Source of the DNA: Escherichia phage APECc02
Length of the DNA: 64,000 nucleotides
Sequence record: NC_041869.1
Direction: 5' to 3' (one strand)
The notes beneath the pieces were generated by a model. It was not told the DNA's origin, made no database searches, and saw only the letters and a program-made list of their open reading frames with translations. The position numbers and the translations under genes are program-made. Position 1 is the stretch's first letter. The number at the start of each line of letters is the position of its first letter. Shown here one piece after another: positions 1 to 64,000 of this stretch.

Positions 1-404
1 TCAGTTTTCTTTATAAACTCCTGCATGTAGGACTCAATAGCCTCATGCTTGGTGCACTCTGGATTAATGACAAGATTGAGATCTGATTCTGCTCGTGCAA
101 TGATCGTAGCTTTAGAGCATCTCCTCAAGAACTTTGTCATATCATCTCTGTAGTTTTTGTGGAGCGGGAAGTCGCTGTAGTCTTTCTCCAAATAGTCAGC
201 CATCCGGCGCAACGCCTCTGATAAACTGCAATCTGTATACTCGTTACAGTATTTCATCCAGTATTTAAGCACATACCCCTCAAAGGTATTAGTGCATTGT
301 GACAAAACACCCCTGCAACGACCAGTCAGATGGTCATGATCCAAACAAGGCTTACGAAGTGGCTCGCACAAGATCGGATCAAGACCATCCTGCTCCTCTG
401 ACAA
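1..404 (-). CDS. HNH / endonuclease VII-like nuclease, partial (C-terminus beyond window start; start codon unresolved)
   Basis: Minus-strand frame is open from 552 to the window edge and is not in the ORF track (no in-frame ATG upstream of the motif). My translation contains CEPLRKPCLDHDHLTGRCRGVLSQCTN, matching the DHDHxTGxxRGxLCxxCN signature of the intron ORF at 15837-16427. Possible TTG start at 402-404 or 528-530. Confidence 0.4.
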   Translation of the reverse strand, partial: MSEEQDGLDPILCEPLRKPCLDHDHLTGRCRGVLSQCTNTFEGYVLKYWMKYCNEYTDCSLSEALRRMADYLEKDYSDFPLHKNYRDDMTKFLRRCSKATIIARAESDLNLVINPECTKHEAIESYMQEFIKKT

Positions 405-481
405 TTCTTTTCGAAAGTTGGCTATGTCCTTAGAATCTTTTAACCACCCGTTATGAACGGGGGCTTTGACAGCTTTCTTTC

Positions 482-1111
482 TTATTTTACGCTTTGCGAT
501 AATCCCTCCAGATGCGCCCTGCCTATCCAATAAGCATCTGCGAGATCGGCCTTACCTTGTACCAAATTGATCCCATCTAGGAACCCAGGTTCAGATACTT
601 CGCAGGCCTTAACCATCAACTTTTTATCCATCGTAACAGGTTTCTTCACAGTATGCTCTTTACCTGTCTTTTTGTCAAGCTTTTTCTTCTCCTCGAAAGC
701 AAGTTCCTCAGGAAGATGACTACGAGCAAACTTTTTGGCAGTTGTTGGTGTCACTGTGTGGACCTTAAACAGGCCGTCATTTTCACAATCGGCTAAGGCA
801 TCCCAAAGCATAACTTCAAGACCGTAAAACAACCCAGCCAGTTCACGTGTGGCATCCCCGCGTGATCCAAAGGAAAGCCCTTCCATAACTACGGTGTCAA
901 CGCCGTGCGTGTGGATATAATATCTGACCTGTTTGCAGATCCAGTCAATACGCTCAGCAGCTGTTGCAAAAGAAACCGTCCCTGGTTTCTTCTCTTTTGC
1001 AGATGAGCTTTGAGTTCGTAACACAACCTTATGAACAGGCTTTCCATCGTCCCATACAACGCAAGCTGTGTGCGTCAACGACTGGTCTATGGATAATAGA
1101 CGCTCTCTCAT
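482..1111 (-). CDS. putative RuvC-like Holliday junction resolvase
   Basis: 209 aa; N-terminal LLSIDQS...ACVVWDDG and later TVVMEGL resemble the RuvC/RNase H-like catalytic acidic motifs; basic C-terminus. Motif-level only. Confidence 0.4.
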   Translation of the reverse strand: MRERLLSIDQSLTHTACVVWDDGKPVHKVVLRTQSSSAKEKKPGTVSFATAAERIDWICKQVRYYIHTHGVDTVVMEGLSFGSRGDATRELAGLFYGLEVMLWDALADCENDGLFKVHTVTPTTAKKFARSHLPEELAFEEKKKLDKKTGKEHTVKKPVTMDKKLMVKACEVSEPGFLDGINLVQGKADLADAYWIGRAHLEGLSQSVK

Positions 1112-1443
1112 GCTTCTTCGTCCTCCTCTCCTTCATCAGGAGCGTAAGCCTTATCTTTGAACAAGACGAGAGAGCAAAGCTTAACATCTGTTTCCACACT
1201 GGTGAACATGCATAACCGCTCGCCCTCAATCAGCTCACAATCCTCTTTTAAAACAGCAGACCATACACGGTCATCTGCGTAATCATCCGTGTACAGGATG
1301 TATGAAATGGTGTCATCTTCATACAACCGCCACATACCTGTGGCAACAACGAATGTATTTTTTGTTTTAAGTGTCCCTGTTGTGTGATCATCCTCAAAAA
1401 CAGCTTCCATAATTGCGTTATCTACAGAATTTTTAGTCATCAA
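1108..1443 (-). CDS. hypothetical protein
   Basis: 111-aa ORF, stop overlaps the downstream gene start (operon-like packing); no recognisable motif. Confidence 0.45.
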   Translation of the reverse strand: MMTKNSVDNAIMEAVFEDDHTTGTLKTKNTFVVATGMWRLYEDDTISYILYTDDYADDRVWSAVLKEDCELIEGERLCMFTSVETDVKLCSLVLFKDKAYAPDEGEEDEEA

Positions 1444-2579
1444 ATTGCTCCAACATTTCTAAGAACGTTAACAAGTTTTGTTTGATCATTGAATGTTCGC
1501 TTCATATACAAACAGTCAAAAATTATACTCATCCATTGACCTACGGAAATTCTACGATCAATACCATTGAAGTCAGTATACTTAACAACACCTTTCGGGA
1601 ACCACTTCTTGTACTGATCAATAATAGCCATCCACATCTCCTTTGGAGTGCTGCACTGAGACAGTAGGTAGAATGCTGAGGCATCTCCGAACTTACCCTT
1701 ACCGATAAGTCCCTGATACGGCTTGATGTTGTCAGCAGAGTCACCACACAGCATTTGGTATCCGAAGAACAGCATTCCGTAACCACCAACCTCTCCATTA
1801 GGCTTCATGAAGATGTTCCCCATACCGTTATCGATCAGCATAGGGGTTTCCCTTACAAAATCTCCCTTATCGTTTCGCATGGGATCGAACACAAGCCCCG
1901 GTAGTGTTCTTTGGTCCTTATCAATAGAGATAATAAACTTGTTGAACTTACCTGTTTTTTGGTAGTGGTTCCAACCTTCAAATTGCTGGATAGCTAACCA
2001 GTCATCAGCCTCGATACCGTTGATCACTTGAGCATTATACTGCTTTTGGAGATACTGTCTTGCATCTCCAAGCAGCAGTGGTCGAAGAGTATTGTTACGG
2101 TTGGCTTTGTATCTTTCCGGCATTGGAAGATCTAGTCTGAAGTTACCTGTGCCTCCCAACACCCCGACACATCGCTCTTCCGGAATACCAAGATAGTTAA
2201 GAACTGCATTTGCCTTACATTTTATTGTGTGCAAGCAGTTCTCTACAGGGTCAGGTGTTTGGATATCCAAGACATCAAAATCTTCACGTGTCCACGGAAT
2301 AAACTCCTTACCAGACTTTTTACATGCGGCTTCACGGTTGGTATTCTCAGCTTTTAGCCAACCACCAACGGTGTTCTTCTGACGCCCCCAGAACTCTGTT
2401 CGTGTTTTAAACATCTTCTTACGTCCGGAGGCTTTGTGTGTTACCTCAATTGTCCTTTTTTCACAACTTGCTGCAGCTTGATATGCAACCTGATCGAAGT
2501 CATAATAAACTATAGCGTCAGGTTCAAGAAGATCAGCCAGACAATCTATGGACTCAATAAGTGGATATTCTCTACTCAA
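1440..2579 (-). CDS. 5'-3' exonuclease / flap endonuclease (FEN-like)
   Basis: 379 aa; YKANR and INGIEADDWLAI motifs match the conserved YKAxR and G-[YF]-EADD motifs of PolI-type 5' nucleases. Confidence 0.7.
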   Translation of the reverse strand: MSREYPLIESIDCLADLLEPDAIVYYDFDQVAYQAAASCEKRTIEVTHKASGRKKMFKTRTEFWGRQKNTVGGWLKAENTNREAACKKSGKEFIPWTREDFDVLDIQTPDPVENCLHTIKCKANAVLNYLGIPEERCVGVLGGTGNFRLDLPMPERYKANRNNTLRPLLLGDARQYLQKQYNAQVINGIEADDWLAIQQFEGWNHYQKTGKFNKFIISIDKDQRTLPGLVFDPMRNDKGDFVRETPMLIDNGMGNIFMKPNGEVGGYGMLFFGYQMLCGDSADNIKPYQGLIGKGKFGDASAFYLLSQCSTPKEMWMAIIDQYKKWFPKGVVKYTDFNGIDRRISVGQWMSIIFDCLYMKRTFNDQTKLVNVLRNVGAI

Positions 2580-2880
2580 AGACCCTCCTGTTAGTTATTC
2601 TGCAAGATGGTTGGATGCTGTAATGGAATGCATCATCACTCTCTGCAATAAGTGACTCAACATCCCAATACTTTTCAAAAAGGAACGGATTAGACCCCCA
2701 GTGGTGGGTTATTTTCATCAAGGAGTCTGGTATCATATAACCACAGATCTTAATTACATCGCCAGGTTGAATTGTGTTTTCATGAAGGTTGCTTGCCTTC
2801 TTCAGAATCATACCTTTATGATTCTCGTTTGCATACAACTGGACAATATCTTTATCTTCAACAATAAAAATTTTAAGCAT
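2572..2880 (-). CDS. hypothetical protein
   Basis: 102-aa ORF in the co-directional early block. Confidence 0.45.
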   Translation of the reverse strand: MLKIFIVEDKDIVQLYANENHKGMILKKASNLHENTIQPGDVIKICGYMIPDSLMKITHHWGSNPFLFEKYWDVESLIAESDDAFHYSIQPSCRITNRRVFE

Positions 2881-2939
2881 ACCTAGTTCTCCTAGTTTAT
2901 AGATATCTGACCGATAATATCAGATTAATAACACTTTTG

Positions 2940-3233
2940 TCAAGACTTTTTAGTCTTTCTTGGAGAGCTTTTTGTTGATCTTTTCCTTTTGTGGTAGATT
3001 CCAAGTGCAGCGTTTTCTTGGGCGCACGTTTTAACAGTTCTCAGACAAGAGCTTTCAGCTTTAGGCAGGTTTAACTCCCACCAACCAAGCCAGTAAAGTT
3101 CTGATTCAGACAACTGCTCAGATTCAGCCTTCCGATACAAGGCTTGCATACCTCTGATGATATCGTCCAGAGGTGTATCGAATACAAAAGCTGTCTTATC
3201 GAATTTCTCTTTTACAGATCTCTTAGCCATCAA
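2940..3233 (-). CDS. hypothetical protein
   Basis: 97-aa ORF with a basic Lys/Arg-rich C-terminus. Confidence 0.45.
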   Translation of the reverse strand: MMAKRSVKEKFDKTAFVFDTPLDDIIRGMQALYRKAESEQLSESELYWLGWWELNLPKAESSCLRTVKTCAQENAALGIYHKRKRSTKSSPRKTKKS

Positions 3234-3687
3234 GGTAACCCTCTATCCACGAAAAGTCAGTCTTCCATTCTGGAACTTTACTAAGCTCGCGCCACTCTGC
3301 AAAGCAGTCTCGGTAATACGCCTCTGCCATACCTCTGGTGATCTTATTCACCTTAGCCAACTGATTAACTGCCTGAGCATACTTTCCACGGATATTTGCT
3401 AATCCAGGATGTACCGATGTGTGACAATCTGGGCACAACGCTATCAGTCCGACAAGCCGGATCACTCCCTCTTCGAAAGTGTAAAGTTCATGACACTCCA
3501 CTGGATGTTTGCTGCCTTTACCGCCGCACACCTCGCAAGTGTAGTTTGCCTCTCTGTAGCACTTCTTACGGATCTTATCCCACTCACTCTTCTTCACAGC
3601 GTTTCGGAGGTTATTATACCAAGCTGTTTCTGGGATCAGTTGCACAATAAGCCTGCGTTCAGACCTCATTAAACGTCCGTCTTCCAC
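3223..3687 (-). CDS. Cys/His-rich zinc-binding protein (possible HNH-like)
   Basis: 154 aa; CEVCGG...ECHE...CPDCHTSVH arrangement (CxxC ... H ... CxxCH). Confidence 0.4.
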   Translation of the reverse strand: MEDGRLMRSERRLIVQLIPETAWYNNLRNAVKKSEWDKIRKKCYREANYTCEVCGGKGSKHPVECHELYTFEEGVIRLVGLIALCPDCHTSVHPGLANIRGKYAQAVNQLAKVNKITRGMAEAYYRDCFAEWRELSKVPEWKTDFSWIEGYLDG

Positions 3688-3696
3688 GTATCCCCC

Positions 3697-3918
3697 TTAT
3701 TCAAAGAAATGGGTGCGAGGGCAGGAACCTGCCTCGCCTTGTTTCACAAGCTCGTAGAGCTCACCTTGGCTTGTCTCATAAAGGCAAATACGTTTACCAT
3801 TGTCCCGATACACATCGACAAGATACGCTGTTTCACCTGCAAACACGACACCACAGGCCAGACATGCTGCCATGAACAAAATTGCCAACAGAAAATCTTT
3901 CATGGTTAAACACTCCAT
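3697..3918 (-). CDS. small membrane or secreted protein
   Basis: 73 aa; hydrophobic N-terminal segment (FLLAILFMAACLACGVVFAG), Cys-containing C-terminal part; immediately downstream of the endolysin on the same strand (holin-like position, unproven). Confidence 0.4.
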   Translation of the reverse strand: MECLTMKDFLLAILFMAACLACGVVFAGETAYLVDVYRDNGKRICLYETSQGELYELVKQGEAGSCPRTHFFE

Positions 3919-3966
3919 AACATTTTATGAGGTAACAATACCACGTCCGTGTGGTTATGTCAATGA

Positions 3967-4437
3967 TCAATCCAGGACAATGCCGCCTGCCTTTTTAAAC
4001 ACCTCGATCAACTTCTCGATCTTCTGTTCATGCTGACCATATCCCGCGCCGGGTAACGAAGCCCAGCGGGAACGGCATTTGCGGATAGCTTCGTGGATAC
4101 GCCCTTCGTCAATGTCGGCGAGAGCCTTGCACTCACGGATCAGTTGCAACGCAATCTTGTCCTGACTGGCAGGGCCAAAATCTGGTAATCCTAACTGTTT
4201 CATGTAGTGTTTAGCAAACTTCTCCAAAACCTGGTAACGACCAGCAGCGGAGGAGGTAAGTTTAGCATTTAGCTTAACGTAAACACCTGGATGCTTGCTG
4301 TAATCGCTGAACAGCTTGCCGCCGACTATGACATCGTACCCCCGATCCTTGGTAGGTTGTCTACCATTATCTGTTCCTTCCGAATATGCGATCATATCCA
4401 AGAAAGCTTTTCGTTGAACATTTTTATCAAGTTTCAT
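3967..4437 (-). CDS. endolysin, lambda R-like lytic transglycosylase
   Basis: 156 aa; QRKAFLDMIAYSEGTDNGRQ...GYDVIVGG...AGRYQ...WASLPGAGYGQ closely parallels phage lambda R along its whole length. Confidence 0.85.
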   Translation of the reverse strand: MKLDKNVQRKAFLDMIAYSEGTDNGRQPTKDRGYDVIVGGKLFSDYSKHPGVYVKLNAKLTSSAAGRYQVLEKFAKHYMKQLGLPDFGPASQDKIALQLIRECKALADIDEGRIHEAIRKCRSRWASLPGAGYGQHEQKIEKLIEVFKKAGGIVLD

Positions 4438-4561
4438 TTTTCATACTCTCCAGTTTGCTCATAACTAACCCGATCAACAACACTGCATAGTGTGGTTATG
4501 TAGGTGCCAATTGAAAAACCATCATTCAATTGGCTACCGTTACCTACTAAACCATCCTACA

Positions 4562-5845
4562 TCATTCCAGAACCTCCCAAGTATCTGGGTTAACATTTCG
4601 GACGCAGATACCGACAGGGAATTGGTAGTTGTTGTCTTCTGTCCTTGCTTGATATTTGAAGGTGACAAACTTGCCGATCATTTCCTGCATCCTGTCATAG
4701 CTACGCTCCTCGTGCGTGCCTTTCATCTTCATTTTAACAACAACACCTTCCTTGTCAACACAGATAAGAACACCTTCATCATTCTTATCTTTCTCAACGT
4801 CAATAACTTTCACCTCTGCGTCGTTGAACTTTTTCCATTTCAATGCTTCAGATGTTCGCTGACCATACTCATATTTACCACAGAAGTTACGCATAATGGT
4901 ACCTTCATATCCTTCAGACATAAATATACCAACAGACTCTTCGCACCGATCAACCGTATATGCAAGCTCTGCATCAACAACCTTAATATGATCAAGCATC
5001 AAAGAAGTAATAGCACCGTTTGCCTCCATAAGATCCTTACAGCGACCAGACTCTGTTTCAGGATCCCACCACACCTTATCGCTAGGAATATCGAAAATAT
5101 GATACTCTAAGTCGTAGCTGCAGTACCCTCCGTAACGCAAATCATCACGAACAGGCTCAACATCAACAGGAATGTCCACCTTGTTGAAGTTTTTGTATGT
5201 TGCTAAACCTGCTTTAATCGCAGCCTGACGGCGTTTTTTATCTGCCTTGTAGTCTTTATCGATCTCGGCCTGAATTTCTTCCTGTGTGCGCCACCGTTTA
5301 GCAAGAGACACTATTTTCTGCAGAGGCAGACCATGAATATAGAGCTCTCCGTCGAGCTGTTTAATCCCGGTGGTTAGGTGGAAAGAGCGAAGTTGCTCCA
5401 GAAGCTTTCCTTGAATAGGGTAGGACTTATTACCACGGGAAATAAATTTAGGCTCACCATTCTGGAAAACAACAAGTAGACGAAGGCCATCTAACTTACG
5501 CAAGATCCAGCAAGGTAATTTAAGTGCCTTGCCACGCTTCAGGTAGTCATGCACCAACATGGGTAAAAGATCAACACCTTGCTCACAATCTTCCATACTC
5601 TCCACGTACCCGAGTCGGACCTGTTTTTCCCACTTACTGATCGCTTCCAGCTCGGCCTGTTGCTCAGCTGTAGTTTCATTGGCGCGACCCACGTTCTTAG
5701 GTGTGCAGATCGTCTCTTTGTATTGCAGTTTACCATCAAGCTTGCCAAACTCTACGATAACCTTATCACCATCCGTGAATACTTTCCACTGTTGGTAGCT
5801 GCCATCTTTGTTCAGTGCGTACAGTGTTGTTTTGATTTGATGCAT
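4562..5845 (-). CDS. ATP-dependent DNA ligase
   Basis: 427 aa; nucleotidyltransferase motif I KLDGLR (adenylated Lys), motif IV EGTIMR, motif V LKWKK. Confidence 0.85.
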   Translation of the reverse strand: MHQIKTTLYALNKDGSYQQWKVFTDGDKVIVEFGKLDGKLQYKETICTPKNVGRANETTAEQQAELEAISKWEKQVRLGYVESMEDCEQGVDLLPMLVHDYLKRGKALKLPCWILRKLDGLRLLVVFQNGEPKFISRGNKSYPIQGKLLEQLRSFHLTTGIKQLDGELYIHGLPLQKIVSLAKRWRTQEEIQAEIDKDYKADKKRRQAAIKAGLATYKNFNKVDIPVDVEPVRDDLRYGGYCSYDLEYHIFDIPSDKVWWDPETESGRCKDLMEANGAITSLMLDHIKVVDAELAYTVDRCEESVGIFMSEGYEGTIMRNFCGKYEYGQRTSEALKWKKFNDAEVKVIDVEKDKNDEGVLICVDKEGVVVKMKMKGTHEERSYDRMQEMIGKFVTFKYQARTEDNNYQFPVGICVRNVNPDTWEVLE

Positions 5846-6114
5846 TACTCGGCCTCTTCCTTAAAAATTTTAAACATCTCTTCTTTACTCATTACCAACC
5901 AGTCCCCCATAAAATCAACAAGCCAATCACCCTGGTACAAGACTAGGTTACCAAACGGCTCTACAAGCTCACACATGCGACGAAGATCTCTGGTCCGAAC
6001 AGGTGACGATGTAAACACACCTGTATCAATCCACCGTTGCAGATCAGATACTGATGAAGAGCTTCCGTCAAACTGGTGTGCTTCTACAGGTTTAGCAAGA
6101 TTAAATAACGGCAT
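5845..6114 (-). CDS. hypothetical protein
   Basis: 89-aa ORF, abuts the ligase gene. Confidence 0.45.
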   Translation of the reverse strand: MPLFNLAKPVEAHQFDGSSSSVSDLQRWIDTGVFTSSPVRTRDLRRMCELVEPFGNLVLYQGDWLVDFMGDWLVMSKEEMFKIFKEEAE

Positions 6115-6439
6115 TGCAGTCCTCCTTATCTAATAGATCTTTTATTGGGTAAACAAGCAGGTGTGGATCGTAATAATTTATAGTTTTATTCTGCCACACT
6201 ATGAACTTAATTACAACTAAATTTACCACATCTTTATCTCCATGTAGTCCAACACACAGATTTGTCCATATTTTGTGGTTGAATACTTTGCTGTCGATGT
6301 AGATCTTAGTGTCAAACTTATCCTCTATCCTGCCTATAAGTTTAACCAACTCTTTCATCTGATCCCCAAACACAGCATCGTTTTCAAGATCTCTAGAGTG
6401 CTTGTACATAACTATCTGCCTCACTTGCATACTTTCCAC
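6101..6439 (-). CDS. hypothetical protein
   Basis: 112-aa ORF, overlaps its neighbour by 14 nt. Confidence 0.45.
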   Translation of the reverse strand: MESMQVRQIVMYKHSRDLENDAVFGDQMKELVKLIGRIEDKFDTKIYIDSKVFNHKIWTNLCVGLHGDKDVVNLVVIKFIVWQNKTINYYDPHLLVYPIKDLLDKEDCNAVI

Positions 6440-6472
6440 AACAAGTAAAGCCGGGTAATCCCGGCCATGTTG

Positions 6473-7186
6473 TTAAATATACTCTGCTACATCCTTGAAG
6501 CTCGAAGGCTTCATGATCTTACCTTTACTGTCAAGGAATATGATAACTTTATTACCGTTGTAGAATTCTTCCTTAGCAACAAAACCTTCATATCGACCAT
6601 CAAAGCGTCGCTCAAGATCTTTAATCTCCAACTCTATGAGTTGTTCAGCAGGCATATCTGCACTGGCACCGTGTGAATACCGTAGATGGTTGACCCGTGC
6701 AAACTTGCTGTCATTCGATTTGAGAACCTTACGCATCATCCCGCACACATCGCCGCGAAGCTGGAACAGCAAAGCTGTTGACAACTCCGCTAAACGGTAA
6801 GCTGACGCTCTTTGCTTGGATGTGTTTTTCGCAGCGATCAGTGTGTCATAGAACTCACCGATCTTGAACTTAAGACCTTGTGGATTATCAAACAGGTTTG
6901 ACCACTTTTCGTGATTGTCATTAACAAGATAAGCTGCATAACTTGTGACAACGTGAAGATCGCAGGCCTCCTTTAGCAGGTGATCTCCACCATCACCTTT
7001 CTCCAGCTCTTCCAAAACTTCATTGAACTCTTCCTCAATGAAGCTAAGCTGTAATTCGAATGGTGTGTATGATTTTTTCACTTTAGCTGCCACACGGTTC
7101 CAGTTTTCCACCCAGTTGGCAGACCAAAGGTAGTTTTCAGGTTGGGATAGTTTTTCCAGGTTGTCAATTAATTTAGTATTCAGCAT
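6473..7186 (-). CDS. hypothetical protein, possible MazG-like all-alpha NTP pyrophosphohydrolase
   Basis: 237 aa; EEEFNEVLEELEKGDGGDHLLKEACDLH resembles the EExxE...E..D metal-binding helix pattern of MazG/HisE-type enzymes. Weak. Confidence 0.4.
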   Translation of the reverse strand: MLNTKLIDNLEKLSQPENYLWSANWVENWNRVAAKVKKSYTPFELQLSFIEEEFNEVLEELEKGDGGDHLLKEACDLHVVTSYAAYLVNDNHEKWSNLFDNPQGLKFKIGEFYDTLIAAKNTSKQRASAYRLAELSTALLFQLRGDVCGMMRKVLKSNDSKFARVNHLRYSHGASADMPAEQLIELEIKDLERRFDGRYEGFVAKEEFYNGNKVIIFLDSKGKIMKPSSFKDVAEYI

Positions 7187-7199
7187 TAAAGGTCTCCTT

Positions 7200-7961
7200 T
7201 TAAAGTTCCATAAAGTTTTCTACAGTCTCAATGAATGTTTTATCAGAGAAGGCATCAACCGCACCGTTAAACCAAACTGGGATGCCGCGATCCTCATACT
7301 GGTAAATATCACTACGTGAAATGCCATTCTCCTCTAGATGCTGTGAGTCGTATTTATTAACGATCAGTAGTTTGGTTCCCTTATTGCAGGCAGGGAATAG
7401 CTCCCAGTTAAAATTGATAACTGTGTTGGAGCACCCTACAAGGATAACCATATCATTGCTCGTAAGAGAAGTCAACAGGTCATACATGTCTGTATACTTC
7501 GGAGCTACTTCTCCGAAGAACACCACATTAGGCTTAACCCAGGTATACTTTCCTGCGTCTACCTCAGAGTATCCAATGTCCTTAATGACGTCACTTCCTT
7601 CATCGTCCTCATAGACTATTTCTGGCAAATACCCGTGGACATGTAAAATATCTTCATGTTTTACACCAGCACGCTCCAGCAAATCATCTACATTGGTGGT
7701 AAGGTTGATCACACGACCAGACCAGCGGGAATACCACTCAGCGATCCGAAGATGTGCAAGGTTAGGCTCAACACTGCCTAAAGCTACACGACGTGCATTG
7801 TAAAAGTCATGCACCTTATAGTAGTTCTTGGCAAAGGTGTGGATGTTGCACACCTCATCGATGCTGAAATTCTCCCACATTGCAGTGCTACCAGATCGGA
7901 AAGTGGGAATACCAGATTCAGCGCTCAAACCAGCACCGGAGATAATAATCAGTCGTCGCAT
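7200..7961 (-). CDS. Sir2-family (sirtuin-like) NAD-dependent deacetylase / ADP-ribosyltransferase
   Basis: 253 aa; the three sirtuin hallmark motifs are present: ISGAGLSAESGIPTFRS (GAGxSxxSGIPxFR), TTNVDDL (TQNID-like) and HVHGY (catalytic His-Gly). Confidence 0.8.
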   Translation of the reverse strand: MRRLIIISGAGLSAESGIPTFRSGSTAMWENFSIDEVCNIHTFAKNYYKVHDFYNARRVALGSVEPNLAHLRIAEWYSRWSGRVINLTTNVDDLLERAGVKHEDILHVHGYLPEIVYEDDEGSDVIKDIGYSEVDAGKYTWVKPNVVFFGEVAPKYTDMYDLLTSLTSNDMVILVGCSNTVINFNWELFPACNKGTKLLIVNKYDSQHLEENGISRSDIYQYEDRGIPVWFNGAVDAFSDKTFIETVENFMEL

Positions 7962-7969
7962 AAGTGTCC

Positions 7970-8320
7970 TCAGTAGATGTTTTGTTTAATCTCTATTCCA
8001 AACTTTTTAAACGAGTCAGCTGCAAGCATGAATTTACGAGCCGCTGATGGGTTAGAAGTATGCACGAAAATCTTCACGTTGTCAACTACAGGAGGCTTAC
8101 CAAATACAAATTTTTCCTCTAGGATGCAGAAGCAATCGTATCCTTCAAAAATTTCTCCCAAGTCGCTGTCAAAATGCCACTCAGAAACTCGTCTATAAAG
8201 CTTTCTCTTGTCATTGATGAAATCCATAAACTCAGAAGAGTTCTTCAGCCAAAGAGCATCTTGGAGCCCGTAATTTGACGGATCTCTCAAGTCATCCAGC
8301 CACACAATCAACTTCTTCAT
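7970..8320 (-). CDS. hypothetical protein
   Basis: 116-aa ORF packed between the Sir2 gene and the RNA-ligase-like gene. Confidence 0.45.
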   Translation of the reverse strand: MKKLIVWLDDLRDPSNYGLQDALWLKNSSEFMDFINDKRKLYRRVSEWHFDSDLGEIFEGYDCFCILEEKFVFGKPPVVDNVKIFVHTSNPSAARKFMLAADSFKKFGIEIKQNIY

Positions 8321-9252
8321 TGCATATAGTCCTCGTTGTGGAAATAGTAGTCAAGTATCTCGCGGCGTTCCTGCTCAAGGAGACAGTTCCACACATCTTC
8401 TGTGTAATTGCTACGAATGAAGTTTACCATGCCGTAAAACTCTTCGTCAACACGTTTAAAGATATCCTCATCCCAAATCTTCCAAGCTTTACCTCTCATT
8501 ACGGCCTTCCGTGCCAAATAGTACGGAGACTTGATCTTCAGCTGCAGATCATAAGGGTAGTAAGGCTTACGAATCATATACCCTTCACCTCTTGTTTCTG
8601 CAGCTAATTCTTTTGCATAACTGAACGGAATTTCACGCACAGTGTGAGGACGTTTTGCACCAAGGTATTTGGCAATCCCATCTAAAGCTGCCTCTGGTAG
8701 CATTATTCCAGAATCATTATATCTGCAACCTATCAAATATGCGCCATGATCTTCCTGAACAATATGCGGATCTGAAGGGTGACAAATTTCAAACATGAAT
8801 GTCATGTTTTCATTGCCCATAACCTTCTTGATAAGATCTAAATTACCACATTGCTCCTGGATGGTTTCCTTTGCGAGGTTACAATATGGAGAATCAAGAG
8901 ATCCGGTTGTTGAGAACAATAGTTCACCTTTATGAGAGGATACCACACCAAGGAATCCGTTCTTTTTCTCTACCGCCGTCACAAGCTTATTGTCAGGCAG
9001 GTTGGTGGAGTTTTCTCCCAAGTTAAACACTTTTGTGAAGGGCCATGCCACAACATTTCCTTCATTACCGACAACAATGCCTCGGCACTCCAGTAAACGA
9101 GGGGACAAATGCCATAAATTGTTGTAAAATACTTTTCTGGCATATTTATAGATCTTTAACCCAAGATCCGGGTAATATCTACTGGTTACAAGACCTTTGT
9201 CAACTAGGTCGTCTGCATTAAAATACTTCATCATACGTTCCTCATTTGTCAT
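8317..9252 (-). CDS. putative RNA ligase (covalent nucleotidyltransferase)
   Basis: 311 aa; motif I KKNGF (Kx[DN]G), motif IV EGYMIRK, motif V LKIK; a separate DNA ligase already exists at 4562-5845 and a PNK-like kinase lies next door. Confidence 0.6.
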   Translation of the reverse strand: MTNEERMMKYFNADDLVDKGLVTSRYYPDLGLKIYKYARKVFYNNLWHLSPRLLECRGIVVGNEGNVVAWPFTKVFNLGENSTNLPDNKLVTAVEKKNGFLGVVSSHKGELLFSTTGSLDSPYCNLAKETIQEQCGNLDLIKKVMGNENMTFMFEICHPSDPHIVQEDHGAYLIGCRYNDSGIMLPEAALDGIAKYLGAKRPHTVREIPFSYAKELAAETRGEGYMIRKPYYPYDLQLKIKSPYYLARKAVMRGKAWKIWDEDIFKRVDEEFYGMVNFIRSNYTEDVWNCLLEQERREILDYYFHNEDYMQ

Positions 9253-9295
9253 TTTGTCAGTCTATCCTGCCACACAAATAACCTAGTGTCAACAC

Positions 9296-9324
9296 TTGAA
9301 ATTAACAAAACAGTTAGGTATACT
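9296..9324 (+). promoter_or_regulatory. sigma70-like promoter (TTGAAA-N17-TATACT)
   Basis: Hexamers with 17-nt spacing in the divergent intergenic region upstream of the kinase gene. Confidence 0.5.
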
Positions 9325-9352
9325 ATCGTTGAAATTAAAACGGAGTATTACT

Positions 9353-9763
9353 ATGTCTAAAATGCTATATATCGTGCGTGGTCTACCAGGGTCTGGCAAA
9401 TCAACACTGGCAAATGCGCTATCTTTAGAAGGTCTGTATCCACATTTTGAGAACGACATGTTCTGGTACGACGATGATGGAAATTACAACTGGGATGCAA
9501 GTAAAGTAACACTTGCAGCAAAATGGTGCAAAGATAACGTAGAAGATATGATGCGTATGGGATACGACCGTATCGTGGTAAGTAATACGTTTACAAAAGA
9601 AAAATATGTGCAAGAATATATTGACATGGCGATCAGTCATGGGTATAGTTATACCGTGATCGTGGTTGAAAACCGCCATGGTAATAAAAGCATTCATGAT
9701 GTTCCAGACAGGGTTGTGGATCGTATGGAACGCCAGCTTAAAAATTGCATTAAACTTAAATGA
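9353..9763 (+). CDS. polynucleotide 5'-kinase (P-loop, T4 Pnk kinase-domain-like)
   Basis: Start moved to the ATG at 9353 (GGAG RBS upstream). Walker A GLPGSGKST and IVVSNTFT resemble the T4 Pnk N-terminal kinase domain. Confidence 0.7.
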   Translation: MSKMLYIVRGLPGSGKSTLANALSLEGLYPHFENDMFWYDDDGNYNWDASKVTLAAKWCKDNVEDMMRMGYDRIVVSNTFTKEKYVQEYIDMAISHGYSYTVIVVENRHGNKSIHDVPDRVVDRMERQLKNCIKLK

Positions 9764-9770
9764 GGAATGT

Positions 9771-10325
9771 ATGAAATACTTTGTAACAAGCGACACACAC
9801 TTTCTCCACCAGCGGGTCATGGAGTTCGACTCATGTCAAAAACACAGATCTCAGTATGATCACAATCTTGACAGTATGAATGCGGGAATCATCACCGAGT
9901 GGAACTCTGTTGTGTCACCTGCAGACACTGTGTTCCACCTGGGAGATATTGCGTGCACTAATGATAAGAATATCAACAAATTGCTCCCAGATGTTCTAAA
10001 TATGTTGAACGGACATATTATTCTTGTTCGTGGTAACCATGACACAAGGACGACTGTCAGAATTATGAAAGAGTTCGGTCATGAGGTTGTAGATTATTAC
10101 GAGCTTCGCCACAACAAGAATTTGATCTGTATGAGCCATTACCAGTTTGCAAAGTGGAACAGAAAGCCTCACGGATCAGTCCAACTGTTCGGTCATGCTC
10201 ACGGAACCACACAGCAGTTGTTTGGCAGGCAGTTTGATGTCGGTTGGGATGTGTGGGGGAGACTCTTACCATTAGAAGAGGCATACCGTATTGCAATGAG
10301 TCTTGCTATTGACAGCGGGGAGTAA
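9771..10325 (+). CDS. calcineurin-like metallophosphoesterase
   Basis: Start at the ATG at 9771 (GAGGA RBS). Metallophosphatase motifs SDTHF, GDIA, GNHD and GHAHG. Confidence 0.75.
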   Translation: MKYFVTSDTHFLHQRVMEFDSCQKHRSQYDHNLDSMNAGIITEWNSVVSPADTVFHLGDIACTNDKNINKLLPDVLNMLNGHIILVRGNHDTRTTVRIMKEFGHEVVDYYELRHNKNLICMSHYQFAKWNRKPHGSVQLFGHAHGTTQQLFGRQFDVGWDVWGRLLPLEEAYRIAMSLAIDSGE

Positions 10326-10372
10326 TCCCTGCTATTTTAAAGAAAATTGCCACACAAGGAGAATCAGGAGAT

Positions 10373-10723
10373 ATGAAAGATGGGGATAAGCTGCTATATC
10401 TTAAAGTCCCCCTTGAAATACTGTCTATGTCAAAAGTTTTGAATGACACAACTGGGGAGGTTGTTGTTCTTGACTTGTATGACAAGATCGTATACTGCTA
10501 CCTGCACAACTGGTATAAGCTTGGAGGAAGTTCACGCTTCACACCCAGCACAAGGAAAATTGCAGCAGATGTTGGGATAAAGAAAACAAAAGCAGCAGCG
10601 TGCGTTAAAACTTTAGAATGTGCAGGAGTGGTTGAAATATCCACACAAGGGAGAGGTAAAAGATGCACATTTTCCAAAGTTTTGCCACCAGAAGAGGTTA
10701 TTCGAATGTCAACAACTGGTTAG
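10373..10723 (+). CDS. putative DNA-binding protein (helix-turn-helix-like)
   Basis: 116 aa; segment STRKIAADVGIKKTKAAACVKTLECAGVVEI looks like an HTH/winged helix; gene ends 75 bp upstream of the palindromic repeat array. Confidence 0.4.
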   Translation: MKDGDKLLYLKVPLEILSMSKVLNDTTGEVVVLDLYDKIVYCYLHNWYKLGGSSRFTPSTRKIAADVGIKKTKAAACVKTLECAGVVEISTQGRGKRCTFSKVLPPEEVIRMSTTG

Positions 10724-10798
10724 ACCAGTAAAAACTTAAATATCTGTACTATAAGGATTCGTATGTTTTATGTTCGCTCTGGAACAGAGGTTAGTAAC

Positions 10799-10879
10799 TG
10801 TCCGTGATACGGACACTACTGTCCGTCACGCGGACACATCTGCCCGTAATACGGACACTAACTGTCCGTGATACGGACA
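10799..10879. repeat. array of four 17-bp palindromes TGTCCG-N5-CGGACA at 21-22 bp spacing
   Basis: Copies at 10799, 10820, 10841 and 10863; copies 1 and 4 are identical (tgtccgtgatacggaca), copy 3 has one arm mismatch. Confidence 0.8.
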
Positions 10880-10921
10880 CATAAAGAATATAACTAAAAT
10901 AACTAAATAATAAAAAATAAA

Positions 10922-10981
10922 AGATCTAGTACTTATGGTACTAAGTACATATACTTAACTTATGTAGAATATACTAGATCC
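10922..10981. repeat. AT-rich region with nested inverted repeats
   Basis: agatctagta ... tactagatc flanking inverted repeat, plus internal palindromes agtacttatggtact and gtactaagtac; immediately downstream of the repeat array. Confidence 0.4.
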
Positions 10982-11383
10982 TAAGTACCATGTTTTAAAT
11001 TTATTACTTACTATGGGTAGTGTCGGCCCTTCATTGGCACTCGCCTACGAGGGGCGAGATGCCGGGCCTCCCTGGTGCACACAATAACAGAAGTGCATAC
11101 ATGCAGGTCTGTTAACATGTGTGGGAGCGAAGCGATAGCGCAGGCCAAAGGCCGAGCACTGATGTGGACCACCGACGAAAGCTTGCCAGCGCCGTAAGGA
11201 GTCGGTTGAGAGTCTCCCGCGCGAGCTTGGATGAAGTTTATGTGTGGAAACGGACAAGAAGGCCCCTAAATCGCTCCACAGCTATATAAACTATACCAGG
11301 TAAGGCAATCGCACCAGTTTGATAGAAAAGCTCGTTACAAAGCGATACAGTGAGTTTTTCTATAACTTGAAGAGGAGGTAGTT

Positions 11384-11962
11384 ATGAGTCCACGCAAAGA
11401 TGACCGTGAAAAGATTGCAAAACGTTATCAGAATGAAGAACAGATGGAGAAAACTTTCAAGTGGAAGCCAGGTTTCCAGCGTAATCATTCTAACGCTCGT
11501 GATCGTAAGCATCCGGATAAGTGGTTAACACCGCCAAATGATGGCATTCAGGTTGGTGATGAGAAGGAGCTGTCACCTGGAAAAGATGGCAACTACATTC
11601 GAACTAAGGAAGCAGGTCCAAAGGATGACAGCTATCTTGTAGATAAGGTTCTTGACGGTGTTGATGTAGGTGTTGACACTGTACGAAACCTTTTTCTTGG
11701 TTGGTATCGCACAGGGTTTTTCGACATCAAGGCTATTCGTCGTGTTTGTGATATTAAAAAGTCTGCCTACGATGATGATTCCCTACATCGCACTCTGAGA
11801 CAATACTCAGAGAGATACGGTCATCCAGTTATCACTCTTGACGATATTAACGAAGTTATGTATCATGTAGAGGTTGTTGCAGGTAGGTTCGGTGATGCAT
11901 ATCTCGGTATTCTCTCTGCAAAGGATGAGGTAATGTTAAATAAGATTTACTATGAACGCTGA
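11384..11962 (+). CDS. hypothetical protein
   Basis: 192-aa ORF with GAGGAGG RBS upstream; first gene after the noncoding block. Confidence 0.5.
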   Translation: MSPRKDDREKIAKRYQNEEQMEKTFKWKPGFQRNHSNARDRKHPDKWLTPPNDGIQVGDEKELSPGKDGNYIRTKEAGPKDDSYLVDKVLDGVDVGVDTVRNLFLGWYRTGFFDIKAIRRVCDIKKSAYDDDSLHRTLRQYSERYGHPVITLDDINEVMYHVEVVAGRFGDAYLGILSAKDEVMLNKIYYER

Positions 11963-11971
11963 GGGGCGATT

Positions 11972-12161
11972 AATGAACAATCCGGTAGCAAAGAACTGTA
12001 ATAAATTCAACAAGTCTGCGATTCACACTGACAGGAAAAAGAGTTGGTTTCCTGACATTGACGAGGAGCTTGAGAGTTACTTTGAAGATTTAGTCACCAA
12101 TGCAGAGGAGGTTGCGATTAAAGAATACGCAGACAGGAGGGATAAGGCCGGAATCTGTTGA
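11972..12161 (+). CDS. hypothetical small protein
   Basis: About 63 aa from the ATG at 11972 (GAGGGG RBS); ORF track starts 20 nt earlier. Confidence 0.35.
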
Positions 12162-12186
12162 CAAAAATAATGTTACCTGATAAGAT
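12158..12186 (+). promoter_or_regulatory. sigma70-like promoter (TTGACA-N17-TAAGAT)
   Basis: Perfect -35 hexamer, 17-nt spacer; upstream of ORF 12238-12480. Confidence 0.5.
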
Positions 12187-12237
12187 CTGCAATATGATGT
12201 GATACAATTTTAACTTACGAGGTCTACAGGTAATGCT

Positions 12238-12480
12238 ATGTTTAAGGTTAAGCTCGTTTTTCGTTCCATGAATGAGGATTATTTAGAAGATGAAGGTGAA
12301 TTTCGTGCACTGGATGATGCAATAGATTTTGCCAACGACTTAGCTTGTATGAATACGGGTTATGGGCTATGCTGTTGGGATGGTGGTGTTCAGATCGGTG
12401 ATAGCAAGATCTTCTACTTCTACCCTGAGCCCGATAACAAACAAATTAAGTATGTTTTATTTATTTGTGCTTTACAATGA
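12238..12480 (+). CDS. hypothetical protein
   Basis: 80-aa acidic ORF downstream of a consensus promoter. Confidence 0.5.
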   Translation: MFKVKLVFRSMNEDYLEDEGEFRALDDAIDFANDLACMNTGYGLCCWDGGVQIGDSKIFYFYPEPDNKQIKYVLFICALQ

Positions 12481-12767
12481 GGTTGTTTTCGTGTATCATG
12501 ATGAATATCCAATTTAAAGATGAATTTGATGGCTTTATCTCCGGATGCTTTGAAACAGGGTTCGGAGAAGGCTGAGTTACCCTTAGAGGGCTTGATAGTG
12601 CACCACACTTAAAATGGTAGGGGCAGCCAGCACATGACGATGTGACCCCAGCCAACCTGTAATAAGGTCGAGCCAAAGCGCGGTAATGGGCTCTGGTAAC
12701 CCACTTGTTGGGTCTTGCTGGTCCAGGACGCTGGACAAGTCGCAGGGAATACCACCCTGCGGCGAAC

Positions 12768-12796
12768 TTGACAATCAGTATTTGCTATGATAAAAT
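12768..12796 (+). promoter_or_regulatory. sigma70-like promoter (TTGACA-N17-TAAAAT)
   Basis: Perfect -35 and near-consensus -10 about 30 nt upstream of the ATG at 12826. Confidence 0.55.
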
Positions 12797-12825
12797 CCAC
12801 CTATCACGTGATAATGGAGGAAACA

Positions 12826-13163
12826 TGGCGGATACAACTAAAAAGCGTCGCCGTAGAGGCAGACCTCTGAAAGAGGAGTCCAACGCCATTCAGCTAGAGA
12901 AGAACATCCTTGATATGAAGGAATCTTTTATAGCGATGGTTCCAGAAGCTCACAAAGTTTTAAGAGAGCTGATGTTGGACCCGAAAACCAAACAAAATAT
13001 TCGTCAAAGCATTGCAGAGTATGTTCTTGATAAGGCAGACCGAATGCAGGAAGAATATGATGAGATGTTTGGTGAAGAGGAAGAGGTGGTAGTAGAAGAG
13101 GCTGAAAAACCAGCACCTTTTATGCCATTTACCACAGAAATACAGCCTGTTGGCAATAGTTAA
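12826..13163 (+). CDS. hypothetical protein with basic N-terminus and acidic C-terminus
   Basis: Start moved to the ATG at 12826 (GGAGG RBS); KKRRRRGRP N-terminus, EEEEVVVEE tail. The track's 12705 start would run through the promoter. Confidence 0.5.
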
Positions 13164-13172
13164 AATATTTTC

Positions 13173-13201
13173 TTGACAAACTTTGCTTAACAGTGTAATA
13201 T
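13173..13201 (+). promoter_or_regulatory. sigma70 promoter (TTGACA-N17-TAATAT) for the tRNA cluster
   Basis: Consensus hexamers about 60 nt upstream of the first tRNA. Confidence 0.6.
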
Positions 13202-13259
13202 TGTAAACATGGTCTCCCACCTTTTCTGGCGGCTAAGGTGTAAAAGAAAGCCACCCAGT

Positions 13260-13334
13260 GCCCTGTTAGCTTAGTGGATAAAGCAGCGGCCTTCTAAGCC
13301 GTTGACACTGGTTCGAGTCCAGTACGGGGTGCCA
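13260..13334 (+). tRNA. tRNA-Arg (anticodon TCT)
   Basis: Hand-folded cloverleaf: acceptor gccctgt/acggggt (two G-U pairs), D stem gctt/aagc, anticodon loop cttctaa, T arm actgg-ttcgagt-ccagt, encoded CCA. Confidence 0.75.
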
Positions 13335-13338
13335 AATT

Positions 13339-13425
13339 GGGGAGTTATCCCGTAGAGGTAGCGGTGTAGACTGTAAATCTATTGTCATTGCGACTCGGGT
13401 GGTTCGACTCCACCACTCCCCACCA
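13339..13425 (+). tRNA. tRNA-Tyr (anticodon GTA), long variable arm
   Basis: Acceptor ggggagt/actcccc, anticodon loop ctgtaaa, T arm ggtgg-ttcgact-ccacc, encoded CCA; 87 nt type II. Confidence 0.75.
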
Positions 13426-13539
13426 AATTTACATTTTTAAATGCATAAATCATACAGATAATGGCATTGATATTTATCGTCGTTTATACTAGTCACTAAC
13501 TGCTCGAAAATCAGTGTCATTATCAGTATTGTTTATAAA

Positions 13540-13630
13540 TGAGGGTAGGGAGCAATGGTGCTCAAGCGGTCTTGAAAACCGTCCCGTTGAGGATGACTCG
13601 ATGATGGTTCGATTCCATTACCCTCAGCCA
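13540..13630 (+). tRNA. tRNA-Ser (anticodon TGA), long variable arm
   Basis: Acceptor tgagggt/accctca, anticodon stem-loop gcggt-cttgaaa-accgt, T loop ttcgatt, encoded CCA; 91 nt. Confidence 0.7.
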
Positions 13631-13728
13631 TATTGTTGACCTTGTAATTAAGCGAAAGCCGGAAGCAGAACCGGATTATCAAATGTTACAGTCGTCATCG
13701 CCGACTAGCAACATGGTCAACATACTGA

Positions 13729-13825
13729 GCTAGGTAAGCCCTTTGGCAAGGGCGAGGATTTTTAATCCTGAAAATAGACGAGGTAGTCGTTGAATACATA
13801 GGTGGTTCGATTCCATCACCTAGCA
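13729..13825 (+). tRNA. tRNA-like gene, identity ambiguous (anticodon possibly TTT, Lys)
   Basis: Perfect acceptor gctaggt/acctagc, D stem gccc/gggc, T arm ggtgg-ttcgatt-ccatc, but about 30 nt between anticodon arm and T arm, no position-26 spacer, no encoded CCA. Confidence 0.4.
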
Positions 13826-13832
13826 CCTTTTT

Positions 13833-13908
13833 GCTGATGTAGCACAATTGGTAGTGCAATTGATTTGTAATCAATAGGTTGCAGGTTCGAGTCCTGCTAT
13901 CAGCACCA
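13833..13908 (+). tRNA. tRNA-Thr (anticodon TGT)
   Basis: Acceptor gctgatg/tatcagc, D stem gcac/gtgc, anticodon arm attga-tttgtaa-tcaat, T arm gcagg-ttcgagt-cctgc, CCA; 76 nt. Confidence 0.8.
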
Positions 13909-13909
13909 T

Positions 13910-13984
13910 GGCCCTGTAGCTGGAAGGTTCAAGCAAGCGACTCATAATCGCCAGACGGTGGTTCAATTCCACCCAGGGCCACCA
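13910..13984 (+). tRNA. tRNA with CAT anticodon (Met, or Ile2 read via lysidine)
   Basis: Acceptor ggccctg/cagggcc, anticodon loop ctcataa, T arm ggtgg-ttcaatt-ccacc, CCA. The anticodon arm gcgactcataatcgc resembles bacterial tRNA-Ile2 as I recall it. Confidence 0.7.
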
Positions 13985-13995
13985 AATAATAAATA

Positions 13996-14072
13996 CTCCG
14001 CGTAGCTCAGCTTGGTAGAGCGCCTGATTTGGGATCAGGAGGTCGAGTGTTCGAATCACTCCGTGGAGACCA
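13996..14072 (+). tRNA. tRNA-Pro (anticodon TGG)
   Basis: Acceptor ctccgcg/cgtggag with C1-G72, D arm gctc-agcttggta-gagc, anticodon arm cctga-tttggga-tcagg, T arm gagtg-ttcgaat-cactc, CCA. Confidence 0.8.
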
Positions 14073-14118
14073 CTTTCAGTTATACTTTAAACATATACAA
14101 ACAAAAGGAACCTTTAAA

Positions 14119-14388
14119 ATGTATACACTTAAAATTGTAGAGCGTGTAAATCCAACCCATACTGTAGATTTTCGTGACGATTTCAATCCTCTGGCTGTAA
14201 ATCTTCGAGAGTCATATCATGAACTCAGCTGCGATGCAGTGGTGGTCTTTTTTGAAGACAACTCTGAAGGGGCAGTAGCTTGTGTTGTTGATAGTGAGCA
14301 GAAGTTTTATATTTACAGAGATGTAGATGCATACTTGATGAATGAAAATGCAGTTACTGTTAGAATCATCCACCGAGTGCCTCGATAA
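14119..14388 (+). CDS. hypothetical protein
   Basis: Start moved to the ATG at 14119 (AAGGAA RBS); the track start at 14029 lies inside tRNA-Pro. 89 aa. Confidence 0.45.
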   Translation: MYTLKIVERVNPTHTVDFRDDFNPLAVNLRESYHELSCDAVVVFFEDNSEGAVACVVDSEQKFYIYRDVDAYLMNENAVTVRIIHRVPR

Positions 14389-14440
14389 GTATTAGTCTCC
14401 TTTTAGTTAGTTTCGATCTATTTAGGTTACTCAATTTTAA

Positions 14441-14485
14441 CCCGCCCCGTTAGCTGTATAGCTGTATAGCTGCGGGGTTTTTTCG
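14441..14485 (+). terminator. putative rho-independent terminator
   Basis: GC stem cccgc/gcggg with a large loop holding a gctgtatagctgtatagctg tandem, then a 7-T run. Confidence 0.5.
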
Positions 14486-14501
14486 TTTCTGGAGCCTTAA
14501 A

Positions 14502-14900
14502 ATGATTTCAGTTTTAACATGGCTGAGTAGGTATAGAGGGATCATAAAAGGTTTAGTTTTTGCAGCTGCGCTAGGTACAGCTTATCTTGGGGCCGTATAT
14601 TGGTTTAACTCTAAGCTTAATGAAGCCTACCAAGAGGGTGTGTCAGCAACAGAGTTAAAGTGGGAACGGATCCTTGATCAGCAACAAAAGCAGGCCGACA
14701 AAATTAAAATGGGCCACGCAGAGGAGGTTAAAAACCTTGAAAAATCCCTTTCTGATCTGCAGGATAAATTAAATATGGCTGAGAAGGCAGGTAAAGAAAA
14801 GCAGATTATCTACCTCCAGTCACCTGAAGGCAAGAAGTCAACACTTCCTGATCAGCTTATAGATATTTATAATGAGAGTATCAATCAGGAGGATCAATGA
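14502..14900 (+). CDS. putative i-spanin (Rz-like)
   Basis: 132 aa; single N-terminal transmembrane segment (GLVFAAALGTAYLGAVYWF) then charged coiled-coil-like sequence; overlaps the next gene by 4 nt. Confidence 0.55.
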   Translation: MISVLTWLSRYRGIIKGLVFAAALGTAYLGAVYWFNSKLNEAYQEGVSATELKWERILDQQQKQADKIKMGHAEEVKNLEKSLSDLQDKLNMAEKAGKEKQIIYLQSPEGKKSTLPDQLIDIYNESINQEDQ

Positions 14901-15184
14901 GAGTTGCTACACTGTTTATTGCGTGCTTGTTATTATGTGGGTGTGCAACCAGCGTTGAGAGAGAATACAAGATTGACCCTCCGGATGTAGGAAGGTTGAT
15001 TGTTAAACCCCCGGAAGGTGCCATGAAACCACCTGCTAAAGCTATGCCTTTGAAGAAAGGTGCTCCAGATGCAGTAAATTCTGGCATTATGAGGGATAAT
15101 AATTTGTCTTGTAGCAATGATAGAGCTAAATTGATCATTTTGCAAGACTATATTAGAACACTGTTTCCAAAGGAGAGAGGTTAA
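14897..15184 (+). CDS. putative o-spanin (Rz1-like lipoprotein)
   Basis: 95 aa; signal peptide ending in a lipobox-like LLCGC, proline-rich mature part; stop overlaps the terminase start codon. Confidence 0.55.
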   Translation: MRVATLFIACLLLCGCATSVEREYKIDPPDVGRLIVKPPEGAMKPPAKAMPLKKGAPDAVNSGIMRDNNLSCSNDRAKLIILQDYIRTLFPKERG

Positions 15185-15618
15185 TGTCTAAGATTTCTAA
15201 GATTTACGGACCGTGTTCTGAAAAGCAGAAGATGATCCTCGAAAACGATGCAGATATTTTGGTAATCGGCGGTGCCGCAGGGTCTGGCAAGTCGTTCCTC
15301 TTGCAGTTGATGCCGCTTAAAATTATTGATGACCCACACAGCTCTGTGGTTATGTTCCGAAGAACAACCCCGCAGTTGGAAGGTGAGGGTGGACTATGGC
15401 CTAAAGCAGTAGCTATTTATAGTGATCTGCCTGAAAACATTAAGCCAAAGTTTAGAGAGAAGGATCATAAGTTCATTTTTCCACGGTTTGATCCGAGCAC
15501 TGGCAAGTGGGATAGAAGCAAAAAGGGAGCTGTTGTAAAATACTGCCACATGGAGTATGTACAAGATAAGCTTAACCATCAGGGGCTTGAGTACACCATG
15601 GTTTGCTTCGATGAGGGT
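15184..15618 (+). CDS. terminase large subunit, exon 1 (ATPase N-terminal part)
   Basis: Walker A VIGGAAGSGKSF; ORF stops immediately after the Walker B-like MVCFDEG, with the rest of the protein in another frame about 0.9 kb downstream. Confidence 0.75.
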
Positions 15619-16501
15619 TAATTTGTAGCTCTCGTAAAACCTCCCTAATTGCGGGGAAATCTTTATTATTGACACCACCAACCTGTTATGGTAACATAAT
15701 AGAGGCTTCGAAGAGAGATCGAAGGTATGGTAACAGTGTGTTAATTTAGATAATCCGCAGCGAAGCATCCGAGAGGATGAACGTTCAACGACTAGTCGAA
15801 AGACGTAGAATCAAGCGATTCGAAACGGGAGGGTGAATGTGTAATACTAAAAAATGTATGGATTGCCAAAGAGTTCTGCCTATTGATGATTTCTTTTTAT
15901 CATCTAAGAGCAAGGATGGATACTCAGGTACATGCAAGGAATGCTATATGTACTACAGGAAGGGTGGATCTCGTAAAAACAAAAATATGGTTAAGAGAGA
16001 TGACGCAGCATTGTTTATTCAAGACTTGCTGAAGAAAGGTGAACTTTTTGAATGCAAATCTTGTCATGAAAGTATGCTCGCTGATAGTTTTTACACAAAA
16101 CGTGACTATGGTAAAGTATATCTGGTTACGAACAGGTGTAAGATGTGTGAAAAGTTTTATCAGATTGAGAAGAAATTTCACATAACAAAAGATGAATACT
16201 ATCGTCTACTCTCAGATCAAGATCATAAGTGTGCCATTTGTAGAATATCTCTTAATGAGTATAGGACGCAAGGGTACAGAGATTTCTTTTGTGTTGATCA
16301 TGACCATAAAACTGGTGCTGTAAGAGGGTTGCTTTGTGATAAATGCAACAGAGCTTTAGGTTTCTTCCAAGAAGATGAGGAAACTATTCTTAGAGCGGCA
16401 GAGTATTTACACATTCATAAGATATAGTCTGGTCTGCATGGAGACATGCAGCTGCCTGAAAATGGCGGGGCAAGACTAGCGACCTTGCCCGAACATAAAC
16501 G
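15619..16501 (+). mobile_element. putative group I intron carrying an HNH homing endonuclease
   Basis: Intervening 883 nt between the two terminase parts; proposed 5' exon ends in T (15618) and intervening sequence ends in G (16501); free-standing HNH ORF inside; boundaries approximate. Confidence 0.55.
15837..16427 (+). CDS. HNH homing endonuclease (endonuclease VII-like motif)
   Basis: 196 aa; Cys-rich N-terminal zinc-finger-like region and CVDHDHKTGAVRGLLCDKCNRALG motif. Confidence 0.8.
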   Translation: MCNTKKCMDCQRVLPIDDFFLSSKSKDGYSGTCKECYMYYRKGGSRKNKNMVKRDDAALFIQDLLKKGELFECKSCHESMLADSFYTKRDYGKVYLVTNRCKMCEKFYQIEKKFHITKDEYYRLLSDQDHKCAICRISLNEYRTQGYRDFFCVDHDHKTGAVRGLLCDKCNRALGFFQEDEETILRAAEYLHIHKI

Positions 16502-17623
16502 ACACAGTTCGAATGGGAGCAGATAGACTATCTGATGTCTCGTCTGCGATCTCAGTCAAAGTATCCATCAAGAATGGTTATCAGCTGTAACCCTGATTCA
16601 GAACACATGCTTGCCAAACTGGTTAGGTGGTGGTTGGACGATGAAGGGTATCCAGATCCGGAGAAATGTGGTAAGAAAAGGTATTTTATCAGGCGTGACG
16701 GTGAATTTATCTGGGGAGACTCTAAAGAGGAGTTGATAGAGAAATACACCACGGTTAACGGACTGGGTGTGGAGATCAAGCCAAGACCGTTGTCATTCTC
16801 GTTTATAGGCGCAACAATATTCGATAATCCTGTCTGCTTGAGAGACAACCCAGAATACCTTGCTTTCCTTGAAGGTCTGCCTGAGCTTGAAAAAGCCCAG
16901 CTTCTTCATGGTAACTGGTTTGCAAAGCCTGAGGGTGCAAACTATTTTCAAAGATCTTTCCTTCGTGATGCCGATAGAGTACCTCTTGGATCAGTGTCTT
17001 GCAGGGCATGGGATAAAGCAGGAACCGAGAGAACTTCCGGTAATAAATTTCCTGACTTTACCGCCAGTGTCAAGGTAAGTAAAGATAGCGACGGCTTTTA
17101 TTACCTGTCCGGGGATTATTGTCCTGAGAACGTGGATGACGGGAGGTATTCCACAGGTCTGGAAGGCAAGTTCTGTAAAAAGGCTGGTGAACGAGATGTG
17201 ATCATCAGGAAACAGGCGCAGTTTGATGGTGATGATTGTATAATCGTATTCTCTGTGGACCCCGGTCAGGCAGGTAAGAGTGAGTTCTTAACCTCCTCCA
17301 GATCCTTGCTTGCCGAAGGGTTTAGGGTTGAAGAAGACCCAATGCCTTCCAACAAATCTAAACTGACAAGGTTCTCACCTTTTGCCAATCTTGCCCAACA
17401 AGGAATGGTGAGGATTGTAAAATCCAGTTTCCATCCTGATACTCTGGAAGCATTTCTGACTGAACTTGAAAAATTCAACGGGGAAAGATCAACATTTAAC
17501 AGAAAAGACGACTGGGCCGACTGTGTAGCTTCTGCGATTAATTTCCTGGAGAAAGAGGAGGTAGCACTTCCTTGTGTGATTCCATCAATCTCATCACCTT
17601 CTATGTTCAAGCGTTTTATCTAA
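16502..17623 (+). CDS. terminase large subunit, exon 2 (rest of ATPase plus nuclease domain)
   Basis: Frame open from 16499; RMVISCNP motif right after the junction, C-terminal DDWADCVASAINFL typical of terminase nuclease domains; the first ATG is only at 16535. Confidence 0.75.
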   Translation, partial: TQFEWEQIDYLMSRLRSQSKYPSRMVISCNPDSEHMLAKLVRWWLDDEGYPDPEKCGKKRYFIRRDGEFIWGDSKEELIEKYTTVNGLGVEIKPRPLSFSFIGATIFDNPVCLRDNPEYLAFLEGLPELEKAQLLHGNWFAKPEGANYFQRSFLRDADRVPLGSVSCRAWDKAGTERTSGNKFPDFTASVKVSKDSDGFYYLSGDYCPENVDDGRYSTGLEGKFCKKAGERDVIIRKQAQFDGDDCIIVFSVDPGQAGKSEFLTSSRSLLAEGFRVEEDPMPSNKSKLTRFSPFANLAQQGMVRIVKSSFHPDTLEAFLTELEKFNGERSTFNRKDDWADCVASAINFLEKEEVALPCVIPSISSPSMFKRFI

Positions 17624-17672
17624 GTGTTGCCAATCTTAATTAGATGTGGTAGAATAGAGTAATCGGAGATAC

Positions 17673-17700
17673 TAGCCCTCTAACACGAGGGCTATTTTGT
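17673..17700 (+). terminator. possible terminator or attenuator hairpin
   Basis: Stem tagccctc/gagggcta with a 6-nt loop, then TTTTGTT; sits between terminase and portal. Confidence 0.4.
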
Positions 17701-17725
17701 TATACTGTTTTGAGGGGTAAAGCTT

Positions 17726-19282
17726 GTGTCCAAAAAGAACCGCAGGAAACACAACGCCACAGCCAAAACTGTGAATAAATCTGGGAACGCAGGCGCACCA
17801 ACTCATAATGTTCGTATGAGTGAGATCGGTTCTGGCGCACTTTCCCAAATTATGGCAGAATCGCAATCTATGATGGTTGAGGAATTGCGTTGGCCTCAGC
17901 TGATTGCCACCGTGGAGACTATGAAATGTGATTCCACAGTTGCTACTGCCTTAGATACAAAATATGTTTTCATCACGAAAGCATTCAATGATTTTAAGAT
18001 CCTCTATAATGTTAAAAGTGAAGACTCTAAGAAAGCTGCCGAGCTTATAGAGTATTCTTTGCGTAATTTGGCAAACCAACAAACTCTTCGAGATATTGCA
18101 AGAAGCGCAGCTACCTTTAACGAGTATGGTTTTTCACTGTTTGAGAAAGTATACCGCAGAGAGAAAGAAGGTAAATATGCCGGGATGCTTCTTATTGATA
18201 AAATTGCATTCCGACCTCAGGCCAGTTTGTCCAGATCAGAGCCGTTTGTCTTTGACAAGAATAGTAGAACACTGACAGGTATTTATCAATCACCTAATGC
18301 ATTTCTAAACACTCAGAATGCACGCTGGGCTGGACCTCTTGCTGCAATGCCTTCAAAAGGCTTTAATGAGCCTGAAATTTTCATCCCTGCTAAAAAGCTT
18401 ATGCTCATGACCCTGTCAGGAACAGAATCTAACCCTGCAGGTGTGTCACCGATGATAGGTTGCTACAGATCTTTCCGTGAGAAAGTTCTGATTGAAAACC
18501 TTGAGGTTGTTGGCTGTTCCAAAGACCTTGGTGGTGTGCTTGAGCTGAAAATTCCTTCCAATATTTTGAACAAGGCCAGCATTGACCCGAATTCAATGGA
18601 AGGGAGAATGGTTGCAGACCTTATGCTTGACGCAGCAAACGCCCATAGTGGTGAGCAAAGTTTCTTTATACTTCCGTCTGATAGAGATAAGTCTGGTAAA
18701 GAGCTTTACTCCATGACCCTGAAGGGGGTTGACGGTATGGGTAAGCAGTATTCCACTAAAGATTTGATTGATGCCCGTAAGAAGGCGATTCTTGACCGTT
18801 TCGGTGCTGGCTTTATTAACCTCGGTAACGATAACGTTGGATCCTTCTCTCTGTCTGAGTCAAAACAGTCTATCCATGGTCATTTTGTTCAGCGTGATAT
18901 AGATATTATCACTGAGGCCTTCAATAAAGATCTTATTCCACAGCTTCTGGCATTGAATGGTATCATCCTTGAAGATGATGATATGCCTAAACTGAAACCT
19001 GGTCTGATTGAAGAAGTGGATATGGAGAGCTTCTCCAAGTTTGTCCAGAGGATCGGTGCTGTAGGTTACTTGCCAAAAACTCCTGCAGTAATTAATAAGA
19101 TTCTTGAAGTTGGCGGGTTTGATGAAAGATTTGACGAGGACATGGATCAGGAAGAGCTGATGAAGCTCTTGGGCCAGGACATTAGTAGGGCTGGTGATGG
19201 AATGGCTGCAGGATCCACTGGCAACGGCACTTCTAAGATGTCATCAACCAGAGATAATTCCATATCCAACATGGAAAATTAA
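17726..19282 (+). CDS. putative portal protein
   Basis: 518 aa, GTG start with GAGGGG RBS; size and position directly after the terminase, acidic C-terminus. Positional call. Confidence 0.6.
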   Translation: MSKKNRRKHNATAKTVNKSGNAGAPTHNVRMSEIGSGALSQIMAESQSMMVEELRWPQLIATVETMKCDSTVATALDTKYVFITKAFNDFKILYNVKSEDSKKAAELIEYSLRNLANQQTLRDIARSAATFNEYGFSLFEKVYRREKEGKYAGMLLIDKIAFRPQASLSRSEPFVFDKNSRTLTGIYQSPNAFLNTQNARWAGPLAAMPSKGFNEPEIFIPAKKLMLMTLSGTESNPAGVSPMIGCYRSFREKVLIENLEVVGCSKDLGGVLELKIPSNILNKASIDPNSMEGRMVADLMLDAANAHSGEQSFFILPSDRDKSGKELYSMTLKGVDGMGKQYSTKDLIDARKKAILDRFGAGFINLGNDNVGSFSLSESKQSIHGHFVQRDIDIITEAFNKDLIPQLLALNGIILEDDDMPKLKPGLIEEVDMESFSKFVQRIGAVGYLPKTPAVINKILEVGGFDERFDEDMDQEELMKLLGQDISRAGDGMAAGSTGNGTSKMSSTRDNSISNMEN

Positions 19283-19349
19283 AAATTATCAACACAGGGG
19301 GTTGCAAAACCTCCTTTGGCGTGATAAAATAATCCACATGGGGAATAAG

Positions 19350-19769
19350 ATGCCACAGGAAGAAATGATTTCCTACGAAATCATCTACGAACCTGACACT
19401 AAAGATGCTCACGGTGAGTGGATGAGTAAAGACACCATCAAAAAGGCTAAAGATAACTGGGACGCAGCATACGCCGCAGGCCTAGTTTCTGAAAACCTTT
19501 TTCACTTGACCTCTACAGATGCTTTCACTATTGAAAAGACGTGGATTCAAGAAGAGTTTGATGTTGTAGTAATTGGCACTGAGCAGGTCATCAAGGCTGG
19601 CTCTTGGGTTGCTAAAGTTAAATACAATAATCCTGAATTATGGGAAGCTAAGAAGGCTGGCATTGTTGGTGGCCTAAGCATTCAGGCAACAGGTAATGTT
19701 GATGAAGAAACTGGTGAAATTACCAACGTAAACTTCGGGATCAGTGTTGTAGAAGAGGGCAATGAATAA
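19350..19769 (+). CDS. hypothetical head assembly protein (possible prohead protease)
   Basis: About 139 aa from the ATG at 19350 (GGGGA RBS); lies between portal and scaffold; no catalytic motif recognised. Confidence 0.35.
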   Translation: MPQEEMISYEIIYEPDTKDAHGEWMSKDTIKKAKDNWDAAYAAGLVSENLFHLTSTDAFTIEKTWIQEEFDVVVIGTEQVIKAGSWVAKVKYNNPELWEAKKAGIVGGLSIQATGNVDEETGEITNVNFGISVVEEGNE

Positions 19770-20746
19770 TGTCTGAAAAAACGATTACTATTAAAGAGAA
19801 GGGGATTGCCCTGTGCCATAAGGCGCAAGGCTATAGCGCTAACAACAGACCTGTATCTCTTTTGATGAAGAGTGATCTTAAGCCTGAGCAGTTAACAGAC
19901 GATATTGTTAAGGCACTTCGCCAAGTTACTGTGGAGCTTAGTTTTGAAGAATACCTGCGTCGTTTCTTCGATATGTGGTATGATGATGCTAAAGCACTTG
20001 CACACATGCTCGGTTTTGAGATTGAAGAGGAGGCTTGGGCTAAAGAGCATCCTGATTGGGAATGGGCGCAAGCTGACGCAGAGTCTTGTATTGCATGGCT
20101 GGAAGAGCGTTGTGATAACGTGACCATTCATAAAGCTGCAAAAGAAGGTAAGCAGCTTAGCGTGGTAGATCAGTACAGCCTGTTAAAAACACAACAGATT
20201 TTTGAACAAGTAACCGCTGATCTCTTCGATAAAGAAGGGAACCTGATCAAGGCGGTACAGGAACCCGCTGAGGTGGATAAAACTGCCGAGGTGGATGATG
20301 TTGCAAAATCCGCAAATACCGAGGAGAATCCGGTGGACGTAACCAAAACTAAAGAGTATCTGGATCTGCTGAAGCAAGTAGAAGAGCTGAAAGCAACCCA
20401 GAGTAAAGCTGAAGAAATCATCAAGGCCCAGGTTGAAGTTGAAAAAGCTAAAATGCTGACTAAGGCTCAAGCTTTAAGCTTTGTTGGTGAAGAAGATCAT
20501 GCAACCCTGGTTGACTTCATGCTGGAAAAAGCTAACGAACCTATCGTAGCTATGCTGGAGAAAGCTCAAGCAAAAATTGAAGAGCTGGAAGCAGAGGTGC
20601 ATAAAACCAAAGAAGAGTTTGCCACCACTGAACATGGTAATGATGGCGAACCTGTTGTGGATGATATTGCGAAATCCGCAGAAGAAATTCTTGCTGAAAA
20701 CGTTGCAAAAGCACTTGCTCGTGCACGTGCAGAATCTACCAAATAA
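19769..20746 (+). CDS. putative scaffolding protein
   Basis: 325 aa, highly acidic with long Glu/Lys/Ala-rich helical stretches, immediately upstream of decoration and capsid genes. Confidence 0.6.
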   Translation: MSEKTITIKEKGIALCHKAQGYSANNRPVSLLMKSDLKPEQLTDDIVKALRQVTVELSFEEYLRRFFDMWYDDAKALAHMLGFEIEEEAWAKEHPDWEWAQADAESCIAWLEERCDNVTIHKAAKEGKQLSVVDQYSLLKTQQIFEQVTADLFDKEGNLIKAVQEPAEVDKTAEVDDVAKSANTEENPVDVTKTKEYLDLLKQVEELKATQSKAEEIIKAQVEVEKAKMLTKAQALSFVGEEDHATLVDFMLEKANEPIVAMLEKAQAKIEELEAEVHKTKEEFATTEHGNDGEPVVDDIAKSAEEILAENVAKALARARAESTK

Positions 20747-20765
20747 GACATTAACGGGGAAATAA

Positions 20766-21155
20766 ATGATTACCGCTCAATATTCTGATATCGTGCTCGG
20801 CAAAGTTGATTCTAGCGATGCTGGCTACAATTTTAAAGAGATGGAAATTACACTGACAGAGCACCATCATGCTGGTACTGTTGTAACAGAAACTGGCACT
20901 ATCGCTAACGATGATGGCTCAGACGTTTATGGTGTTCTTGTAGACCGAGCTCTGGTAAAAGATGCAGGAAAAGTTCATCTCGCTGAGCCTCTGCAAACAG
21001 GTCAGAAATATAAACTGGTTGTTGCAGTTCACGGTGTTACCTTTGCAAAAGATAAGCTGCTAGGGTCTAACGGTGAAGCAGCTAAGCAGGCTGTTCTTGA
21101 AAAGCTGGAAGCTCTGGGTAACAAAGTTCACGTCCAGACTCTTGGTGAAGAGTAA
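20766..21155 (+). CDS. putative head decoration protein
   Basis: 129 aa, directly upstream of the major capsid gene (lambda D/E-like arrangement). Positional. Confidence 0.4.
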   Translation: MITAQYSDIVLGKVDSSDAGYNFKEMEITLTEHHHAGTVVTETGTIANDDGSDVYGVLVDRALVKDAGKVHLAEPLQTGQKYKLVVAVHGVTFAKDKLLGSNGEAAKQAVLEKLEALGNKVHVQTLGEE

Positions 21156-21203
21156 GCCCTAAATTGTTCGGGAAAATATTTAAGTTTTACTTTGGAGAAA
21201 TAA

Positions 21204-22211
21204 ATGATTACTCGTAAAGATGAATTTGGCATTGTTGATTTAGGTGCTACTCTGGACCTTGTTCCGCGTCAATTCCGACTGATTACTGGTATGGATCTGT
21301 TCGAAACCCGTCTCGGCACCTCAACAATTGCTCAGATTGAGCGTGTTGATGAAGTTGTAACCGACATTCCGGCACGCCGTCGTGGTGGTGAGCGTAACTA
21401 CGTTGGTAGTGAACGTGCTCAGGTTAAAAACCTGAACATCCCGTTCTTCCCTCTGGACAAAGGCATCACCGCAGCAGATGTTCAGAACTTCCGTCGTTAC
21501 TTCACCCCTGATGCTCCGAAAACTGTTCAGGACGTAGTAACCCGCGTTGTTCGCCGTATCCGTGTTTCTCATGAAGCACTGCGTGAGAAAGCGCTGTTCC
21601 AGGCTATTCTGGGTAAATCCTATGCACCTGGTGACACAACCTGTCAGTATGACTACTACACTCTGTGGGGTGTGTCTCAGAAGTCTGTTGAGATTGACCC
21701 TGCAAAAGCAGATCAGGATCCGATGGAGGTTCTGGAAGAAGCTCGTCTGCACATCGCGCTGCAAGCTGGCGATAACGCAGCTGGCTATCGTATTGTAGCC
21801 CTGTGCTCACCAGAGTTCTTCAGTGCTATTACCCATCACCCTCTGGTAGAACTGGCATACACCTATTACGGCTCTGCTCAGGAACCTCTGCGTCGCCGTC
21901 TGGGTGCTGGCGGTCAAGACAGCGTATACCGTGTGTTTGAGCATAAAGGTATCACCTTTATCGAAGATATCTCTGGCAATATTCCTAAGAAAGAAGCTCG
22001 CATTCTGCCGATGGGTATTGATCAGATGTTCCAGCTGCACTTTGCTCCGGCAGACGATGTTAACGAAGCAAACACTCCAGCACAGGAACTGTACATGTGG
22101 TATAAACACTCTGCATACCTGCGTGAAGAGAAGATTGAATCTGAAACTTCCATGCTGGCAGTTAACACCCGCCCAGAGCTGGTTGTTAAAGTAACTCTGA
22201 AAAGTGAATAA
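21204..22211 (+). CDS. major capsid protein
   Basis: 335 aa; strongly biased high-expression codon usage (ctg, cgt, ggt), follows the scaffold, ends at a strong terminator. Confidence 0.7.
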   Translation: MITRKDEFGIVDLGATLDLVPRQFRLITGMDLFETRLGTSTIAQIERVDEVVTDIPARRRGGERNYVGSERAQVKNLNIPFFPLDKGITAADVQNFRRYFTPDAPKTVQDVVTRVVRRIRVSHEALREKALFQAILGKSYAPGDTTCQYDYYTLWGVSQKSVEIDPAKADQDPMEVLEEARLHIALQAGDNAAGYRIVALCSPEFFSAITHHPLVELAYTYYGSAQEPLRRRLGAGGQDSVYRVFEHKGITFIEDISGNIPKKEARILPMGIDQMFQLHFAPADDVNEANTPAQELYMWYKHSAYLREEKIESETSMLAVNTRPELVVKVTLKSE

Positions 22212-22236
22212 TCACTAAGGTGATTCATCCCATATG

Positions 22237-22266
22237 GGGAGGGGGTTCTCCCCTCCCCTTTTTATT
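22237..22266 (+). terminator. rho-independent terminator
   Basis: ggggaggggg-ttct-cccctcccc stem-loop followed by a T run. Confidence 0.8.
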
Positions 22267-22290
22267 TATTAGGGTTTACCAGGAGTGTCC

Positions 22291-23137
22291 CGTGAAGAGA
22301 GCTGTATATCCAGTTGAGTATGATCCTCTATTAAGAGTTTTCAACAATCAGTTAAGTTTTTATCAATTTTTAGCACAATATAATCCAGAAATCAATGTTG
22401 GTTTATCAGCCCTGCTGCCACCAACAGAATTCGTTATCGGCAGTGTTCACTATCCATGTAGAACGATTGTAGACTTCTTCGAGAAGATTGCAAAACATAC
22501 AGGCCTGCCAATTGATACTGGTATTTCAACTATCCGTATGGGTGTTATTCTTCTGTTCTTCACAGAGAACCTTGATGAAAGCACTTTAACACTGCAAAGC
22601 GGGGATGTCAATATCACACTCACCCCGTCAGTGTTTAAAGAGGTAGATGCGGCTTTCCAAGTTTCCGTGGCAGAGGGCCATCTATGGGACCCTGTAGGGA
22701 TGCCTAAAAAAGTGACCATAAACGATGAGCAATGCAACATTGTTTATGAAGAAGATACCCAAACTTTCACCATTGAGTGGCCTAAGAAACGTTCTCAGGT
22801 TGTAAATCTTGGGCTGGTTTCTACGATAGCTCCACCGCCTGAACCAGAGCCTGAGCCGCCTGTAGGCCCTACTGAACCCAGTGGTGACGGTGAAGAATCT
22901 CCAGATCCGGCTGCACCGGAAGGCACTGAGCAGGATCCTGAACAGGCACAAGAATCAAGATCTTCTCGCAGTGATGTTGATGCCCTACTACAGCAGGCCG
23001 CAGCTCTTAACAACGAAGATGACAAAAGTGGTTCAAAAGATGCACTCCAAACCTTCGCCAAAGAGTACGGTGTTACCTTAAGTAAGGCAAAAACTTTCCA
23101 AAATATGATGAAAGATTTTGAGGCTGCACTGGCATAA
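22291..23137 (+). CDS. hypothetical structural protein with Pro/Glu-rich low-complexity segment
   Basis: GTG start at 22291 with AGGAG RBS; contains APPPEPEPEPPVGPTEPSGDGEESPDPAAPEG. Confidence 0.45.
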
Positions 23138-23147
23138 TTTTGTTAAG

Positions 23148-23180
23148 GCCCCTTCCAAATCAGGAATGGGGCTTTATTTT
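23148..23180 (+). terminator. putative terminator
   Basis: gcccc/ggggc stem followed by TTTATTTT. Confidence 0.5.
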
Positions 23181-23196
23181 TACGAGGTATTTTCAA

Positions 23197-23817
23197 ATGG
23201 CATGGTATGAAGATGAAGAGATTATCACGTCCCCGCCTAACCATGATGGTGTAGTTGATACCCCAGAAGAACCACCAAAAGAAGATCCTGTACCTCCGGA
23301 ACCTGATCCAGACCAACCTCTTATTAATATTATGAGGTTGTTGCTTGGCAATGTTGATGAGGAAACCCTCCCTGACGAGGTAATTAAAACATTCCTTGAC
23401 ATGGAGAAGCTGAAACTAAATTATCCGGCAGACCCTGATAAGCTACCTCTGCTTAAGTACAATGTGCTTGTGCAGCTTGTGCGGTGGCTGATGATGCAGG
23501 AAGTGTCCAGCGGTAATGCAAGTATAACTTCCCGTCTGGAAAAAATAGGTGATGAGACCATAGAGATTCGTGGTGGATCTTCCTACGCCCAATGGAAAGA
23601 CTTTCTTGATTGGCTGCTGGCACACCCTGACTATGTAGATTCTGAGCTGGATGCTTACAGCAGAATGATTATCATTGGTGGTGTTCGTGTAGACGAAGGA
23701 ATTCGGGTTAAATTTAATGAAAACAGCAACGGACCGTTCGATGTCCAGGGGATTACACCTATCAGTGGTCTAAATAACCAACCTCCTCGCCACCCAAGAC
23801 GCAAACGCAGTTTTTAA
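23197..23817 (+). CDS. hypothetical structural protein with Pro/Glu/Asp-rich N-terminal linker
   Basis: ATG at 23197 (GAGG RBS); PPNHDGVVDTPEEPPKEDPVPPEPDPDQP segment. Confidence 0.45.
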   Translation: MAWYEDEEIITSPPNHDGVVDTPEEPPKEDPVPPEPDPDQPLINIMRLLLGNVDEETLPDEVIKTFLDMEKLKLNYPADPDKLPLLKYNVLVQLVRWLMMQEVSSGNASITSRLEKIGDETIEIRGGSSYAQWKDFLDWLLAHPDYVDSELDAYSRMIIIGGVRVDEGIRVKFNENSNGPFDVQGITPISGLNNQPPRHPRRKRSF

Positions 23818-23823
23818 AAATTG

Positions 23824-23852
23824 TTGCTTTTGATGTATCTTTGTGGTAAAAT
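23824..23852 (+). promoter_or_regulatory. putative promoter (TTGCTT-N17-TAAAAT, TGG upstream of -10)
   Basis: Shares the tggtaaaata -10 context seen at several other intergenic sites. Confidence 0.45.
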
Positions 23853-23870
23853 ACATTAGTGAGGGATATA

Positions 23871-24329
23871 ATGCTAAAGGTTAAATGTCAAACAAGGTTC
23901 AACCTAAAGCGCTTAGATCGCTTCTACAAAGACCTTGTGAGACTTGAAAGTAAAACAATAACCTACGGCTTTTATGACGAACCTCACCCGTCAGGCTTAA
24001 ATATGGCAACATTGGCAGCCATTCACAACTTCGGTTGGAACGGGCTGCCTGTTCGCAATTTCATGGAGACAGCCTTTGCATTTCATAGTGCTCAACTGCA
24101 GACTTTGACAGAAAAATTGTTGAGAGCTATGGCTAGAGGATCAAGTGCAGAGGCTATTCTTAAGCAGATGGGGGACACAGGGGCCAAAGCTATCCAGTTT
24201 GTTATTGAGGCTGGGCAGTTTAGTAATCCTACTGTTAGTGAGCAGTGGGCACAAGAAAAGGGCTTCAACGAGGCTATGCGGCATTACGATGTGCTGCTTG
24301 AATCTGCAACCTTTAAAATCGGACAGTAA
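23871..24329 (+). CDS. hypothetical protein (head-tail region)
   Basis: ATG at 23871 with GAGGGA RBS; about 152 aa. Confidence 0.45.
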   Translation: MLKVKCQTRFNLKRLDRFYKDLVRLESKTITYGFYDEPHPSGLNMATLAAIHNFGWNGLPVRNFMETAFAFHSAQLQTLTEKLLRAMARGSSAEAILKQMGDTGAKAIQFVIEAGQFSNPTVSEQWAQEKGFNEAMRHYDVLLESATFKIGQ

Positions 24330-24344
24330 AAATAAGGGGGTTGA

Positions 24345-24770
24345 GTGGCAGCAGGTTATAAGCTGATAGGAAAGAACAGACTAATACCTCGTAAAACATT
24401 CAAAGGTCGCCACAGAGTGTATAACAAAACAGTTGGTGGCCCTTTTGCCAACGAGGGGTTAGAACTTGAGTATGAAGAGTTCGATGTCTTAGAGTGCGTT
24501 GTGCAGCCGTTGACAGGAAGGGCAGCTAAAGATTACTCCTCTCAAATAAACCCTGAAGGTGACAGACAGTACGAGGCTTTTACAGTTTACTCCTCAACCA
24601 AGTTGTATAGTCCGGATGAAGGAACATATGCAATGGCTGACCAAATTCAGCTGCCCGACATCCGTGGTGACTTGAAATGGTTTACTGTTTTAAAATGCGA
24701 TGCATATGTTACCTCTGGTGGTGGGAGATATAGATTTTTTGTGGTAGAAGAGCCTGAAGGAGAAAACTGA
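24345..24770 (+). CDS. hypothetical protein (head-tail region)
   Basis: 141-aa ORF; stop overlaps the next start. Confidence 0.45.
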   Translation: MAAGYKLIGKNRLIPRKTFKGRHRVYNKTVGGPFANEGLELEYEEFDVLECVVQPLTGRAAKDYSSQINPEGDRQYEAFTVYSSTKLYSPDEGTYAMADQIQLPDIRGDLKWFTVLKCDAYVTSGGGRYRFFVVEEPEGEN

Positions 24771-25321
24771 TGGAAGCTTTCGAAAAAGTTTTTTCTGATC
24801 TTGAAACAACCATTGCTAAGCTCGTCAAGGTTGCCACAGGAAGAACTGTAGTTCTGGCAGAAAGCTTTACCATACCTAAGCCGGAAGGTGAGTTTGTACT
24901 TTTACAAACCTTGGCGATCAATCCAACCACTTGGGAAGATAATGAGTTTCAAGACGCGGAGGGTAATGCCTACGTCACCCACAGTTACACTGTTACTTAT
25001 CTGTTAACAGCTTATCGTGGCAGGGCATATGCTGCACTTAGCAGAGTATTGCAAGCAATAAACCTTCCGATGTTTTATGACAAGTATTTCCCTCTGGGAT
25101 CGTGCTTTGCCTACTCTAACAATTCAACAATCTCACCTCAAAGAGTGCCGTTGAATAAGCAGACGTATGAAAATAGAGCCACTGTGATGCTGACATTTAA
25201 CGTAAGGTTTGTTGAAACAGACATTGGGGCTTTTGAGGATCTTCAGGGAATTAAGGCTGAAATAACCACACACTTCCCTTCACCCAATTCTGGTAAAGCG
25301 GTTACAGACAGTGGTCAGTAA
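24770..25321 (+). CDS. hypothetical protein (head-tail region)
   Basis: 183-aa ORF between capsid and tail genes. Confidence 0.45.
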   Translation: MEAFEKVFSDLETTIAKLVKVATGRTVVLAESFTIPKPEGEFVLLQTLAINPTTWEDNEFQDAEGNAYVTHSYTVTYLLTAYRGRAYAALSRVLQAINLPMFYDKYFPLGSCFAYSNNSTISPQRVPLNKQTYENRATVMLTFNVRFVETDIGAFEDLQGIKAEITTHFPSPNSGKAVTDSGQ

Positions 25322-25393
25322 TCGTTATAATTGTGTAGTGTAATGATTACACTGCGTGTTTGATATCCGTGCACAGATATTAAGAGGAAACAA

Positions 25394-26770
25394 ATGCCAT
25401 ATTTAGATAAAGTGGTAGATGTTACAGTTAACCTCGGAACCCAGCCTATTGACACTGTAGGTTTCGAAACTCCCCTGTTCATCGCTATCCACAACAACTT
25501 TACTGAGCGAGCTCGCGTATACGCTGAGCTGGATCAGATGGTGGAAGATGGTTTCGCACAAGGCTCTGCAGCGTATGAGTTTGCAGCAAAAGCTTTTGGT
25601 GGTGTATTCCCTCCACAATACGTTATGATCGGCAGACAGGCCAAAGAAAAGACCACTGTAGATTTTAAAGGTATTGCTGCCGCAGCTGATACCGATGTCG
25701 TAATGACTATTGCAAAAGGTAGCTACAATACTTCTTTGATAGTGCCTATCTCTGGTGGAACAGGTGCAACTCAGATTGCAGAGTCAATGAAGACTAAAAT
25801 TGAAGCAGATGATAGCTTGAACGATATCACTGTAGAGGCTGCTGAAGGTGTTCTCACCATCACGGGTGATTGTACTGTTGGTTATCATACTGGCAACTAT
25901 ACAATCAAAAATATCGCCAATGCTGAAAAACCTTCTACAGTAGTTGATAAGATCAATGCTGAGCGTGACAATTGGTACTTCCTGTGCCATGAAGACCACA
26001 CCGACATTGAAGCATGTGCTAAGTGGGCTCAGGCTAACTACAAGCTGCATGTCTACTCTACTGCAGAAGATGTGACTGGTAAAGATAATAACATCGCCAC
26101 CAAACTGATGGCTGCACAATATGACAGTGTTGGCATGTACGATCCTCGTGCTGATAAAGATTTTCCAGAGGGTGGTATCGTAGGCGCTATGGCATCCAAC
26201 GATCCGTCTTACGGTGACAGCTTGCACTTAAAACAGATGCCGGGTGTGATTGCACCATCTCTGACTTTAACTCAGCGTATGGCGATTTGGGAAAACCACG
26301 TTAACTTCTACAGGATGATTAACGGTGTCGGTGCTTTCTGGGAAGGCAAGTGTGCTTCAGGTCAGTATGCAGACGCTATTCGTTTTGCACACTGGATCAA
26401 GTTCAGATCTGAAGAATCCATGTTTGGGTACATGCATCGTCGCTCCAATATGGGTTTAAGCATGAAGATGTCTGATGATGATCTTCCGGTTATCAAGTCT
26501 GTCCTGATGAACAACCCAATCAACACTGGCATTAAGAATGGTGCGATCCTGACAGGTTTCGACGAAGACAATAATGTATTCTACGACCCGATCATCACAG
26601 TTCCTAAACGTGCAGAAATCCCAACCAATCAGTTGGCTGCTCGTGTTCTGGAAGGTGTGAAAGTAGAACTGGTGTATAACAACGCCCTGCACTTCGTTCG
26701 TATCCGGATCAATGTCCTTCTGGACAAAGTTGGTTCTAAATCCACCAATGCTGTTGCAATGACTGAATAA
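25394..26770 (+). CDS. putative tail sheath protein (alternative: large major tail protein)
   Basis: 458 aa, followed by a 157-aa tube-sized gene, a strong terminator, the chaperone pair and the tape measure gene. Order-based. Confidence 0.5.
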   Translation: MPYLDKVVDVTVNLGTQPIDTVGFETPLFIAIHNNFTERARVYAELDQMVEDGFAQGSAAYEFAAKAFGGVFPPQYVMIGRQAKEKTTVDFKGIAAAADTDVVMTIAKGSYNTSLIVPISGGTGATQIAESMKTKIEADDSLNDITVEAAEGVLTITGDCTVGYHTGNYTIKNIANAEKPSTVVDKINAERDNWYFLCHEDHTDIEACAKWAQANYKLHVYSTAEDVTGKDNNIATKLMAAQYDSVGMYDPRADKDFPEGGIVGAMASNDPSYGDSLHLKQMPGVIAPSLTLTQRMAIWENHVNFYRMINGVGAFWEGKCASGQYADAIRFAHWIKFRSEESMFGYMHRRSNMGLSMKMSDDDLPVIKSVLMNNPINTGIKNGAILTGFDEDNNVFYDPIITVPKRAEIPTNQLAARVLEGVKVELVYNNALHFVRIRINVLLDKVGSKSTNAVAMTE

Positions 26771-26780
26771 GGAAGCCTAG

Positions 26781-27254
26781 ATGGAAACTCAAATTTTAAC
26801 TCCTTATGCGTATGACCCTAAAAAGGTCAAACTGTATCTGATGCAGCAGCGTGTCACTGGCTTCGCTGCTGACACCAAGATTGTTGTTTCAAGAAACGAA
26901 GACAACATTTACCCTCACGTCGGTGTGGATGGTGAAATGTCTGCGGCTCTGTCTCGTAACCAATCTGGTGTTATGACCGTGTCTTTGCAGAACACTTCTG
27001 TATGGAACGCTTACCTTTCTGACTGGCAGAAACAGGCATCGATTACTGGTCTGGTATTCTTCCCAGTTCTGCTGGAAGGTAGCCAGGGTCCTGGTATTTC
27101 CACAATTGGTTGGATCCAGAAACAGCCTGACCTGACTTACGGAACCGAAGTAGGTCAACTGGACTGGGATATCGGTATTCTGGATGCATGGCTCAACCGT
27201 GATAACATCACTGGTGCTCTTACTGGCCTCGCAGGTCTTGCAGGTATTATCTAA
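26781..27254 (+). CDS. putative tail tube protein
   Basis: 157 aa immediately after the sheath-like gene, terminator downstream. Confidence 0.45.
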   Translation: METQILTPYAYDPKKVKLYLMQQRVTGFAADTKIVVSRNEDNIYPHVGVDGEMSAALSRNQSGVMTVSLQNTSVWNAYLSDWQKQASITGLVFFPVLLEGSQGPGISTIGWIQKQPDLTYGTEVGQLDWDIGILDAWLNRDNITGALTGLAGLAGII

Positions 27255-27272
27255 GGGCACACTTTAGCATAA

Positions 27273-27300
27273 GCCTCACCTTCGGGTGGGGCTTTTTGCT
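27273..27300 (+). terminator. rho-independent terminator
   Basis: gcctcacc-ttcg-ggtggggc hairpin plus TTTTT. Confidence 0.8.
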
Positions 27301-27344
27301 TTTATGGTTTTGACACACGTTCTTGAATTGCTTGGAAGGTTAAA

Positions 27345-27373
27345 TTGACAATGCACCATAATCATGGTAAAAT
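27345..27373 (+). promoter_or_regulatory. sigma70-like promoter (TTGACA-N17-TAAAAT)
   Basis: Perfect -35, 17-nt spacer, TGG immediately upstream of the -10. Confidence 0.6.
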
Positions 27374-27416
27374 ACACAAATATGGTGCACAACATGACTA
27401 ATAAGGATGCTATAAA

Positions 27417-27890
27417 ATGGCTATAAACTTTAGACCTACAACAGAGATTGATTTAGCAGGGCACAACTTTGTGATCACCCACTGGGGACCGATGAAAGCA
27501 ATGAAAAACATGCCTAAAATCGGTAAGATTGTGGCTGTCCCGCTAGGTGCTATCGGTGGATCTATTATCTCAGGCGGTCAGAACATGGCAGAGGTCCTTC
27601 CTACAGCTCTGGCTTACCTGTTCCAAGAACTTGATGATAACTCTATCGAAGAGTTATTTAAAATTTTGTTCGAAGATATTACCGTAGATGGTGTGGATAA
27701 GCTTAACCCGGATGTTGTGTTTGCAGGGCATCTGCTGGAGATGATTAAGCTGGCAGGTAAGGTTCTGGAGGTTAACTACGGCTGTTTTTTCACACAAGAC
27801 GGTTTAGGAAGCCTTCTGGAGATGTTACAGCAGATGGGTATGATTCAGCAGGTGAACAACCTGGATCAGACTCCGGAAGAGCAGGAATAA
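27417..27890 (+). CDS. tail assembly chaperone (G-like)
   Basis: 157 aa, acidic C-terminus, immediately upstream of the tape measure gene, with a slippery heptamer near its 3' end. Confidence 0.6.
   Translation: MAINFRPTTEIDLAGHNFVITHWGPMKAMKNMPKIGKIVAVPLGAIGGSIISGGQNMAEVLPTALAYLFQELDDNSIEELFKILFEDITVDGVDKLNPDVVFAGHLLEMIKLAGKVLEVNYGCFFTQDGLGSLLEMLQQMGMIQQVNNLDQTPEEQE
27785..27791 (+). promoter_or_regulatory. -1 programmed frameshift slippery heptamer T TTT TTC
   Basis: Canonical X XXY YYZ heptamer in the zero frame of the chaperone ORF; the -1 frame is open from 27776 to 28150. Confidence 0.6.
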
Positions 27891-28150
27891 GCAAGGTTGT
27901 TGTGAGGGCCAGTGAGTGGGCAGCCAAGAACAGTTCACTCAACTGGTTCGACTTTCTTTGGTGTAGGGTGCTCAAGAATTTCAAAGGGGAAAATTTTGAA
28001 TCGCTAAATCTTGCAGATATGGCGTATTTCCTGAAGCTCTGTGAGTATCTTGATATCGAAGAATTCCTAGATACCGTCCAAAACAGGGAAATGGAGCGGG
28101 AGCAGAAGGCTGCCGCAGCTGCTGCGAAAGCTAAGCGCAGGAGAGGATAA
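27788..28150 (+). CDS. frameshift extension of the tail assembly chaperone (GT-like fusion C-terminal part)
   Basis: -1 frame ORF overlapping the chaperone 3' end; Ala/Lys/Arg-rich basic C-terminus (AAAAAAKAKRRRG); the track lists only the 27902-28150 part. Confidence 0.5.
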   Translation, partial: FHTRRFRKPSGDVTADGYDSAGEQPGSDSGRAGISKVVVRASEWAAKNSSLNWFDFLWCRVLKNFKGENFESLNLADMAYFLKLCEYLDIEEFLDTVQNREMEREQKAAAAAAKAKRRRG

Positions 28151-28155
28151 TCTAA

Positions 28156-28190
28156 GGGCCGGATTCCTTTTCTGGGATCTGGCCCTTTTT
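28156..28190 (+). terminator. putative terminator
   Basis: gggcc...ggccc hairpin followed by TTTTT. Confidence 0.6.
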
Positions 28191-28204
28191 ATTATGAGGA
28201 AACC

Positions 28205-30541
28205 ATGGCTACAAACAAAATAGTTGCCACAACAGTCAACAAGATTGGCTTTGAGATAGAGAACTCCTCCTACAAAAAAGCTGTAGAGAAAATTCGCAGT
28301 ATTGGGAGGGAGTTCAGGAAACTGGGCGAGGATTTTAACTCAGCCAACCCCATGAGTAGATGGCAGGCGGTAGCTGTTAAAACCCAGCAGACAATGCAGC
28401 GGGTTGCCAGACAGCAATCTCAGGCAAATGCTAAACTGCACAGAGAGAGCGTAGCACAGGCCAAGAAAGAGGCTGCAGTAAGGGCTGCAATAGAACGTAG
28501 GGAGAATGCGAGACGTAAACAAGCTGTAGGTAATCTTACCGCTAAAAATCCAGAAATGGCTAGGATGCGTAAGTTCTACCAGCAGCAAGCTAAAGAGGCC
28601 AAAAAGGCTGCCAAATCTGCACCAGTGTCTTACGGTGGTTATAAGGCACCTAAGGCAAGAGTTTTGGCTAATGCCAAATCTTTCAAATATATCCCAGGTA
28701 ACCCTAATATGGGTGGTGTGGCTTCCGACCCTAACCTTGTGAAAGCTCAGACAGCCGCTATGAATCGTTATCATAGACAGCTAAGAAGAGACAGTAAAGC
28801 TGGTATGGATAATAGGCTTATGTCGGATCGTGAGGCAAGGAGAACCCACCTCTACAACTCCGCGATAAGACTTTCTGCCAAGTATGGGGCCGGATTCCGT
28901 GGAAGCTTGCCAGGATACTCAGAGTTAGAGTCCAGGTTTGCTCGCGGGGAGATGAAGAAGTCAACCTTTAACGCCCACCTGTCAGCGCTGCAGTCTGGGT
29001 TTAAAAGCGCCACCAGCCAAACGCTTACACTAGGCGATGCCATGAGAGACTTACGTAGATCTGTTATTAATGCAACAGCTGCGTATACAGCTTTTTCTGG
29101 ATTTGCTGCGGTTAACAGATCCGGTCACATGATGGAGGGGGCAAGTGCTGCTCTTACTGCTGTCACTGGAGATCCAAACAAAGCCAACAGTGAGGTTGCG
29201 TTTGTCCAGCAAGAGGCTATGCGTCTTGGTTTTGATCTCAAATCTGGTCTTCAAGGTTACGCCCAGATGTCGGTAAACGCCAAAAACCAGATGACAAATC
29301 AGGAAGTGCATGAGCTGTTTTCTGCATACTCCCAGTATGCTGCTGCTTATGGTGCCGATGAGGTAAAATACCAGCGCGGTATTATGGCTATCCAACAGAT
29401 GCTTGGCAAGGGACAAGTAATGTCCGAAGAACTGAAGCAACAACTTGCTGAAGCATTGCCTGGTGCATACGAACCTTTTATCAAGGCCACCAAAGAGGCT
29501 TTTGGTCTTTCTGAACTCTCCATGGATCAGTTCATGGACATGATGAAGAAAGGTGAGGTTAAAACAGCCAAGATCATGAAGTATGTGGCTAAGTACATGA
29601 ACGAGGCATCTGCAGCTGGTTATGAAAGAATGCAGAAGTCTAACGTGCTGGCAGAAAACAGACTGAAAACCTTCATCGAACTGACTCGTCAGAAACTGTT
29701 CACCCGTTGGTCTGACGAACTAACAGAGTTCTATTATACACTAATCCGCACTGGTGAGACTCTGCAATTTGTGTGGGATGCCTCTGGTGATTTTGTTAGC
29801 GGGTTTGTGAGAGGCCTTAACTGGGTAGTTGGTGAACTAAACAACACTATAGTCAAGATCCGCATGTTTTTCCTTGAATGGGGGATTAAATGGGGATTCA
29901 TAACAGCTAAGACGAAGGAATATTCTGAAGAGCTTCATGACACCTTTAGCTATGCTAAATGGGCAGGGTTTGCTGCTGCCATCATGCTGGTAGTCAACGC
30001 CCTAACAAAAGGTTTTGTCATGGCATCCATGCTTGTAAAAACCTTTAAATTCCTTAACTCTCTAAGGGGTGCAGCTGGAGCAGCGGGTGCCGCTACTACA
30101 GAAGGATCTGGTGGTGGAGCTCCGGCAGGAAAAGGTGGGGGTGGCCTCAAGACACCTGGTGGCAAAGTTGGTCTGCTCGGTAAGCTGGGCATTATCGGTA
30201 CAATACTAAGCGCCGGGGAATTATTTAATGACCGTTACAACCCACTAAGTGAAAGAAATCAGCAGCTAGATACTATCAGCGATATGATTCGCAAAGATAT
30301 CATATCGGGAGGTAACGGGTTTGTTAATCCTTTGGACACCTTACCTGGCGGGACTCTTCCGTTGCCGGGTGGCCCTGGTTTTGCTTCTCAATTAAGAACT
30401 ATGGAAATGCTACCTTTAGAGATCAGTGATGGGAAAATCACGATTTCAATAGATGAGGGTGAGTTTAACAAAATATTTGATGCAAAACTTGAGTGGGAGA
30501 ACAATAAAGATATCAACTTCATGTCTACCGACCTTTGGTAA
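28205..30541 (+). CDS. tape measure protein
   Basis: 778 aa, long Ala/Gln/Lys-rich helical regions, Gly-rich segment near the C-terminus, follows the chaperone pair. Confidence 0.7.
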   Translation: MATNKIVATTVNKIGFEIENSSYKKAVEKIRSIGREFRKLGEDFNSANPMSRWQAVAVKTQQTMQRVARQQSQANAKLHRESVAQAKKEAAVRAAIERRENARRKQAVGNLTAKNPEMARMRKFYQQQAKEAKKAAKSAPVSYGGYKAPKARVLANAKSFKYIPGNPNMGGVASDPNLVKAQTAAMNRYHRQLRRDSKAGMDNRLMSDREARRTHLYNSAIRLSAKYGAGFRGSLPGYSELESRFARGEMKKSTFNAHLSALQSGFKSATSQTLTLGDAMRDLRRSVINATAAYTAFSGFAAVNRSGHMMEGASAALTAVTGDPNKANSEVAFVQQEAMRLGFDLKSGLQGYAQMSVNAKNQMTNQEVHELFSAYSQYAAAYGADEVKYQRGIMAIQQMLGKGQVMSEELKQQLAEALPGAYEPFIKATKEAFGLSELSMDQFMDMMKKGEVKTAKIMKYVAKYMNEASAAGYERMQKSNVLAENRLKTFIELTRQKLFTRWSDELTEFYYTLIRTGETLQFVWDASGDFVSGFVRGLNWVVGELNNTIVKIRMFFLEWGIKWGFITAKTKEYSEELHDTFSYAKWAGFAAAIMLVVNALTKGFVMASMLVKTFKFLNSLRGAAGAAGAATTEGSGGGAPAGKGGGGLKTPGGKVGLLGKLGIIGTILSAGELFNDRYNPLSERNQQLDTISDMIRKDIISGGNGFVNPLDTLPGGTLPLPGGPGFASQLRTMEMLPLEISDGKITISIDEGEFNKIFDAKLEWENNKDINFMSTDLW

Positions 30542-30553
30542 TAAACTGTGCAA

Positions 30554-30578
30554 GGGGGCTCCGGCCCCCTTTATTTTA
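30554..30578 (+). terminator. rho-independent terminator
   Basis: gggggc-tccg-gccccc hairpin plus T run. Confidence 0.8.
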
Positions 30579-30584
30579 TCGGTG

Positions 30585-30613
30585 TTGTAAAAACGGCTAT
30601 TTTATGATACAAT
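30585..30613 (+). promoter_or_regulatory. putative promoter (TTGTAA-N17-TACAAT)
   Basis: Hexamers with 17-nt spacing right after the terminator. Confidence 0.45.
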
Positions 30614-30646
30614 ATCTAGATGGTATCGGAGTGTCCTGGAGAGGTT

Positions 30647-31531
30647 ATGCCAAGCAATATAGTTGATGAAAAAGACCTGTACAAGCCTCAAGAGGTTAAA
30701 TCTCCAAAGGCTGAAAAGGCAGAGCAGCAAACTGAAAGCGATGTAAAGTACACTATGTTTGTCAGCGGTCTTAACTATGGCGGTCGCAATACGGGGATGA
30801 AGGGTAAAAACTTTACTAACGATCTTGCCATTATCTTCGATCAGGTTGAGAATTACTCTTTCAAACATTCTGTTGATAAGACTGGGTTTGCGGTGGAAGA
30901 TAAATCTACCCTGTCAGACCACGCCGTAATTAAAGATGGTGTATTTTCTTTTACTGGTAGGGTAAATACATCCCCACACATAATCTATGAGCAAAACTAC
31001 ATTGATAGGAATACTGACTCTAAAAACCCTGCAGCATCTATGCGACCAGGCGCTGCATTGGAGGCTTTGACTGAGATTATCAATAAGCGACAGTTGGTTT
31101 CTTTGGTTACCGAGGAGAGACTTCTTGAGAACTACATCATAACCAGTCTTTCTGCCAACAAGTCTGTTGGTGAAGGCGCTGCAATGGTGTTTGATGTAGA
31201 ACTTACAGAGTTCCGCACATTCTACTTGAATAAGGTTGTTAATGCAACTGTATACAGCAATCCTAAGAAAGTAGGCAAGACCCAACAAAAAGGCGCTGTC
31301 AACGACTGTAAGAATGGTAGTAACGTAGGTAACAAGAGGGACACAGGAGCATTCGCAGACACTGCATCCACAAACGCTGCAGAGGAGTGGCAGCCATACA
31401 AATCTATGATGTGGACAGATGAAAACGGTGTTACCCAATCGGCTGCGGATTGGTATTATCAGGAATATGGAAGACCTTCTACCATAGTCCCATCTGAGCA
31501 GGGAAACTACAACAAAGTTAACGGGAAATAA
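30647..31531 (+). CDS. hypothetical baseplate or distal tail protein
   Basis: ATG at 30647 with GGAGAGG RBS; first gene after the tape measure. Confidence 0.45.
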   Translation: MPSNIVDEKDLYKPQEVKSPKAEKAEQQTESDVKYTMFVSGLNYGGRNTGMKGKNFTNDLAIIFDQVENYSFKHSVDKTGFAVEDKSTLSDHAVIKDGVFSFTGRVNTSPHIIYEQNYIDRNTDSKNPAASMRPGAALEALTEIINKRQLVSLVTEERLLENYIITSLSANKSVGEGAAMVFDVELTEFRTFYLNKVVNATVYSNPKKVGKTQQKGAVNDCKNGSNVGNKRDTGAFADTASTNAAEEWQPYKSMMWTDENGVTQSAADWYYQEYGRPSTIVPSEQGNYNKVNGK

Positions 31532-31543
31532 GGGGAGCGTATA

Positions 31544-31924
31544 ATGGAGCTTAAAGATTGGTGCATAATCACCTTTGTGTGGGACATTGACGGCTTTCCT
31601 GACCAAACCATGCGTGTTGTTTTAGACAATGAAACGTATGAAATGCGTATGCAATGGAATGAGAGGGATGAGTCCTGGTGGTTATCTCTTGGTCCAGTAG
31701 GTGATAGCCCTTTAGTAACCAGAAAAGTAACAGCTTGTCAAGATATTTTAGACGGGCTGCATTACAGAGATGATTTACCGAAAGGAAGACTGATGGTGCT
31801 GTCGTTTAAAGACGATCAATATTGGGGTAGAGTTGGAAGATATAACCTTGGGGCGAGATCTGAGCTACAACTTGTATACGGCACCCCGGTTGATCTTTAC
31901 AAGGAACAGCAAGGGTTAGAATAA
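31544..31924 (+). CDS. hypothetical tail protein
   Basis: 126-aa ORF; stop overlaps the next start. Confidence 0.45.
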   Translation: MELKDWCIITFVWDIDGFPDQTMRVVLDNETYEMRMQWNERDESWWLSLGPVGDSPLVTRKVTACQDILDGLHYRDDLPKGRLMVLSFKDDQYWGRVGRYNLGARSELQLVYGTPVDLYKEQQGLE

Positions 31925-32928
31925 TGGCAGAGTACAGACGTAGAACATGGCGATTATTGTTTGGTCGTCCTGTAGAACATGGCGGCAAATCAAAAACCAA
32001 TATCCCAAAATCTGTTGAAAAGAAAGGGGAGAGTGATTCCGGAGTTTATGAAGTTAGCTCGGACACTGGTGCTGCCAATATAGAGTTTGACATACAAAAG
32101 GACAATACCAAAGAGCCAAACAAAGGTTATGTGACAGTTTACAACCTGTCTGACGATACAGTTAACTATCTGGACATGCATCAGGCTGATGCCCTTGCAG
32201 TTATGTTTGAAGCTGGCTATGATGATGAGAACCAGTTAATATTCTCCGGAACTGTGGAGTTTGTTGAAGACAGATGGGAAGGTCCGACCAGAAAAACTAA
32301 GTTCATCTTCGGGGATGGCACTGAGAACATCATTAAGTGCCAAAGCACAAGATCTTATCAGAAAGGCACACCTCTGAACTCTGTGCTTAATGACCTGCTG
32401 AAGGATATGAACTTGCCAAAAGGTAGGGTTGTTGGTTTTGGAAACCAGACTTTGCAATACTCTATGGCTTTCTCTGGAAACACTGCAGAGAACCTCCGCA
32501 GGTTTGCAAGGCTGACCAACTCCACATTTAGCGTTCAGGATGGGGCTTTGTATTGGACCAAGGTTGGAAAAAGGTTCAAAGACTCTGTGTTTGAAATAAG
32601 TGCAGAGTCTGGGATGCACGGATCTCCTACCCCTAAAAACCCAGAACCTGCTAAAAAACGAAAAGCTAAAGCTGCTGCCAAAGGTGGTTCGACATCTAAA
32701 AAGAAAAAGAAAAACCCGAGAGAGGATGTTGGCCTTACTGTAACCACATGCCTTAACGGAGCTATCCTCCCAGAGTCCACTATTTATCTTAAAAGCAAGC
32801 AATATACAGGCTTCTATAAGGTGATCACGGTGCATCATAAGGGCACCATAGAAGGTGGTGATTACACTACAGAGCTTGGCCTTGGGGAAACAGTGGGTGG
32901 AGTTGTTGACAAAACTGAGGAGGTATAA
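31924..32928 (+). CDS. hypothetical baseplate protein
   Basis: 334 aa with an internal Lys-rich low-complexity stretch (KKRKAKAAAKGGSTSKKKKKNPRE). Confidence 0.45.
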   Translation: MAEYRRRTWRLLFGRPVEHGGKSKTNIPKSVEKKGESDSGVYEVSSDTGAANIEFDIQKDNTKEPNKGYVTVYNLSDDTVNYLDMHQADALAVMFEAGYDDENQLIFSGTVEFVEDRWEGPTRKTKFIFGDGTENIIKCQSTRSYQKGTPLNSVLNDLLKDMNLPKGRVVGFGNQTLQYSMAFSGNTAENLRRFARLTNSTFSVQDGALYWTKVGKRFKDSVFEISAESGMHGSPTPKNPEPAKKRKAKAAAKGGSTSKKKKKNPREDVGLTVTTCLNGAILPESTIYLKSKQYTGFYKVITVHHKGTIEGGDYTTELGLGETVGGVVDKTEEV

Positions 32929-33605
32929 TGGCAATAAATAGGAAAGATGCTGCTGTAAGATCCTTTATAGAAAAAATAATGAGGGACTACCACACCAGTA
33001 TCAGGGCCAGAGTTGTCAGTGTAGACTACAGTATCCCTTCTGCAGCCGTGCAGCCAATTGCTGAAACCACGTTTGATGACGGGGATGTAGAGAGATACCC
33101 TCTTATCTATGACGTTCCAATTCAGGTGATGTCTGCAAACAGCGGAAAGGCAAGGTTAACACTCCCTATTAAGGCTGGAGATGTTGTAGGATTGCAGTTT
33201 TCAGAGAGAAATGAAAACAATAACGACGATCAACAAACTCACGGTCTGTTTCCGGGGTGGGCAATAACCTCTGTTCATTCAGACTCAAACGCTTTACAGA
33301 TCGATCCTGATAACGTAGAGTTATGGAATGATAGGGTTTATTTTAAACTGACACCTTCTGGAGATTTTGAGCTTCAAACACCCGGTGGGACATTACGGTG
33401 CGACAGCAGCGGGGAGTTTTCTTTCACTAACGGGGCTGCCAATTTGCGAGCTGCTGTGGATGGGAATATCAGAATGAATGGTGCTACAATAGACCCATCT
33501 GGTAGAATTATAACTGCTGCTGGCGTGGATTTGGATTCATTCTATGCAGAATATAAAGGTCATACCCACTCTTGCCCTGATGGCGAGACAAGTGGACCAC
33601 ACTAA
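32928..33605 (+). CDS. hypothetical baseplate protein
   Basis: 225-aa ORF, start overlaps the previous stop. Confidence 0.45.
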   Translation: MAINRKDAAVRSFIEKIMRDYHTSIRARVVSVDYSIPSAAVQPIAETTFDDGDVERYPLIYDVPIQVMSANSGKARLTLPIKAGDVVGLQFSERNENNNDDQQTHGLFPGWAITSVHSDSNALQIDPDNVELWNDRVYFKLTPSGDFELQTPGGTLRCDSSGEFSFTNGAANLRAAVDGNIRMNGATIDPSGRIITAAGVDLDSFYAEYKGHTHSCPDGETSGPH

Positions 33606-33617
33606 TAGAGGGCTTTA

Positions 33618-34334
33618 ATGGCTACGCTTTATAGTGATATATTGATGGACCCACAGACAGGCGATTTGGCGATAGACAAAGGTCTTGAGTTGATAGATTC
33701 AAACCAGGTAAGTCTGCGCCAGCGCTTGTGGATGAGGTTTAATACGTGGAAGGGGAGCTGGTACTTTGACGAACTGTTTGGCTTCCCTTATATGGACTTT
33801 CTCAGTAAGAAGGTCATGAAGACTGTTCTTGATAACAAGATCATGGAAGTGGCAAGACAAGAGCCGGATGTGCTAAACATCATAAACTTCCAGTCTACCA
33901 TGGACCGAAGATCGAGAACATACCAAGCGTTCTTTGAGGTTGTTACCAAAGAGAACGAGATTGTAAGGCTGGCTTTCGTAGGTCTTGATCAGTTCACCTA
34001 CCCACAACCTGATTCTGGGACAACCTCTCTCTGTGATGATGAGGGTTGGATTAAGTGGGCTAATAAACTGTACTACCTGATCAACTTCAGATTACCTAGA
34101 ACCGGAGATGCCACATGGTGGAACCAGTATGCTGGTCCTGAGATGGAAAACCCGATCCCTGTAGGCTCTCTGTTGACTCAGGATAAAGATCTGCTGATGA
34201 CTGAGGCAGAACAAACCATTAACCGCAATACCTGGACGCTTGCTCCAGATGAGCGCGAATACTCTGGTGTTATTGCTACCTCCAATGATGAGGCTATTGC
34301 CAACCAGTCTGGTCGTGCTATTGATGTTAACTAA
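33618..34334 (+). CDS. hypothetical baseplate protein
   Basis: 238-aa ORF in the co-directional tail block. Confidence 0.45.
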   Translation: MATLYSDILMDPQTGDLAIDKGLELIDSNQVSLRQRLWMRFNTWKGSWYFDELFGFPYMDFLSKKVMKTVLDNKIMEVARQEPDVLNIINFQSTMDRRSRTYQAFFEVVTKENEIVRLAFVGLDQFTYPQPDSGTTSLCDDEGWIKWANKLYYLINFRLPRTGDATWWNQYAGPEMENPIPVGSLLTQDKDLLMTEAEQTINRNTWTLAPDEREYSGVIATSNDEAIANQSGRAIDVN

Positions 34335-34343
34335 GGAGAAATC

Positions 34344-35012
34344 ATGGCTGTAGCTTATCCTACAATACCAATTCCAGATCTTGAAGATGCAGAAACAGTC
34401 CTGAGTGATGACTTCTTGGTTGTCAACCAGACTGATGGGACAAGAAAGGCTAAGATTGACGATGTTGTCAACGATCTTAGCATTACTAAGATAGTCTATT
34501 TCACAGAAGGTGGTTATCTTAAGAGCAAGAAGGACTTTGCTTATGACCCAGAGACTAAGCGCTACTACACGTGGAACGGGGATTATCCTAAAATAATCCT
34601 ACCAGACTCCACTGTAGAGGGTGCTGGGGGCGTGTCTGCAAATGCCTGGTCTGTTTTTGGTGAGCTTGCTGCAACTTCTTCTGGCAGAATAGTTGATTAC
34701 GGATCTATCGGTGGTCAGCTTGATATGGATCTTGAAGTTGCGGATACCTTTAAGGTTCGACTAACTTCAAATACTACAATCTCTTTTGAAAATCAAACAG
34801 AAGGTCTTGAAGGGGTGGCGAGAACTATAACCGTATGCATTACTCAGACCTCTGGCGGCAACAAAGTCTATTGGCCTGGTAATGTTAAATGGTCCTACGG
34901 AAGAGATCCTATCCTAACATTTACAGCTGGTGCAACAGATATTTTCAAGTTGGAAACCTACGACAACGGGTTAACTTGGTACGGGGCACTGATTATCGCA
35001 GGAGCTATCTAA
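34344..35012 (+). CDS. short fibre or anchor-domain protein
   Basis: 222 aa; first ~110 aa parallel the N-terminus of the 1479-aa fibre (shared DDFLVV.Q.DGTR.AKI.DVV ... EGG ... AY ... W.G..P ... GG ... AW pattern). Confidence 0.5.
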   Translation: MAVAYPTIPIPDLEDAETVLSDDFLVVNQTDGTRKAKIDDVVNDLSITKIVYFTEGGYLKSKKDFAYDPETKRYYTWNGDYPKIILPDSTVEGAGGVSANAWSVFGELAATSSGRIVDYGSIGGQLDMDLEVADTFKVRLTSNTTISFENQTEGLEGVARTITVCITQTSGGNKVYWPGNVKWSYGRDPILTFTAGATDIFKLETYDNGLTWYGALIIAGAI

Positions 35013-35013
35013 G

Positions 35014-37611
35014 ATGCGTATTCAACATAACATTGATAACGTATTTCAGATGATTGAGGGGCACAGGAAGTGCCTCGATAACAACACAGGTATTACCAAC
35101 ACCCCTACACAAAATAAGCTAGTAAACCCTGATGGTCTTATAGCTGCAGGGTGGGCAGGTAATAAGATAAATAATGATTGGGCAATGCATGAGTCCCAAG
35201 CTGTGTTGATTCTGGGATACATTGAAGCATACAGGGCATCGAAAAGCGATTTCTATCTGGATAGGGCAAAAGATGCTTGGGAAGCTTACAATAGCCATCT
35301 TCTGGGTGCATATGCAGTAGAAAGTAAAATGCAAAGATTGTCCCACTACCCTCTATCCACAGATGGGGTTCCATCACATGGTGGGTTTAAAGATGTGGTG
35401 GTGTCTTTTACCAACGGTAGAGGAAAAATCCCAGCTGGATCTCCGACATGGGGGGAATACCTTGACAAGGCATTCCAAGCGTATAACGGTGTGTTAGGAA
35501 GAAACACTGTAGACTCTGATGTTTACGGTGGCACAGATGCTAACCCAGATTGGACAACATCCGGATTAAGTTGGTGGGTTGAGTGGTACATAGCATGGGA
35601 TGGTAACCGCTATTGGGCTAACGGTAGCATAGCCGACAGTGGTCATACGTCTGTAGAGTTCGGCACAATCCAATTACAAGATAAGGGTGTTACAGGAAGC
35701 CACAAGGTAACCTATTGTGTGAGATTACCTCAAGAGCAAGGTGGATCGGTGATACCTGCAGGATCCCCTGTAATTGTAAATCCCATAAACGTGGTTGCAG
35801 ATAATCAGGCCCCAGAGTTGGACGGGGAAGAAATGTGGTGTGACGCTTGTTATCAACTCTACACCTTGACAGGTGAGGAAAAGTATTACACCGCGTTTAA
35901 ACAGTCTTACAACAAATTGCTTAATTTCAGTGATATAAACGCCTACGACAAACTGTTTAGGAAGACCACGTTGATTAAGGCACCGTTTACAGATGGTACT
36001 TGTCTTGTTGCAGGAACAGTTCCTGTCATGAGCAGGGACAGTGACGGGTATATCAATTTTAGAATGAACGCACGCCAGCCTTGCGAAATAATTCAAAAAG
36101 GGACTACATACAAAATAGGCAGAGATGCTGAAATTGTTATGAATTTCGGAGGAGAAGGGGTTCTGTTCCAGCCACATTTCATCCTTAATGATGGCAACAA
36201 TAACAAAAAACAGTACAGGATAGGGGTTCCTTTTGGAGGGGCAGGGGTAACAGAAATAGTTGCCAAGGTTACTGATTTCGTAGAGGTAGTTGGTAAAGAC
36301 GGTAATCCGTATCTCTTACCTAAAGAGGAAAACATTGCCGTAAGCGGTGGTGCTGGTGTTAGTATGCAGTATGATACCGACATCTACAACCACTCTGACA
36401 ACTTCACCCGTTGTAATATAGCAAGAGGTAAAGTAACTTTCAATTTTGGAAGAGAGATTTCTTTAAACTCAGTAACTTATCGATCAGATGATGAGATGGT
36501 AAGGGTCAAATTTCTTGACAAAGATAGGTGGTTATGGTATGCTGATCTATATGCCACTAATGGACAATGGATAACAGAAACTCTTACTCTAGGAGACTTC
36601 AAACTAGATCCGACACAACCTCATCACACCGAAGAAGAGATTAAACCTTTCTTTGCTAATCCTAAGGGGCTCACCTCTGTAGATTTCAGCCTAAGCGACA
36701 GACAGATAGGTAATGGCTTGTTTGATCTATATTGCGTCAACACACTGCCGCAATTTTATATTGCAGATAGGGATGCTTATCTAATCTGGTTTAGCGTATG
36801 GATGGCAAGCAAGACAGAATCAACCGCTAAGGTTGGCGATTGCTATGTCAGAAACTACAAGCAAGGTGCATACAGGCACACACCAGGTGTGTTCCCTGCC
36901 GGAAAGGTGATAGATAAGGAAAACTATCTCTTAGAGGAAAAGCCAAATTGGCCCTACCCTGGCATGCAATACCCAGCAGTATACTGCATGGGTGCAGAAA
37001 ACATAGATCGCCATAGATTGTCAAATACAATAGGCTTTCTGTATGACGCTCAAGTCTGGTATAATAATACATTTAAGACAGAGGGTCCAGTTGCCTCGCG
37101 TTATGTATGGCAGAGAGGTAATGAAGGGCTGACTGGTTGGTGGGAGATGGTAGATAACTCTAAGCTCCAGTCAAGATCTTTTGTTGCTGCGTGCCGCACA
37201 ATCTATGAGCTCAAGAAACATAAAGAACCTGTTGATGAAAGATTATTCCTGTTCTGCCAGAAATGGGCATGGTTCCTCAACAGATTCCAGTCATCTCATT
37301 CAGGAAATCTACCTACAGACTTTAACACCTCTGGGGGATATTCTTATCAGGACAGAGGAGACAGGATGTGGGTGGTAGGTGAATGGCTTGCAGGTTGCTG
37401 CTGGCTAGGTCTGTGCGGGTATTCAGAGACAATACCTCAAATAGATATTGTTGTAGAGGCCTGTGTGAAGCTACTGCAAAAGCACCACTTCATTAATGGG
37501 GATAATGTTTTAAACGGCTGCTGGGCAGTTTCTGATCCGGTTGGCTATCACTCTGGCGAAATCCTTCGCGGTCTGGGCCTTTATGCTCAATACCGTGGAT
37601 TGTACCTTTAA
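35014..37611 (+). CDS. large hypothetical tail protein
   Basis: 865-aa ORF, Trp/Tyr/Gly-rich, followed by a GC hairpin. Confidence 0.45.
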   Translation: MRIQHNIDNVFQMIEGHRKCLDNNTGITNTPTQNKLVNPDGLIAAGWAGNKINNDWAMHESQAVLILGYIEAYRASKSDFYLDRAKDAWEAYNSHLLGAYAVESKMQRLSHYPLSTDGVPSHGGFKDVVVSFTNGRGKIPAGSPTWGEYLDKAFQAYNGVLGRNTVDSDVYGGTDANPDWTTSGLSWWVEWYIAWDGNRYWANGSIADSGHTSVEFGTIQLQDKGVTGSHKVTYCVRLPQEQGGSVIPAGSPVIVNPINVVADNQAPELDGEEMWCDACYQLYTLTGEEKYYTAFKQSYNKLLNFSDINAYDKLFRKTTLIKAPFTDGTCLVAGTVPVMSRDSDGYINFRMNARQPCEIIQKGTTYKIGRDAEIVMNFGGEGVLFQPHFILNDGNNNKKQYRIGVPFGGAGVTEIVAKVTDFVEVVGKDGNPYLLPKEENIAVSGGAGVSMQYDTDIYNHSDNFTRCNIARGKVTFNFGREISLNSVTYRSDDEMVRVKFLDKDRWLWYADLYATNGQWITETLTLGDFKLDPTQPHHTEEEIKPFFANPKGLTSVDFSLSDRQIGNGLFDLYCVNTLPQFYIADRDAYLIWFSVWMASKTESTAKVGDCYVRNYKQGAYRHTPGVFPAGKVIDKENYLLEEKPNWPYPGMQYPAVYCMGAENIDRHRLSNTIGFLYDAQVWYNNTFKTEGPVASRYVWQRGNEGLTGWWEMVDNSKLQSRSFVAACRTIYELKKHKEPVDERLFLFCQKWAWFLNRFQSSHSGNLPTDFNTSGGYSYQDRGDRMWVVGEWLAGCCWLGLCGYSETIPQIDIVVEACVKLLQKHHFINGDNVLNGCWAVSDPVGYHSGEILRGLGLYAQYRGLYL

Positions 37612-37646
37612 CATAGGGGGCTGTTTGCCCCCTTTCAGGAGAAAGA

Positions 37647-40600
37647 ATGGCTGATATTAAAGTTGTCAGAATCGAATCTCTTCCTGCCACTACCGCAGTG
37701 ACAGAGGATGATTACCTGGTTGTTCAACAACCAGACCTGACCCGTCGTGTAAAAATTGGCGATGTTGTCCATGTGGATGGGACTGTTTCTCATGTAATCT
37801 CCTTTAAGGAAGGTGGTAAGTTAAACGGCCCAATGGATTTTGCCTACTTCGAAGAGGAAGACCTCTACCTGCGTTGGAAAGGCGAATTTCCACACACTGT
37901 TCCTGCACTATCTTCACCGTACTCCGATGGTGGGATTACTGACGCTGCATGGATGGTATATACAGATCCGTCCTTAAGGGAGGAGCTGGAATCTACCATT
38001 GGCGCATCTATGATCATGACAGCCGAAGGGCAGTCTGTCCAGGATGTAATGGATGTTACTGTTCAAACAGCTAACGATGCTAAAGCACTTGCACAGCGTG
38101 TGGATTTTGGTACAGTGCACACTGTAGGTGATGTTATTCACCTTGATAACTTTGTAGGTCCTGCAGTTATTGAAGAGGGAAGAACCACCAACTACCCTTC
38201 TGTAGCAGCTGGTGAAAAATTTCTGAACGGTGTGGTATCTCGTCGTGATACTACAACTGTTGATGGTATTTTCCGTGGCGCTACCTCCGGGGCCATGTAT
38301 ACCATTGCAGTAACCAATGGTGTAGCAACAACAAAAAGAATAGCACTTCGTGATGAATTTAAACGCCTGGAGGCAAACAGCCCAACAAGAACAGTTATCC
38401 GTGCTGGAGATGATTTAAACACGGCAGGGTACTTGCAGCTTGATGCAACAGGCCGCTGGGGTATGTGGAACCAACAAACAGCCTCGTGGCAACCTCTTGC
38501 TATAGAGCAAGGCGGTACAGGAGCCAGGGATGCCGCAGGTGCACGTATTAACTTAGGGGCTTTCTATAAGCAACGTGCAGCCCTTGAGCCAAATTTCAAT
38601 ATCAATAACTTGACTGGTAATCAGGATGGTGTATACTACCAGCCGATGACTGCTTATGCAACCGAGGCAAATGGTTACCCTGCAGGTTCTGGTGCTGGTC
38701 ACTTGATTGTTTGGCAGAACAATGCTAACGGCGGTACAGGTTGTCGTCAGGAATACTATCCATTCTCTAACGTAGATGTTTGGTATTTGAGAACCTATCA
38801 AGCCAACACAAACCAGTGGACTGCATGGCAGCCGATGGTCAGACCTCGTAACGATGATACCTTTAGATCGCACATCGGTCTCGGGTCTAGAAATTCCCCT
38901 ACCTTCGGGCACCTTTACCTGTCTCAAAGTTCTGCTGATGTTAAGTCAGCATCAGGTATTGTTAACGGGGACAAATACAGCGCTGACGGTGTCCTTGAGC
39001 ATGGTTATAGGATCTACTCTGAGGTAAGAAACGACAATAAGGCTTGGTTGACAATCCACCTGCACAAAGGTGCAAAAGGATCTGAAACCCATAGATATTT
39101 AGGTTTCCGCGAAGACGGTGTATTAGACTGCCCTAAATACATGCAGGTTGGGGATCTTACTGGTCAGCTGACAAACTGGGGACTTGGAGAGTGGATACGT
39201 AGTTCAGGAGCAGAAAGAGGCTTCTGGGGATCTAAGAAAGCCGCCAAGATGGTTATCTGGGATGGCGGGATGGACGAATCCGGTAACGGCACTCTGGAAT
39301 GGGGTGTTTATAACAACCGGAAGGCCAAGTGGGAACCTCTACCTCAAGCCGCAGGTGGCACCGGGGCTACAACTCTAGTAGATGCTCAGAATCTGTTCAA
39401 AGTTCCTATAGCAGCAGGTGTGAAAGACTTCTTAACACTGCCAAGAACCGCAGGGATGGAAGATGGGAAATACTACCCGATCATCGTTAGAACAGATCCG
39501 TACTATGCTCCAGCAACTGGTACTGATATTACCATAGTTACCAGATCGTCATCTGGAAATGACCCTATGAACTGTGCTACCTTACAGTGTCACTATAGAA
39601 CTGGTGGTTGGACAGACAGAGGAGACTCTTTCTACGGGGTAGTAAATTTCTACCAGAATGAAAAAGCAATTCTTGGGATGGTTGCTCCAACAAGGGGTAA
39701 ACAAGAATATGTTGCTTTCTATGCAGAGGCGCGTGCTTTCCCTGTCAGCATATACGCAAGTAGAAATGTTGTCGAGGTGTTTACCAGGGAGCAAGATTAC
39801 CAGGTTGGCTCTGTAACAGACAATCAGGACGGTGTTAAGTTCGTTGCACCTCTCCAGTCAGCAGATTTGAATCTTGCTGTTCTTGGAGATAATAATACCA
39901 ACACCAGACCTATTGTTGACTTCAAAGGGACTTCAGGGTTCTACACTGGTGGCGGCACACAGTGGCACTATATAGGCACTGCTGAACGCTATGCTGTGAT
40001 GAGCAAAATGAATATGCCAAAAGTCGAGCTATGGGCAGACGGTCTTGACTATTTGTGCTACGGCAGTCCTAGAAAGGCGTTATTCTCTAATGCAGGCTTC
40101 CAGTGTGCATCAGATGGGACAGAGGATCTGACTAACGGTACGTTTACCTCTAAATGCGGTAATGGTGCTGGTCTCAAAGGTCAGGCAGAGTTCAGATCTA
40201 CTCCAGAGGCTGGTCAAGTTATTGTTCGTGATGTTGTAGGTTCTGCTCACAGATTCTACAACTTCAACAAAGATGGCACTTTCTCAGCTCCTGGTGGTTT
40301 TGTATGCCACACAGGTGCAGACTGGAACAACCAGTTCGGGAATAACAACCCTTCTAAAATAATGGCTGGTAACGTCAACGGACCTGAAGGTTCCATGGTT
40401 GTAGCAGGGTTGTCGGTTGGTTTTTCTGGAAACTACGCTTTCCAGATGGCAGGTCGTTTAGACCAGCTGTATACTCGTTCCATAGAGCAGGGAAACCACA
40501 GAGCGTGGAACAAAGTTATTCAGCACCGTGGTCAAGGGTTGGGAACTAATGACCTTAACGACTACAAGGCAGATCGTGAAGGGATTTACCATCAAGAGGC

Positions 40601-42086
40601 AAATGCCAACGCCACAGCGGAAAGAAATTACCCACCAGGACAGCAGATGGCTGGTACGCTGATCGTTCTTAGAAACTCCGCTAACGAAGGAACAGGTTGT
40701 ATCCAGATATATAAAATGTATCTTGGTGGAACATGGGAAAGGTATTACAATAACCTTGGCAGCGGAATGGCTTGGAGTCCTTGGAAGAGAACAAGCTTCC
40801 CAGAAAACACAACTGCTCCAGTTATGCCTGACTTGTGGTTGCCTTTAACCTCTAACCTAAAACCTGCATTGGGTGAAGGTGAGATGGTCTTCTCCAGACC
40901 TTCCACAGCAACCTATTTCACTAAGCGGGGTGTTATGGCTGTTGCACAAGCAAACCAACCACGTTTTGAAAGAGATGGGTTGCTTATCGAGGGGCAAAGG
41001 ACAAACCTCATGCTCAACAGTGAGGACCCAAGCAAGTGGGGTGCACAGCAAGCGATTACTGTCGGTAGCACTGTAACAAATACTAACGGCACAAAAGGCG
41101 CAAGATTTACAGTAAACACCACATCCGGTGTAGAAACAACAGCGTTAAACCTTGCCACTGTTCCAGCCACTAGGGGTGCCGATGTGACAGGTGCTGAGAA
41201 ATTCTGTACTGGGTCTATTATTGCAAGGGGAGGTAAAGCGAACCAGAGATTACGTGTAAGATTCGACATGTATGACGGATCCACCACAGTATTCCAAGGT
41301 GACGCTTATGTTAACCTGTCAACACTTGAAGTTAAAACAACAGGGGATGCAGCTGGGAGAATTAAAGTAAAAGCTGAGAGATGGCAAACAGCCGGACCTG
41401 CTTGGGTAAGGATTGCCGCTACGTTTGAGGCAGCGGCCTCTGACAAGAATATCGGTTGCCAGTTCCAGATTGCCCCGCCGGAGAGTTCTCAACATGCCGT
41501 AGGGGATTGGGTTGACGTTGCAATACCTCAGTTTGAGTTGGGATCTTGTGAGTCCTCGTTTATCCCTACAGGGTCTTCACCTGTAACCAGGGCGGCAGAT
41601 CTTTGTAAATTTCCAATGACGGATAACCTAGCGCCCAGACCGTTCACTATCGCCGCTACGGTTGATGCCAACTGGAGAGGCTGGGGCAAAGCTCCTAACG
41701 CAGCTCCTAGGGTTATTGATACAGAAGGTCATCAATCCGGTGCTGCATTTATCATGGGGTTTGGCTCTGCAACAAATATTGCAGATGATGGTTATCCATA
41801 CTGCGATATTGGTGGGTCAACCAGACGTGTCTATGAGATGGCTAAAGCGCGTAAATTGAAGATTGGGTTCAGGATAAAAGGGGACGGTAAAACATGCTCT
41901 TTTGCTAATGGATTGGTAAGTACGGAAACACAGTCTTCTTGGGAGTTCCTGGCAGGAGGCGCTTTCCTCCGCATTGGTGGTAAAACGGCGACAGGTGAAA
42001 GACACCTATTTGGTCATATTAAGGACATAAGAGTTTGGAACTCTGCGTTGACAGATACTCAACTCATGATGGGGAGTGTTGAATAA
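37647..42086 (+). CDS. large tail fibre protein
   Basis: 1479 aa; N-terminal anchor shared with 34344-35012; two copies of the fibre collar-like motif (WQPLAIEQGGTGARDAAGARINLG and WEPLPQAAGGTGATTLVDAQNLF); internal duplicated ~70-aa segment. Confidence 0.65.
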   Translation: MADIKVVRIESLPATTAVTEDDYLVVQQPDLTRRVKIGDVVHVDGTVSHVISFKEGGKLNGPMDFAYFEEEDLYLRWKGEFPHTVPALSSPYSDGGITDAAWMVYTDPSLREELESTIGASMIMTAEGQSVQDVMDVTVQTANDAKALAQRVDFGTVHTVGDVIHLDNFVGPAVIEEGRTTNYPSVAAGEKFLNGVVSRRDTTTVDGIFRGATSGAMYTIAVTNGVATTKRIALRDEFKRLEANSPTRTVIRAGDDLNTAGYLQLDATGRWGMWNQQTASWQPLAIEQGGTGARDAAGARINLGAFYKQRAALEPNFNINNLTGNQDGVYYQPMTAYATEANGYPAGSGAGHLIVWQNNANGGTGCRQEYYPFSNVDVWYLRTYQANTNQWTAWQPMVRPRNDDTFRSHIGLGSRNSPTFGHLYLSQSSADVKSASGIVNGDKYSADGVLEHGYRIYSEVRNDNKAWLTIHLHKGAKGSETHRYLGFREDGVLDCPKYMQVGDLTGQLTNWGLGEWIRSSGAERGFWGSKKAAKMVIWDGGMDESGNGTLEWGVYNNRKAKWEPLPQAAGGTGATTLVDAQNLFKVPIAAGVKDFLTLPRTAGMEDGKYYPIIVRTDPYYAPATGTDITIVTRSSSGNDPMNCATLQCHYRTGGWTDRGDSFYGVVNFYQNEKAILGMVAPTRGKQEYVAFYAEARAFPVSIYASRNVVEVFTREQDYQVGSVTDNQDGVKFVAPLQSADLNLAVLGDNNTNTRPIVDFKGTSGFYTGGGTQWHYIGTAERYAVMSKMNMPKVELWADGLDYLCYGSPRKALFSNAGFQCASDGTEDLTNGTFTSKCGNGAGLKGQAEFRSTPEAGQVIVRDVVGSAHRFYNFNKDGTFSAPGGFVCHTGADWNNQFGNNNPSKIMAGNVNGPEGSMVVAGLSVGFSGNYAFQMAGRLDQLYTRSIEQGNHRAWNKVIQHRGQGLGTNDLNDYKADREGIYHQEANANATAERNYPPGQQMAGTLIVLRNSANEGTGCIQIYKMYLGGTWERYYNNLGSGMAWSPWKRTSFPENTTAPVMPDLWLPLTSNLKPALGEGEMVFSRPSTATYFTKRGVMAVAQANQPRFERDGLLIEGQRTNLMLNSEDPSKWGAQQAITVGSTVTNTNGTKGARFTVNTTSGVETTALNLATVPATRGADVTGAEKFCTGSIIARGGKANQRLRVRFDMYDGSTTVFQGDAYVNLSTLEVKTTGDAAGRIKVKAERWQTAGPAWVRIAATFEAAASDKNIGCQFQIAPPESSQHAVGDWVDVAIPQFELGSCESSFIPTGSSPVTRAADLCKFPMTDNLAPRPFTIAATVDANWRGWGKAPNAAPRVIDTEGHQSGAAFIMGFGSATNIADDGYPYCDIGGSTRRVYEMAKARKLKIGFRIKGDGKTCSFANGLVSTETQSSWEFLAGGAFLRIGGKTATGERHLFGHIKDIRVWNSALTDTQLMMGSVE

Positions 42087-42418
42087 TGAATATTTTTACC
42101 CTTGGATTCACTGACAGGGAGGACTTTAACGGTTTCATGGATGAAATCGGCTTTTATGAGAATGAGGTGTTGCAAAACACCCTTCTTGTAGAGGTTGTCG
42201 GGTTCATTTACACAGAGACTGGAGACACTTATGAGGCCGAAGATGAATTTGGCAACATGGTTGTCTACCCGGTTTGCGAGAAAAGTGAATTGTTTTATGT
42301 TAACGTTCTGGCTCTGGACGAGGATGCAGAAAACATCGTCTCTAAAAGCGGAAAAGTTGTAGATCCGATAAGGTTGAACATGTTCGACCCATCAGTATCC
42401 ACCTTGGAAGCACTTTAA
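42086..42418 (+). CDS. hypothetical protein (possible fibre-associated)
   Basis: 110-aa acidic ORF overlapping the fibre stop, followed by a terminator. Confidence 0.4.
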   Translation: MNIFTLGFTDREDFNGFMDEIGFYENEVLQNTLLVEVVGFIYTETGDTYEAEDEFGNMVVYPVCEKSELFYVNVLALDEDAENIVSKSGKVVDPIRLNMFDPSVSTLEAL

Positions 42419-42425
42419 AGTATTG

Positions 42426-42450
42426 CCCTCGCTTCGGCGGGGGTTTTTTG
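42426..42450 (+). terminator. rho-independent terminator
   Basis: ccctcgc-ttcg-gcggggg hairpin plus TTTTTT. Confidence 0.8.
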
Positions 42451-42456
42451 TTTGTA

Positions 42457-42485
42457 TTGCGTATTAACTTAAAATCTGGTAAAAT
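42457..42485 (+). promoter_or_regulatory. putative promoter (TTGCGT-N17-TAAAAT, TGG upstream)
   Basis: Same tggtaaaata -10 context as the other late-region promoters. Confidence 0.45.
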
Positions 42486-42516
42486 AACTATCATAATTGT
42501 TTAACCTGGAGGCATA

Positions 42517-43107
42517 ATGTTTTTATGGGAAAGGCCTAGATACCTTCCAGATATTAGATTAGAGTTGCTGGCAGATATTGTCACGTTTAAAAGTCCGTTT
42601 ACAGGTAAAACGCAAAAAGTAACCTATGCCACGCCTAACTGGAAAGGCACTTTGACGGTCTCCAATATCAGCGAGTCACAGTTACTAGAGCTTAAGAGCT
42701 TTGTTGATCAGGTGTATAAAGATGGGAACATCTTTCTTATTAAAACTTACGGTCACTCGGTAACAGCTAACGAGCCAATCGCCCTTGGGCCTACTGGTAA
42801 CGACGATTTTTTGAAGACTGTTGGGTGGGAGCCAAACAGAGACATAGCCAGAGCCGGGGATAAAATATCTGTCAATGATGAATTGAAAGTGGTAACAGCT
42901 CCAGTGCGTAGCGATGGTGTTGGGTCTGCTGTTATAGGCATATCTCCAAGACTTAGAAAACCTATTGCCGCAGGGGACACCATGAAGATAATAACTCAAT
43001 CTCCGAAGGGTAGGTTTCATATCAGAGATATTTATAAAATTAAGCAAAAAGTCGATGCTATGCAAAAAGGTGATAATATAGTTATCAACTTCTTTGAGGA
43101 TTTCTAA
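42517..43107 (+). CDS. hypothetical distal tail protein
   Basis: 196-aa ORF, first of four tightly overlapping genes before the 1199-aa protein. Confidence 0.4.
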   Translation: MFLWERPRYLPDIRLELLADIVTFKSPFTGKTQKVTYATPNWKGTLTVSNISESQLLELKSFVDQVYKDGNIFLIKTYGHSVTANEPIALGPTGNDDFLKTVGWEPNRDIARAGDKISVNDELKVVTAPVRSDGVGSAVIGISPRLRKPIAAGDTMKIITQSPKGRFHIRDIYKIKQKVDAMQKGDNIVINFFEDF

Positions 43108-43660
43108 GATGATCAGAGCGCCATTAGATAATTTATTTCTTGAAAAGCTGGAGCTTGATGGTGTTGAGATCTTAATTGCTGCAAAGCTGGAGCTACCGAC
43201 AGGAACTGTCAGGGTGTGCTCAGGCACTGGTGTTGTAGTAATTGAGGGGCAACATTTTATAGGGATAGGTGGATCAGCAACATTAACCGCTGTGTCTGAG
43301 AAAGATGCCACCAACTTCGGATCTGTGGTAGCGACATTGAACGGGTTTGATCCTAAGTATGTGGGTGATCTGCTAAAGACTGAGTATTCTGGTTGTCGTG
43401 CCACGTTGTACATTACCGCTATGGAGAATGGTCTGCCTGTTACAACTAATGGCTTGTTTGACGGCCTTATAACAGATATGGCTATTCAGACAGGTGAGAA
43501 TAGCGCTTTGTCCATATCCATCTCTTCCATCTTTAACAGTTGGTTAAGAGGTTTTCCTTATCGGTACACGGAGGAAAGCCACAGCTCAAGAAACGATAAT
43601 GACAGATTTTTTAAATATGTGGATCAGGTGGCGAGCCGCCCGATCATTTGGGAGGTTTAA
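43094..43660 (+). CDS. hypothetical distal tail protein
   Basis: 188-aa ORF overlapping both neighbours. Confidence 0.4.
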   Translation: MRISKMIRAPLDNLFLEKLELDGVEILIAAKLELPTGTVRVCSGTGVVVIEGQHFIGIGGSATLTAVSEKDATNFGSVVATLNGFDPKYVGDLLKTEYSGCRATLYITAMENGLPVTTNGLFDGLITDMAIQTGENSALSISISSIFNSWLRGFPYRYTEESHSSRNDNDRFFKYVDQVASRPIIWEV

Positions 43661-44085
43661 TGAGCACACACCCTCGTTTAGTGGATTGGCAAGAAAGATT
43701 GTGGAAAGTGTTTGACGAAGAGGCCACCATACCTTTTGAATGGGGATTCCACGATTGTTGCACCTTTGCAGCTAAGTGTGTTGATGCCCAATACGGAACA
43801 GATTTTCTTTCTAACTTCGAAGGAACGTATAAAACAGAGTTGGAAAGCAAAAGATGGTGCATGCTTCGTTTCAAAACTACACACCTGCCTACTATTTTTG
43901 ATCTCTTTATGACTCGACTGGATACTCCTAAACAGGTTCAGCGTGGCGATATTGTTATTTTCGAAGGTCTGAACGGGCTCACCGCTGGTGTGTTCTGGAA
44001 CAACCAGATTTGGGCGAAAGGTGATAAAGGGGTCTTTATGTTCGACATGAAAGATTCTATCGTTGTTGATGTCTGGAGGTATTAA
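43660..44085 (+). CDS. hypothetical protein, possible NlpC/P60-like cysteine peptidase
   Basis: ATG at 43660 with GGGAGG RBS; FHDCCTFAAKC could carry a papain-like catalytic Cys. Weak. Confidence 0.35.
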   Translation: MSTHPRLVDWQERLWKVFDEEATIPFEWGFHDCCTFAAKCVDAQYGTDFLSNFEGTYKTELESKRWCMLRFKTTHLPTIFDLFMTRLDTPKQVQRGDIVIFEGLNGLTAGVFWNNQIWAKGDKGVFMFDMKDSIVVDVWRY

Positions 44086-47000
44086 TGCCAATTGCAATGA
44101 TTGATAACATCGTTGCTTCTGCAAGATCTTCAAGTTATGACTGGAACGCATCCAAGGCAGCTCTGGCTGACAGCCTGAACACTGTGACCACCAGAACTTT
44201 GGATAAGATTTTTGAGGGCAACAAATCTTACAGAAGTCAGCAAGATAGACAAAAGCTTCTCAGATCTTCTGCTGCACCTTGCTCTGTAGTGTATGGAAAG
44301 ACACGCACATCTGGATTGCTTGCGTTTTTGGAGCAGGATAGCGACAGAACCCTCCATTGTGCTATTGTTCTTGCCAATCACCCTCTGGAAGGTATAGAAG
44401 ATATACTTATCGACGGTAATCCTATTTCCTCGTATGGAGATCTGGTATCGTGGGAGCTACATAACGACAGAAAAACATCTGATCCTTTCATGGGTACACA
44501 CTGCCCATCATGGTCACCTGACATGATAGGTAGAGGGATCAGTTGGCTACGTGCCAGCTTCAGGTTTGACCCTAACAAGTTTCCTTTTGGGTTGCCAAAC
44601 GTTACACTCGTTAAGGTTGGTAAAAAATGCTATGATCCTCGCATCAGTAAAGAGGTGTATACCAATAACGCGGCCTTGGTGATTCTAGACTATTTAAGAA
44701 CGTACCTTAAATGTCCTGACGAAACCATCAACTGGGAGTCCTTCAAGGAGGCTGCTAACATATGCGACGAGGCGGTAAAAAACGCAGACGGAACCAGTGA
44801 GCGCCGATACACCATTAATGGCGAGTTTGACATGGACGAGGCTCCGGCAAGCATTATGGCAGAAATGCTGAAAGCTTGTGGCGCAGATCTCAGCTATGTA
44901 GCTGGTAAGTATGGTTTGCTGGTTGGTGCATACTATGGCCCGGCAACAATGACGCTGAGTGAGGATTGTGTCTGTGGTGAGGTCAAGATCTATCCGGAAG
45001 CCTCATTTGACAAAAGATCCAACACAATAACTGGCAGATTCACTAGTCCGACCAAAGGGTATTCTGAAACAGATTTTCCATCAGTGTTTGTCCCAGAGTG
45101 GATAGAGAAGGATGGAGAAAGAAAGATAATCGATATAGACTATCGCTTTGTTACCAGTCCTTATCAAGCTCAGCGTGTTTCTGCAATCTTCCTAAGACGT
45201 GCCAGAGCTGGCAGGATTATTGAAGTCACCTGCAATATGCGAGGTTTCAAATTTAAACCTGGTCGTTACGTTACAATGGACCTCCCAAGTATTGGTATAG
45301 TGGGCCAAGAAATGAGAGTTCTTGAATGGGAGTTTACCAAAAAGGGTGGTGTCAAGGTAAAACTTCGTCAAGATGCTAAAGAGTGGAATGATGCCACAGG
45401 ACAACTTCCGGATTCTGGCGATGTAGATATTCCAATATCTCCATCTGGTGTAGCTCAACCGCAAAACTTCAGATATTCCGTTCTCCAAGCTGGAGAAGTA
45501 ACTCACGGTGTTTTGGCTTGGGACAACGTTGGGACCTACGCTCAAAATATTGTGCAGGTAAGAAAGAACGGAGAGATTGTTTGGACAGCACAAACAGTTG
45601 AGCAGTTTGTCCGAGTAGAAGGCTTGACCAAAGGGTCATACACAGCAACCGTGGTTGCAACATCTTATAAAGGTGGCGTATCTCCGGAAGCATATTGTGA
45701 GTTCAACATTCAGGCACCTGAAGCTCCTGTTTCTGTGGAGGTTAAACAGGGATACTTTGCTATTACCCTGATCCCGCACAGCAGAGACTTGGCTAGTGTA
45801 AGCACCCAGTACGACTTTTGGACATCTGGGATGACAAGATTGCCAGATACCAGTGATGCAACCGTTACTTCAAAAGCCACTCGTATGGGTGTTGGTTCAA
45901 CTTGGACATCTGAAGGTCTGCAGAACGATAAGATTTATTACTGGTATATCAGGACAACAAATGCTTTTGGTTCATCTGCTTTTGTGGAGTGTGCAGCCCA
46001 CTGTTACACATCCATAGAAGATCTTATGCCACAGATTGATGCTGAGTTCAAAAAGACAGAGACTTATAAAGAGCTTACCGCCAATCTTGATAATGCAGTC
46101 AAGGAAATGGATAAAAATGTTGGTGCAGTCAATGACCGTGTTACTAGCATTTTTGAAGAGCTTGGGGATACAATAGAGGGTGTTGTCAGAGAGACGACAG
46201 AAAAATTTACAGGGGTTAATGGAGAAATTTCTGCCCTTAACAGTAAGCTGGTAGCAGCTCAGCAATCCTTTGACGATAAACTTGCAGCAGAGTCTGGTAG
46301 GCTTGGGTCACTAATCGAGACAACAAATAGATCAACCGTTGATCTTGTTAATCGTAAAACTCAAGCATTGAGTGAGCAAATAACTGCAACGCAAGGTACT
46401 CTGCGGGAAGAGTTGAAGAACACTGAGAGCAAACTTAACTCCTCTATTCAAGAAACCAACAAGGCAACAACCGATCTGCTAAATAAGACAACGGAAGCTA
46501 TTAAGCAGGATCTGGTGGCAGCTACAGGGAAGATCACCAAGCTGGAAGATGATGTGCAGAAAGAGGTTGCCAATCTGCAAGCATCTATTCAAGAAACTAA
46601 TAGTACAACAGTTGATCTTGTTAATAATACAGCCACAGCGATCCGTCAAGAACTTACCTCTGCAAAACAAGAAATTGTTGACGAAATGGGTAATATTGAT
46701 GAGCTCAGGGCTACAGTATCTAATACCTCTAAAGCTGTAACAACACTTGAGGGTAAAATAGATGCTCAGTGGGGAGCTAAGATTCAGGTAGACTCCGCAG
46801 GGAATAAATATGTTGCAGGTATCCAGCTGGGGATGGAAGGATCTGGGGGCCAAGTTCAATCCTACTTCATGGTTAGTGCAAACAATTTTGCGGTATACAA
46901 CCCCGGAAATGGAACAGCAACCCTTGCTTTCGCAATCAAGAACAACCAAGCGTTCTTGAAAGACGCTTTTATAGAGAATGGCACGATCTCCTCTGCCAAG

Positions 47001-47684
47001 ATCGCACAAGAAATTTCGTCAAACAACTACGACGGCAACGGGTACCATAAATACGGTTGGTATATTAACAAGAACGGGCACGCCCAATTCATGGATGTGT
47101 GGGTGAAAGGCAACATCAACGCCAGTTCTGGTAACTTCACAGGGGCAGTTAACGCCACTAGTGGTACCTTCCGTGGGGATGTTTATGCCAATAATGGTAG
47201 CTTTAGAGGCACCATAGATGCAACCGGAGGTACCTTCCGTGGTCGTGTAGAGGCTTCTGTTATCCGCGCTAACCAGTTCGAAGGTGCAATTGTTGCACAC
47301 AGGACTTACGGGGATTGTGCCCCAGTATATAACTCCCAGCAAAGGGTTTGCCGTTGGAGGTGGAGATACGTAGATAACGTTTCAGGTCAGGGTAAGAACG
47401 TAACATTCTTCTTTAAACTGAATGGTACTCTTGCCAGCTCCCAACTGAATGCATGGATAGCTGGTCATCAGATCCTTGCTGGCAAGAAGTATTTTAACGA
47501 CAACAACGGCATGTGTGCGGTAGGGATAACAGGTCTGGGTGAACAAACTATAGACATTGTTATCGAGATTTACACACCGTGGTCAACGTCGAGCGTGACA
47601 GGTGTCACAATCTCCTGTCCTACTGTGATAGTAAGTCGTTCAAACTCTAGCTTCCAGGGACCTTGGAACGAGTCTCACGACTAA
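44085..47684 (+). CDS. large tail tip / host-specificity-like protein
   Basis: 1199 aa; three tandem repeats (ETTNRSTVDLVNRKT, QETNKATTDLLNKTT, QETNSTTVDLVNNTA) in a coiled-coil-like region and C-terminal GNFTGAVNATSGTFRGDV...GGTFRGRV repeats. Confidence 0.55.
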   Translation: MPIAMIDNIVASARSSSYDWNASKAALADSLNTVTTRTLDKIFEGNKSYRSQQDRQKLLRSSAAPCSVVYGKTRTSGLLAFLEQDSDRTLHCAIVLANHPLEGIEDILIDGNPISSYGDLVSWELHNDRKTSDPFMGTHCPSWSPDMIGRGISWLRASFRFDPNKFPFGLPNVTLVKVGKKCYDPRISKEVYTNNAALVILDYLRTYLKCPDETINWESFKEAANICDEAVKNADGTSERRYTINGEFDMDEAPASIMAEMLKACGADLSYVAGKYGLLVGAYYGPATMTLSEDCVCGEVKIYPEASFDKRSNTITGRFTSPTKGYSETDFPSVFVPEWIEKDGERKIIDIDYRFVTSPYQAQRVSAIFLRRARAGRIIEVTCNMRGFKFKPGRYVTMDLPSIGIVGQEMRVLEWEFTKKGGVKVKLRQDAKEWNDATGQLPDSGDVDIPISPSGVAQPQNFRYSVLQAGEVTHGVLAWDNVGTYAQNIVQVRKNGEIVWTAQTVEQFVRVEGLTKGSYTATVVATSYKGGVSPEAYCEFNIQAPEAPVSVEVKQGYFAITLIPHSRDLASVSTQYDFWTSGMTRLPDTSDATVTSKATRMGVGSTWTSEGLQNDKIYYWYIRTTNAFGSSAFVECAAHCYTSIEDLMPQIDAEFKKTETYKELTANLDNAVKEMDKNVGAVNDRVTSIFEELGDTIEGVVRETTEKFTGVNGEISALNSKLVAAQQSFDDKLAAESGRLGSLIETTNRSTVDLVNRKTQALSEQITATQGTLREELKNTESKLNSSIQETNKATTDLLNKTTEAIKQDLVAATGKITKLEDDVQKEVANLQASIQETNSTTVDLVNNTATAIRQELTSAKQEIVDEMGNIDELRATVSNTSKAVTTLEGKIDAQWGAKIQVDSAGNKYVAGIQLGMEGSGGQVQSYFMVSANNFAVYNPGNGTATLAFAIKNNQAFLKDAFIENGTISSAKIAQEISSNNYDGNGYHKYGWYINKNGHAQFMDVWVKGNINASSGNFTGAVNATSGTFRGDVYANNGSFRGTIDATGGTFRGRVEASVIRANQFEGAIVAHRTYGDCAPVYNSQQRVCRWRWRYVDNVSGQGKNVTFFFKLNGTLASSQLNAWIAGHQILAGKKYFNDNNGMCAVGITGLGEQTIDIVIEIYTPWSTSSVTGVTISCPTVIVSRSNSSFQGPWNESHD

Positions 47685-47692
47685 CCTTTAAA

Positions 47693-47720
47693 GCCCCGCT
47701 TCGGCGGGGTTTATTTTTAT
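47693..47720 (+). terminator. rho-independent terminator
   Basis: gccccgc-ttcg-gcggggt hairpin plus T-rich run. Confidence 0.8.
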
Positions 47721-47727
47721 GCTCAGA

Positions 47728-47756
47728 TTGACTATTGTTACAAAATTTGGTAAAAT
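47728..47756 (+). promoter_or_regulatory. sigma70-like promoter (TTGACT-N17-TAAAAT)
   Basis: Near-consensus hexamers with TGG upstream of the -10. Confidence 0.55.
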
Positions 47757-47789
47757 ACCTTGTAGAGATTTTCATACCGGAGGAGTGAC

Positions 47790-49280
47790 GTGGCTAAGTA
47801 TGGATTGACAGAGGCTGGTTTCGTTATACCAACCCTAAATGACCTAATCGTTGAAACTAAGCAAAGCCTGATCCGTGCTTTTGGCGAAAACTTCAACGTA
47901 CAGAGTAACTCCGTTGCAGATAAGCTGACCACTATCTTCAACGAGCGAGAGTATCAACTTATTCTTATGGCAGCATCTGTATACGCATCACAGACGCTGT
48001 ATGGGGCAGAAGGTATTTATCTGGATGAGCTTCTTGGAAGACAGGGTATTTACCGAAGAGGCCGTTCTAAATCATCAGGTACCTGCCAGTTGACGATCAA
48101 CACAACTGTGCCGTACAATATGATTTATGATTCCAAAACTTATACGCTGGATAGTGGCAACTTTGTTCTTAGCAATGATGTGCAAGTGGCAGGGAATCTT
48201 ATTGCTCACAGAATAAATGCTCCAGACCTGAGGATTGGTAAATACAACTTTCAAATTACCAACCAGACAGATGGAAGTATCAAAACAAAAAGTTTGGTTT
48301 TAACAGATAAGGCTCTGGACTCTTCTGATCTGCCAAGCTTTTACGGAGAGATTAAGCAATTCATTGTCGATAATACAACCCTGTTGAACGACGATTTGAT
48401 TCAGATCGATATGTTGACAGGAACGTTGTGGATAGGGTACAATTCGAATCTTGATCAAGTTGGACTTAATAGTAGGGTAGATTTCAGAGTATCCCCGATT
48501 GTAGGGGAAAGAACTATCACCCTGGATGTTATCGCTAACGAGGCTGGTGAGCTGTCAAGAGAGGCAGAAACCGTGACAACAATGTCACCTACTCCCAGTG
48601 GATTTATCAAGCTTACCAACAGAGAAAGATTCAATGAGGGCAGGGATGTTGAGAAAGACTCAGAGTATCGCTTAAGAGCTTCCAGCACAAAACAGTTAAC
48701 ATCTAAGGCTACCCGTCCTGCAATCCTTAGCGCTGTAAGCGAGGTGAAAGGTGTTGAGAAAGTGAGAGTGTTCTCTAACAATACCGATAAAACTGATGCT
48801 AAAGGTATACCTCCTTACAAGTTCCAAGTGGTTGTGTTTGGTGGTGCAACGGAGGACATTTGCCAAGCACTTTACCAAACTATAGCCTGTACGAACAGGA
48901 CTTATGGTAATATTTTCTACGATGTCACTACATCTGACGGTCAAACTGAAAGAATTTATTACTCCAAGGCAAATACCTACCGCTTGGATGTAAGAATTAC
49001 CTACTCCGGTGCTGCGCTTTCCACAACCGAAAAAGATGCCATTGTAGAGGCTCTTTTGCAGGTTGTTAACGGACTGGATGTTGCAGATACGTTATACAAT
49101 ATCCAATTGGTCGGTGCTGCATCCGCTGCTGTGTCAATAGGCAGATTTAATAGACTGGTAATTCAAGTTAAATCCGTAGGAGCTTCTGATGAAGCTTACA
49201 CTACAAACGATATTGTTGCGAACATGACCGAGGTGTTTGACCTCGACGAAAGTAATATAACTTTCCAACAAACTATTTAA
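47790..49280 (+). CDS. hypothetical baseplate wedge protein (possibly J-like)
   Basis: 496 aa, GTG start with GGAGG RBS; assignment from size and position upstream of the fibre genes only. Confidence 0.4.
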   Translation: MAKYGLTEAGFVIPTLNDLIVETKQSLIRAFGENFNVQSNSVADKLTTIFNEREYQLILMAASVYASQTLYGAEGIYLDELLGRQGIYRRGRSKSSGTCQLTINTTVPYNMIYDSKTYTLDSGNFVLSNDVQVAGNLIAHRINAPDLRIGKYNFQITNQTDGSIKTKSLVLTDKALDSSDLPSFYGEIKQFIVDNTTLLNDDLIQIDMLTGTLWIGYNSNLDQVGLNSRVDFRVSPIVGERTITLDVIANEAGELSREAETVTTMSPTPSGFIKLTNRERFNEGRDVEKDSEYRLRASSTKQLTSKATRPAILSAVSEVKGVEKVRVFSNNTDKTDAKGIPPYKFQVVVFGGATEDICQALYQTIACTNRTYGNIFYDVTTSDGQTERIYYSKANTYRLDVRITYSGAALSTTEKDAIVEALLQVVNGLDVADTLYNIQLVGAASAAVSIGRFNRLVIQVKSVGASDEAYTTNDIVANMTEVFDLDESNITFQQTI

Positions 49281-49291
49281 GGCGGCGAGAT

Positions 49292-49978
49292 ATGGCAGAG
49301 ATTAAGTCGGATGTTAACCACATCCACACTCTGCCAGATTTTGTTCAGGGGGGTCTTGACTACCTGCCTGGAGATTTTCTGGCTGAGAAGGTTAATTTAG
49401 TCACATTCTTAACCGTATACCTTAAAAGGTTGGAGGATGTTGATAAGATGCTGGTAGGTTTGGCTGAAGGAAGATTGCTTAACAATGCCAGCGGAAGATA
49501 CCTTGACGAAGTTGGTAATCAACTTGGTATTCTTAGGAATGGACTTTCAGATGCTGATTTTCGTGCCACACTAATTATTCAGCAGGCCGCAGCATCAAGG
49601 GGCGGGACTCGCGAAGATGTCATCTCCACCTTGCGACAATTGTTCGGAAGAGACAATTTCGATACGTGGAAAGGAGACAACTTCAGGTTTGACATAAATA
49701 TTAGAAAAACTTGCTTTGACATATTGCAGTCTATAGATCAGATCTTAGATATGCTACCATTGCCTTGTCATTTGCGTCTTACAGAATCGCAAGGGCAAGC
49801 TTTTGGTTTTGAAGGGGACTCTACAGCTCTTGGCTTCGGATCAGTGTGGGAAGAAAACCAATTCGGAGTTGGTGGGCTGGCTACTTTGCTATATGTTCCT
49901 GACGTAAGACCTGATTGGGACACCACAACCATTTATTGTGAAAGTATTACAGTAAACGCAACTAGACAGGAGGGTTAA
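49292..49978 (+). CDS. hypothetical baseplate protein
   Basis: 228-aa ORF; stop overlaps the next start. Confidence 0.4.
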   Translation: MAEIKSDVNHIHTLPDFVQGGLDYLPGDFLAEKVNLVTFLTVYLKRLEDVDKMLVGLAEGRLLNNASGRYLDEVGNQLGILRNGLSDADFRATLIIQQAAASRGGTREDVISTLRQLFGRDNFDTWKGDNFRFDINIRKTCFDILQSIDQILDMLPLPCHLRLTESQGQAFGFEGDSTALGFGSVWEENQFGVGGLATLLYVPDVRPDWDTTTIYCESITVNATRQEG

Positions 49979-52050
49979 TGGCAACAGCTGTTTTTAAACC
50001 TTACCGTGATTACTCTACAATGGCTGCACAGTTTCACTACCGAACAGTTCAGGATACTGCCGTTCCTGGTAGGGATTATAATCATGTTGAGGGCGATGTA
50101 ACTATCCCAATTGGGGCAACCAGTATTGAGATCCCCGTGGAAATTGTTGACAAATTACCCAACAGGTTACCAAGAAGCTTCTTTATGGAGTTTTCATCAA
50201 AATCTCAAGGGGTGATGATTGGGACACAAAGGGCGAAATGTACAATAGTTTCAGATGAGAATCTTGACAGGATATCCTGGGATACTGTTGAGGAGAGAAT
50301 GTTTCACCCAAGATATTGGGTTACAACCACTCAGCAGACTGAAAGTACCTGTATTGTTGCAGATGACAACTGTTGTATTAACCGTTTAGTGTCAAGAACA
50401 TATGGAGGTATGGCTGGGTGCATTTGGGAAACAGTTGACAAGTATGACCATTTCGGTATTGGGTTTGATGATCACTATGAGATGAGAAACACCAAGCTTT
50501 GGTTCAGAATGTCAATAACCAATGCCAGCAACTTCTCCACTCCTGAAAAGATGATTATGACTGTAGACCTTGTTGATGGCACAATCATCTATGTTCCTTT
50601 AGCTCAATATGCTGTCAGCATCTCAGAGGATAAGAATGTTGCAGAGATTCATATTGATTTCGAGGACTGCGTCGGGATGGATCAGAACAACAACATGATG
50701 GGTGTTGATCCTCGGCAGGTGAGAAGGATTTTAATACCGCTTATGCCTAAAGACTGGGTAAGTAATAGCACAGACCCGAGAACGGAAAATGTAGAGTGTG
50801 AGTTGCGCCTAGATCTGCTTCAGCCAGACACGGGCTGGAAAATGATGCAACTTAACAATATTCAGGTTAAAGAGCACGACGTCGGGATCTGCACCGCATA
50901 TGACGATATGTGGAACGTATCTCCTTTAAGGGTGTTGAACAATATCAAGCGTCTGGGCTATACCGGAACCATAAACCACTATGTTGGTATGAGTCATTAT
51001 TATGACTACACATGGTCAGGAACCCAATGGTCTATAAACAGAACAGGGGCGCTAAACGCTGCAGCTTATAAATGGCATGATGATTTTATGTACAATGCCA
51101 AACGACACAACTTCGACGTTATGCAGTCTGTAAGTTTTGAGCTTTACAGCGATGCCTGTCCGTTGGAATGGACCCAAAGAGACTGGAACGATAACTACGC
51201 TAAAACAGGGTATACACCTTGTAGCTACCTCCTGTCTCCAACCATTGAAGAGGGTATGAATTTCCTTACGGCAGTATTTAAGAATTTTGCATCAGCCGCT
51301 ATGAGAAACAACCTGCCAGTGATTATGCAGGTTGGTGAACCGTGGTGGTGGTTCAATACCGATACTCGTAGACCTTGTATTTATGATTACCCTACAAAAC
51401 AGGCGTTTTATGATGAGACAGGTGAGTATGCATTAGATATTGGGACTATTGACGATCCTAAAACTGGCGGTGTTTACGACAAGTATGTAGCATTTTGTCG
51501 TGGTAAGCTTGGCGCTCGTATTGCGGCTATTTCAAAGGCAATAAAGGCACACGCTGCATCAGCTCAGATGACAGCTTTACTGTTTTTCCCAACTATTATG
51601 GAAACCGAGCTTACGCAAAAGCTGAACCTTGCCGACCAATATAAAAAAGAAGCAGGTGCTCTTGATTTCTTCTGCACCGAGTGCTACGATTGGGTGATGC
51701 AGGGAGGTATTGAAAAGGCAAAAGAGTCTGTAAACATACCTATCGTTAAGTTAGGTTGGCAACCGTCTGAAATACAATACCTTGCAGGGTTCGTTCCTAG
51801 TAAAGAGCTTGCTCCGGTATATGGCTACGACCCAACCAGGAATTACCAAGAATTTTTATGGAGATGTATTTGCGGAAACATGGCAACTATAGAGTATAGA
51901 TATCCTGAGGTAAAACAGTATGTGTGGGCATACCCGCAAGTAATGTCTGACAGCATCACTGTTACCGCTAGAGATTCTACCGTGCTTCATATGGGGCAGG
52001 TTGCTCTGAAAGGGTATGTAGAAGATGTTGTCCCGCCAGACTTCTCATAA
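49978..52050 (+). CDS. large tail protein, possible glycoside-hydrolase-like domain
   Basis: 690 aa; Trp-rich segment MQVGEPWWWFNTD reminiscent of TIM-barrel glycosidase active-site regions. Speculative. Confidence 0.4.
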   Translation: MATAVFKPYRDYSTMAAQFHYRTVQDTAVPGRDYNHVEGDVTIPIGATSIEIPVEIVDKLPNRLPRSFFMEFSSKSQGVMIGTQRAKCTIVSDENLDRISWDTVEERMFHPRYWVTTTQQTESTCIVADDNCCINRLVSRTYGGMAGCIWETVDKYDHFGIGFDDHYEMRNTKLWFRMSITNASNFSTPEKMIMTVDLVDGTIIYVPLAQYAVSISEDKNVAEIHIDFEDCVGMDQNNNMMGVDPRQVRRILIPLMPKDWVSNSTDPRTENVECELRLDLLQPDTGWKMMQLNNIQVKEHDVGICTAYDDMWNVSPLRVLNNIKRLGYTGTINHYVGMSHYYDYTWSGTQWSINRTGALNAAAYKWHDDFMYNAKRHNFDVMQSVSFELYSDACPLEWTQRDWNDNYAKTGYTPCSYLLSPTIEEGMNFLTAVFKNFASAAMRNNLPVIMQVGEPWWWFNTDTRRPCIYDYPTKQAFYDETGEYALDIGTIDDPKTGGVYDKYVAFCRGKLGARIAAISKAIKAHAASAQMTALLFFPTIMETELTQKLNLADQYKKEAGALDFFCTECYDWVMQGGIEKAKESVNIPIVKLGWQPSEIQYLAGFVPSKELAPVYGYDPTRNYQEFLWRCICGNMATIEYRYPEVKQYVWAYPQVMSDSITVTARDSTVLHMGQVALKGYVEDVVPPDFS

Positions 52051-52062
52051 TCAGGAGATAAA

Positions 52063-53103
52063 ATGTCAAAACCTAGTTTTCCATTAGAGATTTGGGCAGA
52101 GGAGGATCAGGTTCTGCCTAACACCCACAGACAGAACAGGCTACGCCCGATTGATGATTTGTGGAGAAAAGGTTGGGATCTTGGTCAAAAGCCCTCATGT
52201 GAAGAACTTAACTATATTTTCAATATGCTCGGGACTTGGGCAAAATACATTGCTGACGAGCAGATCCCCGCTCAAGAAGGCCGTTATCTGGTACGTGATA
52301 ATAACTTGAGCGATCTTTTGAACATCCCTGTTGCCCGTAGAAACCTTGGGATTATCACTAAGGAAGAGGCAGACGCCAGGTATGTAAAAGTTACAGGTGA
52401 TACAATGACAGGCCCCTTGGGGTTGCAACGTATCAACTTTAAAGCTGCCGAGACAGATAAGGCTTGGATAGAGACAACTATTGGCCCAGATAAGACAACT
52501 CTCGACTTTGGGTTAAGTGATAATACCGGGTCGTTTGATGATGGTGGTACATCTACAGTGGATGCGTTCCGTTGGAGATTCCAGCCAACTCAGCCGGATA
52601 TTAATCCAGAGTTCACTTTGATGTACCTTAACGCGATCACGGCTAACCGTGCGCTGTTGAAAGTGGTAGGCAATGTTGAAGTTGTCGATAACATGAGGTG
52701 CAATAACCTTACTATCAGCAATACAGCGACATTCACCAACTGTAATGTGGCTAGTCAGTTGACGGCTGGGTCAGTGTATGTTAATGGTGGTGCAAGTTGT
52801 GACAGTATGGTTGTAAGAAGCCAGCACTGTGTTGTCGGTAACAGAAATGTGGTTCGCTCTGTGAACGGAGTGACGGCTAACGGTAACGGTGATGTAACGA
52901 TCACTATCCCGCAGACAGGTGTGCAAGACATCAGAATCGGTGCAAGACTTGTGGACGGAGTTTCTGAATCTCCAATCCGCAACGGCTACGTTGTCACAGG
53001 CTGGCATTTCGGTGACAAAAAAGAGATGCGTGGTTCAACCTACTGGGCAGGACCTTTACAAAAACTTGTAAATGGTCAATGGATCACTGTTAATTATGCA
53101 TAG
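52063..53103 (+). CDS. tail fibre protein (paralogue 1)
   Basis: 346 aa; collar-like motif ARRNLGI...EADARYV...GDTMTGPL; C-terminus YWAGPLQKLVNGQWITVNYA; followed by a Tfa-type chaperone gene. Confidence 0.7.
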   Translation: MSKPSFPLEIWAEEDQVLPNTHRQNRLRPIDDLWRKGWDLGQKPSCEELNYIFNMLGTWAKYIADEQIPAQEGRYLVRDNNLSDLLNIPVARRNLGIITKEEADARYVKVTGDTMTGPLGLQRINFKAAETDKAWIETTIGPDKTTLDFGLSDNTGSFDDGGTSTVDAFRWRFQPTQPDINPEFTLMYLNAITANRALLKVVGNVEVVDNMRCNNLTISNTATFTNCNVASQLTAGSVYVNGGASCDSMVVRSQHCVVGNRNVVRSVNGVTANGNGDVTITIPQTGVQDIRIGARLVDGVSESPIRNGYVVTGWHFGDKKEMRGSTYWAGPLQKLVNGQWITVNYA

Positions 53104-53117
53104 ATCGGAGGACTAGC

Positions 53118-53702
53118 ATGAAAATACTTCAAGAGTTTAAACTTTACCAACCGGGATCTGGCGAATACCGCACCAACAAGGAAACCAAGGAGCTGACCCC
53201 TCAAGAGGTTGAGGATTACACAGCATACACTGGGTATTTTTTACGTAATGATGATGGCGATTGGTATGTGCAGTCACGAACATTGCGACAAGAAAATCCG
53301 GGTTGTATCTTCCTACTTGTTGACGAGAAGGGAATTCTTAAGACATCTACAGAAGAACCTGATGCCTTATGGCCTGCTCCAGGTCTTCGTGTGGTTATCG
53401 CCAAAAAAGAAGAGGTACCAGAAAACATTATGCTTCACCACGACGCTTTGCGTTTAGTTGGTGATGAATTTGTCACAGATAATGAATTCTTTGTTCAACA
53501 GGCAGAGGGTGTCATAGAGACAGAACTTGCTTGGGCTACTGCTAGAATTGGTGCCTATCAAGACGTGATTGACCTTGAATATGATCTTACTGATGACCAG
53601 AAACGTAACATCAGAGATTTGAAAATGTACAGGGTAAAACTTCTTGAAATAGATACATCTAAAGCCCCTGACATTTTCTTCCCGGAGCGACCTACCCTCT
53701 AA
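53118..53702 (+). CDS. tail fibre assembly chaperone (Tfa-like)
   Basis: 194 aa; C-terminal LAWATARIGAYQDVIDLEYDLTDDQKRNIRDLKMYRVKLLEIDTSKAPDIFFPERP matches the conserved Tfa C-terminal domain pattern. Confidence 0.7.
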   Translation: MKILQEFKLYQPGSGEYRTNKETKELTPQEVEDYTAYTGYFLRNDDGDWYVQSRTLRQENPGCIFLLVDEKGILKTSTEEPDALWPAPGLRVVIAKKEEVPENIMLHHDALRLVGDEFVTDNEFFVQQAEGVIETELAWATARIGAYQDVIDLEYDLTDDQKRNIRDLKMYRVKLLEIDTSKAPDIFFPERPTL

Positions 53703-53713
53703 GAGGAGGTGTT

Positions 53714-54028
53714 GTGGAGTTGGATTTGGCGGCATTGTACGGTATCTGCATGGGTACCGTTGTCCCGATCTGTGTATGGGCTTTCAACCAGTGGCACACC
53801 AAATGGAAAGGCATTTCCAAGAGGTTGGATGAACTGGAGAAAGACCTCATCTTAGTGAAAAACAGTATGGTTACAAAAGATAAACTTGATTCCGTTATCG
53901 AGACCCGGTTAAGCAAGCTAGAGGCCGATATTAACGACCTTAAGCAGGATGTCAGGACAGATGTCTCCGGTATCCGAGCTGATGTACAAAAGATTTTGCA
54001 CATGCTCGTAGAGCATAGTAAAAGGTAA
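53714..54028 (+). CDS. small membrane protein with coiled-coil
   Basis: 104 aa; N-terminal hydrophobic segment (LAALYGICMGTVVPICVWAF) then heptad-like charged sequence. Confidence 0.45.
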   Translation: MELDLAALYGICMGTVVPICVWAFNQWHTKWKGISKRLDELEKDLILVKNSMVTKDKLDSVIETRLSKLEADINDLKQDVRTDVSGIRADVQKILHMLVEHSKR

Positions 54029-54038
54029 ACAAAGGTCA

Positions 54039-54068
54039 GAACGGAAAGGACTCCGTTCTTGCATTTTG
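54039..54068 (+). terminator. putative terminator
   Basis: gaacgga/tccgttc hairpin followed by a T-rich stretch. Confidence 0.55.
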
Positions 54069-54087
54069 TTCTCTAAAGTGTTAAAAT
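54059..54087 (+). promoter_or_regulatory. putative promoter (TTGCAT-N17-TAAAAT)
   Basis: Overlaps the terminator tail; upstream of the second fibre paralogue. Confidence 0.45.
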
Positions 54088-54117
54088 AGTCCTAAGGAAT
54101 TTTCTCAGGAGAACGCG

Positions 54118-55161
54118 ATGACTAAACCAGTTATCCCTCTTGATATTTGGGCCAATCAGGATGTTGTGCTTGAAAATACGGGAGAGTTGAATAAGTCTCA
54201 ACCAAAAAAAGAAGAGAGATTGAAAGGTTGGGATATGGCACAAAGAGTGGCATGTGAAGTTGTTAACTTTGAACTTCACATGCTTTCTGCGTGGTTAAAG
54301 CATCTAACAGAAGATGTTGTCCCAGGATGGGATAATAGATTCTTAAGGGTCACTAATAATCTAGCAGACGTTCCAGACAAAGCTGCTGCACGTCAAGTTC
54401 TCAATGTATACTCGCCTGAAGAAATGGACGATTTGTATGTTGACAAGTCTGGAGACATAATGACTCAGACTCAAACTTTAGGTCTTCAAAGAATCGAGTT
54501 TGCATCTGCGTCAACAGACAATGCGGCAATATATACCACCATAACTCCAGACAAGACGACGATGGATTTCTGGATTATGGACAACATCGGTGGTGCTGAC
54601 GGCACAGACCTTGATGATCCTTCTCACCAAATAGACGGGTTCCGTTGGAGATTTCAACCTTCTGGTGGGCAGCCTGTGTTTTCGGCTATGAAGCTCAATG
54701 CTATAACTGCCAACCGTGCAAGACTGGCCATCCAAGGAAATCTTGAATGCAACGATGCAAAAAGTTCCTCTGCAAATGCCAATGCGGTCACGATACCAAG
54801 AGCCACTGTTAACGGACAACAATCCTGCGGAAGCGCTCAAATAGGTGGAAGAGTTGATTGTAACGATGAAACAGTCAGGGGTCAATATGCAACAGTTGGT
54901 GGAAGAAACGTGGTCCGCAGGGTAAATGGTAACGGCGCAGACAGTAGTGGTAACCTTACTATCCCTATGCCCAGCAGAGGGGTTGATGATGTAAGGATAG
55001 CAAACCGTTTCAAAACCACCTACAGAGAGTCAAGAGTCTACCCTGGACATGTGATGTGCTCTGGTAACTACGCTTATAAACACCCTTATCAAGGTGATTA
55101 CTGGACAGGTGCTATCCAAAAACTTGTAAATGGTCAATGGATCACTATATCTTATGCTTAA
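54118..55161 (+). CDS. tail fibre protein (paralogue 2)
   Basis: 347 aa; N-terminus and C-terminus (YWTGAIQKLVNGQWITISYA) parallel 52063-53103, central region diverged. Confidence 0.7.
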   Translation: MTKPVIPLDIWANQDVVLENTGELNKSQPKKEERLKGWDMAQRVACEVVNFELHMLSAWLKHLTEDVVPGWDNRFLRVTNNLADVPDKAAARQVLNVYSPEEMDDLYVDKSGDIMTQTQTLGLQRIEFASASTDNAAIYTTITPDKTTMDFWIMDNIGGADGTDLDDPSHQIDGFRWRFQPSGGQPVFSAMKLNAITANRARLAIQGNLECNDAKSSSANANAVTIPRATVNGQQSCGSAQIGGRVDCNDETVRGQYATVGGRNVVRRVNGNGADSSGNLTIPMPSRGVDDVRIANRFKTTYRESRVYPGHVMCSGNYAYKHPYQGDYWTGAIQKLVNGQWITISYA

Positions 55162-55172
55162 AAAGAGGGTAA

Positions 55173-55439
55173 ATGAAACTAACTCAGTTTTTATGGGGAC
55201 TGGTTGCGGCATCTGATGACCCTACGAAAGTGTCCCAAACTAAGCTATGGTCGAACATAGGCATGGCGGTGATGACTGGGGTGTTTATTCATATGGGGTA
55301 TAATGATACGCTTCCTGAATGGTATGCGTGGATATACGCGCCTTCAGTAGCTTGCCCCCAGCTTATTAGCAAATTCATCTCGCTCCGGTGGGGTTGCCAG
55401 CACCCTGACCACGTTAAAAACGAAGAGCAAAAAGCTTAA
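55173..55439 (+). CDS. small hydrophobic protein
   Basis: 88 aa with two hydrophobic stretches (FLWGLVAA; IGMAVMTGVFIHMG). Confidence 0.4.
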   Translation: MKLTQFLWGLVAASDDPTKVSQTKLWSNIGMAVMTGVFIHMGYNDTLPEWYAWIYAPSVACPQLISKFISLRWGCQHPDHVKNEEQKA

Positions 55440-55448
55440 GGAGAAATC

Positions 55449-57209
55449 ATGGCGCAAGACATGACAAGCTTTGAGCAGGCGGTAGATCAAGTAATTGTTG
55501 ATTCTGAACGTTTGCACTTGGTTGTCAACGGTAACGCTGTGGATGAAGTTGTCGTAGAGGATGGGACCACCATCCCTACGGTACGAAAAGCCATGCTTGA
55601 CAACCTTTATTTTAAAACGCCACCGATCCCTTGGGCGTATGGTGCATCCACAACAGTTTTTAACCAGCTGTACGAGTTTAAAGGGGACACAGGCCCTCAG
55701 TGGTGGTACGCTCCCGCAGCATCAAAATCTAACCCGGTTAGAATGCCAGCAGATCCTTCACAATCTCCAAACTGGAGATTATATACCGACTCTGCAGTAA
55801 TGGCAAAATACTACGCAAAACTTAACAGCCCGAGGTTCGAAGGTGACCCACGAGTACCTACACCTCCAATGGACGATAAGTCAGAGTCCATAGCAAACAC
55901 AGAGTTTGTTGTTGACTATGTTGATAGCATATTTAAAGCCATGGAGGGGATGAAAGTTACTGTAGGGTCTTTGGTGGTAAAAGGTCTTACAGAACTCGCT
56001 AACACTATAGTTGGTGGCACCCTTACCTTACATGGACCTGTTAATGGGGCAGATTCTACTGCACGCTTTAGGAATCTAATCCTCACGGCAAATACTTCTA
56101 CACTTACTTTTGCGTGGAGCGATCCTAAGCATGCAGACTGGAGAAGTACAGAGCTGCAACCTCATGAAGTGTCCACCCACAGGGTTATAGCTGACAGGGT
56201 TATAGCTGACACTATAACTTCTGGGAAACCAGTGGCTAATAATAACGATGTGCATTTTGATGGTCTGGGTAATAACTTTTTTGACTACGTGTACATTCGT
56301 GGTAATGCCATGAAGGCAGCAACCGAACCGACATTGCAGGTCGATGGGACCACCAGGGTTAAGAACCTTGAGGTGACAGGTACCGTTACAGGGATAACAT
56401 ACTCTGTCGATGGCACCATGATCTACCCTAGCTATATTGAAAGCACGGGTGATGCATTGATAAATGGCGATTTGGAGGTTGGCGGGTCTGTAGTTATTCG
56501 AGGTACAGCCTCTATCCAAAATATAGCTCTGAATACTCTAAGAGTCAATGAGCGTGCAACTTTTGAAGGAGAAGGGCTTACAGCCAATAAAGGTACAATT
56601 ACCGAGCTAACCACCACCACTTTAACTGCAACAACTGCAAACTCTGAAAACTGCAACATTACCAGAAACTTGCAGGTAAATGGAGATGTTAGTTTAAACG
56701 CCGCAGGGACTGGCACCACCCACCTTCACAACCTTGAAATATCCGGCACAGTGACCGGGTGGCTGCCAGACTTCTCTAATGTCAACTTTGTCTGTAATGG
56801 CATTAACTCCAGTGGTAAGATAACCACCTCTCAAGAAATTGAGGCGGGTAAAACCATTACTGCCCCTACTTTCCACGCAGGAAAGGTAGATTTTGACTTA
56901 GAGGAGGTTGACGCGTCCAGTGGGACATGGACACCTAACGGGCAGGCCAGCATGTATGTTGTCCACGCGAAAGGGGATTTTACAATAGGACAGTGGCCTG
57001 GGACATCAGCGGAAGATAAACCTTATCCATTCACTGCAGTTATCTATGTCATTCAGGATGCTGTAGGTCACAACGTGACTTTGCACGATAAGTATGCTAT
57101 CCTGTCGGCAACACCTGTTATTAACAACAAGGCTAACAGTGTTACCTTGCTGCAATTAACGTATTGTGGTGTTGGTGATATTGTAGACGTAGTAATTGCA
57201 CAACGTTAA
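55449..57209 (+). CDS. tail fibre / tailspike-like protein
   Basis: 586 aa; N-terminal motif SPRFEGDPRVPTPPMDDKSESIANTEFV, repetitive Thr/Gly/Asn-rich beta-type segments. Confidence 0.55.
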   Translation: MAQDMTSFEQAVDQVIVDSERLHLVVNGNAVDEVVVEDGTTIPTVRKAMLDNLYFKTPPIPWAYGASTTVFNQLYEFKGDTGPQWWYAPAASKSNPVRMPADPSQSPNWRLYTDSAVMAKYYAKLNSPRFEGDPRVPTPPMDDKSESIANTEFVVDYVDSIFKAMEGMKVTVGSLVVKGLTELANTIVGGTLTLHGPVNGADSTARFRNLILTANTSTLTFAWSDPKHADWRSTELQPHEVSTHRVIADRVIADTITSGKPVANNNDVHFDGLGNNFFDYVYIRGNAMKAATEPTLQVDGTTRVKNLEVTGTVTGITYSVDGTMIYPSYIESTGDALINGDLEVGGSVVIRGTASIQNIALNTLRVNERATFEGEGLTANKGTITELTTTTLTATTANSENCNITRNLQVNGDVSLNAAGTGTTHLHNLEISGTVTGWLPDFSNVNFVCNGINSSGKITTSQEIEAGKTITAPTFHAGKVDFDLEEVDASSGTWTPNGQASMYVVHAKGDFTIGQWPGTSAEDKPYPFTAVIYVIQDAVGHNVTLHDKYAILSATPVINNKANSVTLLQLTYCGVGDIVDVVIAQR

Positions 57210-57218
57210 TATATCTAA

Positions 57219-57243
57219 CCGCTCCTGACGGGGCGGTTTTCTT
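57219..57243 (+). terminator. rho-independent terminator
   Basis: ccgctcc-tgac-ggggcgg hairpin plus TTTT. Confidence 0.65.
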
Positions 57244-57257
57244 ATCTGGAGAACACA

Positions 57258-58623
57258 ATGCTTCCAATCCCTTTGCTAAAACTTGGTCGTCATTTCCTCG
57301 ATAAGAGGGGTGGAATTAAGGAACTTGCTGTTCTGTCATACCCAATAGACAACAGTGATGGTACAAGCAACACAGTATCCTATGTAAATAGCTTAGCTAT
57401 ACTTTTTGATGATGGTCAGCTTAATATTACTGGCTATAATAGGTTCGGAGAGTGTCGGACTGGAGATCTTGATACAATAAACTATCCTAATGAGGCAGCT
57501 TGGAACGTAGACCATGTTTGGAGAGCTGACCGTGCATTTGTAATCCGCACATTCGATAATAAATTTTTCTATATTGGTTGCACAGCTGGTCTTATCGGGA
57601 TCGGAGGCAGCAGGTGGAAACGATGTTTGTGTCAGAGAGTGGGCACCTTTGCCGGAACAGATCGTAACAGGGTTGCATTTGGACACCCATCCTGAGAGAC
57701 TTGTTGAAGTAATGGGTGGCGTAAACAATACAGTGTGGGTAATTGCTGCACCAGAGGCTGATGGTATGCTTCACCTGTACGGCTCTGGCAATAATACTTA
57801 CGGCTCTCTTCATGTTGACAAAAGTCAACACGCTACTCCAGTTAAGATCGGTGAAACATCTGAAAGTCCAGAGACAGGTCCTTGGAAAAATCCAAGAATT
57901 AATTGTGAAGTTCATGACAACTCGGTTATTTTTGGTGGTCCTAACGGATTCTGGATTGCAGGTTACGATTTCTTAAGAAATAACAGCAAAAACACACTAG
58001 TTTATCCAGCCGAGCATGTGACTCTTGACCAGTTTAAAGGCATCCCGGTGGGCGAGACATGGAAAGGGTTCATGTGTGGACCTAATGGTGCAATTATAGC
58101 CACAGAAAGGATGCACAAACCTGATGACCAACAGCTTGTTAATGTGTTTTATGGTCAGGATGTTTGGGGTGACGACACGTGGAGAAGCCTTAACATCACC
58201 TATACCCATGAAGTAATTATGGCTCGCGGGTACGGGACTAGTGGAATTTTCTTCAATAATGGTACAAAACAGTACCGTGGTTTCTCCAGAAACCTGTGTA
58301 ACGATATTGGTGCTCAATCTGCTAATAATAGTCCTAGGGCCAATTTTATTCATTACAGAGCGCTGGCAACAGCTAAGTTTGTTGAACAGACAGAGCCAGT
58401 AAGCTGGACAGAAAGCGTTTATTTTCAAGGGATCCACAGGGAAGGTTTCTTAGGCACATTCTGTGTGGTAAATGGAAAGCTTTGGTGGTCAGGAATACCA
58501 CGTGGTAGTTTTTCAGGATCTAATAACCTCTTTAGCGGCAGACTTAACAGCCAAGGGTTGCTAAAGTTTTCTCAGGTATTAAATGGAATCTACCTGTCCA
58601 AAGTATTTCATGGAAGCAAATAG
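57258..58623 (+). pseudogene. RCC1-like repeat protein gene, reading frame disrupted by a +1 change near 57606-57620
   Basis: ATG 57258 with GGAG RBS. Frame 0 carries repeat-like GYNRFGECRTGD and FFYIGCTAGLIGIGG then stops at 57695; frame +1 is open from 57562 and continues the same repeat type (LHLYGSGNNTYGSLHV) to 58623. Confidence 0.45.
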
Positions 58624-58739
58624 GTGATAACAAGCTGCTGGTTACCCCTGCCTGTCAGTTCAACGCAACTCTTAACGTTGATCCTGCTGTTGCGGCAAAC
58701 TCAGCTAAAGCTTCTGACTTCTCTGTGTCTAACACTGCT

Positions 58740-59930
58740 ATGGCAGATGTGAGGAAGATTGACACGCTGAACGCCAGAATTACCTGTAAAAACACTTATG
58801 GCACATTCCAAATCATCAACAACTTCACAGATGCTGATTCTAAGGTAGTGAGGACAGCAAGCCAGACTCTGAGTTTAGGGACTCTGGCCTATGCGGCCCT
58901 GATCACCGAACAGTCGGCAACACTCCAAGGAGGCGGTGTAGGCAAGTCCATTGCAACACCTGTGTGGAAGCCGAATGAGTGGGTTGTGTTTGATTTGACT
59001 GTGGACTTCTCCAGTGATAATAACTGGACATGGGTAAGGAATTGTTTGTCACAGTTGATGGGCGGTCCAAGCTCCGTTAGTGATAGTCACGACTCTACTG
59101 ACCCGAGTGTGTTCCAGGTAGGTAAAACTCACCCAGAGACTGGAGAAACGTTGCCTGACAGGAAGTATGCGTTGGTTTGCATCTCTTACGGGAAGGCAGA
59201 TGTCACCTTCTCAGGGACACACACTTATAACGGAACCTACAATTTCTCAAGGAAGTATAGTCTCAAAGCAGGGAACATTATAGACGAGGTTGGTGCACTG
59301 TATAATCCTGGCAACGGCATAGGGATTGTGGGTGGTCAACTGCAGATGCAGGAACCTTCTATTACCCCTTCCAACGTATCTGGGATTAGAAAGACTTGGG
59401 AAAGTAGCAATACCAACATTGCAACAGTGGATGCTACCACAGGACTGGTAACATTTAAAGCTACTGGGAATGTCACCATAAAGTTTGTAGTTACAGATGA
59501 TGCAGGCCGCAAAACGTCCTCAACATCATTCACTGTCAAACAGATGGCACCTCAGTGGTTTATTTGGGAAGGAAATCCTCTTGACGGGGCCTACCCTAGA
59601 CCTGCAGGAACGTCTAATATGAGGGTCTTTACCGGTCCGGTAATGAACAATCCGACCACAACCACCAACCCTACATTTTTTGGTGCTTACATACCTGAAA
59701 TTATTGGCCTACCAAGGAACCAGATACAACTGCTTTTCGGAGCAGGTGTTGATGGTCTAGCCACTTTTGGGTACAGTGACAACATTGATGCAGCCAGAAG
59801 CTCGGGTTGGATTGGATTTAAGTTTCAGTGGAACCCTGGTGGTAGAACATTAGGTCTTGCAAGCATAGGTGTTATGCTACCTGGTAACCAGCAATACCAT
59901 CTCGAAGCTTATACAAACTTCCCTAGTTAA
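58740..59930 (+). CDS. Ig-like domain-containing protein (possible fibre or decoration protein)
   Basis: ATG at 58740 (GTG at 58725 is an alternative); ATGNVTIKFVVTDDAGRKTSSTSFTV resembles a bacterial Ig-like (BIG2-type) strand pattern; frame is open upstream into the previous gene. Confidence 0.5.
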   Translation: MADVRKIDTLNARITCKNTYGTFQIINNFTDADSKVVRTASQTLSLGTLAYAALITEQSATLQGGGVGKSIATPVWKPNEWVVFDLTVDFSSDNNWTWVRNCLSQLMGGPSSVSDSHDSTDPSVFQVGKTHPETGETLPDRKYALVCISYGKADVTFSGTHTYNGTYNFSRKYSLKAGNIIDEVGALYNPGNGIGIVGGQLQMQEPSITPSNVSGIRKTWESSNTNIATVDATTGLVTFKATGNVTIKFVVTDDAGRKTSSTSFTVKQMAPQWFIWEGNPLDGAYPRPAGTSNMRVFTGPVMNNPTTTTNPTFFGAYIPEIIGLPRNQIQLLFGAGVDGLATFGYSDNIDAARSSGWIGFKFQWNPGGRTLGLASIGVMLPGNQQYHLEAYTNFPS

Positions 59931-59946
59931 CAGGAGGAAAATAAAA

Positions 59947-59972
59947 AGGGGCCAAACGGCCCCTTTCTTTTT
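59947..59972. terminator. bidirectional rho-independent terminator
   Basis: ggggcc-aaac-ggcccc hairpin flanked by an A run upstream and a T run downstream; separates convergent gene blocks. Confidence 0.8.
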
Positions 59973-59976
59973 ATAA

Positions 59977-60177
59977 TTAGTAATATTCCCAACACGACCC
60001 ATCTTCAGACGGCTGGACACGCTTACCTTCATGATCGACATAGGTGTAACCACAGCCTTCACAGATAACAGGTGCCGCATAACCTTCCTTCCACTGCTTC
60101 TCCGTGATCAATCCTTTCAGATCTCCGCAGTCACGACCAAACAACTCTTCAGAACAGTCTTTACAAAAATCAGCCAT
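59977..60177 (-). CDS. small zinc-ribbon-like protein
   Basis: 66 aa with CKDC ... CEGC pairs. Confidence 0.45.
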   Translation of the reverse strand: MADFCKDCSEELFGRDCGDLKGLITEKQWKEGYAAPVICEGCGYTYVDHEGKRVQPSEDGSCWEYY

Positions 60178-60243
60178 CTCTATCAGTCTCCATATTTAAC
60201 CAATCTATATTACATATTGCCGAAGAAACAGTATTTCATTTCA

Positions 60244-60462
60244 TCACAGATCTCCAACAACTTCCCAAATACCCCAGTGAGCATCTATATCCTTGATAAA
60301 GTATCTTTCTCCACGGTTTGTCCACACACCTATCCCAACTTTACCATCTATCCCATTGTATACATCTGCCTCATACTCTTTGCCCGGTGTAAAGTGTACA
60401 CCCATCATAAGGGCTGTTATTCCGTTAGGATTTTTAAATTTAACAAATTTTACTTTGCTCAT
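60244..60462 (-). CDS. hypothetical protein
   Basis: 72-aa ORF; stop adjacent to the next gene. Confidence 0.4.
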   Translation of the reverse strand: MSKVKFVKFKNPNGITALMMGVHFTPGKEYEADVYNGIDGKVGIGVWTNRGERYFIKDIDAHWGIWEVVGDL

Positions 60463-60463
60463 A

Positions 60464-60793
60464 TTACTTAATCCTTGCAGTTACAGTAGCGCTATACCCC
60501 ATGTAGTTATGAGACATAAAGAATGTAAGCCCTTTAAGTTCAGGATTCTTTCTAAGAAATCGTTTCAATTTTCGAATGCAATTAACACCATGATCATAGT
60601 TTGAGAAATTAAATTTAATACCCTGCTCCATCATAGTGCACACTTCTTCATGGGTATGCCATTGTCTATCGTGGTCACAAAACCAGTAACCAATACCTTC
60701 TTTTTCTTGGATATGCAATCCCCAAAATACTTTATGCATTGGATATTTTGGTTTTCTACCATGATAATGTAGTTTAATATTCACATGTGCCAT
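60464..60793 (-). CDS. hypothetical protein
   Basis: 109-aa His/Trp-rich ORF. Confidence 0.4.
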   Translation of the reverse strand: MAHVNIKLHYHGRKPKYPMHKVFWGLHIQEKEGIGYWFCDHDRQWHTHEEVCTMMEQGIKFNFSNYDHGVNCIRKLKRFLRKNPELKGLTFFMSHNYMGYSATVTARIK

Positions 60794-60962
60794 TTTTTGT
60801 TACTCCGTTCTGTATCTGTGATAATGAGAATAGCAAACTGGGGTGTGTGCTGTCAACAACATTTTTTAAGCGTTTTGGGGAAGTTTTTTGAAAGGTGGGT
60901 GTAATCACAAGAGAGGGTGGAGTTATTGAAGGCACAGGCCTCTTTTGAGGCCTTAAAATCGA

Positions 60963-61343
60963 TTATGACACTTTGACGTAGCGCTCTGACAGAGCTGGAA
61001 AGCCAAAAGCAGTACCTACACTGCCGTACGCTATCCACCATTGAAGTTCATCGTGACACCATTTTCCGATCAGAAAGGTGCTTGGGTAGCGGGTCAGTAT
61101 TTTGGCATAAGCTTTAGGGTCTGCATCCTCTGGGATAATGATGCTTGGAACATCTTTGTTATGACCACAGCAGCAGTTTAGAGTTTTCAATCCTGCCGCC
61201 CATAGACTCATGATAGGCTTAGCCATGCACTTATCAAGGCACACACGTTTTTTGCCGTCTCGAAGTTTTTTAGGCACATCGACGATAACATTTGGATGCT
61301 TGGCACCTTTCACTTTCCAATTATAGGATTTACACTTGCACAT
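60963..61343 (-). CDS. hypothetical Cys-rich protein
   Basis: 126 aa with clustered cysteines (MCKCK, NCCCGH). Confidence 0.4.
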   Translation of the reverse strand: MCKCKSYNWKVKGAKHPNVIVDVPKKLRDGKKRVCLDKCMAKPIMSLWAAGLKTLNCCCGHNKDVPSIIIPEDADPKAYAKILTRYPSTFLIGKWCHDELQWWIAYGSVGTAFGFPALSERYVKVS

Positions 61344-61550
61344 TTAATCAGTCTCCGTCTAGAAAGCAATACTTTACTTAAAATCTTTGTCACCTATTAC
61401 GATTGCACGAATCCACTCATTGTGATGTTCAATGGCGGTAAGGTGTAACATAATGCAGTGATTGTCATTACTAAACACGGTGCGGTAAGCTTTGGCAGCA
61501 CCATGATATAACTTCCACATCAGGTAATGATATCTTCGCCTCATGACTCT

Positions 61551-62021
61551 TTACTCCGGTTCAGGGTCTGGGTAATCTTCAATAATAAAGGGCCATCCGT
61601 TCCGCTTAGCCTCAGACTTATACTCAATCTCCTTCATTGCAAACTCTAACTGATTCTTAGCCGGAATACATGCCGGAGAATCATCAATCCAGATATCTGG
61701 GTAGATATCAAACTGCGCCAGATAGGCTGCCTTCTGAACACCACCAGTATAAAACACACCAACATCAAGCTCCTTGCGCCAATACTCAATGTCTACATTG
61801 TCTTGAGTAATGAATCGGAAAGTCACAAGGTAGACTGTCCACCCCTCCTTCTTCAGATCCCTGGTCAGGCGGGAGAAGATGAAAGGGCTCGCATTAAACG
61901 TTCCATCAAAGTCAATGGCAATGATGTGCGTGCCGTGGCGAGTCTCATATGGATTGCTCGTGGTAAGATTGCTGTAATTAAAAGGGACTTCTTCCCCGCA
62001 GTAGCTGTAGTCCATATTCAC
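61551..62021 (-). CDS. hypothetical protein, possible HAD-like phosphatase
   Basis: 156 aa; IIAIDFDGTF resembles HAD motif I (DxDGT). Weak. Confidence 0.35.
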   Translation of the reverse strand: MNMDYSYCGEEVPFNYSNLTTSNPYETRHGTHIIAIDFDGTFNASPFIFSRLTRDLKKEGWTVYLVTFRFITQDNVDIEYWRKELDVGVFYTGGVQKAAYLAQFDIYPDIWIDDSPACIPAKNQLEFAMKEIEYKSEAKRNGWPFIIEDYPDPEPE

Positions 62022-62293
62022 ACCTTCTCGTTGATAAATTTACGGGCGGTTTGGTGAGTTGTTTCTGCTGTCTTCAGAATGATATTAATTTTATTGTCAA
62101 GATCATTCATCTCTGCAGTTAATTCAGGAATCTCTCCGGCATGCATGGTAAAATCATACATAGACATGCCCAGAATCTCATTGATGCGGCGGTTGCATTC
62201 TGCAGCACGCTGGTTCATTTTCCAAGCTAACACCAAAGCCTCCTGCGTAGCCTCTAGTGCAAAATCTAATACGTCGGCCTCTTCTTTCGTCAT
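62018..62293 (-). CDS. hypothetical protein
   Basis: 91-aa helical ORF overlapping its neighbour by 4 nt. Confidence 0.4.
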   Translation of the reverse strand: MTKEEADVLDFALEATQEALVLAWKMNQRAAECNRRINEILGMSMYDFTMHAGEIPELTAEMNDLDNKINIILKTAETTHQTARKFINEKV

Positions 62294-62352
62294 CTCAGTC
62301 TCTCCTGTTGTATTGTTGTTGGTAGGTGCATGAATACCTTATAACTCACCTT

Positions 62353-62919
62353 TTATTCAAACTGTAATAGCAAGTCCACTACCGCGCTAGGTCTGTCAAC
62401 AAATTCCCCAGGTCCACATGCCCACAGAGGGTATCCGTCTACATACCGCCAAATCCAACCTGCGGTGTGGAGTTCGAGCAGGGCAGTGCCGTCCTTACTG
62501 TCAACCACTCTTTCCCACAGTGTTGGGCAGCGAAGCTTGAGAATCGGATCACCCCCCTTATACCCGTCCATGTAGATACCCATTGCAAAGTTCAGCATCA
62601 TCTTTTTGTGCACTGATCTCTTACTGAGGGTGCTCATCACTTCCTCTTTGTGAATGTTTGTAAGCTTCTCTTTGGCTACCCGCAGATCGTTGCAACCATT
62701 GTTCAGCAGATCTTCCAAACACTTAATCCGAAGGTCGTGAATGTCTTTGTCGTGTACCGTTGGCACAGGGTCGTAGCGGTATAGCACTGTTGATACGAGG
62801 TTGCTCGGGTGTGGGTCTGACAGCAACCCATAGCCCCAATACTCTTCTGTATCTGAAAGGACAAGACACCCAATGTCTCTGTCAAGCTTTCCTGTGTTGT
62901 AAGCCACATTGACCGCCAT
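62353..62919 (-). CDS. hypothetical protein
   Basis: 188-aa ORF. Confidence 0.45.
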   Translation of the reverse strand: MAVNVAYNTGKLDRDIGCLVLSDTEEYWGYGLLSDPHPSNLVSTVLYRYDPVPTVHDKDIHDLRIKCLEDLLNNGCNDLRVAKEKLTNIHKEEVMSTLSKRSVHKKMMLNFAMGIYMDGYKGGDPILKLRCPTLWERVVDSKDGTALLELHTAGWIWRYVDGYPLWACGPGEFVDRPSAVVDLLLQFE

Positions 62920-62921
62920 GA

Positions 62922-63167
62922 CTATAGCTCCACTAGCAAAGTGCTTTCAAAGTGACGTTCATGCAGACCGTTGTAAGGGACCACTTCCACAACGCCATCA
63001 CGGACATATGGGGCCATCATGGTGGTATAATCTCCAAACGGGTTGGTATTGTCACTAACCACAACCACCTTCTGCCCTTCCTTGGCAGAGTGCCAAATAG
63101 ATCTGCACTTCATCAGGTGTTCGAGAGCCCCAGGTAAAATTTTGTTACGTTCTTTACGGGTCTTCAT
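62922..63167 (-). CDS. hypothetical protein
   Basis: 81-aa ORF tightly packed with neighbours. Confidence 0.4.
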   Translation of the reverse strand: MKTRKERNKILPGALEHLMKCRSIWHSAKEGQKVVVVSDNTNPFGDYTTMMAPYVRDGVVEVVPYNGLHERHFESTLLVEL

Positions 63168-63613
63168 AACAGGTATAGCTCCTTATGAAAGTGATCTTTT
63201 AATTTCTCACTGAGAAACTTCTTGATACCTTCCTCTAAAGTGTTTTCGATGTAGTCCAGCTTAACTGCTTCGATGGACATATCATAGATCGCCAGCTCTA
63301 AGCTGTCAAGTCCCATCATAGCATGAACCATAAGATTTTCATCTTCAGATACATTCAGGGGACTTCCTATGACATCTGGAGGCAGAATAGTTTCCCAATT
63401 ATTCTGGGTGGTAGTTCTCCCTCCCTCTGCTTTACGGCGCAGTTCGAATGTGTTCTTAGTGTAGAACACTTCATAAGAAACGATACGACTGTCGCTCTCA
63501 TAATAAACGAAGTTCAGGTAGGAGCCTAGCCGCAGTCGGCAAACTTCCACCCCAAACCATTGTTTCTTATAAGAATTTAGGCTAATGCTGTCGCATTCAC
63601 GTTTGCTCAACAC
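63164..63613 (-). CDS. hypothetical protein
   Basis: 149-aa ORF overlapping the previous gene by 4 nt. Confidence 0.45.
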   Translation of the reverse strand: MLSKRECDSISLNSYKKQWFGVEVCRLRLGSYLNFVYYESDSRIVSYEVFYTKNTFELRRKAEGGRTTTQNNWETILPPDVIGSPLNVSEDENLMVHAMMGLDSLELAIYDMSIEAVKLDYIENTLEEGIKKFLSEKLKDHFHKELYLL

Positions 63614-63629
63614 GGCTCTCTCCTTTTTG

Positions 63630-63863
63630 TTAATCTTCGTAAATCAAGATTTCTGCTTTAGGTTTTCGTGCTTTCAGGTCCAGCTCTATCCAGTGCACCA
63701 TAGCTGTTTCAAGAAAAACAGCTTGGATGCATCCGTCCTCAGCGTGCCCTACCAACATAACAAGATCTTCACCTTCGTCATCTGCATCACGAACATAAAG
63801 AATCTCTCCAGATTCAAAGTCTTTCACAACCTGATTGTTGGATAATTTACGAATTTTTGCCAT
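63630..63863 (-). CDS. hypothetical protein
   Basis: 77-aa acidic ORF. Confidence 0.4.
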   Translation of the reverse strand: MAKIRKLSNNQVVKDFESGEILYVRDADDEGEDLVMLVGHAEDGCIQAVFLETAMVHWIELDLKARKPKAEILIYED

Positions 63864-63864
63864 A

Positions 63865-64000
63865 TCAGAAACCCTCTAAAAAGCTCTTGTAGAAAACAAT
63901 CTCAGTATCCACACCAGTCACGATCTTGTCGTTCCTGATTTCATCGGTAAGATAGGTGTCAAAACGCAGAACCTGTGTGGTGTTGTCACACATCCACTCT
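63865..64000 (-). CDS. hypothetical protein, partial (N-terminus beyond window end)
   Basis: Minus-strand frame open from the window end to a stop at 63865-63867; protein-like translation (...VTGVDTEIVFYKSFLEGF). Confidence 0.35.
   Translation of the reverse strand, partial: EWMCDNTTQVLRFDTYLTDEIRNDKIVTGVDTEIVFYKSFLEGF

Follow-up and report, generated by a model that had tools for sequence, protein, structure and literature searches.

In the branched receptor-binding complexes of phages CBA120 (TSP1-4) and G7C (gp63.1/gp66), several proteins of the same phage carry a common small N-terminal module, ahead of diverse distal bodies. The tailspike gp13 of the Shigella siphophage Sf11, bound to the distal tail protein (PDB 9occ; PMC12724387), is composed of a short docking element, a PF18668-like domain, and a body. 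Two fibres of the myophage Bas63 (Felixounavirus; PMC12609058) have a structurally conserved N-terminal binding domain. A shared anchor is an ordinary principle among modular receptor-binding proteins. Small particle-bound adaptors with separately encoded glycan-degrading cargo are represented by the K1E/K1-5/SP6-type adaptors and the T4 gp9/gp10-type platforms. The capsid spike gp52 of Pseudomonas phage Pa223 (PDB 9ny6) begins with an attachment peptide of ~40 residues, continues with a trimeric body, and terminates in a knob with the TNF fold.

The region described here lies in a 64,000-nucleotide stretch of Escherichia phage APECc02 (NC_041869.1; hereafter the window), which belongs to Vequintavirus. 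Three of its genes, on the plus strand like all features below, correspond to gp43, gp42, and gp41 of rV5. The p222 gene (34344..35012; 222-aa ORF) encodes an anchor peptide, a PF18668 neck, and a C-terminal knob; its product is 100% identical to rV5 ORF43 and to bas54_0025. The p865 gene (35014..37611; bas54_0026) encodes an 865-aa tail protein with a glycosidase-like (alpha/alpha)6 barrel. The p1479 gene (37647..42086; 1479-aa ORF) encodes the long tail fibre, an allele of rV5 gp41. All three are virion components, and p222 and the fibre were found in rV5 virions (PMC3606486). The tail genes of rV5 carry a Felix O1-like annotation. In published transposon data for Bas54 (HIDEN-SEQ), the p222 orthologue is in the Essential class, with 7 of its 47 TA sites hit, whereas p865 and the fibre are each dispensable, p865 on K-12. 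The BASEL label of p222, "sialidase domain protein", was rejected: it has no Pfam support, and sialidase fold matches had E>6.

The first ~110 residues of p222 and the fibre had been predicted to follow the same pattern. BLASTP aligned residues 8-105 of p222 with residues 7-105 of the fibre (38 identities in 99 positions, 38%; E=3e-18), so that the pairwise similarity is significant over ~105 residues, and every motif of the pattern (DDFLVV.Q.DGTR.AKI.DVV, EGG, AY, W.G..P, GG, AW) falls within this alignment. Both proteins also match PF18668, Tail_spike_N (the TSP1/Gp66 N-terminal domain), above its curated gathering threshold of 25 bits: p222 with 41 bits at residues 51-105 (E=2.1e-10) and p1479 with 40.5 bits at residues 46-103 (E=3.1e-10). 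In each, this domain sits N-terminally, ahead of the distal body. The predicted attachment module is therefore backed by homology, by a curated domain match, and by the same pattern in related phages. A profile search of the 328 window ORFs gave no third copy.

Judged by its sequence, this module has two parts, a lineage-specific anchor peptide of ~45 residues and a generic PF18668 neck. In p222, the anchor (residues 1-45, MAVAYPTIPIPDLEDAETVLSDDFLVVNQTDGTRKAKIDDVVN; 34344..34478) is followed by the neck (residues ~46-105; 34479..34658). The corresponding parts of the fibre are at 37647..37781 (residues 1-45, located by BLASTP against p222 and by the anchor profile) and 37782..37961 (residues ~46-105). 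An anchor profile made without the window sequences matched p222 (E=1.3e-10) and p1479 (E=8.3e-10) and nothing further in the window. The anchor is also present in phi92 gp140 and in phAPEC8-like adaptors that have no PF18668 part. In rV5-like, 4MG-like, and phi92-like phages (three genera), it is carried by exactly two proteins per phage. Against PDB chains, the neck of p222 matched Sf11 gp13, CBA120 TSP1/3/4, and G7C gp63.1, and the neck of the fibre matched Sf11 gp13 (E=1.2e-10), which is the best PDB sequence match for both; chains of the CBA120/G7C type were matched by the fibre as well. The anchor profile found no solved structure containing the anchor among these chains; its single match, an enoyl-ACP reductase, is a chance one.

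These features distinguish the locus from its closest counterparts. Unlike in CBA120 and G7C, the module is preceded by a distinct anchor peptide that is absent from solved structures, and the T4 gp10-like docking (XD) domains of their carrier tailspike have no counterpart detectable by Pfam in 17 window tail proteins. In Sf11 the docking element is a helical bundle with the siphovirus Dit adaptor helix, whereas the rV5-type anchor is unrelated in sequence and belongs to a contractile-tail baseplate. The binding domains of the two Bas63 fibres have no sequence similarity, in contrast to the 38% identity seen here, and their docking places differ, one being a gp9-like platform and the other wedge 2A D2.

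Distal to the module, p222 ends in a knob (residues 109-222; 34668..35009). An AF2 model shows it as a beta-sandwich (pLDDT 80-88), and by Foldseek its fold appears to be TNF-like. The top match was the Pa223 capsid spike 9ny6 (E=1e-4, probability 1.0; TM only 0.31 over the whole 222-aa model). It should be mentioned that the alignments behind the structures were shallow, as homologue searches yielded close relatives only (4, 8, and 6 proteins), and that the p222 model is of low confidence (pLDDT <50) and unusable in its N-terminal half. The knob profile had no sequence match among PDB chains. Similarity to the Pa223 spike was noted for gp140 by the phi92 authors. In overall plan, Pa223 gp52 resembles p222. 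It differs, however, in its location on the capsid threefold axes and in the triple beta-helix that takes the place of the PF18668 neck, and a p865-like partner has not been described for it. The knob family comprises 4033 clusters among 1.84e9 representatives, and 132 of 150 homologues carry the knob at their extreme C-terminus. Some metagenomic proteins of 1400-2000 aa hold three to five tandem knobs. The metagenomic knob family is probably broader than that of p865; the knob would therefore not be exclusively a dock for p865. A locus search with the single knob sequence returned rV5-like contigs only. The C-terminus of p586 was considered as the site of another knob and rejected, its match within the window not being significant (E=1.4).

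The knob gene and p865 form a widespread pair, which has not been described previously. The p222-p865 junction is TAAGATG, which indicates translational coupling. In all ten lineages checked, the knob gene lies directly upstream of a p865 homologue, with a spacing of -35 to +12 nt. The two families (VOG5264 and VOG1347; phrog_7760/9017 and phrog_2871) occur in 524 and 523 phage records, respectively, with matching genus counts. A Mantel signal was also seen, which is partly due to the close phi92/Schickermooser pair. In myo-, podo-, and jumbo phages, the knob and p865 are constant and the adaptor N-terminus varies with particle type. An interaction of the knob with p865, combined with an N-terminus that is fitted to each virion, would produce such a pattern. 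Neither Pfam nor PDB sequence searches gave a match for p865, but its (alpha/alpha)6 barrel is the fold of glycoside hydrolases and epimerases, and acidic residues are invariant in an alignment of seven family members. These observations suggest that p865 is an enzyme-like protein carried by p222, which would then be a stub adaptor rather than a stand-alone receptor-binding protein. Such an arrangement resembles the K1E/K1-5/SP6 type. There is no sequence or detected fold kinship, however: the adaptor here terminates in a TNF-like knob, and its cargo would have an (alpha/alpha)6 barrel and be neither a beta-helix tailspike nor a sialidase.

The fibre belongs to the RBPseg class TC12 (EmilHeitz/Bas49 type, with a lectin-like head), a known mosaic family that also includes the MaxBurger/Bas54 Vequintavirus fibre (PMC12143355). 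Its gene (phrog_6578) has 96-97% nucleotide identity to those of nomine, JeffSchatz, and EmilHeitz. BLASTP of the whole fibre against itself gave the identity match alone, and its repeats were revealed after the sequence was split. The two predicted GGTGA motifs (residues 289 and 570) each fall within one copy of a duplicated segment of ~65 aa (repeat A; residues 266-331, 38442..38639, and 547-610, 39285..39476; 37% identity, E=4e-6). A second predicted duplication, marked by YP.G..AG.LIV..N.AN.GTGC.Q.Y, is likewise significant; it is somewhat longer than the ~70 aa proposed. This knob-like repeat B spans residues 318-455 (38598..39011) and 969-1118 (40551..41000; E=1e-9), with an 83-aa core of 37% identity (E=2e-11). 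The only PDB matches of its profile were the Knob2 regions of the R2 (6ct8, E=0.04) and R1 (6cl6, E=0.22) pyocin fibres. The RBPseg paper (PMC12143355) independently labels a TC12 pseudo-domain "Pyocin knob", and describes permutable pseudo-domains and a duplicated mobile domain in these fibres. Tandem knobs with a lectin-like tip are described for R-type pyocin fibres (PMC6116203). Within the available portions of these two papers, an N-terminal module common with a 222-aa protein is not discussed, and that protein is not among the annotated fibres.

The second copy of repeat B is also a recombination junction, across which identity to rV5 gp41 decays. The two fibres are ~97% identical up to about residue 900 and unrelated beyond residue 1049. 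The exchangeable C-terminal receptor-binding cassette (residues 1049-1479, the last ~430; 40791..42083) consists of a region like the RcGTA head-spike fibre and a ConA/lectin-like end. It matched PDB entry 6tb9 (E=4e-7); a match to Laminin_G_3 was weak. At an identity of at least 90%, the cassette was found in only 34 records, whereas 185 lateral fibres of siphoviruses matched it at 27-46% identity over ~96% of its length. The fibre stop codon overlaps the start of a 110-aa gene, p110 (TAATG; 42086..42418; phrog_1361), which moves with the cassette. Both are common to lateral fibres of T1-, T5-, lambda-like phages and Dhillonvirus: the T1-like swan01 fibre has 44% identity to the cassette (E=2e-118), and the 92-aa gene downstream of it matches p110 (E=2.6e-12). 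rV5 and MaxBurger, with the other fibre allele, lack p110, which might be a fibre assembly or accessory factor. The divergence from rV5 gp41 and the cassette shared with siphoviruses strongly support the predicted modular, recombination-built fibre, a property already published for this class (PMC12143355). The same head swap is reported in that paper, in which the lectin-like head of EmilHeitz replaces a peptidase-S74 end, as confirmed by low-resolution cryo-EM.

Taken together, the region seems to consist of two translationally coupled tail-appendage units with one common attachment module, p222 with p865 and the p1479 fibre with p110. The anchor peptide (residues 1-45) would most likely contact the baseplate periphery. 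p222 may be a short, probably trimeric stub of anchor, neck, and TNF-like knob, serving as a fixed essential component of the baseplate, and its distal knob most likely holds p865, in which itself no attachment module is recognisable. The fibre would carry the same anchor in cis with a long shaft (two GGTGA repeats and two pyocin-type knobs) and the exchangeable lectin-like tip. Both proteins would dock alike, and each baseplate sextant would most likely offer them two positions, equivalent but distinct, instead of one site for which they compete. No gp9/gp10-like platform that might serve as their docking partner was detected by Pfam among the 17 window tail proteins, and a divergent one is possible. 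This two-unit arrangement, including p865 on the p222 knob and the separate docking positions, has a somewhat better than even chance of being correct.

The original prediction placed both proteins at the same baseplate site, where they would compete or alternate, with mixed occupancy. The anchor and neck common to both agree with this, and the low-resolution maps of Bas49/Bas54 (PMC12143355) contain only three fibre densities against nine annotated fibre genes, which would leave room for sub-stoichiometric occupancy. However, both proteins are present in rV5 virions. Since p222 is essential and the fibre tolerates disruption, the fibre cannot replace p222; this means that the two are not interchangeable occupants of one site. 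Conservation of the two-protein pattern in three genera further suggests two dedicated positions, and the homologous domains of Bas63 can occupy different wedge sites (PMC12609058). A single common site is thus quite improbable, and equivalent but separate sites are more likely. Essentiality would also fit a branched assembly, in which only one of the two proteins is bound to the baseplate directly and supports the other through their homologous modules; p222, for instance, might act as an essential platform for the fibre and p865, a hub whose loss removes several appendages that are individually dispensable. In the cryo-EM structure of phi92, the unassigned fibre II is connected to fibre I at the latter's base (PMC13450770), and PF18668 tailspikes attach to other tailspikes in CBA120-/G7C-type complexes (PMC8825819). 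Against such branching, no T4 gp10-like docking domains were detected in the 17 tail proteins, homotypic binding of the module is hypothetical, and some 220 residues of p222 would have to hold three partners. A branched assembly seems unlikely.

The link between p222 and p865 could also be looser. p222 might be an independent short fibre, receptor-binding or structural, with its knob touching the host or the sheath; p865 would then attach by itself, and gene adjacency would reflect only co-regulation or co-function. Knobs of the TNF-like type often serve as distal heads for receptor binding, and a host-binding role was proposed for the Pa223 spike (bioRxiv 10.1101/2025.06.11.659172). Fusions of the knob and p865 (Rosetta-stone proteins) were not found among about 160 sampled proteins. 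Furthermore, p865, unlike the essential p222, is dispensable on K-12, and carriage of p865 therefore cannot be the sole or main role of p222. Nevertheless, the conservation of knob and p865 while the N-terminus of the small protein changes, the constant close spacing of their genes, and the lack of a recognisable attachment module in p865 all speak against independence, which is rather doubtful, if less so than branching.

If p865 is indeed held by the knob, a broader reading can be drawn. The pair might be a portable two-gene appendage of ~1% of sequenced phages (myo-, podo-, jumbo, and temperate), in which the TNF-like knob of a trimeric adaptor holds an (alpha/alpha)6-barrel glycan enzyme, and the first ~45-160 residues of the adaptor are swapped per virion, being borrowed from the anchor of the phage's own main fibre. 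This reading is a tentative one, with a chance somewhat below even. [quoted passage not shown]

Phages of the rV5-like and phi92-like groups, with their broad host range, are candidates for use in therapy and biocontrol, and assignment of genes to their fibres eluded BASEL 2021, RBPseg 2025, and the phi92 cryo-EM work of 2026. The low-resolution maps of Bas49/Bas54 (EMD-51868/51869; PMC12143355) and phi92 (PMC13450770) assigned neither p222 nor p865; the L-shaped fibre I was likened to K1E/K1-5 in the latter. Two anchor proteins per phage, of which the small one is an essential stub linked with a glycosidase-like protein and the large one an exchangeable fibre, provide testable assignments for the unassigned densities. 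For engineering of new receptor-binding tips, the piece to keep would be the ~45-aa anchor, not the Pfam domain.

Some minor features were also observed. In K-12 competition data, the fibre gene had no insertions in its first 453 codons and seven beyond them, a borderline difference (Fisher p=0.054). Between the p222/p865 pair and the fibre gene, a GC-rich hairpin (GGGGGC-TGTTT-GCCCCC; 37616..37632) was read from the sequence. It was rejected as a canonical terminator, as it has only a TTT tail and was missed by the terminator scan. At the end of the fibre unit, the same scan found an intrinsic-terminator-like hairpin with a T-run (42425..42444; eight pairs, six of them GC; tail TTTTTGTTTG).

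The phage is an rV5-like coliphage of the genus Vequintavirus, and its 7.7-kb region at 34344-42086 shares 95-97% nucleotide identity with Escherichia phages nomine, JeffSchatz/Bas55, EmilHeitz/Bas49, FFH2, and others. Three + strand genes lie just 3' of the tape measure, tube initiator, hub, spike, and sheath-initiator genes: gp43 in rV5 numbering (p222, 222 aa; 34344-35012), gp42 (p865, 865 aa; 35014-37611), and gp41 (the 1479-aa fibre p1479; 37647-42086). All three products were detected in rV5 virions by mass spectrometry (PMC3606486). The stop/start junctions, TAAGATG at 35010-35016 (p222/p865) and TAATG at 42084-42088 (fibre/p110, a 110-aa protein), indicate two putative translationally coupled pairs, judging from the sequence. 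A hairpin of six GC pairs (37616-37632), with a tail of TTT only, lies between the p222/p865 pair and the fibre gene, and a strong hairpin resembling a terminator, with a run of T (42425-42444), lies 3' of the p110 gene. Region 34344-42086 also matches, at 95-100% identity, 23 GenBank MG0656xx records titled "Campylobacter phage" with C. jejuni as host; these are probably mislabelled or contaminant assemblies.

The predicted N-terminal similarity between p222 and the fibre was confirmed: residues 8-105 and 7-105, respectively, align by BLASTP with 38% identity (E=3e-18), and both proteins score above the gathering threshold of Pfam PF18668, "Tail spike TSP1/Gp66 N-terminal domain". No third copy was found in the window when the module profile was run against all six-frame ORFs. 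The PF18668 match is limited to residues ~46-105, a neck whose PDB relatives in a sequence search are Sf11 gp13, CBA120 TSP1/3/4, and G7C gp63.1. In the solved Sf11 tail, residues 4-59 of gp13 are a docking element, followed by a PF18668-like stretch at 67-124 (PMC12724387). Residues 1-45 of p222 and the fibre constitute a separate conserved "anchor peptide", which was absent from solved structures in a profile search of PDB sequences. Anchor profiles built with each phage left out in turn matched p222 (1.3e-10) and p1479 (8.3e-10) in the window, gp140 (2.5e-22) and the endosialidase gp143 (1.5e-9) in phi92, and 4MG_049 and the colanidase-like 4MG_047 (~1e-15) in 4MG. Because phi92 gp140 and the phAPEC8-like adaptor retain the anchor peptide without the PF18668 domain, the docking determinant is likely to be the first ~45 residues, and PF18668 seems to be a generic neck. 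The shared-anchor design is standard for modular receptor-binding proteins; what is added here is a ~45-aa anchor carried by exactly two proteins per phage.

The C-terminal half of p222 (residues ~109-222) is a separate module, the knob, modelled by structure prediction as a confident β-sandwich (pLDDT 80-88). A structure search matched it best to gp52 of phage Pa223, a trimeric capsid spike in which an attachment peptide at the N-terminus precedes a trimeric body and a C-terminal knob with the TNF fold (bioRxiv 10.1101/2025.06.11.659172). The same similarity was noted for phi92 gp140 by the phi92 authors (PMC13450770). An exhaustive HMMER search gave 4033 clusters with the knob module. Among the best 150 of these, the knob was at the extreme C-terminus in 132, the protein was no longer than 300 aa in 85, and the knob was combined with PF18668 in only three. 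The BASEL label "sialidase domain protein" for p222 was rejected: Pfam gave PF18668 only, and sialidase structures appeared at Foldseek E>6.

A p865 homologue lies directly 3' of a knob-terminated gene, at a spacing of -35 to +12 nt, in every lineage examined: rV5-like phages, Seunavirus 4MG, Phapecoctavirus, phi92 (gp140/gp141), Erwinia Kolesnikvirus, Vibrio phages, podophage 7-11, Rosemountvirus, jumbo Seoulvirus, and a Burkholderia prophage. Among these lineages, the small knob protein differs at its N-terminus. The knob occurs in 524 and p865 in 523 of 50,697 phage records, with nearly identical genus counts, and their pairwise distances are correlated (Mantel r=0.60, matched by 41 of 20,000 permutations), partly due to one close pair. 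The essential p222 and its neighbour p865 form a widespread knob-adaptor/(α/α)6-enzyme-like cassette, of which no prior description was found in the searchable literature. This cassette suggests proteins, open to testing, for fibre densities so far unassigned in virions of rV5-like and phi92-like phages. In a temperate β-proteobacterial prophage of Burkholderia vietnamiensis (locus positions 4567-8736), the same cassette adjoins the integrase; there the knob protein, at 473 aa, is longer and contains a SPRY domain, and the p865 homologue is 3' of the knob gene.

Transposon data are available from HIDEN-SEQ (a saturated reference library and a liquid competition sheet) for Bas54/MaxBurger, whose bas54_0025 and bas54_0026 are 100% and 99.2% identical to p222 and p865, respectively. 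In the reference library, bas54_0025 was "Essential" (7 of 47 TA sites hit), and bas54_0026 (94/189) and the fibre gene bas54_0027 (154/238) were "Intermediate"; according to the authors, disruption of the latter two was tolerated on E. coli K-12. In liquid competition, fibre mutants were nearly lost (reads at about 7 of 238 sites), p865 mutants were reduced (about 35 of 189), and the adjoining bas54_0028 retained all sites. As p222 is essential and p865 is dispensable, p222 must do more than carry a dispensable enzyme. Either p222 itself must be required for baseplate assembly or triggering, or several appendages must be lost together without it. In the p865 orthologue (Bas54 locus positions 3505-6105, equivalent to 35014-37611), insertions surviving K-12 liquid competition were concentrated in the first and last thirds; its middle (record positions 21374-22031), part of the β-rich insert, gave no reads over ~50 TA sites.

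The original prediction also placed both anchor-bearing proteins at the same baseplate site. This part seems less likely, since p222 is essential whereas the fibre tolerates disruption, and since in Bas63 two fibres whose binding domains share a fold occupy different wedge positions (PMC12609058). The transposon data speak against the two proteins replacing each other at a single site. The favoured model, with about an even chance of being correct, has two separate but equivalent positions in each sextant. A branched arrangement of the two proteins and p222 as an independent fibre are both live rivals. In the phi92 cryo-EM structure, fibre I sits atop the C-domain of the wedge protein gp145, and fibre II joins it at its base; neither fibre II nor the proximal arm of fibre I was assigned to a protein, and gp141 was not considered (PMC13450770). 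When the window's tail proteins were scanned against Pfam, no platform of the gp9 or gp10 type was detected.

The expectation of a modular, recombination-built fibre held: the protein is a mosaic relative to rV5 gp41, and its C-terminal cassette is common with siphovirus lateral fibres. The GGTGA motifs are present at residues 289 and 570, within a segment of ~65 residues that occurs twice (E=4e-6). The duplication with the pattern YP..AG.LIV..N.AN.GTGC.Q.Y is real (318-455 vs 969-1118, E=1e-9), but covers ~85-140 residues rather than ~70. The sole PDB matches of the repeat profile were weak ones to the Knob2 region of the R2 and R1 pyocin fibres (E=0.04 and 0.22); pyocin fibres carry saccharide-binding knobs in tandem and have a lectin-like tip (PMC6116203). 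The fibre is ~97% identical to rV5 gp41 (1272 aa) up to about residue 900; identity declines across the second knob-like repeat, and there is no relation from residue 1049 onward. The C-terminal 431 residues occur at an identity of at least 90% in 34 records only, and the remaining 185 relatives, with 27-46% identity, belong to the lateral/side tail fibres of T1-like, Dhillonvirus, lambda-like, and T5-like siphoviruses. The p110 gene is missing in rV5 and MaxBurger, and a p110 homologue is 3' of the fibre gene in T1-like swan01 (E=2.6e-12). In the RBPseg paper (PMC12143355), the EmilHeitz and MaxBurger fibres belong to class TC12, whose features are pseudo-domains that can be permuted, a "pyocin knob", a mobile domain present in duplicate, and a swap of S74 and lectin-like heads seen by cryo-EM. 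The repeats, junction, and C-terminal swap found here agree with that account, in which fibre modularity is already published.

Other tail genes of the window are as follows. Inside the baseplate gene cluster of this myophage, a siphovirus/lambda-like tail-tip module (42517-47684) encodes Dit-like (196 aa; phrog_1302), gpL-like (188 aa; phrog_2048), DUF6950 (145 aa), and gpJ-like (1199 aa; PF09327, PF24489) proteins; its orthologues bas54_0028-0031 are non-essential or intermediate (HIDEN-SEQ). The 690-aa fibre (49978-52050) has an N4 gp65-type "non-contractile tail sheath" N-domain plus TIM barrel (PF23844, PF23845) and a Calx-β domain. The Bas54 orthologue of this fibre, at 99% identity, is essential on K-12, in line with the ECA recognition proposed by BASEL. 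Two paralogous short tail fibres (52063-53103 and 54118-55161; 43% identical) are homologues of phi92 gp147, called Mu-fibre-like in the phi92 paper (PMC13450770) and BASEL; a Caudo_TAP assembly protein gene is 3' of the former, and the Bas54 orthologues of both are essential. The 586-aa protein (55449-57209) is a mosaic, with an N-terminus 46% identical to that of the phi92 colanidase gp150 and a C-terminus 48% identical to that of phi92 gp151. RBPseg observed a Vequintavirus fibre head connected to density that was not assigned (PMC12143355). The C-terminal relative gp151 gives a weak match to the knob profile (E~1e-3).

Follow-up and report, generated by a model that had tools for sequence, protein, structure and literature searches.

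What is a siphovirus-type tail-tip gene set doing in the midst of the clustered baseplate and tail-fibre genes of a phage with a contractile tail? The question is raised by positions 42517-52050 of the window (the whole 64 000-nucleotide stretch of Escherichia phage APECc02, NC_041869.1, that was analysed). The window belongs to a Vequintavirus, an rV5-like contractile-tailed coliphage, with 98.5% nucleotide identity to published, annotated genomes. As every gene in the region has a strong PHROG or Pfam match, and as the whole stretch is matched at 97-98.5% identity by >100 phage genomes, the arrangement is not a product of chance. The locus itself is known and already annotated: rV5 (gp34-gp40), FFH2, pangalan and the BASEL phage Bas55 (JeffSchatz) share its genes and their order at 97-98.5% nucleotide identity. 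Predictions equivalent to those made earlier for this DNA also stand in GenBank records, under the names ‘cell wall hydrolase protein’, ‘glycosidase and deacetylase domains’ and ‘EPS depolymerase activity’. The siphovirus tail-tip cassette inside a myovirus is the unexplained item of the region.

The open reading frames of the original prediction were found where it had put them; on the + strand the range encodes products of 196, 183, 141, 1199, 496, 228 and 690 aa. The label ‘distal tail block’ given to them lumps together three units that are unrelated to one another: a tail-tip cassette of the siphovirus type (42517-47684), a pair of myovirus wedge proteins (47790-49978) and a receptor-binding protein (49978-52050; rV5 gp34, phi92 gp142). 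Taken jointly, an off-axis cassette, a wedge pair and a glycan-cleaving 690-aa appendage make up the explanation that we favour, with a probability of roughly 0.65.

The first cassette gene (42517-43107, + strand) encodes a 196-aa Dit-like (distal tail) protein, rV5 gp40, that falls into a PHROG family named ‘distal tail protein’ (phrog_1302, E-value 5e-50) and is 32% identical to the JenP2 protein encoded directly after the tape measure; neither Pfam nor PDB nor the DUF2460 profile gave a match. The second (43109-43660, + strand) encodes a 183-aa protein, rV5 gp39, in the tail-tip hub position, that of lambda gpL; it matches phrog_2048 (‘tail protein’, E-value 9e-68), is 38% identical to JenP2 gp18 and has neither a Pfam nor a PDB match. 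The Dit and hub labels are therefore based on PHROG names and synteny, the profile searches having given no solved or Pfam relative. The mechanical start of the 183-aa frame is a TTG at 43094; the real start is the ATG at 43109, because the JenP2 homologue aligns from that methionine and GenBank records begin there. A 141-aa DUF6950 protein (43660-44085, + strand; rV5 gp38) and a 1199-aa J-like tail-tip/fibre protein (44085-47684, + strand; rV5 gp37) complete the set. The protein families of the cassette are currently without a solved structure.

Four overlapping genes had been described as preceding the 1199-aa gene. Only three lie within the range, and the spacing is close: 1 nt separates the first two (43107/43109), and TAATG overlaps of 1 nt occur at 43660 and at 44085. 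The fourth, a 110-aa ORF (42086-42418, + strand; phrog_1361, function unknown), ends 98 nt upstream of the range. It is missing in the diverged relatives L009 and L011, where the fibre has a Peptidase_S74 chaperone domain instead; it lies outside the cassette and probably goes with the allele of the upstream fibre. That fibre is 1479 aa long and accompanied by the 110-aa ORF here, in comparison with 1272 aa in rV5.

Judged by sequence, 42517-47684 is a complete siphovirus tail-tip cassette. Gene order and sizes match the siphovirus tail-tip block (Dit, hub, DUF6950, J), with identities to JenP2 gp17-gp20 of 32%, 38%, 46% and about 50% (49-54% for J). JenP2 (Queuovirinae), Klebsiella phage K21lambda1 and Yersinia phage PY54, the last already cited in the rV5 GenBank notes, share the four genes, with order and sizes unchanged, at 32-50% identity. 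Of 82 DUF6950 loci, on viral contigs of 5-82 kb, 77-80 showed this order, with the Dit-like (80 loci) and hub-position (77 loci) genes immediately ahead of DUF6950 and J immediately after it. In 50 loci the ORF directly upstream of the Dit-like gene was a large one, mostly of 800-1130 aa. Outside Vequintavirus, all DUF6950-bearing phage records among the matches listed are of 39-84 kb.

What sets the present locus apart is the setting. In JenP2, K21lambda1 and PY54 the cassette comes after the tape measure and caps a tail of the non-contractile type, whereas here it lies 12 kb from the tape measure, with the 1479-aa fibre as its immediate upstream neighbour, in a phage with a sheath and with a hub and spike of its own. 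A complete contractile-tail set was found upstream: sheath (25394-26770), tube, tape measure (28205-30541) and, after the latter, a Dit_like tube initiator, a plug of the Pam3 gp18 type, a hub and a spike N-domain. These genes agree with the parts list of the solved phi92 baseplate (PMC13450770). Since tube initiator, plug, hub, spike, sheath initiator and wedges are all encoded by the myovirus itself, we infer that there is no place for the cassette on the tail axis. Most likely it would build one of the lateral receptor-binding appendages, with J as the fibre and the 196- and 183-aa proteins as its base or adaptor. In its full form, the proposal is that rV5-like myoviruses adopted an entire siphovirus tail-tip complex (Dit ring, hub and J) for off-axis use, together with a K-like partner, an NlpC/P60 protein with the Cys alone that would serve assembly without hydrolysis. 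We put this forward tentatively, the odds being somewhat against it; if true, a structure that closes the tail tube has found a new use as a side fibre.

The J-like protein is the candidate fibre of this arrangement. It has Pfam matches to Ig_J_second and Phage_Tail_Tip and a PDB match to lambda J. Hub and FN3/Ig domains (residues 48-660) are followed by variable coiled-coil repeats (660-880), the Phage_Tail_Tip domain (878-1017) and a C-terminal part (1016-1199) in which beta repeats of 11 aa are joined by a further domain; in comparison with siphovirus J proteins, the coiled coil and a 200-aa C-terminal extension are additional. The description of this protein as repeat-rich is right at the protein level, where we observed three coiled-coil repeats of ∼44 aa (with the motif TNxxTxDLxN, exact at 747 and 791 and in variant form near 836) and, at 1016-1059, four GxFxG repeats of 11 aa; at the DNA level there are no meaningful tandem repeats. 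Overall the protein is 84% identical to rV5 gp37 and near-identical to it outside the coiled coil, its length of 1199 aa, in comparison with 1279 aa in rV5, reflecting a shorter coiled-coil repeat region.

One could argue that the cassette is an evolutionary leftover, acquired from a Queuovirinae-like phage by recombination and without function in the rV5 virion. The nearest relatives outside Vequintavirus, among the matches listed, are indeed siphoviruses of the same host; phi92-like relatives manage without the cassette, which phi92 lacks; and evidence for its presence in virions is thin, the J peptides in rV5 virions being weakly detected at 4.2% coverage. Still, J peptides are there, and the length of the J coiled coil varies among isolates with both ends conserved, as in a working fibre. 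The four genes are intact in >110 genomes, and relatives diverged to saturation at synonymous sites keep them in identical architecture; under that saturation, pN/pS is 0.39 for the DUF6950 gene and 0.10-0.13 for each of the other three. Good ribosome-binding sites and tight, translationally coupled spacing also speak against a relic. We regard the leftover explanation as very improbable.

The assembly-factor part of the proposal concerns the 141-aa protein (PF22262, 115.5 bits against a cut-off of 27). The HDCC motif is where it had been placed (43750-43761, + strand; residues 31-34), and it had been taken to suggest an NlpC/P60-type peptidase. The fold part of that suggestion holds: a papain-like alpha+beta fold was found, 20 of 45 relatives match PF00877 below threshold (best E-value 0.0029), and C33, the first Cys of HDCC, present in 45 of the 45 relatives, occupies the NlpC/P60 nucleophile position and aligns with the catalytic Cys of MepS and lambda gpK. 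The enzymatic part is less secure: both catalytic His are missing. Their positions are Thr108 and Trp118 in the 141-aa protein and, across the 45 relatives, T/A/gap and W/V/A/I, with His in none (0/45); neither is there any other conserved His column among these family members. Bacterial NlpC/P60 endopeptidases (MepS, LytE and CwlO), 13-20% identical to the 141-aa protein, have His-His in the triad, replaced in DUF6950 by Thr/Ala/gap and Trp/Val/Ala. Because both catalytic positions lack His in the 45 relatives, the name ‘peptidase’ is doubtful. By its sequence the protein keeps the NlpC/P60 fold and the nucleophile Cys, without the two catalytic His, and it is probably not a cell-wall hydrolase.

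These data bear directly on another explanation, in which the 141-aa protein is an active virion NlpC/P60 peptidoglycan peptidase that aids wall crossing, with the 690-aa protein as a capsule or EPS depolymerase. The fold and the invariant Cys at the nucleophile position are in its favour, as is the BASEL name ‘cell wall hydrolase protein’, and for the 690-aa part it draws on the same evidence as our own explanation (invariant carboxylates, matches to glycoside-hydrolase barrels, presence on the virion). Besides the missing His, against it are the lack of a PF00877 match to the window protein even at E-values up to 1, the absence of the 141-aa protein from the 19 proteins that make up the rV5 virion mass spectrometry set, and its evolution, much faster than that of its neighbours (57% amino acid identity against 81-92%); moreover, a wall-piercing enzyme has no obvious use in an off-axis cassette. 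Such a peptidase-depolymerase pair thus appears quite unlikely.

By analogy with lambda, where gpK serves J, the DUF6950 protein would instead be a dedicated assembly factor for the J-like protein. The gene stands where gpK does, between the hub-position gene and J, with 1-nt overlaps. Lambda gpK, a C40 family peptidase with a C-terminal NlpC/P60 domain, aligns with the 141-aa protein in the motifs FE(H/W)GxxDC and AQ(P/R)GDV and retains His where the latter has Thr108. gpK has a JAB/MPN domain at its N terminus; in the 141-aa protein a single NlpC/P60-like domain takes up all the residues and leaves none for JAB/MPN. A gpI-like gene was not found, there being no ORF between the 141-aa gene and the start of J at 44085. 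As a separate observation, D32 and C33 are invariant in DUF6950 and a second Cys is nearly so, which argues for some chemistry or cofactor in the family; non-canonical catalysis may occur.

The genes that follow the cassette are homologues of baseplate wedge genes. The 496-aa protein (47790-49280, + strand), with a Baseplate_J Pfam match, is 32% identical to phi92 gp145 over 511 columns, and the 228-aa protein (49292-49978, + strand; phrog_4056) is 29% identical to phi92 gp146 over 201 columns. The wedge roles of gp145 and gp146 come from the phi92 cryo-EM paper (PMC13450770), and on sequence similarity we assign the two proteins as the equivalent wedge pair.

The 690-aa protein (49978-52050, + strand) comprises a Calx-beta domain (residues 17-91), an NCTSP_N domain (108-284) and a TIM barrel of the glycoside-hydrolase type (299-658), with scores of 268.4 bits for TIM-barrel_NCTSP (PF23845) and 48.4 bits for NCTSP_N (PF23844) against cut-offs of 27. 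The segment MQVGEPWWW was located as described (51325-51351, + strand; residues 450-458); it contains a predicted barrel strand, taken as beta-4, with the invariant Q451, G453, E454, P455, W456, W457 and W458. The guess of a TIM-barrel glycosidase drawn from it is well supported at the level of fold: a (beta/alpha)8 barrel was found, and the Glu of GEPWWW is invariant in 39 diverse homologues. That the protein is carried on the tail agrees with its presence on the rV5 virion. Vequintavirinae depend on NGR, and host genetics together with sequence comparison tied this exopolysaccharide to the 690-aa protein, which was assigned as the binder (PMC8669472; bioRxiv 10.64898/2026.04.02.716166).

Whether the protein does more than bind is the point at which another reading departs from ours: it may be a lectin-like binder only, or a deacetylase as in the BASEL annotation, rather than a glycosidase. 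The literature speaks of a ‘glycan deacetylase’ tail fibre or receptor-binding protein, and the N4 relatives are structural sheath subunits. However, there is no Pfam hit to a NodB/CE4 domain at an E-value of 0.01 or better, and no stand-alone CE4 structure appears among the top 60 structural matches. The structures matched are glycoside-hydrolase barrels, among them the hydrolase and not the deacetylase domain of PgaB, for which the best match is the isolated glycoside-hydrolase domain 6au1_B. Furthermore, the carboxylates D309, D310, E388, E454, D470 and E568 are invariant in the 39 homologues, whose range extends from phages of enterobacteria to Sphingomonad Dit fusions; the binding of one particular glycan would hardly account for this. 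We consider a binder or deacetylase unlikely; the 690-aa protein would probably bind the NGR glycan and cleave it, not deacetylate it.

E454 is a candidate acid/base residue from sequence conservation; it comes just after a predicted strand (449-453), while the invariant E388 and E568 come after predicted strands counted as beta-3 and beta-6. In (beta/alpha)8 enzymes of the clan GH-A type, the acid/base Glu would be expected after beta-4 and the nucleophile Glu after beta-7. Catalytic roles for E454, E568 and E388 are thus proposed from conservation and predicted secondary structure, not from 3D superposition. Identity to GH42 beta-galactosidases, the GH153 domain of PgaB/BpsB, GH5/GH113 mannanases and GH164 is 7-13%.

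The protein, an appendage carried on the virion, has homologues in two sheath proteins of N4, gp64 and gp65, between which the barrel model is split: gp65 residues 373-415 cover model positions 4-46, including GMSHY, and gp64 covers positions 60-347, including the same GEPWWW, whereas here the barrel is a single chain in a myovirus baseplate.

The 11.2 kb around the tail genes considered here is 97–98.5% identical, over its full length, to >100 published Vequintavirus genomes; these are contractile-tailed coliphages of 131–140 kb and include rV5, FFH2, pangalan and the BASEL phages Bas55 and later. Public records already contain this sequence, its genes and the functional guesses (enzyme-type predictions); what we add are corrections of labels and the explicit statement that a myovirus carries a complete siphovirus tail-tip cassette under selection. 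All ORFs of the original prediction are present in the window, as are both motifs that it had named, HDCC at nt 43750–43761 and MQVGEPWWW at nt 51325–51351. What had been described as one distal tail block is, however, three units: the cassette (42517–47684), two wedge genes (47790–49978) and the gene of a 690-aa protein (49978–52050).

The cassette genes encode proteins of 196, 183, 141 and 1199 aa; the first two genes are 1 nt apart, and the other two junctions are TAATG overlaps. Four overlapping genes had been predicted to precede the 1199-aa gene, but there are only three between 42517 and its start. For the second gene the true start is ATG 43109 rather than the mechanically assigned TTG 43094, since the homologue from the siphovirus JenP2 aligns from that Met and GenBank records begin there. 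The description of the 1199-aa protein as repeat-rich holds at the protein level (coiled-coil repeats of ∼44 aa and an 11-aa unit occurring four times) but not at the DNA level, where no tandem repeats of note were detected in the region. A 110-aa ORF (42086–42418; phrog_1361), located outside the predicted block, was considered as a fourth cassette gene and rejected, as it is missing from diverged relatives; since the relatives without it have a fibre that bears a Peptidase_S74 domain, the ORF probably goes with the upstream fibre allele.

This fibre allele (window 37647–42418) consists of a gene for a 1479-aa protein without the Peptidase_S74 domain, followed by the 110-aa ORF. It differs from that of rV5, where the fibre has 1272 aa. 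In two diverged rV5-like contigs (L009 and L011) the fibres have 1273 and 1265 aa and include an S74 intramolecular chaperone domain, and the small ORF is missing. A separate chaperone for the fibre may be what the 110-aa protein provides.

In the PHROGs database the cassette proteins are named, in gene order, ‘distal tail protein’, ‘tail protein’, unknown family (DUF6950 in Pfam) and ‘central tail fiber J’. The assignments of the 196- and 183-aa proteins as putative Dit and hub come from these names and from synteny. PDB sequence and profile searches with the two proteins gave nothing meaningful; neither they nor the 110-aa protein had a match in Pfam (E up to 10) or NCBIfam, and pairwise BLASTP against lambda gpM and gpL detected no similarity for either the 196- or the 183-aa protein.

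The nearest relatives of the cassette outside Vequintavirus are siphoviruses; phage PY54 was already cited for the cassette genes in the original rV5 annotation (GenBank). The four genes recur with the same sizes in JenP2 (Nonagvirus, 59.8 kb) and Klebsiella phage K21lambda1, where they directly follow the tape measure gene; identities to the JenP2 counterparts are, in cassette gene order, 32%, 38%, 46% and 49–54%. To characterize the synteny we used 82 DUF6950 loci, from two annotated siphoviruses and 80 viral contigs of 5–82 kb: in 77–80 of them Dit-like and hub-like genes were immediately upstream and J was immediately downstream. A large ORF directly upstream of the Dit-like gene, seen in 50 loci, was mostly of tape-measure size (800–1130 aa). 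Phage records matching DUF6950 at an identity of at least 90% were all from Vequintavirus; matches in other phage records were all <60% identical, and those among the matches listed were from genomes of 39–84 kb.

The two diverged rV5-like contigs keep the cassette with identical gene lengths. Compared with the window, synonymous sites are saturated (pS 0.59–0.81), while non-synonymous divergence is 0.07–0.11 for the Dit-like, hub-position and J genes and 0.30 for DUF6950; the cassette is not decaying and is under purifying selection. This raises the question of why the cassette, a complete siphovirus tail tip, has been selectively maintained in a phage with a contractile tail. Our literature search turned up neither a treatment of J-like proteins in myoviruses nor a structure of a Vequintavirus baseplate; the only structure was that of the relative phi92, which does not have the cassette and carries in the corresponding place gp142, the endosialidase gp143 and gp144.

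Could J occupy the central axis of the tail? Genes upstream of the cassette, in the same orientation, encode the tail sheath (25394–26770), tail tube (26781–27254), tape measure (28205–30541), Dit_like tube initiator (30620–31531), Pam3 gp18-type plug (31544–31924), hub (31924–32928), spike with the phi92 spike N-domain (32928–33605) and a sheath-initiator-like protein (33618–34334), as well as several fibre proteins. This set corresponds one to one to the central baseplate that a 2026 cryo-EM study modelled for phi92 (PMC13450770). We rejected an axial J, as the full hub and spike set is already encoded. Since a phi92-type hub and spike occupy the axis, and since the cassette lies within the fibre gene cluster, at a place that phi92 fills with different fibre genes, we infer that the J cassette would form an appendage off the axis, at the periphery of the wedge. 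The wedge itself is represented in the second unit by a 496-aa Baseplate_J protein, a homologue of the phi92 wedge subunit gp145 (32% identity), and by a 228-aa homologue of the wedge subunit gp146 (29%). For the BASEL authors, the assignment of genes to the individual Vequintavirinae fibres was unclear.

J was detected in rV5 virions by proteomics, weakly (4.2% coverage). Between rV5 and the window J is nearly unchanged, except that the central coiled coil differs in length and sequence. In this stalk (residues 660–880 of the protein encoded at 44085–47684) an 80-residue difference in length is due to gain or loss of ∼44-aa repeats; the hub and C-terminal domains are nearly identical.

The 141-aa protein (43660–44085) had been predicted to be an NlpC/P60-type peptidase. 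Its sole Pfam match is DUF6950, though 20 of its 45 relatives also match NLPC_P60 below threshold. The AlphaFold2 model, built with a 45-sequence input, is very confident (pLDDT 95.5); a BFVD fold search returned only other DUF6950 and generic NlpC/P60 proteins, while PDB sequence and profile searches gave nothing meaningful. In profile alignments to MepS and lambda gpK, C33 (the first Cys of HDCC) aligns with the catalytic Cys and T108 falls on the catalytic His; in the MepS alignment W118 falls on the third triad residue. Across 45 family members F26, W28, G29, D32, C33, Y57, G96 and W139 are invariant and C34 is kept in 42, yet His never occurs at the two catalytic His columns, which hold T/A/gap and W/V/A/I. 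No other column is conserved as His in the 45 members; at position 31 only 21 of them have His. The predicted fold and the position of the nucleophile stood, but both catalytic histidines are missing, and, since NlpC/P60 enzymes need at least a Cys-His dyad, DUF6950 fails a defining feature of the class. As far as catalysis goes, the label ‘cell wall hydrolase’ given to DUF6950 proteins is probably a misnomer.

The gene occupies the position of the lambda gene for gpK, an assembly factor that is not known to be present in mature tails. The 141-aa protein was not among 19 proteins detected in rV5 virions, a shallow data set. Its gene is by far the fastest evolving of the cluster, with 57% amino acid identity to its counterpart in the diverged contig L009 (10001–10426) against 81–92% for the neighbours; the invariant family residues are kept nonetheless. 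Given the absence of a catalytic His and of detection in virions, the fast evolution and the gpK-like position, we favour a role of DUF6950 in assembly, where it would help to build the J appendage. A non-canonical chemistry through the invariant Asp-Cys-Cys may be an alternative.

The 690-aa protein is rV5 gp34 and is 42% identical to phi92 gp142 over the full length. Pfam domains are Calx-beta (residues 17–91), NCTSP_N (108–284) and TIM-barrel_NCTSP (299–658; E-value 1e-79). The sole PDB sequence match is gp64 of phage N4 (E-value 8e-24), the minor subunit of the gp64–gp65 sheath heterodimer (PMC13434306). JenP2 gp23 (688 aa), considered as a counterpart for its like size, has no similarity. 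Proteomics found gp34 in rV5 virions, annotated as a structural protein, with 10.3% coverage. The earlier suggestion of a virion-carried barrel of glycan-degrading type is therefore well supported at the level of fold, and is already in the literature; the activity is a prediction.

The 39 homologues aligned (27–81% identity) cover a range with enterobacterial phage proteins at one end and, at the other, Sphingomonad proteins that have the same domains fused to a DUF2460 distal-tail domain. Among the invariant residues are Y308, D309, D310, H334, Y335, G337, M338, S339, E388, Q451, G453, E454, P455, W456, W457, W458, Y469, D470, N550, E568, Y570 and W572. These positions are at or just after predicted barrel strands, where active sites of TIM barrels usually lie. 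E454 comes after strand beta-4 and is part of a Glu-Pro motif, as is the acid/base residue of clan GH-A, which makes it a candidate for this role. The ‘deacetylase’ label in BASEL records and later papers is unsupported, since no CE4 domain was matched in Pfam and the structural similarity to PgaB is to its glycoside-hydrolase domain; ‘glycan deacetylase’ appears to derive from PgaB's name. The match to the hydrolase domain changes which assay fits the protein.

In homologues of the 690-aa protein from many Sphingomonadales genomes, NCTSP_N and the TIM barrel are fused to DUF2460/TIGR02217, the GTA-type distal tail protein, which makes the barrel an integral part of a Dit. Comparison by hhalign of the Dit-like and hub-like alignments with the DUF2460 domains of these fusions was not significant.

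Vequintavirinae, phi92-like phages and N4 all require wecB and nfrB, i.e. the NGR glycan, a surface exopolysaccharide (PMC8669472). A 2026 preprint named the 690-aa protein as the NGR binder and proposed GMSHY (residues 337–341; window 50986–51000) as an NGR-specific signature arisen by convergence (bioRxiv 10.64898/2026.04.02.716166). In the 39 diverse homologues, Sphingomonad DUF2460 fusions included, G337, M338 and S339 of this motif are invariant and H340 is nearly so. From sequence conservation, GMSHY looks like a barrel-family-wide motif inherited by homology, not a marker of receptor specificity, and probably marks the active site.

In N4 (L008) the TIM-barrel profile, which rV5 gp34 and phi92 gp142 cover in one chain, is split over two proteins encoded on the minus strand. 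Residues 373–415 of gp65 (15044–19192) match model positions 4–46 (FDD...GMSHY, strands beta-1 and beta-2); residues 108–406 of gp64 (13758–15011) match positions 60–347 (GEPWWW, EDYDW). The N4 heterodimer may rebuild in trans the barrel of rV5 gp34 and phi92 gp142. In our proposal the 690-aa protein would bind NGR and probably cleave it, which would bring the baseplate to the LPS core, the receptor used by Vequintavirus-type phages (BASEL paper).

Two further observations were made. At 57258–59930 the giant Ig-like fibre/structural gene, which encodes gp27 (1878 aa) in rV5 and takes 5.6 kb in relatives, is only ∼2.7 kb long and interrupted, leaving ORFs of 145, 349 and 401 aa. The junction near 58550 is not spanned by a continuous match to any phage record; an internal deletion or the collapse of repeats during assembly may account for the shortening. 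Also, 18 unannotated ‘Campylobacter phage’ records in GenBank (MG0656xx; host C. jejuni) are ∼98% identical to window 42000–53200, and their host labels look doubtful.

Follow-up and report, generated by a model that had tools for sequence, protein, structure and literature searches.

Short tail fibres of related phages

The closest described counterpart of the locus is found in rV5 (Escherichia phage V5, NC_011041), in which gp33, gp32 and gp30 are the same genes in the same order, with no material difference. The gp33 and gp30 proteins have been reported to be paralogs (42.3% identity), in connection with which 'two chemotypes of LPS' were mentioned (Kropinski 2013; PMC3606486). The Vequintavirus phages of BASEL likewise carry two short tail fibre paralogs and a chaperone, homologous to Mu GpS/GpU (Maffei 2021; PMC8594841), as in bas54_0035, 0036 and 0038 of MaxBurger. 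The fibre pair with its single assembly chaperone is therefore already on record, a real but ordinary feature. The literature search returned no functional dissection that separates gp30 from gp33. Phages of the rV5 type are among the commonest E. coli phage isolates and serve as components of cocktails for therapy and biocontrol; assigning each fibre to its part of the LPS core would improve the prediction and engineering of host range and of resistance routes.

Single-copy relatives are known from several phages. In phi92, gp147 ('fiber III'), like the short tail fibre of the BASEL Justusliebigvirus phages, combines the docking domain with the tip class of fibre 1, and it is followed by a Tfa (gp148) and a small transmembrane protein, as fibre 1 is. 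It differs in being single, and its shaft is about 23-29% identical to those of the window fibres. Fiber III has been described as a downward-pointing fibre, present as six trimers on the wedge, with a proposed role in irreversible adsorption; the 2026 phi92 paper does not discuss chaperones or the rV5 paralogs. The terminal receptor of phi92-like phages is glucose I, the same as for Vequintavirus: LPS-core glucose I was identified for LL12, and glucose I for 18 phages of Vequintavirus and 8 of Justusliebigvirus. The short tail fibre of phiTE (PDB 9cuy/9mjn) is homologous over its N-terminal 100 aa and also has the C-terminal QK.VNG.W.T motif, but it is a single-copy protein of 554 aa that includes a coiled coil as well as Ig-like domains, and phiTE itself is flagellotropic and LPS-independent. 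For residues 3-92 of this fibre there is an in situ model, in which they form a trimeric joint attached to wedge 1 (PMC11972413).

Mu GpS/GpU and S'/U' (PDB 5yvq) are related through the shaft, the tip, a near end-to-end homology of the Tfa and an LPS-core receptor. Mu uses one of two tips at a time via G-segment inversion, on a common constant N-terminus and with an own Tfa for each tip. In contrast, the locus described here has two genes, each complete and separate, that differ in their N-termini and have putative late promoters, and it has one Tfa. T4 gp12, a baseplate fibre that binds the LPS core irreversibly, offers a functional analogy. Similarity to gp12 by HHpred has been reported (Kropinski 2013; PMC3606486); no gp12 structure was found among the phmmer matches at E<=1 or the Foldseek matches of either fibre, and the chaperone used in T4 is gp57A instead of a Tfa.

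Gene content and position of the fibre genes

The window, the whole stretch of 64,000 nucleotides that was analysed, shares 98-99% DNA identity with rV5-type phages, and its source is an rV5-like Vequintavirus, one more member of the genus. Two open reading frames, with the positions and lengths given for them in a previous sequence-only reading, encode the fibres (Table 1). Fibre 1 is 99.7% identical to rV5 gp33 and fibre 2 about 99% identical to rV5 gp30, and each covers the phrog_4465 profile from position 1 to 342 of 342 (E 1.8e-171 for fibre 1 and 6.2e-166 for fibre 2). Intact copies of both occur in about 115 genomes, with 98.8-100% identity for fibre 1 and 95.4-99.7% for fibre 2.

Table 1. 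Features of the short tail fibre locus; positions are those of the window
Feature	Position	Strand	Basis or remark
Late-promoter-like motif TGGTAAAATA	47748..47757	+	Match to TGKTAAAATA; equivalent of P036 in rV5 Table S4
Fibre 1, short tail fibre, 346 aa	52063..53103	+	rV5 gp33 homolog; phrog_4465 E 2e-171
Fibre 1 N-terminal baseplate (wedge) docking domain, aa 1-108	52063..52386	+	phmmer to phiTE 9cuy_c
Fibre 1 Mu GpS-type tip, aa 286-346	52918..53100	+	phmmer to 5yvq_A; alignments
30-nt word CAAAAACTTGTAAATGGTCAATGGATCACT (QKLVNGQWIT), copy 1	53059..53088	+	Exactly identical to 55117-55146
Tail fibre assembly chaperone (Tfa), Mu GpU type, 194 aa	53118..53702	+	rV5 gp32 homolog; Pfam Caudo_TAP
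104-aa protein with one N-terminal transmembrane segment	53714..54028	+	rV5 gp31 homolog; phrog_5345 E 1e-48
Terminator-like hairpin followed by TGCATTTTGT	54038..54059	+	Fold -16 kcal/mol
Late-promoter-like motif TGTTAAAATA	54079..54088	+	29 nt upstream of the fibre 2 ATG; same as rV5 'P030'
Fibre 2, short tail fibre, 347 aa	54118..55161	+	rV5 gp30 homolog; phrog_4465 E 6e-166
Fibre 2 tip module, aa 288-347	54979..55158	+	Alignments with the fibre 1 framework
30-nt identical word, copy 2	55117..55146	+	Same as 53059-53088
Conserved small protein, 88 aa	55173..55439	+	rV5 gp29 homolog; phrog_1322 E 1e-32; alignment
Terminator-like site	57217..57238	+	3' of the gp28-like lateral fibre gene

The two fibre genes differ in their surroundings. 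Immediately 5' of fibre 1 are the wedge and NCTSP genes, and immediately 3' of it the Tfa gene, whereas fibre 2 follows the 104-aa gene instead. The latter gene bears out the small membrane gene that had been noticed between the fibres: hydropathy reveals one hydrophobic segment at residues 3-24, rV5 Table S3 gives '1 TMD' for its homolog, and in Vequintavirinae and phi92-like phages it always stands after the Tfa. By synteny, the slot of fibre 2 is the site at which single-fibre genera have a gene for a 157-aa membrane protein. No remnant of the 157-aa gene was detected by tblastn and profile search in the 90-nt gap or anywhere in the window, and the gene is absent from rV5-type records too. 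Downstream, the 88-aa protein is encoded between fibre 2 and the lateral fibre gene (55449-57209); it is annotated as a membrane protein, and a simple hydropathy threshold gave no strong transmembrane window in it.

What the present comparison adds is this slot replacement, a late unit of its own for fibre 2, the remodelled tip loops, a tip that both paralogs of a sister clade share, and gene conversion in short patches. These details, together with the two stable docking classes and the exchangeable tips, provide handles for experiments.

Relationship between the two fibres

Fibre 1 and fibre 2 are 43% identical over their full length (BLASTP E 9e-95), which is far beyond chance. Pairwise alignment had been proposed as a check on whether the similarity was confined to short motifs, and it is not. 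The description of two proteins with conserved ends that differ centrally is contradicted by the windowed identity profile, in which the blocks of highest identity fall in the centre (55-70% at aa 111-160, 65% at 191-210 and 60-65% at 261-290) and those of lowest identity at aa 51-100, 211-260 and 300-330. The near-identity of the C-termini is correct as described, with 15 of the last 20 residues matching, including the identical 10-residue run QKLVNGQWIT. Both fibres are also full-length homologs of phi92 gp147.

Compared with the single-copy fibres of Av-05, GAP31 and VIK251, fibre 1 is 46-51% identical, which places it nearer to the fibres of genera that have only one than to its own paralog (44%). 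Fibre 2 is 36-39% identical to single-copy fibres. Fibre 1, within the wedge operon, is the copy in the ancestral position, and fibre 2 is the extra, faster-evolving paralog.

Docking domain, shaft and tip

The two proteins share a three-part build, with a wedge-docking N-terminus, a Mu GpS-like shaft and a Mu GpS-type tip. In the N-terminal part, aa 1-108 of fibre 1 match residues 1-111 of 9cuy_c, the short tail fibre of phiTE (phmmer E 1.4e-19), and aa 1-83 of fibre 2 match the same chain (E 8e-10). The shared N-terminal motifs reported earlier are thus genuine and belong to the baseplate-docking domain seen in phiTE; the name 'collar-like' given to them has to be dropped, as neither fibre matches any Pfam family at E<=0.01, Collar (PF07484) included. 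PF07484 is carried by a few distant members of the family. Between the paralogs the docking domains are 30-45% identical, while across three lineages orthologs share 77-83% (fibre 1) and 57-63% (fibre 2), so that two stable classes of the domain recur in all three lineages. The family-invariant residues P4, W11, A12, L18, N25, P29, G37, D39, E47, N50 and W59 are present in both paralogs.

Homology of the shaft was revealed by profile comparison, in which the family profile aligned with residues 150-255 of Mu S (hhalign probability 97%, E 1.1e-10). The tip of fibre 1 matches residues 440-501 of Mu GpS 5yvq_A (phmmer E 1.7e-6) and belongs to a class with the motif TGWxFGDKKExRG, common to the Av-05 and phi92-like fibres. 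The fibre 2 tip keeps the framework of fibre 1 with two loops remodelled (KTTYR and CSGNYAYKHPYQG); 27 of 61 positions are identical between the two tips, and the phi92-like tip is identical at 35/62 positions to that of fibre 1 and at 20/62 to that of fibre 2. By sequence, phmmer found no match of the fibre 2 tip to Mu GpS at E<1. Foldseek matched each fibre to 5yvq_A with E 5e-7, that of fibre 2 from a low-confidence model. Confidence in the AlphaFold2 monomer models was low to moderate (pLDDT 68 and 61) and their TM-scores to Mu GpS were low (0.17-0.18), so they were kept out of loop-level inference.

The tip framework is marked by V.D[IV]R.G at its start and Q..[VI]NG.W.T at its end, both common to Mu S and S'. 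The C-terminal motif is family-wide, occurring in Mu S/S' and phiTE as well, which rules it out as a tie between these two genes in particular; the conserved ends are not a special link of the pair, as had been supposed. Strong purifying selection acts on both tips, which are 93-100% identical between the window and L009, as against 63-90% for the shafts; the last 30 aa of fibre 2 are 100% conserved in this comparison.

In the L007-type sister clade, the two paralogs have one and the same tip: 54/61 aa are identical, and nucleotide identity is 77-84%, as against about 50% elsewhere. Septuagintavirus was considered as the L007-type lineage and ruled out, its fibre being of the phiTE type (phrog_12846). 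Two receptor specificities, as suggested by the earlier reading, are plausible in the lineage of the window because the tips are identical at so few positions and two loops are remodelled. They cannot fully account for the presence of two fibres, because the sister-clade paralogs share one tip, and this sharing weakens 'two specificities' as a general rationale.

Age of the duplication and proposed gene conversion

The paralogous genes have about 50% DNA identity with randomised synonymous codons, and each paralog forms a clade with 100% bootstrap support across two deeply diverged lineages. Because of this low DNA identity and the separate clades, the paralogs represent an old full-length duplication. 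A recent duplication had also been put forward, and the identical 30-nt word at the 3' ends (Table 1) speaks for a tandem event with divergence still in progress. Given the divergence of the remainder of the genes, the paralog clades, and an origin of the word by concerted evolution, such an event is extremely unlikely and was ruled out.

The 3' ends appear to be kept identical by short-patch gene conversion in the lineage of the window. This is proposed because the 30-mer is exact, because both L009 paralogs have the same three derived synonymous changes relative to the window (a concerted pattern), and because the concerted pattern at the 3' word is also seen in IMG/VR contigs. Given the same peptide, the probability that all 10 codons match by chance is 1.4e-4. 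A quartet test found a cluster of three sites that group the paralogs together; the cluster alone is not compelling, because sites of this kind arise as background at about 1 per 20 codons.

Putative transcription units

The motif TGKTAAAATA has five matches in the window, all on the + strand, against 0.48 expected. The match TGGTAAAATA is preceded by a terminator-like site (47691-47712) and is the likely start of a late unit that would run from the wedge genes through fibre 1, the Tfa and the 104-aa gene. Wedge proteins are encoded at 47790-49280 and 49292-49978. The likely end of this unit is the hairpin downstream of the 104-aa gene, which had z = -3.64, none of 200 shuffled sequences being as stable; its TTGCATTTT run is kept in L009 and L007. 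Fibre 2 would head a separate late transcription unit with a promoter-like motif of its own. This motif, TGTTAAAATA, is identical in sequence to P030 of rV5 Table S4 and is kept as TGCTAAAATA in L009 and L007. The terminator-like site behind the lateral fibre gene is the likely end of the fibre 2 unit.

Tail fibre assembly chaperone

The Tfa was assigned by its matches to Pfam Caudo_TAP PF02413 (E 1.3e-11) and phrog_136 (E 7e-36), and by profile comparison with Mu U (hhalign probability 98.5%, E 3.7e-15); as a single-sequence query against the PDB it gave chance matches only. It has been noted before that a Tfa-type chaperone follows the first fibre only, and this is borne out: a Caudo_TAP gene lies immediately downstream of fibre 1, and none lies 3' of fibre 2. 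Furthermore, tblastn located exactly one Tfa-like place per record in 244/244 phage records, which gives genomic support to the proposal of one chaperone, and the Mu-type tip framework is kept in both fibres. In Mu each alternative tip has a Tfa to itself, so that two tip classes served by one Tfa would depart from the usual arrangement. The Tfa of the L007 clade, in which the fibres share one tip, is only 46-47% identical to that of the window, which suggests that tip and Tfa co-vary in that clade.

Proposed mechanism and alternative explanations

The locus encodes two rV5-type short tail fibres and a single GpU-type Tfa, and docking on the wedge, adsorption to the LPS core and a shared chaperone are their probable mode of action. 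Both fibres would form trimers docked on the baseplate wedge and would carry out the irreversible adsorption step on the LPS core. Fibre 1 is a likely binder of glucose I because its tip class is common to the single-fibre phi92-like phages, which have the same receptor, and fibre 2, with its two remodelled loops, probably recognises another or a further core epitope. The single Tfa most likely folds both tips via the framework that they share. The strand conserved at the C-terminus would be a structural part of this framework rather than a specificity element, kept identical at the DNA level by the short-patch conversion proposed for the lineage of the window. A more far-reaching proposal is that in rV5-type phages two wedge sites (12 fibres as against the 6 of phi92), two LPS-core epitopes, one Tfa and the strand kept by conversion amount to a constitutive alternative, with no switching, to the invertible Mu S/S'-U/U' system; taken as a whole, this is unlikely.

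Direct evidence of a baseplate-attached virion fibre comes from single-copy orthologs only. For rV5, the main text states that gp30, gp32 and gp33 were detected by mass spectrometry (PMC3606486); the deposited Table S5 lists 19 loci, and these three are not among them. The lack of peptides of either fibre in the table would fit one copy being a non-functional or non-virion remnant. This is very improbable, since the run of only 19 proteins missed most baseplate proteins as well, both fibres are intact in about 115 genomes, both tips are under strong purifying selection and the fibre 2 promoter is conserved. It is also improbable, if less so, that fibre 2 is independent of gp32 and reaches its fold by itself, or helped by host chaperones or a different phage protein. 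The lack of a Tfa gene behind fibre 2, the failure of its tip to match Mu GpS by sequence and the own Tfa of each Mu tip speak for such independence; it is countered by the complete tip framework that fibre 2 keeps, by a fold match to 5yvq_A equal to that of fibre 1, by the one Tfa per genome, and by the L007 clade, where the Tfa is strongly diverged and both tips changed together.

Two further explanations concern the place of the fibres on the baseplate. The fibres might compete for the same six wedge sites, so that mixed or alternative sets arise as a form of bet-hedging without an invertible switch, the ratio being set via the fibre 2 promoter. The docking domain family common to both fibres and the single-fibre relatives with one fibre per wedge agree with competition, and the upstream terminator and own promoter of fibre 2 would permit a different dosage. 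It is nevertheless rather doubtful, as N-terminal domains that are only about 40% identical and form two distinct classes are not expected for one identical site. The duplication could instead have been one of architecture, with fibres at two baseplate sites (e.g. 6 + 6) and differing receptors as an optional later step. This explanation has a reasonable if minor chance of being correct. In its favour are the shared tip of the L007-type paralogs and the two docking classes that are stable in all three lineages, where the alternative fibres of Mu and P1 instead have one constant N-terminus. Against it, the family-invariant N-terminal residues occur in both paralogs, so that one site could fit both, and phi92 and phiTE have one such fibre per wedge.

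Locus and gene identities

More than 100 rV5-like phages (genus Vequintavirus), among them SophiaRose, FFH2, rV5 and the BASEL isolates, match the 9-kb stretch around the fibres at 98-99% identity, and its genes were assigned to rV5 homologs by position and identity. The sequence-only reading had correctly recognised two fibre ORFs and their lengths, a single tail fibre assembly chaperone (Tfa) placed after the first fibre, and a small gene between the two; the membrane character it gave this 104-aa product is borne out by one N-terminal hydrophobic segment and by the entry "1 TMD" in rV5 Table S3. The identity of gp30 and gp33 was noted as 42.3% by Kropinski et al. (2013; PMC3606486), who suggested recognition of two LPS chemotypes as a possibility. 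Homology to the one short fibre that phi92-like phages have, and further back to Mu GpS/GpU, has also been reported, with little allelic variation (Maffei et al.). The paired fibres are real, and they had already been described in this phage genus, which is very well sampled. A literature search found no study separating the roles of the gp30 and gp33 paralogs.

Features of the fibre locus and related loci (window coordinates unless a locus is named)
Feature	Position	Remarks
690-aa protein gene	49978-52050	upstream of fibre 1
rV5 gp33 homolog (fibre 1)	52063-53103	346 aa
30-nt word, fibre 1 copy	53059-53088	codes QKLVNGQWIT
gp32 homolog (Tfa)	53118-53702	194 aa
gp31 homolog	53714-54028	104 aa; small-protein cassette
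Hairpin and T-run	54038-54059	89-nt gap before fibre 2; -16 kcal/mol, z = -3.6
Late-promoter-like motif TGTTAAAATA	54079-54088	gap before fibre 2
gp30 homolog (fibre 2)	54118-55161	347 aa
30-nt word, fibre 2 copy	55117-55146	identical to fibre 1 copy
gp29 homolog	55173-55439	88 aa; small-protein cassette
gp28 homolog	55449-57209	
TGKTAAAATA copies	23844, 27365, 42477, 47748, 54079	+ strand; all in structural-gene region
Small-protein cassette after Tfa, locus L003	5638-6701	
Small-protein cassette after Tfa, locus L004	5650-6719	
Small-protein cassette after Tfa, locus L006	5536-6609	

Seventeen GenBank records titled "Campylobacter phage" (MG0656xx, host Campylobacter jejuni) are 98-99% identical to window 49000-58000, and are probably E. 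coli phages that were carried over or mislabelled. The 690-aa protein has Calx-beta and NCTSP_N domains and a "non-contractile tail sheath protein" TIM-barrel domain (PF23845, E 1e-79); the BASEL annotation makes it the lateral fibre, gives it a deacetylase domain and connects it with the ECA/NGR glycan receptor.

Fibre anatomy

A full-length homolog of both fibres is phi92 gp147, the downward-pointing "fiber III" present as six trimers on the wedge, for which a role in irreversible adsorption was proposed (2026 cryo-EM study). The fibres share an N-terminal docking domain with the phiTE short tail fibre, whose in situ model shows it as a trimeric joint bound to wedge 1. The fibre family profile matched the shaft of Mu GpS (probability 97%, E 1e-10), the fibre 1 tip (the C-terminal ~60 aa) matched Mu GpS residues 440-501 (E 1.7e-6), and over nearly its whole length the Tfa family matched Mu GpU (probability 98.5%, E 3.7e-15). 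AlphaFold2 monomer models of the two fibres were of modest confidence (pLDDT 68 and 61) with the same secondary-structure layout, and the sole significant PDB match of each was Mu GpS, solved together with its chaperone (5yvq_A, E 5e-7).

Age of the duplication

The two fibres align end to end at 43% identity (BLASTP, E 9e-95). The sequence-only reading, in which the ends are conserved and the middle diverges, is wrong: in a sliding-window profile conservation peaks centrally (aa 111-160, 55-70%; 191-210, 65%; 261-290, 60-65%) and is lowest at aa 51-100, 211-260 and 300-330, and the C-terminal 20 residues match at 15 positions. In neither fibre did Pfam detect a collar, to which that reading had likened the N-terminal motifs, or any other domain.

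The recent duplication also proposed there does not hold either. The two genes share ~50% DNA identity with synonymous codons randomised, and fibre 1 resembles the single fibres of Av-05 (51%), GAP31 (47%) and VIK251 (46%) more than it does fibre 2 (44%); fibre 2 shares only 36-39% identity with these three. Database searches recovered two further divergent two-fibre lineages, L009 (fibre 1 87% and fibre 2 78% identical to the window) and L007 (73% and 49%, with Tfa 46-47%). In a tree from which the tips were left out, 100% bootstrap support went to a clade of fibre 1 proteins and to a clade of fibre 2 proteins, both of which span the two lineage types. These relationships make the duplication old and fibre 2 the faster-evolving copy. 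The L007 type (Logan SRR24653873), together with L014, L016 and L021 (IMG/VR 3300045988), forms a well-populated sister clade of the rV5-type phages, apparently without cultured members; it had no match at 60-90% identity in the phage-genome collection.

In single-fibre genera the order is fibre, Tfa, 104-aa gene, 157-aa multi-pass membrane gene, ~88-aa gene and lateral fibre, and the slot of the 157-aa gene is the position of fibre 2 in all two-fibre lineages. The 157-aa gene was found in 107 phage records, all outside the rV5 type, and left no trace within the window. The 104-aa protein with its one transmembrane segment, the 157-aa protein (Pfam PF26221, Phage_phiTE_239) and the ~88-aa protein (phrog_1322) make up a Vequintavirinae cassette that always lies 3' of Tfa; phi92-like phages keep its first member alone, whereas rV5-type phages lack the 157-aa member.

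Tip module and concerted evolution

The C-terminal motif [LI]Q..[VI][ND]G.W.T, with Q333, G338, W340 and T342 invariant across the whole fibre family, is also found in phiTE, Mu S and Mu S'. Together with V.D[IV]R.G, which lies ~60 residues upstream, it delimits a tip module that can be exchanged, with at least three different tips among proteins sharing one N-terminus. Since it is family-wide and frames exchangeable tips, the motif belongs to the structure of the Mu-type tip and does not tie these two fibre genes specially to each other.

For the 30-nt exact word common to both genes, the probability of all ten codons matching, given the same peptide, is 1.4e-4. In L009 the copies are 1 nt apart, and the codons CTT, GTA and CAA of the two window copies are CTG, GTC and CAG in both of its copies. 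Such joint change of the paralogs indicates short-patch gene conversion between their 3' ends. In further IMG/VR contigs the rV5-type copies are 0, 2 or 4 differences apart, whereas L007-type copies are 7-9 apart in an orthologous pattern, so conversion is episodic and lineage-specific. Across the full gene, orthology dominates (203 orthologs-together vs 22 paralogs-together sites). Concerted evolution at the fibre 3' ends is a detail new in the present analysis.

Probable chaperone sharing and possible receptor specificities

The suggestion of one chaperone stands: tblastn found exactly one Tfa-like place per record in 244 phage records, and two-fibre genomes therefore have one Tfa, whereas Mu has its own Tfa for each alternative tip. 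That this Tfa could serve both fibres is supported indirectly. The full tip framework is kept in both, and between window and L009 the tips are 93-100% identical and the shafts 63-90%; both tips are under strong purifying selection. In the L007 clade, whose Tfa is strongly diverged, both fibres bear one tip (54/61 aa identical; 77-84% nt vs ~50% elsewhere), with a breakpoint at the GVQDIR boundary. All two-fibre lineages have a Tfa insertion of 20-28 aa near the N-terminus that is absent from single-fibre genera (Tfa lengths 194-208 vs 159-183 aa). It falls within the tip-binding half of Tfa according to the Mu model. In the model of North (2019), as recounted in PMC9608196, a variable N-terminal domain of Tfa binds the tip and conserved C-terminal helices drive trimerisation.

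Two receptor specificities would be plausible. The fibre 1 tip is of the class TGWxFGDKKExRG, common to Av-05 and the phi92-like single fibre (35/62 identical), and in the fibre 2 tip two loops are remodelled (20/62 identical to the phi92-like tip). Glucose I is the receptor of Justusliebigvirus, with one fibre, and also of Vequintavirus, with two; fibre 1 would therefore be the better candidate for binding it, and fibre 2 may recognise some other feature of the core. The shared tip of the L007 clade shows that two fibres may be kept for reasons other than a second specificity. The N-terminal docking domains fall stably into two classes, which suggests that there may be two docking sites.

The rV5 main text gives gp30, gp32 and gp33 as detected by proteomics, and also names gp36, gp42, gp43, gp45 and gp49 (PMC3606486). 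The deposited Table S5 (Additional file 5) has 19 loci (61, 60, 53, 52, 133, 79, 152, 82, 34, 237, 41, 62, 235, 106, 37, 1, 27, 228 and one mapping to ~18.5-19.1 kb of the window); none of these eight products is among them, and no Table S5 peptide falls in either fibre or Tfa. In rV5 Table S3 "(MS evidence)" marks gp34 and gp41, and gp30 and gp33 are without the mark; by these tables both paralogs are candidate virion proteins.

Transcription signals

The promoter-like motif and T-run before fibre 2 are kept in L009 and L007, and a promoter before gene 30 appears as late promoter P030 in rV5 Table S4. TGKTAAAATA has five copies in the window, against 0.48 expected, and one precedes the wedge gene (47748). 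Several directly follow terminator-like hairpins, so they mark out late transcription units. Because the gap before fibre 2 holds both signals, conserved in the two relatives, fibre 1, Tfa and the 104-aa gene would end one late unit and fibre 2 would start the next. GC skew flips sign at ~9 kb and ~60 kb of the window, consistent with transcription-direction switches bordering a long + strand block of structural genes.
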